Virus record (IMG/VR): IMGVR_UViG_3300020185_000005
Location: 1 to 33,217 of that record
Direction: 5' to 3' (one strand)
DNA length: 33,217 bases
Source of the DNA: a virus
How positions within the stretch are numbered: the first letter of the stretch is position 1; the number at the start of each line of letters is the position of its first letter. The notes beneath the pieces were generated by a model. That model had not been told where the DNA came from. It ran no database searches and worked only from the letters and a program-made list of their open reading frames with translations. Below are positions 1 to 33,217 of this stretch, one piece after another. The translations under genes and the position numbers were made by a program.

Positions 1-127
1 TACAAGAGCAAATTCAGCTATTGATACAAGAGTTACTAAAGCATTTGTTGATGCACTAGGAATACAAGCATCAAGTGTAGATGCTAACTCAGTAACACTT
101 GGAACTGATACAGTGGGTAACTATGTT
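1..127. repeat. Exact 127-bp copy of the window end (33091..33217); circularisation overlap
   Basis: Base-by-base reading shows 1..127 is identical to 33091..33217. It lies inside an open reading frame that continues in phase across the junction. Confidence 0.95.
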
Positions 128-2470
128 GCAACAGTAACTGGTACTGCTAACAAGATTACAGTGTCAGGTAGTGGAAGTGAGTCTGCAAATATAACGCTAA
201 CACTACCTGATGACGTGCAAATTGCAGATAGCTTAACAGTAGCAGGTAATCTTACTGTTAATGGAACTCTAACGTCCCTAGACACAACCAATTTAGATAT
301 AGAAGATAACCTATTCCAGCTTAATGCAGGTCTTACAGGAAGTCCTGTTAATGATTCAGGTATGCTTATCAATAGAGGTAATTTAGACAATGGCATCTTT
401 ATGTGGGATGAATCTGTTGATAAATTCACAATGGGTCTTACTACAGCAGATGGTAGTGCTACAGGAAACATAACACTTAATTCACTTGGAACTTTAGTAG
501 TTAATGTTGAAGGTAACTTAACAGGTACTATTCAAACAGCAGCTCAACCTAATATTACAAGTGTTGGTACGCTTACAGGTTTAACAACTACAGGCGATAT
601 CAACTTTGGCGATAACGACAAAGCTATCTTTGGAGCTAGTTCAGATTTACAGATTTATCATGATGGTTCAGATAGCTATGTAAAGGATGCTGGTGCTGGA
701 TACTTAAATTTACTTGGGACGGGTAGGGTTGTAGTTGGGCATCCGTCTAATGGTGATGTATATCTAAACGCTAATTATGGTGGCGATGTTGAGCTTTTCT
801 TTAACAACAGCAAAAAGTTTGAAACAACCTCAACAGGCATAGACGTAACAGGTACAGCCACGATGGATGGTTTGACTGTTGATGGAACTGGTACAGAAGT
901 AATCTCAGTAAACTCAACAGCAAATGGTTCACAGATTGCTTTTGACAGTGCAACAACATCCTCTGATTGGCTTGTTGGTATTGCCAATGATGCAACCGAT
1001 GACTTTTTAATTTATCAAGGTGGTGCAGGCACTGGAGATATTAGACTATACACTGATGGAACAGAACGTTTAACAGTTTTACATGGTGGCAACGTTGGAA
1101 TTGGTAATACTAGTCCTGATACCTTGCTAAACATTGCTTCAGCATCCGCACCTACTATAAGAATAGAAAATACTGATATTTCTCTTGATGACGGACAGGT
1201 TATAGGAGCTGTAGAATTTTACAAAGCAGACGGCAGTGGTGCAGGTGCAGGTGTAGTTGGTGGAATGCAACTACTTTCGACCAATAGCACAGGTGCAGAA
1301 ACTAGCCTTACCTTTGGCACGTCTAGAGCTGCTGATGGTAACAATGTAGAAAGACTCCGAATTGATGCATCAGGAAACGTTGGTATTGGTACGAGTTCGC
1401 CAACTAATACTTTAGAAATTGCAAGTGATACTGACAATAGTGGGATTACAATATATAACGATTATGGTTCTGGTGGGCGTAATGCAAGAATTGGGTTCAA
1501 ATCATTAAATGGATATGATGCCTCTAGTGTTTTGGCTGCAGTTACAGCATCACCTGACAGTTCATCAAACACTGCTACTTCTTTAGTATTTTCTACATCA
1601 GGAAACAATAGTATTTCATCTGCTGGGCTTACAGAAAGAGTCCGCATAGACTCATCAGGCAACTTGTTGGTGGGACAAACTAATGCAAGTAGCGGAACTG
1701 TTGGAACAAGTCTTCGTGCTGATGGTAGAACTTTCTTTTGTGCTGATGGTAATTATGCTGCACATTTTAATAGAAATACATCTGACGGAGCAATAGCTCA
1801 CTTTGCAAAAGACGATTCAATAGTTGGAAGTATTGGTAGCCTCTCTGGTGTTGTTACTGAAATAGTTTTAGACCCTAGAACAAATGGTGCTTCACTTACT
1901 GGAGGAACAAATAAAATATCTCCAGGAAACCAAAGTGGTGCGCTTGACGCCCATTTAGACCTTGGAAGCATAAACAACCGCTTCAAAGACCTCTACCTTT
2001 CAGGCGGTGCTTATCTAGGCGGTACAGGTTCGGCAAACTATCTTGACGATTATGAAGAAGGTACTTTTACGCCTACATTAACAACTGATGGGACAGATTT
2101 TACAAGCGTTACTTATGATGCAAGAACAGGTGGTTCTTATACTAAAGTTGGTCGTTTAGTGCATTTTCAATTAACAGTAGTTACAGATGCAATTACAGTA
2201 GGTTCAGCTTCAGGTGGGGCTGTAATTGGTGGATTACCTTTTACACCCGCTACTGTATCAGGAGCAGGAACTGACCAATATACTGCTGTTTCTGTAACAT
2301 TTGGTTCAAATTGGAATGCTGCTAACAACCCTACTTCAGCTAGAGTGAATGAAACATCAGCATATATTAATTTGTATAGAGATGGCACAACAACAATAGC
2401 AGTTGCAGATGCACAAACTGGTGCTAATGATAACTATATTAATATTGCAGGAACTTATACAACAACATAA
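1..2470 (+). CDS. Tail fibre, 3' part (continuation of 31646..33217; whole gene ~1304 aa on the circular molecule)
   Basis: The frame is open from base 2 and is the same phase (mod 3 = 2) as the ORF running off the right end. The GTG at 113 in the ORF track is internal. The protein is G/S/T/N-rich with repeated E-R-L-R-I-D-x-S-G-N-V-G-I-G-T-x-S-P modules. Near the C-terminus it carries NRFKDLYLSGG and LDDYEEGTFTP, which I recall as typical of phage fibre receptor-binding ends. Confidence 0.85.
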   Translation, partial: TRANSAIDTRVTKAFVDALGIQASSVDANSVTLGTDTVGNYVATVTGTANKITVSGSGSESANITLTLPDDVQIADSLTVAGNLTVNGTLTSLDTTNLDIEDNLFQLNAGLTGSPVNDSGMLINRGNLDNGIFMWDESVDKFTMGLTTADGSATGNITLNSLGTLVVNVEGNLTGTIQTAAQPNITSVGTLTGLTTTGDINFGDNDKAIFGASSDLQIYHDGSDSYVKDAGAGYLNLLGTGRVVVGHPSNGDVYLNANYGGDVELFFNNSKKFETTSTGIDVTGTATMDGLTVDGTGTEVISVNSTANGSQIAFDSATTSSDWLVGIANDATDDFLIYQGGAGTGDIRLYTDGTERLTVLHGGNVGIGNTSPDTLLNIASASAPTIRIENTDISLDDGQVIGAVEFYKADGSGAGAGVVGGMQLLSTNSTGAETSLTFGTSRAADGNNVERLRIDASGNVGIGTSSPTNTLEIASDTDNSGITIYNDYGSGGRNARIGFKSLNGYDASSVLAAVTASPDSSSNTATSLVFSTSGNNSISSAGLTERVRIDSSGNLLVGQTNASSGTVGTSLRADGRTFFCADGNYAAHFNRNTSDGAIAHFAKDDSIVGSIGSLSGVVTEIVLDPRTNGASLTGGTNKISPGNQSGALDAHLDLGSINNRFKDLYLSGGAYLGGTGSANYLDDYEEGTFTPTLTTDGTDFTSVTYDARTGGSYTKVGRLVHFQLTVVTDAITVGSASGGAVIGGLPFTPATVSGAGTDQYTAVSVTFGSNWNAANNPTSARVNETSAYINLYRDGTTTIAVADAQTGANDNYINIAGTYTTT

Positions 2471-2484
2471 CAATTTAACTAATA

Positions 2485-2504
2485 TACCTAGTGGATTCTA
2501 GGTA
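2485..2504 (+). terminator. Hairpin downstream of the tail-fibre stop (TACCTAG-tggatt-CTAGGTA)
   Basis: There is a 7-bp perfect stem with a 6-nt loop 15 nt after the stop at 2470. No U-tract follows, so terminator function is uncertain. Confidence 0.3.
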
Positions 2505-2525
2505 CGGACATAGGAGAAAATAAAA

Positions 2526-2819
2526 ATGGCAATAACAAAAGAAATAGTAGAAGATAAAATAGAAGTTGTAGGAGACTACAAAACTATACAAATAAGAACA
2601 GCTACAGTCATCAAAGAAGATGGTGTAGAGCTTAGTAGGTCTTTTCATAGACACGCATTAGAATGTGTAAGCTCTGTAAAGAACGATGACGATACTTGGA
2701 CTCATACAGATACAGACGTATCAGGAGAGTCTACAGAGGTTCAAGGCATTGCAACAGCAGTGTGGACAGATGAGGTTAAAGAAGCAAAGAAACTTGCTAA
2801 TGAAAGTTCATCATTATAA
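2526..2819 (+). CDS. Hypothetical protein (97 aa)
   Basis: An ATG is preceded by TAGGAG (2511..2516). The protein is acidic and I recognise no motif. Confidence 0.6.
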   Translation: MAITKEIVEDKIEVVGDYKTIQIRTATVIKEDGVELSRSFHRHALECVSSVKNDDDTWTHTDTDVSGESTEVQGIATAVWTDEVKEAKKLANESSSL

Positions 2820-2865
2820 TTTCTTAGTATATAATTTAATTTTAAATAACTTATAGGAGAGTTAA

Positions 2866-3129
2866 ATGAGTAAAGAAGAAAATAAAATGGAAAACCAAGA
2901 ACCAGTAATAATTACATTTAATAACGTAGAGTACAGAGCTTCTGATTTAAACGAAGAGCAAATGGCACTTGCTGCTAAGTTAAACATTGCTGGTAAAAAA
3001 CTAGCTAGACTTCAAGAATACTATGATGATTATGTCATTACTGATGAATATAAGAATCTATGTATCCAATCATTTGATAGAGCTATCAATGCTACAAATG
3101 AAGAGGTTGAGGTAGTAGAGGAAGAATAA
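2866..3129 (+). CDS. Hypothetical protein (87 aa), acidic C-terminus
   Basis: An ATG is preceded by ATAGGAGAG. The stop overlaps the next start (TAATG). Confidence 0.6.
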   Translation: MSKEENKMENQEPVIITFNNVEYRASDLNEEQMALAAKLNIAGKKLARLQEYYDDYVITDEYKNLCIQSFDRAINATNEEVEVVEEE

Positions 3130-3329
3130 TGGCTGCTCGTAAGACCGCTAATGATGTACATTCAGACCTAAGGGTTCATGAGAAAATGTGCGAAGAACGT
3201 TGGAAAACCATTTATAGAAAAACTGATGATTTACAAGCATCAGTAAATAGTATGAAGGGTTGGTTATTAGCTGGTCTTACAACAATACTAATTAGTATGT
3301 TTACTCTAGTCCTTAGAGGTTTAATTTAA
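3129..3329 (+). CDS. Small membrane protein with a single C-terminal TM; possible lysis-cassette component
   Basis: The start is TAATG-coupled and a GAGGAAG RBS lies upstream. The hydrophobic stretch GWLLAGLTTILISMFTLVL is at the C-terminus. The gene sits immediately upstream of the holin and lysozyme. Confidence 0.55.
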   Translation: MAARKTANDVHSDLRVHEKMCEERWKTIYRKTDDLQASVNSMKGWLLAGLTTILISMFTLVLRGLI

Positions 3330-3342
3330 TCTTAATTAATAT

Positions 3343-3714
3343 ATGATAGACAAACTTATCGAACCAGTTAGCAACATTTTAGATAAATTTGTTGCTGATA
3401 AAGATTTAAAAACAAAACTATCTCATGAACTTGAGAAAGAAATAATATCGCTTAACAAAGCACAATTAGAAGTTAATAAAGTTGAAGCACAACACAATAA
3501 TATATTTGTTTCAGGCTGGCGCCCATTTATTGGTTGGTGTTGCGGTCTATCACTCGCTTATCATTTTATCTTAGAACCTGTTATACAATATATTCTTATT
3601 GTTAACGGTATTCAATATGATACGCCTGAATTTGATTTTAGCCAATTATCTACAATCGTTATGGCTATGCTTGGTATGTCAACACTTAGAACCTACGAAA
3701 AAACCAAAAAGTAA
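3343..3714 (+). CDS. Holin (3-TM / GTA-type holin-like)
   Basis: An N-terminal amphipathic region is followed by VNKVEAQHNNIFVSGWRPFIGWCCGLSLAYHF. This matches my recollection of the EA...F.sGWRP.vGW signature of the 'holin of 3TMs' family. There is a further TM at STIVMAMLGMSTL. The gene directly precedes the lysozyme. Confidence 0.65.
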   Translation: MIDKLIEPVSNILDKFVADKDLKTKLSHELEKEIISLNKAQLEVNKVEAQHNNIFVSGWRPFIGWCCGLSLAYHFILEPVIQYILIVNGIQYDTPEFDFSQLSTIVMAMLGMSTLRTYEKTKK

Positions 3715-3715
3715 A

Positions 3716-4162
3716 ATGAAAGATCTTGTCAAAGAACGGTTAATACAATGGGAAGCATTAGTTTTAAAACCGTACGAATGTTCACAAGGTTATACAACTA
3801 TTGGTGTTGGAAGAAATCTTGAAACAAACGGCATATCAAAAGAAGAAGCTATGTATCTTTTAGATAATGATATAGACAGCGTAATAAAAAAACTAAATAA
3901 ACACTGGCCTTTGTGGTCTACATTTCCAGAAGAAGCTAAAGCTATTATTATGGACTTAGTATTTAATATGGGAATAAACACCTGGCTTTCGTTTCGAAAA
4001 ACCAGGGCTTATATGGAACTTGGAGAATGGGAAAAAGCGGGTAAAGAATTATTAAATTCAAAATATGCACAACAAGTTGGAAGACGTGCAATATTTAATT
4101 CAGAAGAGTTAAAAAAATGCCAACAAAAAGTTCAGACGACCATCAGCGAAACTCAAGAGTAG
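3716..4162 (+). CDS. Endolysin, T4-type lysozyme (GH24)
   Basis: The sequence WEALVLKPYECSQGYTTIGVGRNL aligns with T4 lysozyme [23 protein letters not shown]. The catalytic Glu (E13) and the Thr26 equivalent (T28) are present, and Cys22 occupies the Asp20 position. I chose the ATG at 3716, 2 nt after the holin stop, rather than the track start at 3599, which overlaps the holin. Confidence 0.85.
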   Translation: MKDLVKERLIQWEALVLKPYECSQGYTTIGVGRNLETNGISKEEAMYLLDNDIDSVIKKLNKHWPLWSTFPEEAKAIIMDLVFNMGINTWLSFRKTRAYMELGEWEKAGKELLNSKYAQQVGRRAIFNSEELKKCQQKVQTTISETQE

Positions 4163-4569
4163 GGGCATTTGCTGAATCATTAGTACAGACTTTTTTGCTG
4201 GAATACTGTGATTTCTGTTTTCCTTGTCAAGATAAACATCCAGCAGATTTAGTCTGTGAGCTTGGACCCGCTATGTATACCGTTCAAGTTAAAGCCAGGA
4301 GCAAAACGCCAGAAGGTAAATATGTTTTTGTTTCTGATAATTCTAGAAATCAAAGCGAAATATATAAAAACTATCATTGTGATATTTTAGCTTTTGTATT
4401 TATGCCTGAAAAAAGGATCTTATTTAAAGCTAACTCTAGCTCTCAAACATACTTTACTTTTGATCAGAAAATATTTAACGATAAATTAGAAATAGATTCA
4501 TTTCATGAAACATTAAAAACTTTATCTGAAGTTCCGGTCGTCCGACCGATTATAGATGAGGCTGATTAA
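4117..4569 (+). CDS. PD-(D/E)xK-fold nuclease-like protein
   Basis: The pattern is GAFAESLV...(helix)...HPADLVCEL...YTVQVKA, i.e. D-x(n)-Q/E-x-K, followed by CDILAFVF. This resembles Hjc/PDDEXK_5-like small endonucleases. It overlaps the lysozyme 3' end by 46 nt. Confidence 0.5.
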   Translation: MPTKSSDDHQRNSRVGAFAESLVQTFLLEYCDFCFPCQDKHPADLVCELGPAMYTVQVKARSKTPEGKYVFVSDNSRNQSEIYKNYHCDILAFVFMPEKRILFKANSSSQTYFTFDQKIFNDKLEIDSFHETLKTLSEVPVVRPIIDEAD

Positions 4570-4663
4570 AATATGGAGATATTGAGTAAGGAGTAGTATT
4601 ATTTTATTATCAGCCTCTTAATTATTCTACTTTAAACGCCCTTAATATAATACGAATAAATAC

Positions 4664-4703
4664 ATATAAAAAGGTATACAATTATATATATCCTCGATAT
4701 AAT
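4664..4703 (+). promoter_or_regulatory. Promoter-like cassette, copy 1: ATATAAAAAGGTATAC + 18 nt + TATAAT
   Basis: The 16-nt motif at 4664..4679 is identical to 14229..14244. TATAAT lies at 4698..4703. The conserved leader/RBS TTAAGGAGTTAA at 4723..4734 precedes the ATG at 4740. The cassette sits in a 170-nt intergenic gap at the start of the early gene block. Confidence 0.45.
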
Positions 4704-4739
4704 TTATTTATGTTAAATAAAATTAAGGAGTTAAATAAC

Positions 4740-4952
4740 ATGAGTAAACAAGATTATATAGAAATAGCCGATATTATCAAACGCAATATGAGAGAACAAT
4801 TTGGTTTTGGTAAAGATGTACATGGTGACACAATATATGATATTTCGCACCCTGATAGAAAAAGTATGATAGATCAATTATGTGATTATTTTAAAAAAAA
4901 TAATCCAAGATTTGATGCAGATAAATTTAAACAATATATAAATTCTAAATAG
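4740..4952 (+). CDS. Hypothetical early protein (70 aa)
   Basis: The ATG at 4740 lies 9 nt after AAGGAG. The track start at 4710 would place the RBS inside the ORF. Confidence 0.65.
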   Translation: MSKQDYIEIADIIKRNMREQFGFGKDVHGDTIYDISHPDRKSMIDQLCDYFKKNNPRFDADKFKQYINSK

Positions 4953-4963
4953 AGGAGTAAATA

Positions 4964-5107
4964 ATGAGATACACACTACAAGTTCAACTACCTAGCTTAG
5001 GCTGGGTGGTTGCTATGAAGACTAGCGACTTATTCTACATGGCTAGTAAGAGAGCTAGATTAATTGCAGAAGGGCATAAGGTTAAATTAACTAAGGAGAG
5101 TAAATAA
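4964..5107 (+). CDS. Hypothetical small protein (47 aa)
   Basis: This ORF is not in the track (<60 aa). GAGGAG lies 7 nt upstream of the ATG. The translation is MRYTLQVQLPSLGWVVAMKTSDLFYMASKRARLIAEGHKVKLTKESK. The stop overlaps the next start (TAATG). Confidence 0.45.
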   Translation: MRYTLQVQLPSLGWVVAMKTSDLFYMASKRARLIAEGHKVKLTKESK

Positions 5108-5196
5108 TGGACTATCAAATATTATTAATATTAGGTTTTATGGCAATTTGCTTATATGCAGTTGCTTTAATTATAAAAGATAAGGATGGTAAATAA
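5107..5196 (+). CDS. Hypothetical 29-aa membrane peptide
   Basis: The translation is MDYQILLILGFMAICLYAVALIIKDKDGK. An AAGGAG RBS lies upstream, and the ORF is TAATG-coupled on both sides. Confidence 0.4.
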   Translation: MDYQILLILGFMAICLYAVALIIKDKDGK

Positions 5197-5375
5197 TGGA
5201 TATACATTTAAATGAAGTTGGAACTACTAAACCATTGATCTTACCTAAAAGATCTATAAGAGGTTATTACAAAGATTTTTTAACAGGTGAAATTAAGGTG
5301 CAAGTTAATGATAAAGAATACTCAGTTAGAGATTCTTTAACTGAAATACAATACTTAATGGGAGTTAATACATGA
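5196..5375 (+). CDS. Hypothetical small protein (59 aa)
   Basis: The start is TAATG-coupled after AAGGATGG. The stop overlaps the next ATG (ATGA at 5372). Confidence 0.5.
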   Translation: MDIHLNEVGTTKPLILPKRSIRGYYKDFLTGEIKVQVNDKEYSVRDSLTEIQYLMGVNT

Positions 5376-5575
5376 ATTTAAATTTAAGTCAACGCAAATT
5401 AAATAAACAAGAAGTAGTTTTTTTATTATGGTTTTTATCTATAACTCCAGATAACCCAATTGAAAATCCTATTGAAGATACAATATTTAACTATGACGGC
5501 ATTGAATATACAGCTAATGATTTTAAAAATTTATACACTAAACTAAAAGCAATACAAAAATCTTATTTATCATGA
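5372..5575 (+). CDS. Hypothetical protein (67 aa)
   Basis: This is a track ORF. GGGAG lies upstream, and it is ATGA-coupled to the next gene. Confidence 0.6.
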   Translation: MNLNLSQRKLNKQEVVFLLWFLSITPDNPIENPIEDTIFNYDGIEYTANDFKNLYTKLKAIQKSYLS

Positions 5576-5796
5576 TACCCATAGAAGACATACCAAAAAT
5601 TACTGAATGGTCGAATAGAATTAAACTACTTGAAGTTAATAACTGGGGCGATCATAAATATACAAAAGTTATTTATAACGATGGAACTATTAAAGTTACT
5701 GATCGATATATAAATAAAGAGCATGAAACACATATTTACCCTTCTGATCTTTCGTTACAAGAATTAGCAAATTTATATTATAGGAGAAAATTATAA
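5572..5796 (+). CDS. Hypothetical protein (74 aa)
   Basis: This is a track ORF, translationally coupled on both sides. Confidence 0.6.
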   Translation: MIPIEDIPKITEWSNRIKLLEVNNWGDHKYTKVIYNDGTIKVTDRYINKEHETHIYPSDLSLQELANLYYRRKL

Positions 5797-6734
5797 TGGT
5801 TGGTAAAAAAACACGATATGACCAAGCTAGTTGTTCAACGCTGCCATATATTAAAGGCATTAGTCAATATCAATCACGAAATGAATGGCTTGATATTGCT
5901 ATTAAAGCTAGTGAAGGCGAATTGCCAAAACAAACCCCTCAGCTTATGCTACAACGCATGGGCGATTTATTAGAACCGGTTTTATGCGAAGAGGCTAAAA
6001 ATATACTTGGCCTTGAAAGCGTAAAAGTAGACTACGAAGAGCCTGTGCATCATCCGATACTCCCTCTATCAGGCTCTTTGGACGCTACTGGTATAGCTAA
6101 AGAATTAACATTTAAAAACGGAGAATATGATCACATTATTATTCCAGAGCAAGAAACAATTGTATTAGACGGACCTGGTGTAATTGAATGTAAGGCTACT
6201 CGTAATGCACCTACTAATGAGCTTGAAGAATGGCGAGGCGTATTGCAAGCTAAAGGTTTAATGGAATGTACTGGCTATGGCTGGGCGGCCGTTATTGTAC
6301 TTTGGCAATCTACAGATTTTAGAATTTATTTATATTCAAGAAAACCTGAATTTAACGAATTATTATCAGCTTTAGTGTTAGATTTTGATTACAGAGTTAA
6401 ACACAAAGAATATTATGCCCCTTCATCAAGCAATGATGCTAACGTTGTATACAAAAATGTTAATAAAGATATAATAACTTTAGGACGTAGTGCTGATATG
6501 TTTTGTGAAGAAATTATTAAAAAGAAAGAGCATATAAAAGAATTAACTGAAGATATTAATGAGCTTGAATTAAAACTAAAAAAACAAATTCAAGATGCTG
6601 ATGGAGGTCAAACAAATCAATACACTATTATGTGGCCAATGATTAATTATAAGGCGCAACCAGAAAAAGTAACGCCAGCTAAAGAAGCTAAACAAGTAAG
6701 GGCTAAAACCCTAAGGATAAAACAACATGGATGA
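5796..6734 (+). CDS. YqaJ/lambda-Exo-type recombination exonuclease (PD-(D/E)xK)
   Basis: An AGGAGAA RBS is present. The motifs LSGSLDATG ... GPGVIECKATRN match the D...(D/E)xK core of YqaJ-like viral recombinases. The C-terminus is a coiled-coil extension. Confidence 0.8.
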   Translation: MVGKKTRYDQASCSTLPYIKGISQYQSRNEWLDIAIKASEGELPKQTPQLMLQRMGDLLEPVLCEEAKNILGLESVKVDYEEPVHHPILPLSGSLDATGIAKELTFKNGEYDHIIIPEQETIVLDGPGVIECKATRNAPTNELEEWRGVLQAKGLMECTGYGWAAVIVLWQSTDFRIYLYSRKPEFNELLSALVLDFDYRVKHKEYYAPSSSNDANVVYKNVNKDIITLGRSADMFCEEIIKKKEHIKELTEDINELELKLKKQIQDADGGQTNQYTIMWPMINYKAQPEKVTPAKEAKQVRAKTLRIKQHG

Positions 6735-6867
6735 GAACCAAATGAAAGCTGTATGGGTAAAACCTGAAACGCATAAGTTATTAAAAGATTATTGTGATGA
6801 GCACGGCAAAAAAATGATTTTTGTTGTTGAACAATTGCTTAAAGAAAAATTAAAAGATAATGTCTAA
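6727..6867 (+). CDS. Small ribbon-helix-helix-like protein (46 aa), possible regulator
   Basis: This ORF is not in the track. The translation is MDENQMKAVWVKPETHKLLKDYCDEHGKKMIFVVEQLLKEKLKDNV. It reads as a short beta-strand followed by two helices, as in Arc/CopG folds. It overlaps the exonuclease stop. Confidence 0.5.
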   Translation: MDENQMKAVWVKPETHKLLKDYCDEHGKKMIFVVEQLLKEKLKDNV

Positions 6868-6985
6868 ATGGCATGGCGGTAAAGGAAGTAAACGCAGGCC
6901 AGAAGATAAAAAAAAAATAAATAATAATTGGGACAAAATATTTAATGCCGGAAAAAATAAAGAAGTCAGTAAAGATAAGAAATAA
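6860..6985 (+). CDS. Hypothetical small basic protein (41 aa)
   Basis: This ORF is not in the track. The translation is MSKWHGGKGSKRRPEDKKKINNNWDKIFNAGKNKEVSKDKK. I recall the GKGS..RP....W..IF pattern from small phage proteins of unknown function. It contains an A10 run at 6908..6917. Confidence 0.4.
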   Translation: MSKWHGGKGSKRRPEDKKKINNNWDKIFNAGKNKEVSKDKK

Positions 6986-7133
6986 AAATACTGGTAAGTA
7001 TGAAATACAACATCATTATTTAAAAAATAGATCAATTAAAGAATTAGAAACTTTAATTAACAATACAAGCACACAACCAAAAATTAAATTAAAAGCCTGT
7101 AGAGAATTAATTAAGAGAGGCAAAATTGGTTAA
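6945..7133 (+). CDS. Hypothetical basic protein (62 aa)
   Basis: This is a track ORF. It overlaps the previous small ORF by 41 nt, so at least one of the two calls is doubtful. Confidence 0.35.
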   Translation: MPEKIKKSVKIRNKNTGKYEIQHHYLKNRSIKELETLINNTSTQPKIKLKACRELIKRGKIG

Positions 7134-7548
7134 TAGCAAAAATAAAGGTGCAGCATTCGAAAGAAAGATTGTTAACTATTTAAAAGAATTATCTGATGAA
7201 TATAATGCTGATATACACATTACAAGAAATTTTGAGCAATTGTATAAAAAAGGAGAATGTGATATTAACTTTTTAAATTATGCTATTGAATGTAAATGTT
7301 ATGCTGAAGGTAAAGGTTATAAATCTGGTTGGTGGGACCAAGTATGTGTATCAGCCGGTGATTCAAGAATTCCTGTTTTAGTTTATAAATATAACAGAAG
7401 TCCTATTGAAGTAGCTATGCCGTTCTGGTCTATTATGAAAGACGAGCCAAAAGACAATAATAAAATTTTTACTTGCAAATGGGAAGACTTTGTAGATATA
7501 ATAAAAAAAAATACAATTTTCCAAGCTTATGTCAACAGAGACCAATAA
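7126..7548 (+). CDS. Hjc/RecU-like Holliday-junction resolvase-type endonuclease (PD-(D/E)xK)
   Basis: The start is TTG, 5 nt after AGAGAGG. The N-terminal NKGAAFERKIVNYLKE, then ECDINF...AIECKCY (D...E-x-K), match archaeal Hjc-like and phage resolvase patterns. Confidence 0.65.
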   Translation: MVNSKNKGAAFERKIVNYLKELSDEYNADIHITRNFEQLYKKGECDINFLNYAIECKCYAEGKGYKSGWWDQVCVSAGDSRIPVLVYKYNRSPIEVAMPFWSIMKDEPKDNNKIFTCKWEDFVDIIKKNTIFQAYVNRDQ

Positions 7549-7702
7549 AGATTTACGATTTTCAGAATTCTGTGTTTTAGAATATTTAGAATATTTAGAA
7601 ACCGACATGAGAATCAAACTAAGTTTTGATGAGTATGTATCTGAGTTTAGATATGTACTAATTGAAAAATGGCGCAATGAAGCGCAACCAATATTACATT
7701 AA
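7529..7702 (+). CDS. Hypothetical protein (57 aa)
   Basis: This ORF is not in the track. The translation is MSTETNKDLRFSEFCVLEYLEYLETDMRIKLSFDEYVSEFRYVLIEKWRNEAQPILH. It fills the gap between the resolvase and the SSB-like gene. Confidence 0.45.
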   Translation: MSTETNKDLRFSEFCVLEYLEYLETDMRIKLSFDEYVSEFRYVLIEKWRNEAQPILH

Positions 7703-7713
7703 AGGAGTAATTT

Positions 7714-8334
7714 ATGGATATTTTGGGTATTAACACGAGTGGTGATAATGTTTTTATTAAGCATAGCAGCACAGATAAATGTTGGATGGTAGGAGAAGAG
7801 GCTCATCAAGATATAGTTCATATTCTTATTGATCCGGCTAGTATACAAACTGGCTGGGGTATATACGAAGGTGGTTATAGCTGGGAATGGGATGATAAAC
7901 CGGGTGTTTCTAAAGGACAACCTACTTCTGAACATAAAAGAGCGTTTAGTGTTTGGATGTATACTAAAGAGCAGGGGTCTAAACTATGGCGCAGATTTAG
8001 TTGGGGCGAAAGTCAAGGCTTTAATTCAATGTGCGCAACGTTCTGGAACGATATAAAAGCAAATCCTGGAAAAGTTGTACATATGAAATATACTGGAGCT
8101 AAAGTTGAAAAGTTCAAAGTAGGACAAGCAGCTATACCACAATTTGAATTTGTTAAATGGGCTGATAAGCCTGCGGATTTTGTTACTAATGATGTAGACA
8201 TGCCTTTAGAGCAAGCGGCTACACAAATTAATAATGATTTTAGCTTTGCGATGGAAAATCAAACTCCAGAATCCGGTGATCCTAGATTTGACCCATCAGC
8301 AAAACCTTTAACTGAAGACGATTTACCGTTTTAA
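7714..8334 (+). CDS. Putative ssDNA-binding / annealing protein with an SSB-type acidic C-terminal tip (..LTEDDLPF)
   Basis: An AAAGGAG RBS is present. The last residues, EDDLPF, mimic the bacterial SSB tip DDDIPF and the acidic, Phe-terminated tail of T7 gp2.5. The gene lies between the recombination and replication genes. The fold is not verified. Confidence 0.5.
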   Translation: MDILGINTSGDNVFIKHSSTDKCWMVGEEAHQDIVHILIDPASIQTGWGIYEGGYSWEWDDKPGVSKGQPTSEHKRAFSVWMYTKEQGSKLWRRFSWGESQGFNSMCATFWNDIKANPGKVVHMKYTGAKVEKFKVGQAAIPQFEFVKWADKPADFVTNDVDMPLEQAATQINNDFSFAMENQTPESGDPRFDPSAKPLTEDDLPF

Positions 8335-8336
8335 TC

Positions 8337-10172
8337 ATGAGAGAAGTCAACTTTGTAGAGTTGGCTCCTCGTGTAGGTCTTCATTTATTAGGAAAACCAA
8401 CAAAAGAATCTAGCACGGAATATAGATGGGGCACTAATGGAAGTTGGTGCCTTAATCTAGAAACTGGATTATTTTTTAGTTTTGAATTAGATGAAGGAGG
8501 AGGAGTTATATGGTTAATAGACCACTTTAATCAAAATAGAAATGATATATTAAATATGTACAGTCCAGATATTAATGACATACCAGTAACTAAAACATAT
8601 AAACAATATAATCAAGAACAAATGCGCTCGTTAGCACAAGAAGCTGTTGTTTTACTTAAATACACAGATTCTTTTGTAGTAATGAGGTTTGCAGATAATC
8701 ATTCAATCAAACAAAAGTATGCACCATTTTGTAAACAAGGCGATAATTGGTTTTTAAAACGCCCTGAAGGTTTAATGCCTATATACTATAAAGAAGCCGA
8801 TGGCCCTATAGTTATTAGTGAAGGTGAAAAAGCAACTTTAGGCGCAAATCAATTATACGATGGACCTACAGCAACTTGGCATGGAGGCGTTAATAGTTGG
8901 AAGAAAGCTGACTGGTCACCTGTATATGGTAAAGACATAATTATATGGCCAGACAATGATGAAGCCGGTTTTAAATGTGCAAATGAATTATCAGAGTATT
9001 TAACTGAAAATAAATGCTCTGTACAAATTGCTAAAGTGCCTGAAGCTTTAAATGATAAAGATGATTTATATGATGCATATTATAATAATATTTTTAGCAA
9101 AGAATCTTTTAAAGATTATTTGGATACTGCAGTTTCAAAGCCTAAAAGGCCCTCGCTTGTTTTACGTAAGATATCAGATCTTATTGCTAATATACAAGAG
9201 CCAGAATGGATCATAGAAGACATTATGGAAAAAGATTCAGTAATAGATATCTATGGTGCACCAAAAAGCGGTAAATCATTTGTAGCTATTGATATGGCTT
9301 TATGCTCATCAATGGGTATTCCATGGCAATCACATAAAACAGTTCAAACACCTATTATTTATTTAGCAGGTGAAGGTCAAAGAGGTATAGCAAGACGTGT
9401 ACAAGCATGGGAACATTATTATGGACATGACTTAAACAATGCACAAATGTTTGTATCAGATAGAGGTGTACGGTTTTTAGATGAAAAAGACCATCAAAAC
9501 CTTATTGATCATATAAAACAAGTAGCTGATGAATTTGGTGATATAGGCTGTTTATATGTAGATACGTTAGCTCGTAACTTTGGAGCTGGAAATGAAAATA
9601 GTACTGAAGATATGAATAAATTTATTGAACGAGTGGACCACTTAAAGTCTGAGTTCAGTTGTTGCATATCTTTGATACATCATACAGGGCATAGCAGTTC
9701 AGGACGAGCACGTGGCTCCTCTGTACTTCCTGCTGCTGTTGATGCTGAATTTGCGGTTAAACGGCCTAAAGATGAAGGTGAAGAAATGAAGGTTGAATTT
9801 ACTCAAACATTAATTAAAGACGGCAAGCCGATGAATCCTAAATACTTTAAGTTTAGAGAGATTGATTTAATTAATTATCCTGGTATGACTTCAGGTGTAT
9901 TAGTTAAAACTGAATATGATGAGTTTAAAGAAGAAGATTCTAAGATTGATGAAACTATTATTGCAATAGCAGAAATACAGGCAGAAAGAGCTATAGCTGA
10001 AAATGTTGATCCTATTGCTGTTTGGGTAACGCAAAAAGAAATAATAAATAAACAAACAGATTTGAAAGACAGTACTGTTAAACAACGTGTAAGAAGGTTG
10101 AAAGAAGCTGGTAAGATATATTATGAACAAGGTAAAGGCTATCAAGCTAAAAAGTATGACAATATTGATTAG
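8337..10172 (+). CDS. Bifunctional DNA primase-helicase (Toprim + RepA/AAA_25-like ATPase + C-terminal wHTH-like tail)
   Basis: The Toprim Glu is in VISEGEKA and the DxD is in IWPDNDEAG. Walker A is GAPKSGKS (9255..9278), Walker B is CLYVDTL, and the HHTGHSS sensor is present. The C-terminal ~50 aa (TVKQRVRRLKEAGKIYYEQGKGY) look like a winged helix. Confidence 0.85.
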   Translation: MREVNFVELAPRVGLHLLGKPTKESSTEYRWGTNGSWCLNLETGLFFSFELDEGGGVIWLIDHFNQNRNDILNMYSPDINDIPVTKTYKQYNQEQMRSLAQEAVVLLKYTDSFVVMRFADNHSIKQKYAPFCKQGDNWFLKRPEGLMPIYYKEADGPIVISEGEKATLGANQLYDGPTATWHGGVNSWKKADWSPVYGKDIIIWPDNDEAGFKCANELSEYLTENKCSVQIAKVPEALNDKDDLYDAYYNNIFSKESFKDYLDTAVSKPKRPSLVLRKISDLIANIQEPEWIIEDIMEKDSVIDIYGAPKSGKSFVAIDMALCSSMGIPWQSHKTVQTPIIYLAGEGQRGIARRVQAWEHYYGHDLNNAQMFVSDRGVRFLDEKDHQNLIDHIKQVADEFGDIGCLYVDTLARNFGAGNENSTEDMNKFIERVDHLKSEFSCCISLIHHTGHSSSGRARGSSVLPAAVDAEFAVKRPKDEGEEMKVEFTQTLIKDGKPMNPKYFKFREIDLINYPGMTSGVLVKTEYDEFKEEDSKIDETIIAIAEIQAERAIAENVDPIAVWVTQKEIINKQTDLKDSTVKQRVRRLKEAGKIYYEQGKGYQAKKYDNID

Positions 10173-10336
10173 TTACATAATTAGTTACATTAGTTACATT
10201 TTAGTTACATTTCTTGTCCAACTTAAAGAAAAAAAGAGTTACATTTTGAGTTACATACATATACCTATAGGTATATGTAACTCATGTAACTTTTTGATAA
10301 GTCGATTTTTAGTAAAAAGTAACTGTTGATGTAACT
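10171..10336. repeat. Iteron array / putative replication origin
   Basis: There are six direct AGTTACAT copies: 10171, 10183, 10192, 10203, 10237 and 10249. There are three inverted ATGTAACT copies (10275, 10284, 10329) plus a partial AGTAACT at 10318. A perfect 24-nt palindrome, TACATATACCTATAGGTATATGTA, lies at 10256..10279 between the two orientations. An A-rich tract is at 10226..10235. The array is immediately downstream of the primase-helicase. Confidence 0.7.
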
Positions 10337-10858
10337 ATGAATTATAAACAAAAGAAAATTAAAGAGTTAGAAGCATTAGAAAAAAATAAAGTTTTTAACG
10401 AATCATTACGAAAGCTTAACGCTATAAAAACAAAAATTAGTCTTGAATGGGGCAATGATCGTATTATGAATTTAATTAGCCCTGAATTACTATTACGATT
10501 TAAAAGAGCTGATACAAAATACTTTCATGAATATCATGCATCATTTAATAAAGTTAAGTTAAACGAAATGATGATTAGAGCGTATGAAGCATTGATACAA
10601 GATGCTACTAATCGTGGTTATAATACATTATCACCAGAATTTATATATACAAAGCATCCAGATACGAATGATAATATTATTATTTGTGTAAATGAAGACG
10701 ATGTACCAATAGCATTTGAAAAGTATAAATCCAAAGAAGATGTTATAATTTTTCATATTAATGAAATACTTATATCAATGACTGCAGATTTTATTGATAT
10801 AAAAAAGAAAACACACAAGATTGGAGGCAGAATAAAAAGTTATGTTAATGTCAGTTAA
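10337..10858 (+). CDS. Hypothetical protein (173 aa)
   Basis: This is a track ORF. The start codon abuts the last iteron. I recognise no motif. Confidence 0.6.
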   Translation: MNYKQKKIKELEALEKNKVFNESLRKLNAIKTKISLEWGNDRIMNLISPELLLRFKRADTKYFHEYHASFNKVKLNEMMIRAYEALIQDATNRGYNTLSPEFIYTKHPDTNDNIIICVNEDDVPIAFEKYKSKEDVIIFHINEILISMTADFIDIKKKTHKIGGRIKSYVNVS

Positions 10859-11432
10859 AAGTAATATCAAGCCATTTGTTAAGCAACTTAAAAAGTTTCA
10901 AAATGTTGATATCCCGAATATAACAAGAATTGCTTTAAATGAAACAGCTATTAGAGTTAAAGAGCTCGAACAAGTACAAATGCGTAAATCATTTGATAGA
11001 CCTAAACCACAAACAATAAAAAGTATTTATGTTCAATTCGCTAAAAAGAATTATCCTATAGCGCGTATAACATTTAGAGACTGGGCACAAGAGTTTATAC
11101 ATAGAAATATTGTTGGAGGTATCAGAAGAGTTAACAATACAGCAGTACCTACAGTTAATGCACGATTAAATCAATTTGGTAATATACCAGGAAGAAAACA
11201 AGGTGTTGTAAAAGGTAAACAATTTAGAGCAACAATCGATGGCATATATGGTGTATGGGAACGTAATAAGAATGGATTAAAGATTATACATAGGTTTGAG
11301 ACCAATCCAAGATACGATGCTATATTTCCTTTCTATCGTGTTGCTAATAAAGCAGTTAAATATGTAATGCCATTAAAGTTTGAAAAGGTTGCTAAATATT
11401 ATATTAAGAAAGCGGGATATCAGATTAAATGA
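10842..11432 (+). CDS. Hypothetical basic protein (196 aa)
   Basis: This is a track ORF. There is only a faint resemblance in layout to lambda gpZ-like proteins, which is not enough for a call. Confidence 0.55.
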   Translation: MLMSVKSNIKPFVKQLKKFQNVDIPNITRIALNETAIRVKELEQVQMRKSFDRPKPQTIKSIYVQFAKKNYPIARITFRDWAQEFIHRNIVGGIRRVNNTAVPTVNARLNQFGNIPGRKQGVVKGKQFRATIDGIYGVWERNKNGLKIIHRFETNPRYDAIFPFYRVANKAVKYVMPLKFEKVAKYYIKKAGYQIK

Positions 11433-11839
11433 AGTTCAGTCAGCTGCTAAGTATGGGGATATCATATGAAGAAAAAGTTCTTAAAGTTTTACATAATAAA
11501 TATCCATTAGCTAAACGTATCGAAGGTCAATTCCTCGATTACGATATATGGATTCCTGAGTTACATAAAAGTGTAGAAGTTAAGTACGACAAGCGATCAG
11601 AAACAACAGGAAATATTATTATCGAGTATGAAAGAAATAATAAACCTGGAGATATATTAAGTACTAAGGCAGACTATTGGTGCATTCATACTAACACTGG
11701 ATTTTTATGGGCTGAGCCAATGAAGATTATTGAATGCATGTTAAGAGAAGATTGCCGAGAGATTAAAGTTGGGTTAGGCAAATGTTATTTAATACCTATA
11801 CATATATTAAAACATTACAGCATGGAGAGAATGATATGA
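11429..11839 (+). CDS. PD-(D/E)xK nuclease-like protein (136 aa)
   Basis: The sequence LDYDIWIPELHKSVEVKYD gives a D-x(n)-E-x-K core, followed by TGNIIIEYE. It is ATGA-coupled to the previous gene and is the last gene before the candidate cos region. Confidence 0.5.
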   Translation: MKFSQLLSMGISYEEKVLKVLHNKYPLAKRIEGQFLDYDIWIPELHKSVEVKYDKRSETTGNIIIEYERNNKPGDILSTKADYWCIHTNTGFLWAEPMKIIECMLREDCREIKVGLGKCYLIPIHILKHYSMERMI

Positions 11840-11888
11840 TGCAAACAAAGGCATGTTCCAAAACAACAGTTACTTTATGGGATATAAT

Positions 11889-11934
11889 CGGCGTGGTTAT
11901 TCGCTCGCGTGCTTCCGTTAGACAGACTTCCGGC
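11889..11934. other. GC-rich island; candidate cos / terminase recognition region
   Basis: The sequence CGGCGTGGTTATTCGCTCGCGTGCTTCCGTTAGACAGACTTCCGGC stands out in an otherwise AT-rich genome. It contains CTTCCG twice (11912 and 11927). It lies in the 118-nt gap directly upstream of a Nu1-like small terminase, where lambda carries cosN/cosB. Confidence 0.35.
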
Positions 11935-11957
11935 ATATTGAGTTTAATTTTATAAAT

Positions 11958-12470
11958 ATGGCTACAAGAAAAGAAGTTGCTGAACATTTATTCATGTCGG
12001 TTCAAAACGTTGGTAAATTAGTAGAAAAAGGCGTATTTAAGCCTAAACCAGGCCCTAATCCGCTAGATTTAGACCATTGCAGGCAATCATATATAGAAGA
12101 GCTACAACAAAAGGCTAGATATACGTTAAAAGATGGAACAGGAGATATAACAGAAGAAAAAACTAAACTAACTGCAGCGCAAGCTAAGAAAGCACAGTTA
12201 GATGTTGCTGTAATTGAAGGAAAGCTAATACCAACGGATCAAGTTGAATCTACATGGATTAACTATGCTTCAAACTGCAGAGGCAAACTTTTAACAATAC
12301 CAAACAAGGTTAGTCATTTAGTTTTAGCAAGTGATGATTTTAACGAAGTAGAAAAGATAATTAAAGATTCAATTTATGAGGCATTAGAGGAATTAGCAAA
12401 TGACCCAATACCAAGAGAATATAGAGAAAATACTCTTATCGACAAAGAAGACCTGGACACCACCGCCTAA
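11958..12470 (+). CDS. Terminase small subunit, lambda Nu1-like
   Basis: The N-terminal HTH TRKEVAEHLFMSVQNVGKLVEKGV is followed by a central LTAAQAKKAQLDVAVIEGKLIP segment, as in Nu1-family proteins. It lies directly upstream of, and overlaps, terL. Confidence 0.7.
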   Translation: MATRKEVAEHLFMSVQNVGKLVEKGVFKPKPGPNPLDLDHCRQSYIEELQQKARYTLKDGTGDITEEKTKLTAAQAKKAQLDVAVIEGKLIPTDQVESTWINYASNCRGKLLTIPNKVSHLVLASDDFNEVEKIIKDSIYEALEELANDPIPREYRENTLIDKEDLDTTA

Positions 12471-14226
12471 TCTAACTGTTTCAGAATGGGCTGATCAGTA
12501 CAGAACGCTATCACCAGAATCTTCTGCTGAAGCTGGCATGTGGAAAACATCGAGAGCTCCATATCAAAAAGGTATTATGGATGCCGTTAATGATCCAAAG
12601 ATTCATACTATTGTTTTTATGAAAAGTGCACAAGTTGGCGCAACTGAAATATTAAACAATATAGTTGCTTATTATATTGACCAGGACCCAAGCCCATGCT
12701 TAGTATTACAACCAACTTTACAAATGGCTCAAGCTTGGAGTAAAGACAGATTAGCTAATATGATTCGTGATTGTGATCGTTTACGAGCAAAAGTAAAAGA
12801 TCCAAGAAGTAAAGATAGTTCTAATACAGTTTTATCAAAACAATTTCCTGGAGGCAATATTAATATTGTTGGGTCTAATTCTGCTGCTGGTCTCGCTTCA
12901 AGACCAATTAGAATTTTGCTTTGTGATGAAATTGACCGTTATGATCCAAGTGCAGGTGCTGAAGGTGACCCTATTAACTTAGCAATTAAACGTACAACAA
13001 CATTTTGGAACAGAAAAATATTTATTACTTCTACCCCAACTATAAAAGGTTTATCAAGAATAGAAGTTGCTTTTGAAGAATCAGATCAACGTTATTACGA
13101 AGTGCCATGTCCAGAATGTAATAAGTATCAAGTTCTTGAATGGGAACAAATTCATTGGGAATCAAAAAAACCAGAAACAGCAGAATATACTTGTAAGCAT
13201 TGTGAAGTGGTAATACCTGAAACTAAAAAAATGTGGATGCTTTCACAAGGTAAATGGGTAGCTACGCAAGAAACAAAAAAAACAGCAGGCTTTCATATAT
13301 CAGAATTATATTCACCCTGGAGATCATGGAAAGATATGGCTGTTGATTTTTATGCTGTTAAGAGTCAACCTGAAATGTTAAAGACCTGGGTAAATACTGC
13401 ATTAGGCAAAACGTTTGATGATCCAGGAGAAAGTATTGAATATAGCTCATTGATGAATCAAAGAGAAGAATATGATTATACAAATATTCCTAATAATGTT
13501 TTATTAATTACAGCAGGGATTGATGTACAAGGCGATAGATTAGAAGCGCAAGTAATTGGCTGGGGCCAAAATAATGAAGCATGGGTTTTAGATTATCGAG
13601 TATTCTTTGGCGATCCATCAAGTAATTTGGTTTGGAAAGACTTAGACAATTATTTAGGCATGACATTTAAACGCGAAGATGAAAAAATTTTAAAAATAGC
13701 TTGTTCTTGTGTTGACTCAGGAGGTCATCATACACAACAGGTTTATGCTTTTACTTCTAAAAGAGTCCATAGAAAAGTATTTGCTATTAAAGGTCAGTCA
13801 CAAAGTAATAAGCCGGTTGCCGGTCGCCCGTCATATATTGGTAGATCACGACATATTTTATATCCAGTTGGGGCTGATACTGCTAAAGAAGCAATATATA
13901 CAAGATTAAAGTCTGAAACTAAAACAATACACTTCCCAGCAACAGTTGATGAAGAGTACTTTAGGCAGCTAACATCTGAAAAAAGAGTAATTAAATACTC
14001 TAAAGGCGCTAAGAAGTTTGAATGGGTTAAAAAAACTACAAGAAATGAAGCATTAGATACATTTGTTTATGGATTAGCTGCTTTATATATACTTCAGCCA
14101 AATTATAACCGCCTAGAGCAATTAATTAACAAAAATCAATCTACACAAGCAGAACATACAAAAAACGTTAAAAAAAGCTCATTTAGAGCTAATCATAGAC
14201 CAAATTGGGTAAATAATTGGAAATAA
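12400..14226 (+). CDS. Terminase large subunit, lambda gpA family
   Basis: The sequence VSEWADQYRTLSPESSAEAGMWKTSRAPYQKGIMDA and the Walker A-like FMKSAQVGATE and Walker B ILLCDEIDRY match the gpA family layout. The 608-aa size also fits. AGAGGA lies upstream of the ATG at 12400. Confidence 0.9.
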   Translation: MTQYQENIEKILLSTKKTWTPPPNLTVSEWADQYRTLSPESSAEAGMWKTSRAPYQKGIMDAVNDPKIHTIVFMKSAQVGATEILNNIVAYYIDQDPSPCLVLQPTLQMAQAWSKDRLANMIRDCDRLRAKVKDPRSKDSSNTVLSKQFPGGNINIVGSNSAAGLASRPIRILLCDEIDRYDPSAGAEGDPINLAIKRTTTFWNRKIFITSTPTIKGLSRIEVAFEESDQRYYEVPCPECNKYQVLEWEQIHWESKKPETAEYTCKHCEVVIPETKKMWMLSQGKWVATQETKKTAGFHISELYSPWRSWKDMAVDFYAVKSQPEMLKTWVNTALGKTFDDPGESIEYSSLMNQREEYDYTNIPNNVLLITAGIDVQGDRLEAQVIGWGQNNEAWVLDYRVFFGDPSSNLVWKDLDNYLGMTFKREDEKILKIACSCVDSGGHHTQQVYAFTSKRVHRKVFAIKGQSQSNKPVAGRPSYIGRSRHILYPVGADTAKEAIYTRLKSETKTIHFPATVDEEYFRQLTSEKRVIKYSKGAKKFEWVKKTTRNEALDTFVYGLAALYILQPNYNRLEQLINKNQSTQAEHTKNVKKSSFRANHRPNWVNNWK

Positions 14227-14228
14227 TT

Positions 14229-14267
14229 ATATAAAAAGGTATACTTTTATATATGATTTGGTATAAT
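14229..14267 (+). promoter_or_regulatory. Promoter-like cassette, copy 2: ATATAAAAAGGTATAC + 17 nt + TGgTATAAT
   Basis: The 16-nt motif at 14229..14244 is identical to 4664..4679. An extended -10, TGGTATAAT, ends at 14267. The leader TTAAGGAGTTAA at 14292..14303 precedes the ATG at 14306. Confidence 0.5.
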
Positions 14268-14305
14268 TATACTATAAACAAACAACATAATTTAAGGAGT
14301 TAATT

Positions 14306-14560
14306 ATGAACCAAGAAGAAAGAAACGAATTACTAAAAAAAATTGAAAACATATCAGAATCTGTATGTCAAGTTATAAAAATGCTTGATAAGAATCTTGT
14401 TGAAGCACTTGATTATGGTACCGACGAAGAATCAACTATAATTTATCGCTTTCAAAAAGAACTTATAAATGACGCTGGTTTTTATGGCAAAGAAGCAAAC
14501 ATTGCAATTCAATATTTAACTGGCAGATTAACAGCTAACGACTTTACAAAAGCTGCTTAA
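14306..14560 (+). CDS. Hypothetical protein (84 aa), first gene of the nucleotide island
   Basis: This is a track ORF with a strong AAGGAG RBS. I recognise no motif. Confidence 0.6.
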   Translation: MNQEERNELLKKIENISESVCQVIKMLDKNLVEALDYGTDEESTIIYRFQKELINDAGFYGKEANIAIQYLTGRLTANDFTKAA

Positions 14561-14961
14561 TGCTAGGCGATATTAAAAAATTAAACCGGTATTATAAAAT
14601 ATACCGGTTTATTAACAAAGCAGATAATGAAGATAAAATGTCTTACTTACAATTTAGGGCTAATTTTATACAAGAAGAGTTAAACGAATTATTTACAGCA
14701 ATTGATAATCAAGAATCAGATGAAGTTGTTGATGCTTTCATTGATATTATTGTAATTGCATTAGGATCATTAGATGCATTTAATGTTGATATTAAAAAAG
14801 CGTGGAAACGTGTGCATCACGCTAATATGAAAAAAGAAATAGGAATTAAAGACAGCAGGCCAAATCCACTAGGGTTACCTGATCTTGTTAAACCAAAAGA
14901 TTGGCAAGCCCCGCAACATTTTGATAATGTTGGTAAATTAGATTTTTTAGATAAGGAGTAA
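14560..14961 (+). CDS. MazG-like all-alpha nucleoside triphosphate pyrophosphohydrolase
   Basis: The metal-binding motif EExxE...ExxD is seen as IQEELNEL ... DEVVDAFIDIIVIALG, followed by HHANMKK. The start is TAATG-coupled. Confidence 0.75.
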   Translation: MLGDIKKLNRYYKIYRFINKADNEDKMSYLQFRANFIQEELNELFTAIDNQESDEVVDAFIDIIVIALGSLDAFNVDIKKAWKRVHHANMKKEIGIKDSRPNPLGLPDLVKPKDWQAPQHFDNVGKLDFLDKE

Positions 14962-14963
14962 CT

Positions 14964-15227
14964 ATGCATTCAGTATTAAGCGAAGCAGCAGCTTTACAAA
15001 CACAAAAAGCCGAAGATTATAATTCAAATGATTCAGAGGCTAAACAAGAATACTTTCCGTACGGGCATCATTCGTATTTACAAATGATTTCAACAAAAGT
15101 AAAACGTTTAGAATCAATTGCATTCAATGAAAAAAATCCTAACTTTGAATCGGCTTACGATTCGGTATTAGATTTAATTAACTATGCAAGTTTTTATGGA
15201 GCTTATTTAAAAAAACATGGAAAATGA
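14964..15227 (+). CDS. Small helical protein, DUF1599-like pattern
   Basis: The pattern KAEDYNS ... STKVKRLESI ... ESAYDSVLDLINYASFYGAYL matches my recollection of DUF1599 (K..DY, K..R, DS..DliNYa.f). That family is often found next to phage nucleotide-metabolism genes. An HMM check is needed. Confidence 0.45.
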   Translation: MHSVLSEAAALQTQKAEDYNSNDSEAKQEYFPYGHHSYLQMISTKVKRLESIAFNEKNPNFESAYDSVLDLINYASFYGAYLKKHGK

Positions 15228-16011
15228 AAAACAATATTTTGCTTTAGTTAACAAAGTATTAACTGAAGGCATAAAAAGAAACCAAGAAAGAACAGGCGTA
15301 GGTACTTTAGGTATATTTGGGGCTAATCTTGAATTAAACTTAAAAGCTGGTTTTCCTTTATTTACACATCGTAAAATATTTTATAAAGGTGTAATTGGTG
15401 AGCTTATTGCTTTTTTACGCGGTCATACAAATGTAAATGACTTTAAAACACTGGGTTGTAATTACTGGGATGCTTGGGCCGAAGAAGATGGTAACTTAGG
15501 CCCTGTATATGGATCTCAATGGCGTAATTATTCTGGTTTACAAATTGATCAGTTAAAAAATGTTATCCAAGAAGCTAAGGTTAACCCAGAGTCAAGAAGA
15601 TTGTATGTAACTGCATGGAATCCAATTGATGCACATAAAATGGCATTACTACCTTGTTTTCACGGCTTTCAATTGTTTATTCATAATAATTATTTAAGTT
15701 TACTAGTCAATATGCGCTCATCTGATGTAATGGTAGGACTTCCCTCAGATATATTGTTCCACTCATTATTAATGTTAGTTTTGTCTAATGAATTAGATAT
15801 AACTCCTCATAAACTAATATTTAATTTAGGTGATGCGCATATCTATAATAATCATTTACAATTTGCAAAAACTGTACATGAATTACAAATATTTAATCCG
15901 CCACAAGTACGATTATATTACGAAGCAGGTATTGATAATTTATATCCTAATGATTTTATTATTTCAAGCTACAAACATAATGCAGCAAAACAATTAAAAG
16001 TTAATGTCTAA
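15217..16011 (+). CDS. Thymidylate-synthase-family (ThyA-fold) enzyme with Asp at the Asn177 specificity position; predicted dCMP methylase or hydroxymethylase
   Basis: The protein aligns by hand along its full length with E. coli ThyA. Conserved elements are RTGVGT, IGELIAFL (Glu58), YWDAW, SRR, catalytic Cys in LLPCF (C147, 15655..15657), MRSSD and GDAHIY. However, PFN(177) is replaced by PSD (D178, GAT at 15748..15750). Confidence 0.9.
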   Translation: MENEKQYFALVNKVLTEGIKRNQERTGVGTLGIFGANLELNLKAGFPLFTHRKIFYKGVIGELIAFLRGHTNVNDFKTLGCNYWDAWAEEDGNLGPVYGSQWRNYSGLQIDQLKNVIQEAKVNPESRRLYVTAWNPIDAHKMALLPCFHGFQLFIHNNYLSLLVNMRSSDVMVGLPSDILFHSLLMLVLSNELDITPHKLIFNLGDAHIYNNHLQFAKTVHELQIFNPPQVRLYYEAGIDNLYPNDFIISSYKHNAAKQLKVNV

Positions 16012-16468
16012 TTATTCTCATTCTTGGAATTTAAAATATTTAACACTTGCAAAAAAATTTGCTAGTTGGTCTAAAGATCCATCAGTTCAAGTAGGAGCAG
16101 TAGCTATTGGTAATAAAGGCCAAGTATTATCCCAAGGTTATAATGGCTTTCCTAGAGACTTTAATGATGCACAAACAATTTATAAAAACTCTGAACAAAA
16201 AAAGAATTATATTATTCATGCTGAAATGAATTGTATTTATCATGCAACTTTAAATGGTATTTCTTTAGAAAGAGCAACATTATTTGTTTATGGTTTAGAC
16301 ATATGTCATGAATGTGCTAAAGGTATAATTCAAGTTGGAATAAAAGAAGTAGTTACTTATTCTCCAGACAAGCCTAAAGAAAAATGGATTAGTAGTTTTA
16401 AAATATCACAAGAATTATTTAAACAAAGCGGAATAAATCATATAAAAATAGACCAAAATAAATTTTAA
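16004..16468 (+). CDS. dCMP deaminase (cytidine/deoxycytidylate deaminase fold)
   Basis: The zinc motifs HAEMN and C-H-E-C are present. The N-terminal KDPSVQVGAVAIGNKGQVLSQGYNGFP is typical of ComEB/dCMP deaminases. Confidence 0.85.
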   Translation: MSNYSHSWNLKYLTLAKKFASWSKDPSVQVGAVAIGNKGQVLSQGYNGFPRDFNDAQTIYKNSEQKKNYIIHAEMNCIYHATLNGISLERATLFVYGLDICHECAKGIIQVGIKEVVTYSPDKPKEKWISSFKISQELFKQSGINHIKIDQNKF

Positions 16469-16475
16469 GTATAAT

Positions 16476-16506
16476 GTAACAAATCTTTATAAATACTTGT
16501 TATAAT
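16476..16506 (+). promoter_or_regulatory. Candidate sigma70-type promoter with an extended -10 (TGTTATAAT)
   Basis: TATAAT lies at 16501..16506 with TG at 16498..16499. A weak -35-like TGTAACA lies about 17 nt upstream. The site is in the 62-nt gap before the gpW-like and portal genes. Confidence 0.35.
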
Positions 16507-16530
16507 CGGATATAGATATATTTTTAATTT

Positions 16531-17112
16531 ATGGCCAATAAATTCGACAGCACATATTACCCAACATCAGAGCCTAATGAATTACAGCTCGGTGATTTTT
16601 GGGCATGGAAAAAAACTGATCTCTCAGACGATTACCCTACTGCATCTTATAGTTTATCTTATGAATTTAATTTGGTTGATGGTTCAACAGCTGCTAATTT
16701 TACATTAACTGCTACAGAATCTAATGATGAATATATTATTGAAACAAGTAGCACAACATCATATACAGCTGGAGAATATAATTGGGTTTCTTATATTACT
16801 CGATCAAGCGACTCAGCAAGAATTAAATTATCAGAAGGCTTTACTGAAATACAACAAAATTATGCTACTACAACAAGTTCTGTAAGAAGCCATGTAAAAA
16901 AAGTTTTAGATGCAATAGAAGCAGTTATTGAAAATCGAGCAACTATGGACCAATCGTCTATGAGTATTGCTGGCAGATCATTATCAAGGCTAACTGTTGA
17001 TGAGTTAATGACATTTAGAGATCGATATAAAACAGAATATTTAAAAGAAGTTAAACAGGCTAGAATTAAAAATAAAAAAGATTCCGGTAATTTAATCAAA
17101 GTGAGGTTTTAA
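16531..17112 (+). CDS. Head-completion protein with a gpW-like C-terminal domain and an extra N-terminal domain
   Basis: The C-terminal ~70 aa (LDAIEAVIENRATMDQSSMSIAGRSLSRLTVDELMTFRDRYKTEY...GNLIKVRF) follow the lambda gpW pattern: A..al..G......v...Gr.v.....eL, ending hydrophobic-x-hydrophobic. The gene lies immediately before the portal, as W lies before B in lambda. Confidence 0.45.
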   Translation: MANKFDSTYYPTSEPNELQLGDFWAWKKTDLSDDYPTASYSLSYEFNLVDGSTAANFTLTATESNDEYIIETSSTTSYTAGEYNWVSYITRSSDSARIKLSEGFTEIQQNYATTTSSVRSHVKKVLDAIEAVIENRATMDQSSMSIAGRSLSRLTVDELMTFRDRYKTEYLKEVKQARIKNKKDSGNLIKVRF

Positions 17113-17114
17113 AT

Positions 17115-18626
17115 ATGGCCTGGTATGATCGATTCGTAAATAATAATAAAAAAACAAAAAAAGTTTCAAAAGTAAGAAGATATGCCGGTGCTAATACAGG
17201 CAGATTATTTGCAGATTTTACAGCATCAAGTACATCAGCAGACGCTGAAATTAAAGATCAATTAAGAATATTAAGAGAAAGAAGCCGTGATTTAGCTAGA
17301 AATGATTCATATGTAACTCGATACTTAAATTTAATGGTTAGCAATATTATTGGAGCTAACGGTATTAGATTAAGTGTTAAAGCACGTGATTCACAAGGTA
17401 ATTTAGATATTCTTGGCAACCAAACAATTGAGCGCGAGTTTAAGCAGTGGTCAAAAATGGGCAACTGTACATTGAATGGCCGTCAATCATTTTTAGATTG
17501 CCAAAAGTTATTTGTTGAAGCATTAATGAGAGATGGCGAAGTTTTAGTAAGGCATGCAACACCAACAGATTCAAAATATAAATATAAACTTCAATTTTTA
17601 GAAGCTGATCATTTAGATGAAACTAAAAATGATTTTAATCCTGAAACTAAAAATAGAATTAAAATGGGTGTAGAAGTTGATAAACATGACAAGCCCGTAG
17701 CATATTATTTATTTAAAAATCACCCATATGATAATACGTATCAATCACCTAAAGAGCATATAAGAGTACCAGCTGAAGAAATCATTCATGCATATATGCC
17801 AACACGTCCTGAGCAAACCAGGGGCGTACCTATGACTGCTTCAGCTATGCCTCAGATAAAAATGCTTAATGGTTATATGGAAGCTGAAATAACGGCCGCA
17901 CGTGTTTCAGCTGCAAAAATGGGATTCTTTACTTCGCCGGATGGTGATGGTTATGTTGGTGAAGATTTAGAAGATAGCTTTACTCCAATTATGGAAGCAT
18001 CTGCAGGCAGCTTTGAACAACTTCCCGCTGGAATGGATTTTAAAAGCTTTGACCCTGATCATCCAAGTACAGCATTTGGCCCATTTACAACACAAGTTTT
18101 AAGAGGTATTGCCTCTGGTTTAAATATTTCATATCATGCTTTAACAAATGATTTAAGTTCTGTTAATTATAGTTCTTTGCGAGCAGGTGCATTAGAAGAC
18201 AGAGAAATGTATAAGCTATATCAACGCTTTGTTGTAGATCATTTTATGAGGCCGGTATTCGAAAAGTGGTTAGAAATGTCTATATCAAGTGGCGCTATTA
18301 TTATGGATCCTGATGTAAATATTCCTTTACCGATGTCAAAATATGAAAAATTTGCTGCAGATACAATATTCATTGGACGTTCTTTCCAATGGGTTGATCC
18401 TCAAAAAGAAATGAATGCATCAATAAGTGGTATGCAAGCTGGCCTTGTTACTTATCAAGATGTACAATCAAATTATGGTAGAGACGTTGAAGAGCTATAT
18501 GAACAACACGAAAGAGAACAAAAGTTAGCTGAACAATATGGAATTAAAACAGCATTCCAGCCATTCGGTATAAAGCTTCCAATTGAACCTGTAATTAAAG
18601 GAGGCTCAGATGGCGATTCCGAATAA
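17115..18626 (+). CDS. Portal protein, lambda family
   Basis: The N-terminal RRYAGANTGRLFADFTASSTSADAEIKDQLRILRERSRDLARNDSYVTRYLNLMVSNIIGANGIRL is the hallmark of lambda gpB-type portals. The 503-aa size and the position after terL/gpW also fit. Confidence 0.9.
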   Translation: MAWYDRFVNNNKKTKKVSKVRRYAGANTGRLFADFTASSTSADAEIKDQLRILRERSRDLARNDSYVTRYLNLMVSNIIGANGIRLSVKARDSQGNLDILGNQTIEREFKQWSKMGNCTLNGRQSFLDCQKLFVEALMRDGEVLVRHATPTDSKYKYKLQFLEADHLDETKNDFNPETKNRIKMGVEVDKHDKPVAYYLFKNHPYDNTYQSPKEHIRVPAEEIIHAYMPTRPEQTRGVPMTASAMPQIKMLNGYMEAEITAARVSAAKMGFFTSPDGDGYVGEDLEDSFTPIMEASAGSFEQLPAGMDFKSFDPDHPSTAFGPFTTQVLRGIASGLNISYHALTNDLSSVNYSSLRAGALEDREMYKLYQRFVVDHFMRPVFEKWLEMSISSGAIIMDPDVNIPLPMSKYEKFAADTIFIGRSFQWVDPQKEMNASISGMQAGLVTYQDVQSNYGRDVEELYEQHEREQKLAEQYGIKTAFQPFGIKLPIEPVIKGGSDGDSE

Positions 18627-21402
18627 AGGCATGAAAGCAGAAGCTGAAAAAGGTTTAGCTTGGAGAAAAGAATTTGGAAGAGGAGGTACGCGTATTGGTG
18701 TAACTCGCGCTAATCAAATTAAAAACGGCGTTGATTTATCTGAGTCAACTATTAAAAGAATGTACAGTTATTTTTCAAGACATGAAGTTGATAAAAAAGC
18801 CGAAGGGTTTAGACCTGGCGAAGATGGATTTCCAAGTAATGGCAGGATTGCGTGGGCGCTTTGGGGAGGAGATCCAGGTTATACATGGTCAAAAAAATTA
18901 GTTGAGCAAATGAAAAAAGAAGATGAGCGTAAATTAGAAATGCGCCCATACCCTAATGAACATGCAGCTCGTATAGAAGACCCTGAACAATTTGATAACT
19001 TTAGAAGAAAAAATAATGAGTTTAAAACTGGCATACATGCTATACATGGTATAAAAGGCAATGAAAGATTAATACAAAGCATTAGATTTGATTCTGATAT
19101 GTTTACTCCAGACGAAGCAAAAGCTTGGTTAGAAAGAAATGAGTTTGAATATATTAAATTTGAAAATGCAATTGAAGAAAGAGCTGTTTCAGAAAAAACA
19201 GAAGAAGCATTAAAAAATAAATTAAAAGAACATCATGAAGAAGTAGGCGATACAAAAAGTAAACGAACAACGCTTGCTATTTTAAAACAAATTTATGAAC
19301 ACGGGATTGGAGCCTTTAATACAAATCCAGGCTCAGTTAGGCCTCAGGTTAGCAATGCTAATCAGTGGGCAATGGCTCGTGTAAACAGTTTTCTATTTGC
19401 TTTGCGCAATGGAAAATATAGAAGTGGGAAGCACGATACTGATCTGCTACCTAAATCACACCCTTTATCATCGAAAGAGGAAAAAGCTATGAAAGATAAA
19501 GAAGATAGACATATCCTCAACGTAAATGAAACAGATGATTCTGTAATCATTGAGTTTTCAAAGCACCATGAGGATAAAGCAGAAGAAGAAAATGTTGACG
19601 CAGTTTCTTCTTATCAAGAAGATGAAGACGAAAGAAAAGTTGTTGATTTACCATTAAGGTATAGAACAATTGATCTTTCTAAAAATTCATTCATTGATGA
19701 AGAAAAAAGATTAGTTCGTATTGGTGTTTCTTCGGAAGAACCAGTTGAGCGATCATTTGGTATGGAAGTTCTAAGCCATGCTGAAGATGATGTAGATATG
19801 GAATTTGTATCATCAGGTAGAGCTCCGTTTTTATTAGACCATGACATGTCTAAACAAATTGGAGTTATAGAAGAATTTAAACTTGACGAGGCGGCTAAGA
19901 GGACAATAGCTGTTGTTAGATTTGGTAGATCAGCACTAGCTCAAGAAGTTTTTCAAGATGTAGTTGACGGTATTCGTATGAATATAAGTGTTGGCTATAA
20001 AGTAAATAAACTTGCAAGAGTTAAAGATAACGATGAGATGCTTTATAAAGCGTCATGGACTCCACTTGAAGTATCAAGTGTATCTGTGCCGGCTGATCAA
20101 AGCAGACTAGTTGGAGTTGGACGCTCTGCAAAAATTAATAAGGATATTATTATGACTGAAGAAAAAAAAGATATTAATCTTGACGAAATCAGAAATAAAA
20201 CTCTTGAAGAAGCTAAAGCTGAATACAAAAGAAACTCGAAAGAGATTATTGATTTAGCTGTTAAGCATAACAAAAGAGATTTAGCTGATAGCGCAATTAA
20301 AGATGGTCTTACTGTTGAAGAATTCAGAGGCGCATTATTAAATGAAATATGCAATGATAAGCCGCTTGAAACTGCTGAAATTGGTATGACTCAAAATGAA
20401 GTGAGAGAATTCTCATTAGTAAAAGCAATTAATGCTTTAGCAAATCCAACTGATAGAAGAGCTCAAGAAGCTGCTGCTTTTGAATTTGAATGTTCAAATC
20501 AAGCTGCTAGAGAACAAGGAAAAACAGCTCAAGGAATTATGATTCCTGCTGATGTACTTGGCAACTGGAGCAAAAGAGATATTAACTCATCAGATGATTC
20601 ATCTTTAATCCCTCAAGATTATAGAGCTGGCGATTTTATTGATGTATTAAGAAACTCATCAAGTGTTATGCAAGCCGGCGCGACTATGCTTAGAGGACTC
20701 TCTGGCTCCGTCGTTATACCGAAGAAAACAGCTGCTTCATCAGCTGCTTGGATTGCAACTGAAGGTAATGCTGCTTCTGAAAGCGAATTTACTTCTGGTA
20801 GCGTTACTATGTCTCCTAAAGTAATTGGTGCGTTTACAGATGCAACTAGATTGCTTTTACAACAAAGCTCATTAGATGTTGAGAACTTAATCAGAGACGA
20901 CCTAACACAATCTATAGCTACTGCTATTGATTTAGGTGCTTTAGCTGGTTCTGGTTCTTCAGGACAGCCTACAGGTATTGCTAGTACTTCAGGTATTAAC
21001 ACTACTACTTTTGCTGCTGCAAGCCCAACATATGCTGAAATTATTGCTATGGAATCTGCAGTTGCTGCTGATAATGCATTAGTTGGAAACTTAGCATATA
21101 TATGTAAGCCATCTGATTATGGTACATTAAAAACAACTTCAAAAGATAGCGGAAGCGGCCAATTTGTTGTTGAGCCAGATGGAAACATGAATGGCTATAA
21201 TGTTATCAGATCAAATCAAGTAACTGCAGGAGATTTTTACTTTGGTAATTTCTCTGATTTACTTATTGGTATGTATGGCGGACTTGATATAACAGTGGAC
21301 CCATATGCTCTTAGCACATCAGGTGGAGTAAGAATTATTGCTCTTCAAACTTTAGATGTTGCTGTGCGTCATGCGGTATCTTTCTGTAAGTCAAGCGACT
21401 AA
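18610..21402 (+). CDS. Polyprotein: N-terminal accessory domains + HK97-family prohead protease + scaffold-like coiled coil + HK97-fold major capsid protein
   Basis: A GGAGG RBS is present. Residues ~345-500 (EEPVERSFGMEVL...APFLLDHDMSKQIGVIEEF...GIRMNISVGYKV) fit the S78/U35 prohead protease. Residues 515-~640 form a charged coiled coil. Residues ~640-930 (DYRAGDFIDVLRNSSSVMQAGATM...SESEFTSGSVTMSPKVIGAFTDATRLLLQQS...AIDLGALAGSG) fit the HK97 capsid family. Confidence 0.85.
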   Translation: MAIPNKGMKAEAEKGLAWRKEFGRGGTRIGVTRANQIKNGVDLSESTIKRMYSYFSRHEVDKKAEGFRPGEDGFPSNGRIAWALWGGDPGYTWSKKLVEQMKKEDERKLEMRPYPNEHAARIEDPEQFDNFRRKNNEFKTGIHAIHGIKGNERLIQSIRFDSDMFTPDEAKAWLERNEFEYIKFENAIEERAVSEKTEEALKNKLKEHHEEVGDTKSKRTTLAILKQIYEHGIGAFNTNPGSVRPQVSNANQWAMARVNSFLFALRNGKYRSGKHDTDLLPKSHPLSSKEEKAMKDKEDRHILNVNETDDSVIIEFSKHHEDKAEEENVDAVSSYQEDEDERKVVDLPLRYRTIDLSKNSFIDEEKRLVRIGVSSEEPVERSFGMEVLSHAEDDVDMEFVSSGRAPFLLDHDMSKQIGVIEEFKLDEAAKRTIAVVRFGRSALAQEVFQDVVDGIRMNISVGYKVNKLARVKDNDEMLYKASWTPLEVSSVSVPADQSRLVGVGRSAKINKDIIMTEEKKDINLDEIRNKTLEEAKAEYKRNSKEIIDLAVKHNKRDLADSAIKDGLTVEEFRGALLNEICNDKPLETAEIGMTQNEVREFSLVKAINALANPTDRRAQEAAAFEFECSNQAAREQGKTAQGIMIPADVLGNWSKRDINSSDDSSLIPQDYRAGDFIDVLRNSSSVMQAGATMLRGLSGSVVIPKKTAASSAAWIATEGNAASESEFTSGSVTMSPKVIGAFTDATRLLLQQSSLDVENLIRDDLTQSIATAIDLGALAGSGSSGQPTGIASTSGINTTTFAAASPTYAEIIAMESAVAADNALVGNLAYICKPSDYGTLKTTSKDSGSGQFVVEPDGNMNGYNVIRSNQVTAGDFYFGNFSDLLIGMYGGLDITVDPYALSTSGGVRIIALQTLDVAVRHAVSFCKSSD

Positions 21403-21424
21403 TTAGTTGATGCTTAAATGGAAT

Positions 21425-21442
21425 GGGGGTAGCAATACCCCC
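21425..21442 (+). terminator. GC-rich hairpin after the capsid gene (GGGGGTA-gcaa-TACCCCC)
   Basis: There is a perfect 7-bp stem with a 4-nt loop 23 nt after the capsid stop. No U-tract follows. It may be an attenuator or an RNA-stability element. Confidence 0.4.
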
Positions 21443-21451
21443 AACTTAAAT

Positions 21452-21667
21452 ATGAAAAAATTTTTAATTATTAAAGATACAGTAGCTAACGGGCAAAAAG
21501 TAAATGCTGGAGATATCATAGAATTGCGAGAAGATGTCGGGCATGAACTATGCGCATACGGAAAAGCATCTGTACATATAGAAAAACCTAAAGCTAATAA
21601 AGAAGATAGAAGCGTGGGTTTAAAAACTTCAAAAGTTAAGGCTCCTAAAACTAGAGCCAAAAAATAA
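21452..21667 (+). CDS. Hypothetical protein (71 aa), Lys-rich C-terminus
   Basis: I prefer the in-frame ATG at 21452 over the track start at 21407. The longer version would include the hairpin at 21425..21442. Confidence 0.5.
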   Translation: MKKFLIIKDTVANGQKVNAGDIIELREDVGHELCAYGKASVHIEKPKANKEDRSVGLKTSKVKAPKTRAKK

Positions 21668-21670
21668 ATT

Positions 21671-22072
21671 ATGGCTATTGAAAGTGCAGCAGATTTTACT
21701 TCTTACCTGGATATTAATACAGGTCATGGTGTTACTGCAACTTTCTTTGAAGTACAACAATCTTTATGGGATGATTTTCCTTTAATTGATACACTATTTG
21801 ATATTGATTCTGGGTTTTCAAAAAATATTAATATAATTATTGATCAAGAGTATTTTAATATTGAAGCAGGAACAGTACCTGTTGCAGGTTATCAACCTAG
21901 AGCGATTGTAAAAGCATCTGATGTTCCTTATATTTCTCAAGAAGATAAACTATTGATTAATGCAATTACTACAAATCGTGGAAGTGTTTTAAAACCAGCA
22001 ACAACATTTATAGTAAAAACAGTAGAGCCTGATAATACAGGTTTTGTTGAATTAGTTTTAGAAGAAGAATAA
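21671..22072 (+). CDS. Head-tail connector-like protein, paralogue A
   Basis: It shares the ends and layout of the next ORF: ..DFTSYLD.N.GHGV.AT..., NINIIIDQEY..., ...PDNTGFVELVLEEE. It lies between the capsid and tail-terminator genes. Confidence 0.5.
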   Translation: MAIESAADFTSYLDINTGHGVTATFFEVQQSLWDDFPLIDTLFDIDSGFSKNINIIIDQEYFNIEAGTVPVAGYQPRAIVKASDVPYISQEDKLLINAITTNRGSVLKPATTFIVKTVEPDNTGFVELVLEEE

Positions 22073-22419
22073 TGTCTCAGTACCGACTAGAAACAGAAGA
22101 AGATATGGCAAGCTATTTAGATCCAAATAGTCACGGGGTAGCGGCTACGTATATTAATAATGGCACTTCTACAGATATTAATATTATTTTAAATAATGAA
22201 TATGTTGAACAAGAAGAAGGCATTGGAGTTGAAGCGTTAGAACCTATTGCATATTGTAGAAGTATTGATATTCCTTCGGTTGCATATGGTCATTTATTAA
22301 ATGTTAGTGCTATAAAAGATACTGACGGCAATATAATAAAAGCTGCAACAAATTATACAATTGTTAATATTAGACCTGATAGAACAGGTTTTATTGCATT
22401 AGAGCTAGAGGAAGTATAA
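22072..22419 (+). CDS. Head-tail connector-like protein, paralogue B
   Basis: The segments DMASYLDPNSHGVAATY, DINIILNNEY and RPDRTGFIALELEEV parallel the previous ORF. It is TAATG-coupled on both sides. Confidence 0.5.
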   Translation: MSQYRLETEEDMASYLDPNSHGVAATYINNGTSTDINIILNNEYVEQEEGIGVEALEPIAYCRSIDIPSVAYGHLLNVSAIKDTDGNIIKAATNYTIVNIRPDRTGFIALELEEV

Positions 22420-22865
22420 TGGCAAATCACATACGACAGCAAATAAGAGAAAAGTTAGGTACAACATTAACAGGATTAACAACTACCGGATCAAATATAT
22501 ATCAATCAAGAGTTTATCCTTTAGAAAATATTAATTTACCTGCTTTAGTAATTTATACAAAGTCAGAAACATCTGAAACTATAGTTATAGGTACAAATAG
22601 AGTAATGAGCCGAGAATTATCGGTGGTCATTGAAGGATATGTTAAGGCAACAAGTAATTTTGATGATACAATTGATACAATAAGTAAAGAAGTTGAGGAA
22701 GCAATAGCAGCAGATAGAACTTTAGATGGATTAGCTAAAGACTGTTATTTAGAATCAACTGAAATAGAATTTAACGGAGAGGGAGAAAAACCACTGGGTT
22801 ATGTATCTCTCACATTTTTAACTAACTATTATGTCAAGGAAACTAATCCTGACGTAGCAGTTTAA
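22419..22865 (+). CDS. Tail terminator / tail-completion-like protein (DUF3168-like pattern)
   Basis: The size (148 aa), the position just upstream of the tail tube gene and the pattern IREKL...LT...NIYQSRVYP...LPALVIY...VVIEGYV all fit. The call is by recollection only. Confidence 0.45.
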   Translation: MANHIRQQIREKLGTTLTGLTTTGSNIYQSRVYPLENINLPALVIYTKSETSETIVIGTNRVMSRELSVVIEGYVKATSNFDDTIDTISKEVEEAIAADRTLDGLAKDCYLESTEIEFNGEGEKPLGYVSLTFLTNYYVKETNPDVAV

Positions 22866-22878
22866 CAGGAGGCAAATT

Positions 22879-23046
22879 ATGAAATTAATTAGTCCAAATG
22901 GTAAAAGTTCTGTAATAGCTCACCCTACTCAGGTTGAGTCAATGAAGAAAAAGGGCTGGAAAGAGGAAGCAGTCCATTCGCAAGATAAAATTAAATCTTC
23001 TTCTAAGAAAAAGTCGAAAGACGAGGTAGAAAATGGCGACACATAA
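22879..23046 (+). CDS. Hypothetical small basic protein (55 aa)
   Basis: This ORF is not in the track. A CAGGAGG RBS lies 7 nt upstream. It overlaps the tail-tube start by 14 nt. Confidence 0.4.
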   Translation: MKLISPNGKSSVIAHPTQVESMKKKGWKEEAVHSQDKIKSSSKKKSKDEVENGDT

Positions 23047-23422
23047 AGGAAGTGAAGGTACTGTAAAGGTCGGTGCTAACTCTGTAGCTGAAATTAGGTC
23101 TTACTCAATCGAAGAATCTGCTGATACTTTAGAAGATACTTCAATGGGTGATTCTGCTAGAACGTATAAACCATCATTGACTTCTTTCTCAGGAAGTTTA
23201 GATGTATTTTGGGATGAGACTGATACTTCAGGTCAAGGTGCTTTAACTATTGGCTCAGAAGTAACTCTTAATGTATATCCTGAAGGAGATACAGCAGGTG
23301 ATACTTATTATACTGGTTCAGCTATTGTTACTGGTGTTTCAAGAAGTGCATCATTTGATGGATTGGTTGAAGCTAGTATTTCAGTACAAGGTACTGGTGC
23401 ATTAACATCAACAACAGTATAA
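23033..23422 (+). CDS. Major tail (tube) protein, small siphovirus/GTA-type
   Basis: The 129-aa size and the pattern VAEIRSYSIEESADTLEDTSMGD...SFSGSLDVFWD...YYTGSAIVTGVSRSASFDGLVEASISVQGTGAL are typical of TP901-1/GTA-like tube proteins. It directly precedes the G/GT chaperone pair. Confidence 0.65.
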   Translation: MATHKGSEGTVKVGANSVAEIRSYSIEESADTLEDTSMGDSARTYKPSLTSFSGSLDVFWDETDTSGQGALTIGSEVTLNVYPEGDTAGDTYYTGSAIVTGVSRSASFDGLVEASISVQGTGALTSTTV

Positions 23423-23426
23423 GACA

Positions 23427-23762
23427 ATGTCAGCAATAGATAACGCAAAAAATCATTTTGCAGAGCAAGATGTAAAAGTAATCGAAGTGCCTGAATGGGG
23501 TGAAGATGATAAAGCCTTAAAAATATACAGTAAGCCATTAACGCTAGCTGAAACTTCTAAGCTCTATAAAATGAGCAAGAATGATGACCTAGCAATGATG
23601 GCTTATGTTCTTATTTACAAAGCACTAGATGAAAATGGAGATAAACTTTTTGATTTAGCAGATAAAAATGCTTTACTACACAATGTAGACCAAGAAGTAT
23701 TAGTTAGTGTAGCAACTCAAATTATGGGTCAAGAGTCTATTGAGGACACGAAAAAAAACTAA
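23427..23762 (+). CDS. Tail assembly chaperone (gpG-like, unshifted product)
   Basis: The gene lies between the tube and tape-measure genes, encodes an acidic 111-aa protein, and ends just after an A8 slippery run. Confidence 0.7.
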   Translation: MSAIDNAKNHFAEQDVKVIEVPEWGEDDKALKIYSKPLTLAETSKLYKMSKNDDLAMMAYVLIYKALDENGDKLFDLADKNALLHNVDQEVLVSVATQIMGQESIEDTKKN

Positions 23763-23911
23763 TAAAGGATGCTAATTTATACTCGCAATATGCACTAGCT
23801 GAAAAACTAGGTAAAACTTTAGAAGAGTTGCAAAAAATTAGTGTCCAAGAATATCAAGGATGGATAGCGTATTTTGAATTATTAAAAGAAGAAAGAAATA
23901 ATGGCAAATAA
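23427..23911 (+). CDS. Tail assembly chaperone, -1 frameshifted product (gpGT-like, ~160 aa)
   Basis: After the A8 run (23751..23758), the -1 frame is open for 51 codons. It reads KLIKDANLYSQYALAEKLGKTLEELQKISVQEYQGWIAYFELLKEERNNGK up to the TAA at 23909..23911. This exactly fills the otherwise non-coding gap before the tape-measure ATG. Confidence 0.55.
23751..23758 (+). promoter_or_regulatory. Slippery A8 heptanucleotide-type site for a programmed -1 frameshift
   Basis: The site reads ACG AAA AAA AAC in the zero frame, 2 codons before the stop. This is the conserved position for G/GT frameshifting in long-tailed phages. Confidence 0.55.
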
Positions 23912-25634
23912 AAAAGTAAAGTTTGAATTAACAGCAGTAAACAAAACAAAGGCAGCTTTTGATAAAGTTACCAATGGATTAAAAAAAATCGGTGGCGGTG
24001 CTAAAGCTGTAGCTGGTGGTTTATTAAAAGTTACTGCTGCTATAGCTGGTGTTGGAATTGCTATAGCTGCTGTTATAAAAACATCTTTTGAATATATAGA
24101 TACTCTTGATAAAACTTCTAAAAGAACAGGTATAGCAACTGATACATTGCAAGCATTTCAACTTGCTGCTTTAGAAAGTGGCTCATCTGTAGAACAAGCA
24201 CAAAAAGGTTTAGAAAAATTTGCTAGAAGTATTGGTGATGCACAAAGAGGTTTAAAAACACAACAAGATATTTTTAAAGATTTGGGTGTTGAGCTAAGTG
24301 ATGTTGATGGTAATACTAGAGACTTTAATGCTATTTTATTAGACACAGCAGATGGTTTAAAAGGATTTGGAAATGAAACAGATAGAGCAACTGCTCTAGC
24401 TAATTTATTTGGTCGAGCTGGTATAGCAATGAGTGAGGTCTTTGTAGAGGGTGCTGATGGTATAAGACAGTTTACTGAAAGAGCTAAAGGTTTGGGAATT
24501 ATAATACCACCGCAAGTAATATCTAATGTTGCAAAATTCAATGACCAATTTGCAGTTTTACAACTTCAATTAAAAGCAGTTGTTAATAATATCACTGGTG
24601 CATTAGCACCAGCACTATCAGTGTTAGTTACAGACTTGTCTACACTTTTAAAAGGGACAAATGACAGTGCTGAAGGTTTTGATAATTTAGGTCAAAGCAT
24701 TGCTATTAGTATTTTAGAGGGAGTGAAGGTTGCAGCAATTGCAATACAGGCATTTGTAAACGATGCAGAACAAACTTTTTTAACTTTTGCAGCTTCAGCA
24801 GGTGGAAAGTTTTTTGGTTTTGAATTAACTGAAATACAAAAACTGCAAGTACAGCTAATTAATTTAGAAAAACAATATCAAGAAACATTAGACAAAAGTG
24901 CTTTTTATTTAAGCAGTCCTGCAAGTTTAGAAAAAATTAATAACACATTAATTGAAACAGATGAAAAAATTAGAGCTGTAAAAGAACAGCTTGGTTCAAA
25001 TTTGCCTATCGAAGATAGTAGTATGGTTACCTATATAGATAGACTAATTACTGCTGTTAAAGATGGTGGTGTTGAATTTGATAAGTTGTTTGAGGGAATA
25101 TCAGGTGGTGTTAATGATATTGCATCACCATTAACAGCTTTCAGGCTACAGTTAGATGATGTTGGTAAGTCATTAGAAACAACAGTAGTTTCATCTATGA
25201 AAAAATTTGAAGATACTATTATTACAGGTCTTAAAAATGGCAAATTAGAATTTAAAGCATTTGCTGACTATGTGGTAGAGCAGTTGCTAAGAATAGCAAT
25301 ACAGCAAATGATACTTAAACCAATTACAGGTAAATTTGAAGCATTTTTTGAGGGTTTTAATAAAAAAACACCTTCAGGTGATGGTGGTGGATTTACAGGT
25401 TTAGGAGCAAGAGCAGGTGGTGTAGATGGTAAAGGTGGATTCCCAGCTATATTACATCCTAATGAAACTGTTATTGACCATACCAAAGGACAGGGTATGG
25501 GCGCTACAGTCAACTTTAATATCTCAACAGTAGATGCTGCTGGATTTGACCAGTTACTAGCATCAAGAAAAGGATTGATCACATCAATCATAAACAATGC
25601 CATGAATAATCAAGGCAAAATGGGTATAGTATAA
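23901..25634 (+). CDS. Tape measure protein
   Basis: The protein is 577 aa. It has an N-terminal hydrophobic segment (AVAGGLLKVTAAIAGVGIAIAAVI), long helical A/L/Q/K-rich regions and a Gly-rich C-terminus (GDGGGFTGLGARAGGVDGKGGFPAILHPNETVI). It lies after G/GT. Confidence 0.85.
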   Translation: MANKKVKFELTAVNKTKAAFDKVTNGLKKIGGGAKAVAGGLLKVTAAIAGVGIAIAAVIKTSFEYIDTLDKTSKRTGIATDTLQAFQLAALESGSSVEQAQKGLEKFARSIGDAQRGLKTQQDIFKDLGVELSDVDGNTRDFNAILLDTADGLKGFGNETDRATALANLFGRAGIAMSEVFVEGADGIRQFTERAKGLGIIIPPQVISNVAKFNDQFAVLQLQLKAVVNNITGALAPALSVLVTDLSTLLKGTNDSAEGFDNLGQSIAISILEGVKVAAIAIQAFVNDAEQTFLTFAASAGGKFFGFELTEIQKLQVQLINLEKQYQETLDKSAFYLSSPASLEKINNTLIETDEKIRAVKEQLGSNLPIEDSSMVTYIDRLITAVKDGGVEFDKLFEGISGGVNDIASPLTAFRLQLDDVGKSLETTVVSSMKKFEDTIITGLKNGKLEFKAFADYVVEQLLRIAIQQMILKPITGKFEAFFEGFNKKTPSGDGGGFTGLGARAGGVDGKGGFPAILHPNETVIDHTKGQGMGATVNFNISTVDAAGFDQLLASRKGLITSIINNAMNNQGKMGIV

Positions 25635-26239
25635 TGTCAGGACAATTTCCAACATCTCCCAATTTTAGAAGTTTAAATTTTAAAGATAATAGACCTACTT
25701 TATTAAATCAGACTCTATCAGGTAGAAAAACAGCAAGACAAATAGGTAGTCAATATTTTTCTTTTACAGTGCAAATGCCACCCTTACAACAAGAAAAGGC
25801 TCAAGAGGTATTTGCATTTTTACAAAAACAAAAAGGTTCTTTTGGGGACTTTACTATAGTTGCACCATTAGATAATTTAGGTGCGGGCAAAGACCAAACA
25901 GATATATTGGTAAATGGCACATTTTCAGCAGGTGATTCTTCTATTGATTTAGATGGTTTTACAGCTAATCAATCAGGTGCTTTAAAAGCAGGTGATTTAA
26001 TTAAGTTTGCAAGTCATAGTAAAGTTTATATGGTGCGAGATACTGCTGACTCATTATCAGCAGGTGAAATGACATTAACTATAGAACCAAATTTAGTAGC
26101 ATCTCTAGCAGATAATGAAGCTGTTACTGTAAACAAACCTAGTTTCACTGTTTATCTTAAAAATAATGAGATTATGTATTCAACAGATGCTAGTGGTTTT
26201 TATAGTATTTCATTTGATGTTAGAGAGGTTATTATTTAA
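25634..26239 (+). CDS. Distal tail protein-like minor tail protein
   Basis: The gene is TAATG-coupled to the tape measure, encodes 201 aa and has a GTA-like tail gene order. No motif is verified. Confidence 0.5.
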   Translation: MSGQFPTSPNFRSLNFKDNRPTLLNQTLSGRKTARQIGSQYFSFTVQMPPLQQEKAQEVFAFLQKQKGSFGDFTIVAPLDNLGAGKDQTDILVNGTFSAGDSSIDLDGFTANQSGALKAGDLIKFASHSKVYMVRDTADSLSAGEMTLTIEPNLVASLADNEAVTVNKPSFTVYLKNNEIMYSTDASGFYSISFDVREVII

Positions 26240-26787
26240 TGCCTAGAAGTTTATCTACTGAATTACAAGCTCAAGTATCATCAACAGCAACTAAAACAGC
26301 TTTTCTAGTTGAGCTAAATTTATCATCTACTATCAGATTAACTGATTGGTATTCTAATGTTACTTATGATTCTAATTCTTATGAAGCTGGTGGTTCTTTT
26401 TTATCTATAGATTCAACAACCGAAACAGGTCAATTACAAGTCAATGAAATTAATTTAGGCTTTTCTAATATTACCGACCAAGTTAGGTCACTAGTTCAGG
26501 ATGGTGCTTTTACAGATAAAACAGTAGATATTTATTTAGCTTATTTTAATGAAGATGAAACTATAGTTGGTGCTATAAATTATTTTACTGGACAAATTAG
26601 AAATATAGGTATTAATGAGAATTTAGATGAATCATCTTTACAAATGACTGTTGCTTCTCATTGGGCAAATTGGAATTTAACAAAAGGTAGACATTTTTCT
26701 GATGAATCACAACAAACATTTAGTTCAGGTGATAAAGGTTTAGAATTTGCAACGCAAACAAAAGCAGATGTAAGGTGGGGTGTATAA
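26239..26787 (+). CDS. Minor tail protein (DUF2163 / GTA g13-like pattern)
   Basis: The N-terminal LSTELQAQVSSTATKTAFLVELNLSSTIRLTDWYSNVTYDSNSYEAGGSF matches my recollection of DUF2163 (l...l....a.l.........r.Td.d..i...g..Y.a). It lies before the J-like protein. Confidence 0.5.
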   Translation: MPRSLSTELQAQVSSTATKTAFLVELNLSSTIRLTDWYSNVTYDSNSYEAGGSFLSIDSTTETGQLQVNEINLGFSNITDQVRSLVQDGAFTDKTVDIYLAYFNEDETIVGAINYFTGQIRNIGINENLDESSLQMTVASHWANWNLTKGRHFSDESQQTFSSGDKGLEFATQTKADVRWGV

Positions 26788-29700
26788 ATGGCTTTTATGT
26801 TACCAGCTTTCTTTAGTAAAATTGGTGCTTTCATTGTTGGCAACTGGGCAAAAATTAAAGCAGCAGCCTATCTAGCAACTTTTGTTGTTGGTGTAAAAGG
26901 ATTTATGCAGGCAAAAAATATGCTTGGCAAAGGTCAAGACATATTAGCTAATAAAACTTCTGCTGGCGGTAAGATTCCTGTTATATATGGTACTAGAAGG
27001 GTCGGAGCTCAGGTTGTATATATGTCTGTAAATGCTAATGATTCAAGAGATTTATATGTAGTCTATGCTTTATCAGTTGGTGAAGTAGATGAAATTATTG
27101 GTAAAACCATTGAGCTAGATGGAAACCGCCTAACTGATTCAGCTAGATTTAGAGATGGTGGTTATATTGGCTCAGATAAAATATCTTCAGGTGCTGGTTC
27201 ATTAAATACAGTTTCACAAAATGGTACTGGTATTGATGCTGGTGCTGGTCAGTTTGGTTCAAGTCCTACATCTAAATATAGATATGTTATGAACCTGCAT
27301 CATGGTGCTGCAACACAAACAGCAGACCCCATGCTTGTTGCATCAATGCCTGAATGGACTTCAGCACACAAATTAAATGGTATTGCTTATATTGCTGCTC
27401 ATTATGGTTATGACAAAGAGGGTATTTGGTCAGGAGTGCCACAACTAACAGTACAAGTAAGGGGTAAAAAAGTTTATGACCCTAGAAGTGGTGAAACAGC
27501 TTTTACAGATAGCACTGGTAAGGTTATTGGTGATAACCCAGCCTTATGTTTTTTAGATTACATAACTAATGATGAATATGGTAAGGGTTTAACAACATCA
27601 CAAATAAACATGACCACTTTTGGTGCTGCTGCTACTGTATGTGAAACCCAAGTTGACCAGCCTTACTTTAACGGAACAGCCAAATCACTAACGTGGAGTG
27701 GTACTGCTGGAGATGATTTTATTACTATTGGTGGTTCATCTGCTAATGAAGAATGGTATCAGAATAAAATAGCTGAATTAATAGATTTGTTTGATGCTAA
27801 TGGTAACAATGTATTAGATGGTCTTGAAATTAAAGAAATACAAAGAACAAACTATTTTGGCTCAACAGAAAATTTTAGGATATTTTTTAATGGAACATTA
27901 GGCTCTACTTATTCTCCACAAACAGGTACTTCATTATTAAAAGTAAAAAGATTTCATTGCAATGGTTATTTAGATACTAATAAAAATGTAATGGAAAATG
28001 CTAAAGAACTTCTTAGCAATATGAGAGGTATCTTTCTTTATATTAATGGTCAATACGAATTATCAATAGAAGATACAGGCACTTCATCATTTAGTATTAA
28101 TGATAATCATATAATTGCTGATGCTGGTATATCAGTTGACTATGGAAACAAAGATAAAAAAGCAAACAAAGTTATTGTTGAATTCTTTAATGCTAATAAA
28201 AAATACGAATTAGATACAGCTACAGTTTTACATGATGCTACTCCTGAATATTATTCAGATGATGGTGATGAGATATTAGAAATTAAAGCTGAGTTTCCTT
28301 ATATAAGCGACCCCTACATAGCTTATAACATGGGTAAGGCAATCCTAACTAGAAGTAGAAATCAAACAACTATGCAGTTCTTAGGAACTCCTGAGATGTA
28401 TAAACTTAATGTAGGAGATATAGTAGATTTAACTTATGCAGGTTTAGGATTCTCGGGTAAAGTTTGTAGAGTTGAAGCATTAGAATTACAACCTAATGGT
28501 TTAGTTGCAGTTAGCTTAATAGAATACTTTGATGTTTATACATGGGAAGTACCACCTCAAGAACCAGTAGAAGATCTAGCCAACCTACCTTCTGCTTATG
28601 CAGTTAAAGCTCCGACTAATATTACTTTTACTGATACTGATTCAAGTTCTACAGGCAGACCATTTTTATCATGGGATGAACCAACAGACTTTCCTGACTA
28701 TCAATATAGGGTTAATGTTGTTGATAATTCAGGTAATCAGGTAATAAATAGAATAGTAGATGTAGAAAATTGTGATTTAAACTTTGTACCTACAGGTTCT
28801 TATGTTGCTAATATTACTTCTTTAAACACACTAGGAACTGAATCTTCACCAGCAAGATTCCCAACATCAGGTACTTTTACTATAGGTGATGCTCCTACTG
28901 CTACTGCTGATATACAAGATGATGCTATTGTTACAGATAAAATAAATAATGGTGCTGTTACAAATGTTAAAATTAATGATTTGTCAGCAGGAAAAATTAA
29001 TACAGGTGAATTAAATCTTGGTCAAGAATCAGGAATGGCTGTTAGACAAACTAAAACTGGTTACACATCTACAGCAACAGGTTTTTGGTTAGGTAATGAT
29101 GGTGGTACTCCTAAATTCAATATAGGTACTAGCACAAATTATTTAAAATTTGATGGAACTGATTTAGATATATCAGGTGAAATATCAGCTACTACAGGTT
29201 CTATTGGTGGTTTTAGTGTTGGTGAGACATCTTTAACTGCTGGTACAGGCACATCAAGAATATCCCTATCTACAACAGATGGAATACATCTAGGAGATAA
29301 TACTTTTTCATCTGCACCATTTAGAGTTGAACTGGATGGTTCTTTAACCGCAACTGATGCAACAGTAACAGGAACACTGACATTAACAAATATAGATGGA
29401 GCTACAGTTGTTTATAGTAGTGGTAATTTAGTTGTAGGTACTATTGGTGGTAGCAATCTTGGTTCTTCAGCTATATTCCCAACCACATTAAGATATGAAA
29501 GAAGCAACTCTACTTCTGCACCATCAGATGCTGAATTTAATACTGCATTTGGTAGGAATCCTAGAAGTAATGACATAGTAGTAGTAACGAGAACTGATAC
29601 TAATGCTCAAGTTGCTTATAAACATAATGGCACTTCTTTTTCAGCAGTAACTAATTATATAGATGGTGATTTAATTGTTGATGGAAGTATTACAGCAGAC

Positions 29701-30831
29701 CAAATTGAAGCAAACACTTTAACTTCAGCATCAGGTGTCTTTGGAATTATATCTGCTGATGATGTAACTACAGGAACACTAAATGCTTCTAATGTTGCAG
29801 TCACCAATTTAAACGCAGATAATATAAGTACAGGTACTTTAAATGCAGCTAATGTAACTGTAAGTGGCGGTGATGTAACTATTAACAATTCAGGCATTAC
29901 TATTAATGGTTCTTCATCATCAATCAATTTAGGTTCAGGTGCATTTACTGTATCTTCAGCAGGTGTTATGACTGCTACAGGTGCAACTATATCAGGTGCT
30001 TTAACAGCTACATCTTTAAATGTTACAGGAGCAACAGTAACAGGTACTCTTGATGCTAGCACTATTACTTTAAATGGTGACCCATTAGATGATTTATTTA
30101 GCGCATCAGGAACTGGTCAAGATAAAACACTAGCCATTGGTCCTGATATTAAAAATAGACTTAAAGTTGATGGCACACAAATGATTTATACAGCATATGA
30201 CAGCTTACAGTCAGATGGTGATGATGCTCTTATAATGAACCACAGTTCTGCTGAATTTTATCCAGCAACACAATCTGCTGGTTGGCATACAACTACAATA
30301 TATGCAGGTGATGAAAGTGTAGCAGGTGGAATATTAACAGATAGAATTACAGTTGATGCTACAGCTACAGGACTAAATACAAGTTATCAATTTTATGTTA
30401 ATGGTGATTCTTATTTTGATGATAATGTACAAATAGACTCATTAGGAATTGGAACATCAGCTTCAGGAACAACAGGTGAAATAAGAGCTACTAATAATAT
30501 AACAGCTTATTATTCAGATGAAAGATTAAAAGATTTTAAAGGTAAAATTGACAATGCTTTAGATAAGGTTTCTCAATTAAATGGTTATTATTTTACTGAA
30601 AATGCAAAAGCAAAAGAACTAGGTTATAACAATGATAGTTTGCAAGTTGGTGTTAGTGCTCAAGAAGTAGAAAAAGTATTACCTGAAATAGTTACTAAAG
30701 CACCAATAGATTCTAAATATAAAACAGTATGGTATGACAAATTAGTGCCATTATTAATTGAAGCGGTCAAAGAACAACAACAACAAATAAACGAACTAAA
30801 AGCGAGGTTAGACAATGACCCTAGCAAGTAG
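26788..30831 (+). CDS. Host-specificity / central tail hub protein (lambda gpJ / GTA g15-like) with a C-terminal S74 intramolecular-chaperone domain
   Basis: The N-terminal GKIPVIYGTRRVGAQVVYMSV...DLYVVYALSVGEVDEI is the gpJ-type 'putative phage tail protein' signature. The C-terminal YYSDERLKDFKGKIDNALDKVSQLNGYYFT...GVSAQEVEKVLPEIV...LVPLLIEAVKEQQQQINELKARL is the endosialidase-chaperone (Peptidase_S74) signature. The predicted cleavage Ser is S1243 (30514..30516). Confidence 0.85.
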   Translation: MAFMLPAFFSKIGAFIVGNWAKIKAAAYLATFVVGVKGFMQAKNMLGKGQDILANKTSAGGKIPVIYGTRRVGAQVVYMSVNANDSRDLYVVYALSVGEVDEIIGKTIELDGNRLTDSARFRDGGYIGSDKISSGAGSLNTVSQNGTGIDAGAGQFGSSPTSKYRYVMNLHHGAATQTADPMLVASMPEWTSAHKLNGIAYIAAHYGYDKEGIWSGVPQLTVQVRGKKVYDPRSGETAFTDSTGKVIGDNPALCFLDYITNDEYGKGLTTSQINMTTFGAAATVCETQVDQPYFNGTAKSLTWSGTAGDDFITIGGSSANEEWYQNKIAELIDLFDANGNNVLDGLEIKEIQRTNYFGSTENFRIFFNGTLGSTYSPQTGTSLLKVKRFHCNGYLDTNKNVMENAKELLSNMRGIFLYINGQYELSIEDTGTSSFSINDNHIIADAGISVDYGNKDKKANKVIVEFFNANKKYELDTATVLHDATPEYYSDDGDEILEIKAEFPYISDPYIAYNMGKAILTRSRNQTTMQFLGTPEMYKLNVGDIVDLTYAGLGFSGKVCRVEALELQPNGLVAVSLIEYFDVYTWEVPPQEPVEDLANLPSAYAVKAPTNITFTDTDSSSTGRPFLSWDEPTDFPDYQYRVNVVDNSGNQVINRIVDVENCDLNFVPTGSYVANITSLNTLGTESSPARFPTSGTFTIGDAPTATADIQDDAIVTDKINNGAVTNVKINDLSAGKINTGELNLGQESGMAVRQTKTGYTSTATGFWLGNDGGTPKFNIGTSTNYLKFDGTDLDISGEISATTGSIGGFSVGETSLTAGTGTSRISLSTTDGIHLGDNTFSSAPFRVELDGSLTATDATVTGTLTLTNIDGATVVYSSGNLVVGTIGGSNLGSSAIFPTTLRYERSNSTSAPSDAEFNTAFGRNPRSNDIVVVTRTDTNAQVAYKHNGTSFSAVTNYIDGDLIVDGSITADQIEANTLTSASGVFGIISADDVTTGTLNASNVAVTNLNADNISTGTLNAANVTVSGGDVTINNSGITINGSSSSINLGSGAFTVSSAGVMTATGATISGALTATSLNVTGATVTGTLDASTITLNGDPLDDLFSASGTGQDKTLAIGPDIKNRLKVDGTQMIYTAYDSLQSDGDDALIMNHSSAEFYPATQSAGWHTTTIYAGDESVAGGILTDRITVDATATGLNTSYQFYVNGDSYFDDNVQIDSLGIGTSASGTTGEIRATNNITAYYSDERLKDFKGKIDNALDKVSQLNGYYFTENAKAKELGYNNDSLQVGVSAQEVEKVLPEIVTKAPIDSKYKTVWYDKLVPLLIEAVKEQQQQINELKARLDNDPSK

Positions 30832-31381
30832 CGGAACTATGTCTATTGGTGGTACTACAACTGATAGGTCTATTAATTTAGAACTAGGTAGAAGTGCGAC
30901 TGCTACTTCATCTATGGGTGAAACAGCACTAAGAGACTTGGCAGAAGTATCTACAGGTGCTATATCAATTTCTAATTTTTATGGGAAATCATTAGAAACG
31001 TTGCTTTGGTCAGTTGGTTTGGCTCAAGGAAATTTTACTGCAACTGGTTATGAAGCTCAGGGATTTAGCACATATATTGGTGGTGGATTTGGAACTGCCA
31101 CTGATACAAGTTGTGATTTATTTGGTGGAAGCACTACATGGGGTTTTTTTGATACAGAAAGTGCAGGTACAAATACACAATTTGCTGTTTCAGGTGCAAC
31201 ATCAAATTCAGGATGGACTAATGTAAAAGTATATTCAGGAACAGATAATACAGGAACTTTGCTTACTAATACATTTAGAACTTCATGTAGTTATAGTAAT
31301 CCATCAGGAAGTTTTGCTACTTGGACACTTCTAAGTGACCTTACTAGTAGCACTGGTAATTTATTTTTAGAGTTTTTTTAA
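30815..31381 (+). CDS. G/S/T-rich virion-associated protein (fibre accessory?)
   Basis: GAGG lies upstream. I recall the N-terminal SGTMSIGG...SINLELGRSATATSSMGETALRDLAEVSTGAISISNFYGKS from structural proteins of marine phages. The gene lies between the hub and fibre genes. Confidence 0.5.
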   Translation: MTLASSGTMSIGGTTTDRSINLELGRSATATSSMGETALRDLAEVSTGAISISNFYGKSLETLLWSVGLAQGNFTATGYEAQGFSTYIGGGFGTATDTSCDLFGGSTTWGFFDTESAGTNTQFAVSGATSNSGWTNVKVYSGTDNTGTLLTNTFRTSCSYSNPSGSFATWTLLSDLTSSTGNLFLEFF

Positions 31382-31382
31382 A

Positions 31383-31571
31383 ATGATTGAATATTATGAA
31401 AACAGTGAAGTTTTATTTGCAAGAAAAATTTATGAAACTAATTTTATTGTAGAAGTTCCTGTAATTTTTAATGATGATGGTTCTAAAAATGAGGAAGAAA
31501 TTTCAATAAAATTAGATGAATGTTATAGGGTTGGAGTAATATCTAGAGATGCATATTTAAAATATGCTTAA
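31383..31571 (+). CDS. Hypothetical protein (62 aa)
   Basis: This is a track ORF immediately upstream of the tail-fibre gene. It may be a fibre assembly factor, but that is speculation. Confidence 0.5.
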   Translation: MIEYYENSEVLFARKIYETNFIVEVPVIFNDDGSKNEEEISIKLDECYRVGVISRDAYLKYA

Positions 31572-31645
31572 ATAACAAAAACTAGAGGATAATGATTTAT
31601 AAATTATAAACATAGGTATAAAATTAATAGAAAAGAGATTTAATT

Positions 31646-33217
31646 ATGGCACAACACGATTACAACATAGCAAACCAGTCAGGTGCAGATTTTAGAGCAG
31701 ATTTAAACAATGCTCTTTTAGCTATTGCAACAGTCAATAGTGGAGCAACTGAACCATCAACTACATTTGCCCATCAATTATGGGTAGATACATCAAGCAG
31801 TGTATTAAAGATTAGAAACGCTGCTGATAATGCATGGATTACTACAGGTGTTAGTATCACTGCATCTAATACTTTTACAGGCAATTTAACAGGAAATGTC
31901 ACTGGTAATCTAACAGGTAATGTTACAGGTAATGTGACTGGAGACTTAACAGGTAATGCTGATTCTGCTGATATTTTAAGTACAGCAAGAACCATATCTT
32001 TATCAGGTGATGTTGTGGGTTCAGTATCTTTTGATGGTAGTGCTAATGTTGATATAGATACAGTAGTTCAAATTAATTCTATTACCTTAGGAACTGATAC
32101 TACAGGTGATTATGTTGAATCTATGTCAGGTGGTACTGGGGTAACAGTAACAGGTGGAACTGGTGAAGGTTCTACTCCTAGTGTTGCTATAGGACAAGCT
32201 GTAGCTACAACTGATGATGTTACTTTTAATATTATTACAGCAACTGATGAATTTGTTGGTGATTTAGATGGTGCTGTTAGATTTAGTGCAAAAGCTGGTG
32301 AAGCATTAACAAAAGGTGATTTAGTTTATGTCTCAGGAGTTTCAGGTGATGTTCCAGTGGTATCTAAAGCTAAAGCTGATGATGTTTCTAAAATGCCTGT
32401 ATTTGGTTTAGCTGTAACAGATGCGAATAATAATGCAGGATTACAAGTTGCAACATTTGGTACGTTAGATGGATTAGATACCTCAGGTGTATCAGAAGGA
32501 CAAATTTTATATGCTTCAACAACAGCAGGTGCTTATACAACAACAAAACCAACAGGTGAATCAAGTCAAATACAAAACATAGGTAAAGTTATAAGAAGTC
32601 ATGCTGCTGCTGGTTCAATTAAAATAGGTGGTGCTGGTAGAAGTAATGATGTTCCAAACTTAAATGATGGCAAGATATTTATAGGTAATGCTTCTAATCA
32701 AGCAGTTACTTCAACACTTGATACTTCTATAGTTGTTGAGAATACTAATCTTTACTATACAACTACAAGAGCAAATACAGATTTCGATACAAGATTAGCT
32801 ACTAAAGATACAGGTGATTTAACTGAAGGTAGCAACTTATATTACACAACAGCTAGAGTTAATTCAGATTTTGATACTAGACTTGCAACTAAGTCTACAA
32901 CTGATTTAGCAGAAGGTACTAATTTATATTACACATCAGCTAGATTTGATTCAGCTTTTACGTCTAAAGATACAGATGATTTAAGCGAAGGAACAACTAA
33001 TTTATATTATACAACTGCAAGATTTGATTCTGCTTTTGGTAATAAAACAACTTCTGATTTAACAGAAGGCACAAATTTATACTATACAGATACAAGAGCA
33101 AATTCAGCTATTGATACAAGAGTTACTAAAGCATTTGTTGATGCACTAGGAATACAAGCATCAAGTGTAGATGCTAACTCAGTAACACTTGGAACTGATA
33201 CAGTGGGTAACTATGTT
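31646..33217 (+). CDS. Tail fibre, 5' part (runs off the window; continues at 128..2470 after the 127-bp overlap)
   Basis: This ORF is absent from the track because it has no stop inside the window. The ATG is at 31646, after AAGAGA. The N-terminus MAQHDYNIANQSGADFRADLNNALLAIATVNSGATEPSTTFAHQLWVDTSSSVLKIRNAADNAWI is a widely conserved phage tail-fibre N-terminal motif as I recall it. The frame is open to the last base. Confidence 0.85.
   Translation, partial: MAQHDYNIANQSGADFRADLNNALLAIATVNSGATEPSTTFAHQLWVDTSSSVLKIRNAADNAWITTGVSITASNTFTGNLTGNVTGNLTGNVTGNVTGDLTGNADSADILSTARTISLSGDVVGSVSFDGSANVDIDTVVQINSITLGTDTTGDYVESMSGGTGVTVTGGTGEGSTPSVAIGQAVATTDDVTFNIITATDEFVGDLDGAVRFSAKAGEALTKGDLVYVSGVSGDVPVVSKAKADDVSKMPVFGLAVTDANNNAGLQVATFGTLDGLDTSGVSEGQILYASTTAGAYTTTKPTGESSQIQNIGKVIRSHAAAGSIKIGGAGRSNDVPNLNDGKIFIGNASNQAVTSTLDTSIVVENTNLYYTTTRANTDFDTRLATKDTGDLTEGSNLYYTTARVNSDFDTRLATKSTTDLAEGTNLYYTSARFDSAFTSKDTDDLSEGTTNLYYTTARFDSAFGNKTTSDLTEGTNLYYTDTRANSAIDTRVTKAFVDALGIQASSVDANSVTLGTDTVGNYV
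31877..31960 (+). repeat. Seven tandem 12-bp units encoding (T-G-N/D-x)7
   Basis: The units are ACAGGCAATTTA, ACAGGAAATGTC, ACTGGTAATCTA, ACAGGTAATGTT, ACAGGTAATGTG, ACTGGAGACTTA and ACAGGTAATGCT. They lie inside the fibre N-terminal region. Confidence 0.9.
32738..33130 (+). repeat. Five tandem 25-29-aa repeats of (T/S/A)EGxNLYYTxxR(A/V/F)(N/D)S.F in the tail fibre
   Basis: The NLYY codons start at 32747, 32834, 32921, 32999 and 33074, giving spacings of 87, 87, 78 and 75 bp. The last unit spans the circular junction. Confidence 0.9.
33091..33217. repeat. Exact 127-bp copy of the window start (1..127)
   Basis: See the feature at 1..127. Confidence 0.95.

Follow-up and report, generated by a model that had tools for sequence, protein, structure and literature searches.

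What does a small marine phage make with a set of nucleotide-metabolism genes placed between its terminase and portal genes? The window analysed here (the whole stretch of DNA, 33,217 nucleotides) contains the complete genome of a marine phage of 33,090 bp with 33% GC (33.4% overall), the architecture and size of which are like those of the CRP phages. Five tightly coupled ORFs span positions 14306–16468 on the + strand, with terL on one side and a head-tail joining gene of 193 aa on the other. Sequence comparison suggests that this cassette is likely an Xp12-type pre-replicative pathway, which would replace dC with 5-methyl-dC in the phage DNA and, by way of a second copy of the early promoter, would be expressed at the same time as the early genes.

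Organization of the cassette and its flanks

The upstream flank of the cassette is a gpA-type terL gene (12400–14226), and the downstream flank consists of the head-tail joining gene (16531–17112) followed by a lambda-family portal gene (17115–18626). An earlier note on this DNA had described an island of five ORFs, and all five are present on the + strand where it had placed them. The first two ORFs share a TAATG one-base overlap at 14560, the next junction is a 2-nt gap (14962–14963) and the downstream pair of junctions are overlaps of 11 nt (15217–15227) and 8 nt (16004–16011). Coupling had been claimed at 14560, 15217 and 16004, and the positions are correct, but the TAATG form is true of 14560 alone. 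The gene at 16531 had been called gpW-like, which is appropriate to its position but not to its family, as it belongs to phrog_5774 ('head-tail joining') and has no Pfam match.

GC content is 29.7% for the island as against 33.4% overall, and GC3 in the cassette is 0.17–0.20, as in the neighbouring genes, with a value of 0.10 in the deaminase gene. Composition does not support a recent horizontal acquisition, and the GC3 of the island shows no anomaly against the neighbouring genes. No close relatives at the DNA level were found among GenBank phages.

A duplicated promoter cassette

The claim that the island has its own early-type promoter cassette is borne out as a sequence feature. The first element of this cassette is a 26-nt near-palindrome centred on GTATAC (14229–14254, + strand), which is a candidate operator or promoter-recognition element. 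The palindrome, ATATAAAAAGGTATACwwTTATATAT, has only two copies in the genome, at 4664–4689 and 14229–14254, where none is expected. An extended −10-like box, TGGTATAAT (14259–14267, + strand), contains TATAAT at 14262–14267, 7 nt 3′ of the palindrome, and its function as a promoter element is putative. A conserved leader (14268–14305, + strand) with the Shine-Dalgarno sequence AAGGAG at 14293–14298 then precedes the first cassette ORF. The second copy of the promoter cassette (4664–4703, + strand; TATAAT at 4698–4703) heads the early/replication gene block. Both copies of the palindrome thus have TATAAT 7–8 nt downstream, followed by a conserved leader with AAGGAG. The leader variant at 4704–4742, which precedes the first early ORF, is the same variant that follows terL in three related loci (L008, L017 and L033).

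Relatives keep the promoter cassette after terL even when the first ORF downstream is a different one; the position of TATAAT is kept, and the TG of the extended −10 is kept less. Taken by itself, the motif TGNTATAAT shows no enrichment in the window, with 3 occurrences against 4.9 expected, and a generic promoter scan gave no enrichment of sigma-70-like sites, so the argument for a promoter is based on the duplicated and conserved cassette. This duplication suggests that the cassette genes are expressed early.

A second extended −10-like box, TGTTATAAT (16498–16506, + strand), is located 25 nt 5′ of the head-tail joining gene, and nearly every relative keeps it, even where the cassette allele is a different one. 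It marks the putative downstream boundary of the island and the predicted restart of structural-gene transcription. There is no Shine-Dalgarno sequence ahead of the head-tail joining gene, and no convincing intrinsic terminator bounds the island at either end.

An accessory ORF and a split pyrophosphohydrolase

The first ORF behind the promoter (14306–14560, + strand) encodes 84 aa and has no Pfam or PHROG match; its NCBIfam match is sub-threshold and due to chance. A single-sequence AF2 model of the protein is helical and of low confidence (pLDDT 65). The ORF is found in only 11 related loci, and unrelated small ORFs take the slot elsewhere. Because the slot is hypervariable and most relatives are without this ORF, it is not part of the core. 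By this comparison it is an exchangeable accessory gene outside the pathway, and the earlier suggestion that it may supply a novel step or a specificity factor is not supported.

The second ORF (14560–14961, + strand) encodes a MazG-like all-alpha NTP pyrophosphohydrolase of the PRA-PH family, 133 aa in length (PF01503, 4e-11; phrog_671, 6e-22). It aligns with the N-terminal half of the hydrolase of phages Xp12 and PaMx74 at 37–40% identity, and its acidic residues E39, E40, E43, D58 and D62 are invariant. The protein is predicted to hydrolyse dCTP (possibly dUTP) to dNMP and PPi. A kinship with the dCTPase gp56 of T4, on which the proposed parallel with T4 had drawn, was rejected, as homology is not detectable (hhalign probability 0.4%) and gp56 belongs to PF08761 (dUTPase_2) as against PF01503. 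Both families are members of the all-alpha NTP pyrophosphatase superfamily. The best PDB match of the MazG-like protein is DR2231 (8e-10), described as dUTP-hydrolysing in a passage that cites Goncalves et al. 2011.

The third ORF (14964–15227, + strand) encodes a DUF1599/NMAD1-like protein of 87 aa, which had been listed as unassigned. It matches phrog_18404 (4e-16), a profile of 264 positions that also spans the MazG-like ORF, and it is 38–41% identical to the C-terminal half of the pyrophosphohydrolase of Xp12 and PaMx74, in which the two parts are fused and this half is the DUF1599 domain. Its Pfam match to DUF1599 is weak (0.0047, below the gathering score), and weak PF07659 matches are present in 9 of 11 relatives of the protein. 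Homologs of DUF1599 in GenBank phages comprise 51 matching records, mostly of the Xp12/PaMx74 group. On these alignments the 87-aa protein is the split-off C-terminal domain of an Xp12-type pyrophosphohydrolase and the probable partner subunit of the MazG-like protein. The possibility that DUF1599 is itself a MazG-like domain in degenerate form was considered and set aside; comparison of the DUF1599 and MazG-like profiles gave an hhalign probability of 4%. The 87-aa protein has no sequence match in the PDB. Its AF2 model (pLDDT 73.6) consists of four helices, and a Foldseek search with this model returned nothing significant (best E 0.73), with four all-alpha NTP pyrophosphatases among the weak matches. 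Apart from this weak DUF1599 match, Pfam and PHROG profile searches uphold the families that had been assigned to the MazG-like, DUF1599-like, ThyA-like and deaminase ORFs.

The thymidylate-synthase-fold enzyme carries Asp177

The fourth ORF (15217–16011, + strand) encodes a thymidylate-synthase (TS)-fold enzyme of 264 aa (PF00303, 3e-74). HMMER alignment to solved TS and MAFFT alignments place an Asp at the position of Asn177 of E. coli TS (GLPSDILF here versus GLPFNIAS). The combination Phe147/Ser176/Asp177 is common to the protein and its 19 nearest relatives (P0001–P0019, from 93% down to 43% identity); nearly all ordinary TS matches have His147/Phe176/Asn177. Phe176, which contacts the PABA ring of folate in E. 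coli TS, is replaced by Ser here. Of all residues, those at positions 177 and 147 have been reported to show the strongest association with phage contigs whose cytosine is modified, and the substitution N177D turns TS into a dCMP methylase (PMC8670742). When tested in vivo, five of seven D177 TS proteins made 5mdC and two made none (bioRxiv 10.1101/2024.12.05.627091).

The enzyme is therefore predicted to be a dCMP C5-methyltransferase, which would convert dCMP and CH2-THF to 5-methyl-dCMP and DHF. Judging from these residues it is not an ordinary dTMP synthase, and the Asn177-to-Asp switch with the co-varying change at 147 supports the earlier view of a dC-modification module on T4/Xp12 logic and not a plain dTTP booster. 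In a rough NJ tree (no bootstrap) the enzyme forms a branch apart from the TS of Xp12, to which it is 30% identical, against 42% for E. coli ThyA. By sequence it is an Asp177 lineage independent of the Xp12 dCMP methyltransferase and not its ortholog. Its predicted activity is therefore extrapolated from residues, not carried over from the enzyme proven in Xp12.

The deaminase and the proposed pathway

The fifth ORF (16004–16468, + strand) encodes a CDA-fold deoxycytidylate-type deaminase of 154 aa with the HAE...CxxC motif (PF00383, 4e-18). It is 37% identical to the deaminase of PaMx74 (E 1e-27) and 28% to that of Xp12 (E 4e-18). Its best PDB match is 7FH4 (6e-25), and the same best structural match has been reported for the 5mdCTP-selective deaminase mSCD-B5. 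5mdCTP is a far better substrate of mSCD-B5 than dCTP, and dCMP is not accepted at all; in homologous systems that have been characterised, 5-methyl-dCTP is deaminated to dTTP, and the enzyme does not provide dUMP for the host TS as the earlier note had proposed here (bioRxiv 10.1101/2024.12.05.627091); the same route is attributed to Wang & Ehrlich 1982 where PMC12088426 cites that work. By analogy, the deaminase of the cassette probably converts 5-methyl-dC nucleotides to dT nucleotides rather than dCMP to dUMP. Sibling phages of the hydroxymethylase type carry a deaminase homolog that is 53–69% identical, so a shared T4-like dCMP-to-dUMP role is possible.

The proposed pathway would proceed in five steps. 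The MazG-like protein, with the 87-aa DUF1599 protein as a probable partner, would hydrolyse dCTP to dCMP and PPi, which would remove the competing canonical nucleotide and supply the substrate. The TS-fold enzyme, by virtue of Asp177, would bind dCMP and not dUMP and reductively methylate it at C5 with methylene-tetrahydrofolate to give 5-methyl-dCMP. Host kinases would take 5-methyl-dCMP to 5-methyl-dCTP, and the phage primase-helicase would recruit the replisome of the host, which would incorporate it. Finally, by analogy with Xp12 and mSCD-B5, the deaminase would turn part of the 5-methyl-dC pool into dT nucleotides, providing thymidylate for an AT-rich phage (33% GC) without a dUMP-dependent TS.

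The kinase step is the weakest of the five, and it is assigned to the host because the phage has no kinase. Family searches of the whole genome found neither a dNMP kinase nor a glycosyltransferase in any ORF, in agreement with the earlier note, and across the whole genome Walker A motifs are present only in the primase-helicase and, by chance, in a capsid protein. The 33-kb genome encodes no DHFR and no phage DNA polymerase. A glycosyltransferase had been named as a missing piece; none is expected, since the predicted product is 5mC and not 5hmC. In the published in-vivo assay, T4 gp1 kinase was co-expressed to get 5mdC into DNA, and a DHF-producing methylase would profit from a DHFR (PMC6400193). 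Points against the 5mC pathway are the lack of a kinase and of a DHFR, a TS that is not the Xp12 ortholog, the change of Phe176 to Ser, the two D177 TS proteins that made no 5mdC, the similarity of the sibling deaminases and the passing of the TIGR03284 cut-off.

The same two enzyme families can also give dTMP in either order, and the cassette could therefore act as a thymidylate bypass (dCMP to 5-methyl-dCMP to dTMP, with deamination of either the mono- or the triphosphate) that leaves little or no 5mC in DNA. There is no phage kinase, and in a genome of 33% GC such a bypass would turn surplus dC into needed dT; a 'new thymidylate biosynthesis' via 5-methyl-dC nucleotides is documented for Xp12 according to the references given in PMC12088426. 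However, Xp12 has this route alongside complete 5mC substitution, the contigs with D177-TS and deaminase came from the cytosine-modified DNA fraction, the characterised deaminase acts only on the triphosphate, which a polymerase can use as well, and a dCTP-draining pyrophosphohydrolase would be unnecessary. We therefore consider the bypass unlikely.

Methylation or hydroxymethylation

The T4 analogy of the earlier note implies that the TS homolog is a dCMP hydroxymethylase and that the DNA contains 5hmC. Asp177 is indeed common to T4 gp42, sibling phages use a hydroxymethylase in the same slot, the absence of DHFR suits a THF-regenerating enzyme, and the changes Phe176Ser and His147Phe could alter the cofactor geometry. 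However, when the criteria separating hydroxymethylases from methylases are taken from PMC6400193, the enzyme shows none of the hydroxymethylase signatures, since it retains the methylase-type features Leu143 (at Cys-3, where hydroxymethylases have Asp), Val93, Trp83 and an intact C-terminal tail. It has none of the gp42-type features, namely an Asp three residues ahead of the catalytic Cys, a Ser/Thr preceding the catalytic Tyr and the loss of the C-terminal tail. Moreover, its identity is 42% with E. coli ThyA as against 26% with gp42, its best PDB matches are TS (about 1e-55), and no glycosyl- or other transferase is located downstream. A hydroxymethylase is thus quite improbable at this position in the window.

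In NCBIfam the enzyme scores above the cut-off of TIGR03284 thymidylate synthase (209.6 against 108.35) and below those of all PRK01827 equivalogs (best 246 against 327). Conventional nucleotide supply, with an ordinary dTMP synthase fed by a dCMP deaminase and MazG as a house-cleaning dUTPase, would suit the thymidylate synthase label in Pfam, PHROG and TIGR03284, the dUTP hydrolysis ascribed to DR2231 as the closest solved MazG relative and the annotation of the family's genes as AMGs in PMC12629253, but we regard it as very improbable, given that the dUMP-specificity determinant Asn177 is Asp and His147 is Phe across the clade, that the PRK01827 cut-offs are not reached, that the DUF1599 partner is mostly found in 5mC phages and that in sibling phages a gp42-like dCMP hydroxymethylase takes this slot.

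Alternative alleles at the terL/head-tail slot

The island had been described as mobile and moron-like, with the proposed check of whether relatives with contiguous terL, head-tail and portal genes lack it. This is true of the Roseobacter phages CRP-821 and CRP-811, in which terL, a 195-aa homolog of the head-tail joining gene and the portal gene are contiguous with no cassette between them. The absence from distant relatives thus agrees with mobility, but the island is fixed among the closer relatives, all 51 of which (TerL identity of at least 72%) carry it, and its GC3 is not anomalous. What moves is the internal content of the island.

A gp42-like hydroxymethylase, together with extra genes, is present in place of the TS in 18 of the 51 closer relatives. 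This allele (e.g. L036 and L028) matches T4 dCH at 6e-60 and has all the hydroxymethylase signatures of PMC6400193; the pre-Cys Asp, the pre-Tyr Ser/Thr and the lack of a C-terminal tail are found in the allele of L036, L031 and L028. As the same slot holds a gp42-like hydroxymethylase in sibling phages, the locus is read as a cytosine-C5-modification locus. Three alleles of the slot can be distinguished, namely the ThyA-like predicted dCMP methylase of the window, a gp42-like hydroxymethylase with a class-I SAM methyltransferase, and a gp42-like hydroxymethylase accompanied by a PLP-dependent enzyme as well as two or three proteins whose family is unknown.

A more tentative proposal is that the slot might be a hot-swappable cytosine-modification locus, at which nearly identical phages exchange their C5 chemistry and some alleles make undescribed hypermodifications. 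The alleles would then share one promoter and one dCTP-pyrophosphohydrolase scaffold, and the allele of the window would replace dC with four phage proteins and a host kinase and polymerase.

Implications

A survey of this abundant phage family took these genes for ordinary nucleotide supply, and hosts such as SAR86 and SAR11 have been predicted for its low-GC 'CRP-822-type' subgroups (PMC12629253). If the 5mC pathway is correct, these subgroups, which are marine siphoviruses both widespread and abundant, package DNA with 5mC in place of cytosine, or with 5hmC derivatives in sibling phages, and their 'auxiliary metabolic genes' would have to be understood as anti-restriction DNA chemistry instead of nucleotide supply. 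It would also bear on how well these phages are recovered when library preparation is sensitive to modified bases and on the defence systems that hosts can use. The family would provide a natural allelic series for studying the exchange of modification pathways and show how few genes a phage needs to encode, since kinase, polymerase and DHFR are all dispensed with. Its predicted TS-fold dCMP methylases and 5mC-acting deaminases come from a lineage distinct from that of Xp12 and are potentially useful enzymes.

Comparison with known systems

The Roseobacter phages CRP-821 and CRP-811 and the 'CRP-822-type' marine phage family (PMC12629253) share genome architecture, size, portal and protease-capsid fusion genes with the phage described here, and TerL is 52% and the 193-aa head-tail protein 38% identical. 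In contrast, the CRP isolates are without the cassette, and CRP-821 encodes DNA cytosine methyltransferases instead. The T4 5hmC pathway (gp56, gp42, gp1 kinase, Cd deaminase and glucosyltransferases) has the same logic of draining dCTP, modifying dCMP at C5 by a TS-fold enzyme and employing a CDA-fold deaminase. Unlike T4, the present cassette has no gp42 signatures, its hydrolase is PRA-PH and not dUTPase_2, and a kinase and a glycosyltransferase are lacking.

A module of this type is already known from Xp12. Virion DNA of Xp12 and PaMx74 contains 5mC in place of C, and in both phages PRA-PH and DUF1599, the Asp177 TS homolog and the PF00383 deaminase follow each other in the identical order; the predicted chemistry is the same. 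However, the hydrolase is fused in Xp12 and PaMx74 and divided into two ORFs here, and the TS of Xp12 has Pro147/Tyr176 where the present enzyme has Phe147/Ser176. Xp12 and PaMx74 encode a DHFR, have genomes of about 60 kb and carry the genes in the replication module, whereas here a genome of 33 kb with neither a DHFR nor a phage DNA polymerase has them in the interval from terL to portal, behind a copy of the early promoter. The cassette deaminase resembles the mSCD 5mC-selective deaminases in that 7FH4 is the best solved relative of both it and mSCD-B5. A neighbourhood of TS(D177), PF00383 deaminase and PRA-PH is typical of C-modified contigs (bioRxiv 10.1101/2024.12.05.627091), and the cassette is an exact match to such metavirome TS(D177) and dCMP-deaminase (+PRA-PH) neighbourhoods (bioRxiv 10.1101/2024.12.05.627091; MetaGPA, PMC8670742).

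Genome and cassette organization

The five + strand ORFs between terL and the gene for the 193-aa head-tail joining protein are present exactly as first described, and four of the five have a clear family assignment. They encode proteins of 84 aa (14306–14560), 133 aa (MazG-like, 14560–14961), 87 aa (DUF1599, 14964–15227), 264 aa (TS-fold, 15217–16011) and 154 aa (deaminase, 16004–16468). The coupling is tight: the first two ORFs overlap in TAATG at 14560, the next two lie 2 nt apart, and the last two junctions are overlaps of 11 and 8 nt.

Bases 1–127 of the window are exactly repeated at 33091–33217; the window thus holds an entire genome of 33,090 bp, assembled as a circle (or with overlapping ends), so gene absences hold genome-wide. 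No DNA polymerase, dNMP kinase, DHFR, glycosyltransferase or DNA methyltransferase is present in the whole 33,090-bp genome, which extends to its full length the lack of a kinase and a glycosyltransferase noted earlier; Walker A motifs occur only in the primase-helicase and, by chance, once in the capsid protein. Every gene lies on the + strand: tail fibre, holin and endolysin; a block of small early ORFs, RecE-like exonuclease, RusA and primase-helicase; terS and then a gpA-type terL (12400–14226); the 'head-tail joining' protein (16531–17112, phrog_5774); and, 3' of it, a lambda-family portal, a protease-capsid fusion and tail genes. The fusion is one 930-aa ORF (18610–21402) in which a phrog_2859 domain at the N terminus is combined with a prohead-protease-like region and the major capsid protein; the CRP phages have the same fusion, annotated there as major capsid protein. 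A 196-aa ORF (10842–11432) between primase-helicase and terS, distant from the tail genes, matches a 'minor tail protein' PHROG (phrog_1924, 1e-31). The tail-fibre gene spans the assembly junction and contains repeats (31870–31953, 32753–33073), namely a run of 12-nt periodicity with five overlapping matches and a 78–87-nt unit in three to four copies.

The 79-nt spacer between terL and the first cassette ORF opens with a 26-nt near-palindrome (14229–14254, centre GTATAC), behind which come a TGGTATAAT box and an AAGGAG-containing leader. One other copy of the palindrome exists in the genome (4664–4689, with none expected by chance), standing before the early/replication block with the same TATAAT on its 3' side and a related leader; the leader variant of 4704–4742 is the one found behind terL in three comparison loci (L008, L017 and L033). 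Relatives keep the unit behind terL even with a different first ORF. Because it is conserved at this place and has a second copy before the early block, the 'early-type promoter cassette' proposed in the earlier note is a real, duplicated and conserved sequence element. Simple promoter consensus counts in the window show no enrichment. The putative promoter suggests that the nucleotide genes, though located among late genes, are switched on together with the early ones.

The slot right behind this unit (14306–14560) is hypervariable, while promoter and leader stay conserved. The 84-aa ORF is present in 11 loci only and is replaced elsewhere by unrelated small ORFs (L028 5845–6009, L031 2389–2565 and, on the minus strand, L040 2324–2744), and is thus accessory. 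A second conserved TATAAT box (TTGTTATAATCGG, 16498–16506) lies within 16469–16530, 25 nt 5' of the head-tail joining gene, and is kept across relatives of all cassette types. The gene is without a Shine-Dalgarno sequence (…ATATTTTTAATTTATG), and the element may be a structural-gene promoter with a short SD-less leader.

A putative 5-methylcytosine pathway

The cassette probably serves to replace cytosine by 5mC in the phage DNA. The MazG-like/DUF1599 enzyme would hydrolyse dCTP to dCMP, the TS-fold enzyme would methylate dCMP to 5-methyl-dCMP, host kinases would raise this to the triphosphate and the host replisome would incorporate 5-methyl-dCTP, while the deaminase would convert part of the 5-methyl-dC nucleotide pool to dT nucleotides. 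The scheme is weakest in that the genome lacks a kinase and a DHFR, that its TS lineage is other than the experimentally proven one and carries the Ser176 and Phe147 changes, and that the deaminase may instead have a T4-like role.

For the first step, the 87-aa ORF has 51 matches in 50,697 GenBank phage records, mostly in Xp12 itself and the PaMx74, Bosavirus and Pamexvirus group, and also in Kolga, a Pelagibacter phage; the matching region of these phages belongs to a gene annotated as pyrophosphohydrolase. The MazG-like ORF resembles the N-terminal half of the Xp12/PaMx74 hydrolase (37–40% identity) and the 87-aa ORF its C-terminal half (38–41%), so that the two are a split form of one enzyme. 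The 87-aa protein, listed earlier as unassigned, is thus the DUF1599 ('nucleotide modification associated domain 1') part of a split hydrolase. Acidic motif residues are kept in the MazG-like protein, which among solved structures is closest to DR2231, itself a MazG-like pyrophosphohydrolase; to T4 gp56, with which the earlier note had compared it, there is no detectable relationship.

The deaminase is 37% identical to that of PaMx74 and 28% to that of Xp12. The solved structure most closely related to it is 7FH4, described as the bifunctional dCMP/dCTP deaminase of PBCV-1 and also given as the best structural match of mSCD-B5 (bioRxiv 10.1101/2024.12.05.627091). It is possible that the deaminase has a T4-like role, converting dCMP to dUMP; mSCD-B5 deaminates 5-methyl-dCTP and not dCMP, and such deaminases were proposed to turn 5-methyl-dCTP into dTTP (bioRxiv 10.1101/2024.12.05.627091). 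Biochemical work on Xp12 from 1982, as cited in PMC12088426, agrees with dTTP formation from 5-methyl-dCTP. A thymidylate bypass, without much DNA modification, appears unlikely. The TS(D177), PF00383 deaminase and PRA-PH neighbourhood marks cytosine-modified metavirome contigs, and five of seven TS homologs from such neighbourhoods gave 5mdC in vivo (bioRxiv 10.1101/2024.12.05.627091).

The methylation step in the 5mC scheme depends on the TS-fold enzyme. Alignment with solved TS and E. coli ThyA reveals three substitutions, Asn177 to Asp, His147 to Phe and Phe176 to Ser (E. coli numbering), and retention of all other catalytic and binding residues checked (Arg21, Glu58, Trp80, Trp83, Tyr94, Arg126/127, Cys146, Gln151, Arg166, Ser167, Asp169, Asp205, His207 and Tyr209). 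The query shares Phe147 and Asp177 with the 19 database sequences nearest to it, which range from 93% to 43% identity, and all but one of the set have Ser176; the next ~100 matches are ordinary TS, nearly all with His147/Phe176/Asn177. Asn177-to-Asp shifts TS from dUMP to dCMP with 5-methyl-dCMP as the product, and 177 and 147 are the residues most strongly tied to cytosine-modified phage contigs (PMC8670742). Three separate Asp177 lineages appear in a rough NJ tree without bootstrap: the window clade, adjoining canonical ThyA; the Xp12/PaMx74 type, with Pro147/Tyr176; and the gp42 type.

That the TS homolog is a hydroxymethylase, sharing Asp177 with the gp42 type, seems rather improbable. The four hydroxymethylase signatures are Asp at catalytic Cys -3, Ser/Thr before the catalytic Tyr, Val for Trp83 and loss of the C-terminal tail (PMC6400193); by alignment the window enzyme has none of them, and the predicted product is therefore 5-methyl-dCMP and not 5-hydroxymethyl-dCMP. 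The conventional AMG reading, published for the CRP-822-type family (PMC12629253), is very improbable, the ThyA-like enzyme being, by its residues, no ordinary thymidylate synthase. The main value of the 5mC interpretation is that 'AMGs' of an abundant marine phage family are re-read as DNA-modification genes, and that it draws attention to cytosine hypermodifications, possibly new, in sibling phages.

Distribution and allelic exchange of the cassette

The comparison covered 55 IMG/VR loci with a TerL relative and two loci from Logan assemblies (L063, L064). A MazG-like gene with the rest of a cassette occupies the same slot in 51 of the 52 loci having more than 1.2 kb 3' of terL (TerL 72–99% identical); TerL of the sole cassette-less exception is 32% identical. 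The more distant L063 (TS 58% identical) has the same arrangement, and GC3 of the cassette is like that of the remaining genome. Contiguous relatives lacking the island, which the earlier note proposed to look for, do exist: in the nearest cultured phages, Roseobacter CRP-821 and CRP-811 (TerL 52% identical, 30–33 kb), terS, terL, the 193-aa homolog (38% identity, E 7e-42), portal and capsid fusion are joined. The island described as mobile is thus an insertion relative to the basic head module of the family, but an old one, fixed in the sub-lineage.

CRP-821, lacking the cassette, has DNA cytosine methyltransferases instead, and the CRP-822-type family may arrive at modified DNA in more than one way. 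The CRP-821 locus (L069 1102–1419, 1907–2710, 7224–8983) holds two such genes and also encodes a PAPS-reductase family protein and one with a dATP/dGTP diphosphohydrolase domain.

The TS clade of the window also occurs in T7-like podoviruses, within the replication module. One such podovirus (L061; also L062) has an RNA polymerase, DNA polymerase A and RNR; in L061 (3839–4276, 8001–8804, 16009–16377) the replication-module TS of the Phe147/Ser176/Asp177 clade has a PF00383 deaminase 4 kb off, and a dGTP_diPhyd_N protein takes the place of the PRA-PH type. In Pelagibacter phage Kolga (L003 4983–6637), gp36 is a DUF1599 protein, gp35 a TS homolog in which Asp177 is combined with His147/Phe176, and gp34 a MazG-like protein with 45% identity to that of the window; no deaminase was found among the annotated and compared genes of this stretch. 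This cultured SAR11 phage may modify its cytosines too.

Within the cassette, 33 loci carry the ThyA-like Asp177 enzyme and 18 an alternative enzyme of 212–219 aa, which matches T4 dCMP hydroxymethylase (E 6e-60) and has all hydroxymethylase signatures. The latter is present even in L011 and L024 (TerL 95% and 91% identical to that of the window), and the accompanying MazG-like genes are up to 91% identical to the window's. Deaminases are 56–99% identical to the window's in methylase-type loci, whereas in hydroxymethylase-type loci they are 53–69% identical; identity thus follows the TS type, and the TS–deaminase pair is therefore swapped as one unit over a common scaffold.

Either a class-I SAM methyltransferase or three to four genes, encoding a PLP-dependent enzyme and proteins without known family, are located 3' of the hydroxymethylase. 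The first form comprises gp42-like dCMP hydroxymethylase, deaminase and a 245–255-aa class-I SAM methyltransferase (PF13489, 5e-15) in L028 (6681–8473) and L031 (3303–5083), is also found in L011, L024, L026, L030, L032, L033 and L048, and may produce a 5hmC-derived modification involving methylation. The other form, the third of the cassette, has gp42-like hydroxymethylase, deaminase and the extra genes (L036 3244–8454, L040 3272–7527 and L045; partial in L035 and L037), whose products measure 320/328 aa (phrog_13881), 295 aa (no family; missing in L040), 283/291 aa (a PLP-dependent enzyme matching phrog_7093 'threonine dehydratase' and, weakly, PF00291) and 368/385 aa (no family). A protein with a dATP/dGTP diphosphohydrolase N-terminal domain (PF18909) stands in for the DUF1599 gene in L035–L037 and L045, though not in L040. 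This form is a candidate for a new cytosine hypermodification pathway.

Comparison with known 5mC systems

The type of module is already known, with precedents in Xp12 biochemistry (1976–1982), in the genomes of Xp12 and PaMx74, and in the MetaGPA and mSCD studies. Xp12 and PaMx74, in which 5mC replaces C, have the order hydrolase, TS homolog, deaminase and DHFR. Peculiar to the window module are the split hydrolase, the independent Asp177 TS lineage, the minimal gene set, the location within the packaging module and behind a duplicated early promoter, and the allelic exchange with hydroxymethylase cassettes.

Follow-up and report, generated by a model that had tools for sequence, protein, structure and literature searches.

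A predicted dCMP C5-methyltransferase of the thymidylate synthase family in an Xp12-like gene cassette of a small marine phage

Which pyrimidine does a thymidylate synthase (TS) homologue act on when the asparagine that normally selects dUMP is an aspartate, and what becomes of the product? The question is raised by a virus of seawater origin (IMG/VR record IMGVR_UViG_3300020185_000005), whose whole 33,217-nt stretch of DNA was analysed and is referred to here as the window; the genome is complete at ~33 kb, as judged from a 127-bp terminal overlap. An earlier note on this DNA had proposed a dCMP methylase or hydroxymethylase and, with it, a phage genome containing modified cytosine. Our reading, to which we give a probability of about 0.6 on the basis of active-site residues and gene neighbourhood, is that the gene encodes a folate-dependent dCMP C5-methyltransferase set in a small cassette, and that most or all of the cytosine in the virion would be 5-methylcytosine (5mC). 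The features on which the argument draws are collected in Table 1.

Table 1. Features of the cassette, its boundaries and the diagnostic codons of the TS homologue (positions in the window)
Feature	Position	Strand	Evidence
Large terminase (lambda gpA type), left cassette boundary	12400..14226	+	PF05876/PF20454 on syntenic homologue; 52% identity to Roseobacter phage CRP-821 TerL
84-aa ORF, no assigned function, first gene of packed block	14306..14560	+	Present in close relatives
MazG-like all-alpha NTP pyrophosphohydrolase, 133 aa	14560..14961	+	PF01503, phrog_671, Xp12 hydrolase N-terminal half
DUF1599 / "nucleotide modification associated domain 1" protein, 87 aa	14964..15227	+	PF07659 (weak), phrog_18404, Xp12 hydrolase C-terminal half
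TS-family protein, 264 aa, predicted dCMP C5-methyltransferase (5-methyl-dCMP synthase)	15217..16011	+	PF00303, ThyA match, AF2/Foldseek, active-site signature
Leu144 codon TTA, column of E. coli Leu143, kept	15646..15648	+	Alignment; Asp/Glu in hydroxymethylases
TGT-TTT: catalytic Cys147, then Phe148 (column of E. coli His147)	15655..15660	+	Alignments, codon read-out (Cys147, 15655..15657)
Asp170 codon GAT, column of E. coli Asp169, kept	15724..15726	+	Alignment; Asn in 5-hydroxy-dCMP synthases
Asp178 codon GAT, column of E. coli ThyA Asn177 (pyrimidine specificity)	15748..15750	+	HMMER, MAFFT, codon read-out
dCMP/dCTP-deaminase-family zinc deaminase, 154 aa	16004..16468	+	PF00383, zinc motifs, PDB 7FH4, Xp12 deaminase
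193-aa head-tail gene and portal (503 aa), right cassette boundary	16531..18626	+	PF05136 Phage_portal_2 on identical gene

The protein is a full-length, ThyA-fold member of the thymidylate synthase superfamily. Its reading frame opens with ATG and closes with TAA, the PF00303 profile matches it from end to end (E=3e-74, positions 1-265 of 266), and a phmmer search of the PDB aligns residues 5-216 collinearly with residues 3-216 of E. coli ThyA (E=1.7e-53), placing RSSDVMVGLPSDILFHSLL over RSCDVFLGLPFNIASYALL. An AF2 model has a pLDDT of 96.6, and in Foldseek all 264 of its residues superpose on ternary complexes of E. coli ThyA (TM 0.95, rmsd 1.4 Å). The hand-drawn collinearity with ThyA is therefore borne out, within the phmmer limits by alignment and over the whole length by profile and structure, and all of the motifs quoted for it (ERTGVGT, IGELIAFL, YWDAW, GPVYGSQW, SRR, LLPCF, MRSSD and GDAHIY) are in the translation. 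In E. coli numbering, Cys146, Glu58, Tyr94, Arg21/126/127/166, Asp169 and His207/Tyr209 are all present in the alignments, and the catalytic and ligand-binding residues of the fold are mostly invariant across the alignment of the clade described below.

Around the pyrimidine the picture changes. HMMER and MAFFT agree with the earlier note that, relative to E. coli ThyA, Asn177 is Asp, Phe176 is Ser (Ser177, codon TCA) and His147 is Phe, so that under rigorous alignment column 177 holds Asp178 and not the Asn required of a canonical TS; the active-site signature reads WWVYLCFMSDSDFH in the phage and WWVYLCHQCDFNSY in E. coli (MAFFT). In the O4 hydrogen-bond network, Phe148 and Met166 take the places of the canonical His147 and Gln165. 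Asn177 is the major determinant of dUMP specificity, TS gains dCMP methylase activity through N177D (Hardy & Nalivaika 1992; Liu & Santi 1992; literature cited in PMC8670742), and in the MetaGPA study (PMC8670742) no TS columns are more strongly associated with modification than 177 and 147. Asp at the pyrimidine-specificity column makes dCMP, not dUMP, the expected substrate, with Asp178, in the place of the uracil-reading Asn, predicted to recognise cytosine by its N3/N4 face.

Comparison with relatives indicates that this is not an isolated substitution. Among the best 120 database relatives, 98 are canonical ThyA with the motifs PCH/QRS.D/PFN, whereas all 19 of the closest relatives (43-93% identity) carry PCF/MRSSD/PSD..FH. 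In a neighbour-joining (NJ) tree these 19 and the phage TS form one monophyletic clade of 20 metagenomic proteins, across which Asp177, Phe147, Met165, Ser176 and His181 are fixed down to 43% identity; Asp178 is likewise invariant in the 18-sequence clade alignment (A2). The likeness of the specificity segment to T4 gp42 had been called striking, and the gp42 segment quoted for that comparison, NMRSNDVVFGFRND, is correct (T4 NC_000866, gene 42), but the resemblance is superficial, the phage protein being 26% identical to gp42, 30% to the TS homologue of phage Xp12 and 40-46% to ordinary ThyA. The tree groups the clade with ThyA-like sequences and puts Xp12 TS on a separate branch; since the phage TS is nearer to ordinary ThyA than to Xp12 TS, the Asp at column 177 may have arisen independently of the latter. 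Megablast found no near-identical DNA among cultured phages, and the best cultured relatives, the Roseobacter CRP phages, share only TerL (~52%) and are without the cassette. In a host and prophage search of 185k species genomes, the matches listed were all canonical ThyA, none above 46% identity. The presence of 88-aa and 112-aa "members" in the TS clusters suggested that the TS gene might be split or contain an intron, an idea that was rejected: they prove to be the neighbouring DUF1599 protein together with an unrelated one, and so a clustering artefact.

An ordinary thymidylate synthase that converts dUMP to dTMP despite a tolerated Asp, with the adjacent deaminase supplying dUMP, would fit the labels. 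The protein passes the TIGR03284 thymidylate synthase cut-off (209.6 vs 108.35 bits), its close homologues are called "thymidylate synthase" where their sources name them, and dCMP deaminase with ThyA is a classic pair. It fails, however, the stricter NCBIfam ThyA equivalog cut-offs (246 vs 327 bits); it has lost the chief dUMP determinant, and Asp at that column shifts specificity to dCMP; His147Phe, Gln165Met, Phe176Ser and Tyr181His co-vary with the Asp when the clade is set against canonical ThyA; and both deaminase linkage and modified DNA go with the Asp and not the Asn state. We regard ordinary TS activity as very improbable.

If dCMP is the substrate, the next matter is what is placed on C5. 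Hydroxymethylases are marked by Asp/Glu at column 143, Ser at column 93 and loss of the C-terminal tail (PMC6400193; PMC13326640), the acidic residue at 143, three residues before the catalytic Cys, serving as water activator (PMC6400193), while D169N is a mark of 5-hydroxy-dCMP synthases (PMC13326640). The phage enzyme keeps Leu143, Val93, Trp80/Trp83, Tyr94, Asp169 and the full tail of ThyA (MAFFT), the tail "...KQLKVNV" aligning to the E. coli C-terminus. The marks of the T4 gp42 type are therefore absent (Leu144 at column 143, Val97 in place of a Ser/Thr two before the catalytic Tyr, Trp87 kept at column 83 where the gp42 type has another residue, tail complete), as are those of the RB69 gp48 / DLP3 gp80 type (Asp170 and Leu144 in place of Asn169 and Glu143). 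By rules derived from few characterised enzymes, these discriminating residues point to a methylase rather than to a T4-type hydroxymethylase or a 5-hydroxy-dCMP synthase. The water-excluding, hydride-transfer architecture of ThyA appears to be kept, so a DHF-releasing methylation would be expected, namely dCMP + CH2-THF -> 5-methyl-dCMP + DHF. Of the earlier proposal of a dCMP methylase or hydroxymethylase, then, the dCMP substrate stands on the Asp column and the product that it left open is narrowed to the methylase.

A gp42-like hydroxymethylase yielding 5-hydroxymethylcytosine DNA nevertheless has points in its favour: Asp177 and Met165 are common to gp42, both proteins reading NMRS.D; no DHFR accompanies the cassette, and a THF-releasing enzyme needs none where a DHF-releasing methylase would; and two of seven tested enzymes from such cassettes gave no 5-methyl-dC (5mdC; bioRxiv 10.1101/2024.12.05.627091). 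We judge it improbable in view of the residues just described, the closer identity to ThyA than to gp42, and a cassette that matches that of the 5mC phage Xp12. In addition, searches of the complete genome with Pfam and PHROGs turned up no glycosyltransferase, carbamoyltransferase or other transferase for which a hydroxymethyl group could serve as handle. Some other C5 product, such as a novel group, or 5-hydroxy-dCMP made through flavin chemistry, comes to mind because recent work on the 5hodCMP synthases of RB69 and DLP3 (PMC13326640) has revealed unexpected chemistry in the TS fold and because Phe147 and His181 are unusual. All tested 5hodCMP synthases, however, have Asn169 and Glu143, the phage has Asp170 and Leu144, and searches of the complete genome (Pfam, PHROGs) found no sugar-nucleotide or glycosyltransferase genes; we consider such a product extremely unlikely.

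The gene neighbourhood provides a second line of evidence. The TS gene is the fourth of five ORFs in a packed block of ~2.2 kb that is inserted between the terminase and portal genes, at a point where, in the map of the cultured relative CRP-821, the head-tail gene and portal directly follow TerL. The first, 84-aa ORF has no family match in Pfam or PHROGs, and its stop overlaps the start of the MazG-like gene; in the P0009 lineage a 50-aa ORF stands in its place. The MazG-like protein matches PF01503 PRA-PH (E=4e-11), phrog_671 nucleotide pyrophosphohydrolase (E=6e-22) and the N-terminal half of the Xp12 "hydrolase" (37% identity, E=7e-11), and it has the acidic motifs ELNE and EVVD. Its only matches among PDB sequences are weak ones to DR2231 (E=0.03), from which substrate specificity cannot be read; it would act as a pyrophosphatase on dCTP (or on dNTPs), supplying dCMP while draining dCTP. 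The DUF1599 gene overlaps the TS start by 11 nt, and its product matches phrog_18404 (E=4e-16), the C-terminal half of the Xp12 "hydrolase" (38% identity, E=3e-19) and, weakly and below the curated cutoff, PF07659 (E=0.005); a literature search on DUF1599 found no functional study. The deaminase gene begins 8 nt before the end of the TS gene. Its product matches PF00383 (E=4e-18) with intact HAE and CHEC zinc/catalytic motifs, is 28% identical to the Xp12 deaminase (E=1e-18), and has as its best PDB match 7FH4, the bifunctional dCMP/dCTP deaminase of PBCV-1 (E=6e-25); the 5mC-selective deaminase mSCD-B5 has its nearest structure in 7FH4 as well (bioRxiv 10.1101/2024.12.05.627091). Preference for 5-methyl-dC is sporadic within the family (same preprint) and so is not readable from the sequence; by analogy, this protein may be a 5-methyl-dC nucleotide deaminase that supplies dT nucleotides. 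Promoter and terminator scans of the cassette gave sites no more numerous than in shuffled sequence.

The same genes travel together elsewhere. A lineage with a TS of 58% identity has the cassette in synteny, and an unrelated T7-like contig likewise brings together TS(Asp), a deaminase and PRA-PH. Across 80 IMG/VR TS loci, a deaminase lies within 4 kb of 11/19 Asp177 loci but of only 3/61 Asn177 loci. The pairing of TS with a deaminase was tied to cytosine-modified viral DNA by MetaGPA (eLife 2021, PMC8670742), and a later preprint reported that TS(Asp177) co-localises with PRA-PH and a PF00383 deaminase on viral contigs with modified cytosine (104/149 vs 17/277), that five of seven tested deaminase-linked TS enzymes, together with Xp12 TS, made 5mdC in E. 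coli, and that mSCD-B5 converts 5mdCTP to dTTP (bioRxiv 10.1101/2024.12.05.627091). Enzyme class and cassette have therefore already been described (Xp12 since 1976, MetaGPA in 2021, the 5mC-selective deaminase preprint in 2024); the concept is established and no new question is opened, and the novelty implied by the earlier note was overstated.

These data also bear on a further possibility, that the cassette is a dUMP-independent thymidylate route running from dCTP through dCMP and 5-methyl-dCMP (or the triphosphate) to dTMP/dTTP via the deaminase, so that dT is supplied to a genome of 67% A+T and little or no 5mC reaches the virion. The 8-nt overlap couples the deaminase translationally to the TS gene, the preprint itself proposes that in-cis deaminases make dT from 5-methyl-dC nucleotides and so bypass a second TS (bioRxiv 10.1101/2024.12.05.627091), and the phage encodes no recognisable dNMP kinase or polymerase for a modified pool. 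We think it unlikely nonetheless. An ordinary ThyA with a dCMP deaminase, common in phages, would give the same result and leave the fixation of Asp unexplained; TS(Asp)-deaminase contigs are enriched specifically in fractions selected for modified cytosine (PMC8670742; bioRxiv 10.1101/2024.12.05.627091); Xp12, with the same cassette, has DNA in which cytosine is 100% 5mC (PMC7653180); and the substrate of mSCD-B5 is a triphosphate (bioRxiv 10.1101/2024.12.05.627091), which implies that 5mdCTP accumulates and can be used by a polymerase.

An Xp12-like cassette combined with an active site set for dCMP makes it probable that the phage methylates its own cytosines, and the methylase reading can be laid out as a pathway. 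The MazG-like pyrophosphatase with its DUF1599 partner would convert dCTP to dCMP, removing the canonical precursor and supplying substrate; the TS homologue would methylate dCMP, as its residues and the tested homologues suggest; host kinases would raise 5mdCMP to 5mdCTP for incorporation by the host replicase; and the deaminase, by analogy with Xp12 and mSCD-B5, would turn part of the 5-methyl-dC nucleotide pool into dT nucleotides. The outcome would be a virion in which most or all cytosine is 5mC, protected from many restriction enzymes. The reliance on the host reflects gene content. Pfam, PHROGs and a Walker-A scan of the complete genome found no dNMP kinase, DHFR, DNA polymerase or DNA methyltransferase, the primase-helicase having the only P-loop, although DHFR and a phage 5mdCMP kinase are accessory and not strictly defining features of an Xp12-type 5mdCMP synthase. 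Base statistics are uninformative on modification, with only GATC (0.63) and CATG (0.68) low among restriction sites and a CpG O/E of 0.51, a value common in A+T-rich genomes. Of the cytosine-modified genome that had been predicted, the modification pathway thus finds support in gene context and published work, while a 5mC virion genome was overstated for a phage with no recognisable dNMP kinase or polymerase; 5mC in virion DNA would follow if the host steps operate as outlined. The anti-CRISPR trait that had been suggested receives no support from this analysis. 5mC alone is not known to block Cas9.

A stronger version, that these ~2.2 kb are a minimal, portable, moron-like 5mC-substitution cassette sufficient for global cytosine replacement in a 33-kb siphovirus with only host kinases, DHFR and replicase, we regard as a doubtful extension; in that case an activity otherwise lacking, such as specificity or a kinase-like step, might come from the DUF1599 partner. 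Were it true, no smaller or simpler way of substituting a base throughout a phage genome would be known; the cultured relatives of the lineage rely instead on sequence-specific DNA C5-methyltransferases. If the methylase reading itself is confirmed, the phages that use 5mC for cytosine would gain a marine siphovirus lineage that is abundant, with occurrences in Tara, JGI and ENA assemblies, and an Xp12-type cassette would be seen to be workable in a very small genome lacking its own polymerase, kinase and DHFR. There are practical consequences as well: genes of this type are routinely given the wrong name, thymidylate synthase, and the code 177 Asp, 143 Leu, 169 Asp improves automatic calls; 5mC genomes behave differently in viromics based on restriction and on bisulfite or enzymatic conversion; and the deaminase may prove to be 5mC-selective, like enzymes whose value in biotechnology is proven.

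Among known systems, E. coli ThyA shares the fold over its full extent and the conserved catalytic, phosphate-binding and folate-binding residues, and the E. coli N177D and L. casei N229D mutants establish that a single Asn-to-Asp change suffices for dCMP methylase activity; the phage enzyme differs in its fixed His147Phe, Gln165Met, Cys168Ser, Phe176Ser, Ser180Phe and Tyr181His near the pyrimidine. T4 gp42 (PDB 1B5E family), whose ternary complex has been described (PMC6400193) and whose substrate is dCMP, shares the Asp at the specificity column, Met165 and the catalytic Cys/Glu/Tyr, but has Asp145, the water activator, where the phage has Leu144, Val85 where it has Trp87, and no C-terminal tail; opposite Val97 our alignment places an Asn of gp42, where PMC6400193 gives Ser94. 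The MetaGPA and mSCD-B5 modules, from marine and sewage metaviromes, are likened to the phage cassette by domain content and residue code, the activity of the phage pair being predicted: they share the Pfam trio PF00303 (Asp177, altered 147), PF00383/PF14437 and PF01503 within 3 kb, a seawater origin, and 7FH4 as nearest solved deaminase structure.

The closest parallel in gene order is Xp12 (MT664984) with its relatives AXL1 and PaMx74 (Pamexvirus/Bosavirus). Wang, Huang and Ehrlich reportedly found in 1982 that Xp12 induces its own 5mdCMP kinase. Its cassette comprises a hydrolase (QNN97215), a TS (QNN97214) verified experimentally to make 5mdC (bioRxiv 10.1101/2024.12.05.627091), a dCMP deaminase (QNN97213) and a DHFR (QNN97212). 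In Xp12, MazG and DUF1599 are fused where the marine phage has separate ORFs, each part is only 28-38% identical, the TS has Asn at column 143 in place of Leu, and the cassette lies in the replication and not the packaging/head module; the Xp12 genome is 64 kb with ~67% G+C, against 33 kb and 33% G+C, and encodes DHFR and PolA, whereas the marine phage is without DHFR, PolA and the helicase module. What the two phages share is the order MazG-DUF1599 -> TS(Asp) -> deaminase, each of the four parts being significantly similar to its Xp12 counterpart, and, within TS, Asp at 177, a non-His 147, a non-Gln 165, RSSD, His181, a non-acidic 143 and the C-terminal tail.

The open reading frame described in an earlier note as a ThyA-family protein is real: the Pfam domain Thymidylat_synt covers its whole length (E=3e-74; positions 1-265 of the 266 in the profile), phmmer aligns it collinearly with E. 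coli ThyA (E=1.7e-53), and its very confident AlphaFold2 model (pLDDT 96.6) superposes over all 264 residues on E. coli ThyA ternary complexes (TM 0.95, rmsd 1.4 A). HMMER places E. coli RSCDVFLGLPFNIASYALL opposite RSSDVMVGLPSDILFHSLL and 'APCHAFFQ' opposite 'LPCFHGFQ', which confirms the three substitutions noted previously (Asn177 to Asp178, Phe176 to Ser177 and His147 to Phe148); the codon positions (TGT 15655..15657, GAT 15748..15750) and the quoted T4 gp42 segment, NMRSNDVVFGFRND, were also correct.

Several columns, in E. coli ThyA numbering, govern substrate and product. Asn at 177 specifies dUMP and Asp dCMP, and N177D or N229D turns thymidylate synthase (TS) into a dCMP methylase (work cited in PMC8670742). 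At 143, Leu keeps water out, giving methyl, while Asp or Glu activates water, giving hydroxymethyl; in T4 dCMP hydroxymethylase (gp42) the acidic residue is accompanied by Ser at 93 and by loss of Trp83 and of the C-terminal tail (PMC6400193; PMC13326640). Column 169 is Asp in folate enzymes and Asn in flavin-dependent 5-hydroxy-dCMP synthases (PMC13326640). The TS homologue has Asp178, Leu144, Val97, Trp84/Trp87 and Asp170, with a complete tail that aligns with the C-terminus of the E. coli enzyme, a combination that predicts 5-methyl-dCMP with DHF release. The earlier proposal of a dCMP methylase or hydroxymethylase with modified cytosine was thus essentially right, and the residue rules sharpen it to a methylase and 5mC. 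The hydroxymethylase half of that proposal is unlikely: in the same alignment, T4 gp42 has Asp at 143, Val at 83 and no tail. The TS of Xanthomonas phage Xp12, with Asp at 177 and the tail present, carries Asn at 143, so the rule is best worded as "not acidic at 143". An ordinary TS is very improbable with Asp at column 177, and another C5 chemistry at this site, with its folate-type Asp170, is more improbable still; a dCMP methylase is the likely identity.

Judged by its relatives, the Asp signature is not a chance variant. Among the best 120 matches from 5.8 billion proteins, the PCF, MRSSD, GLPSD and FH signature is present in all 19 closest relatives (93% down to 43% identity), and once identity drops to about 45% or less, the matches are ordinary ThyA, which reads PCH, QRS.D, PFN and SY. 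In a neighbour-joining tree, 20 signature-bearing sequences form one clade, in whose alignment Asp178, Phe148, Met166 and His182 are invariant; its proteins all come from metagenomes, Tara included, and no member in a cellular genome was found among the matches listed. The 90%-identity clusters of the TS (P0001, P0003) also contain DUF1599 proteins of 88 aa and one unrelated protein of 112 aa; split TS genes, considered because of these short members, were rejected as a clustering artefact, probably from overlapping gene calls. Viral TS of another kind combines Asp at 177 and Tyr at 176 with a retained His147 and often Gln165 (LCHQDYDY in L027, L036 and L055; LCHMDYDY in L032, L041 and L063; also L045, L049 and L071), and most of these loci are without a deaminase within 4 kb.

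The TS homologue belongs to a compact block of five ORFs, closely spaced or overlapping, that separates TerL from the head-tail and portal genes.

Cassette ORFs of the window
Feature	Coordinates	Strand	Remark
ORF of 84 aa	14306..14560	+	no assigned function
MazG-like/PRA-PH NTP pyrophosphohydrolase	14560..14961	+	
DUF1599 protein	14964..15227	+	
TS homologue	15217..16011	+	ATG to TAA, 264 aa
dCMP-deaminase-family protein	16004..16468	+	intact HAE/CHEC site

In TerL the window shares 52% identity with small Roseobacter siphoviruses, among them CRP-821 (PV211011), its closest cultured relative, in which the head-tail gene directly follows TerL; the five-ORF block is therefore an insertion. Instead of the cassette, CRP-821 has two DNA cytosine-C5 methyltransferase genes, and its gene content also includes a PAPS-reductase-family gene and a dATP/dGTP diphosphohydrolase (noted loci 1102-1419, 1907-2710, 7224-8983, 27398-29635), so related phages seem to use another route to cytosine methylation, and perhaps to further modifications.

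Bases 1-127 of the window are identical to 33091-33217, a circular-assembly overlap typical of k=127, so that at about 33,090 bp the contig represents a whole genome, circular or circularly permuted. G+C content is about 33%, and every gene lies on the same strand; those encoded include a lambda-type terminase, portal and capsid, a primase-helicase, RecE-like exonuclease and resolvase, and holin and lysozyme. A 930-aa ORF (18610-21402), with a long N-terminal region (faint DUF5824) and a Phage_capsid (PF05065) domain, resembles a scaffold/protease gene fused to a capsid gene, comparable to the 974-aa 'major capsid protein' of CRP-821. A long tail-fibre-like ORF beginning MAQHDYNIANQSGADF (about 31650-33217) is cut by the 3' end and evidently resumes beyond the junction as the 785-aa ORF at 113..2470, whose true start was thus missed by ORF calling. 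CpG is strongly under-represented (O/E 0.51; TpG 1.15, CpA 1.20), and of the 4-mer palindromes only GATC (0.63) and CATG (0.68) show clear depletion; this bias may stem from deamination of 5mC, from mimicry of the host or from restriction avoidance.

In Xp12 (MT664984), whose DNA has cytosine fully replaced by 5mC (PMC7653180), a 'hydrolase', TS, dCMP deaminase and DHFR follow one another on one strand. The first (16208-16981), annotated as HAD superfamily, matches both the window MazG-like ORF (37% identity, E=7e-11) and the DUF1599 ORF (38%, E=3e-19) and is thus a fusion of the two, not HAD; the TS (30%, E=5e-31) and deaminase (28%, E=1e-18) match their window counterparts. In gene order and in the similarity of each part, the window cassette corresponds to that of Xp12. 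Its gene order recurs in a lineage with a 58%-identical TS (L005-L008), and an unrelated T7-like contig, L001, carries TS(Asp), deaminase and PRA-PH protein together. This marine contig (RNA polymerase, integrase, PolA, RNR and a dGTP_diPhyd_N protein) has a TS with the window's LCFMDSDH signature, with the deaminase 4 kb upstream and the PRA-PH protein 8 kb downstream, dispersed rather than in a cassette (noted loci 5839-6276, 10001-10804, 18009-18377, 18943-19335). Across 80 IMG/VR loci with TS homologues, a deaminase lies within 4 kb at 11 of 19 Asp177 loci versus 3 of 61 Asn177 loci; as nine of these 11 loci are closely related to the window, they represent about three independent lineages.

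Residue identity and conservation, fold and cassette synteny are direct observations. In the proposed mechanism, the MazG-like protein, with or without DUF1599, would convert dCTP to dCMP, the TS homologue would methylate it using CH2-THF, host Cmk and Ndk would phosphorylate 5mdCMP, and the host replicase would incorporate 5mdCTP; the deaminase would turn part of the methylated pool into dT nucleotides, and host DHFR would recycle DHF. A weak link is that a search of the complete window genome found no dNMP kinase, polymerase or DHFR of the phage's own. A dUMP-free thymidylate route, leaving little 5mC in DNA, could use the same deaminase and is unlikely beside the full substitution in Xp12. 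We put the whole statement, a dCMP methylase plus predicted 5mC-substituted virion DNA, at a probability of about 0.6. Since Xp12 DNA resists cleavage at most C-containing type II sites (PMC7653180), an anti-restriction role for the predicted 5mC is a reasonable analogy; the anti-CRISPR trait suggested earlier is unsupported.

There is published precedent. In MetaGPA, TS ranked first among Pfam domains for association with cytosine-modified viral DNA, its two most discriminating columns were 177 and 147, and PRA-PH and dCMP-deaminase domains co-occurred with it specifically on modified contigs (PMC8670742). In a coastal seawater metavirome, a TS gene lay within 3 kb of 104/149 deaminase genes from modified contigs versus 17/277 from unmodified ones, and 5/7 deaminase-linked TS enzymes, as well as Xp12 TS, made 5mdC in E. 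coli co-expressing T4 dNMP kinase (bioRxiv 10.1101/2024.12.05.627091). The structure nearest to mSCD-B5, the 5mC-selective deaminase of that study, which converts 5mdCTP to dTTP, is 7FH4, also the best PDB match of the window deaminase (E=6e-25). The TS homologue is a new addition to this already described enzyme class rather than a discovery of a new kind.
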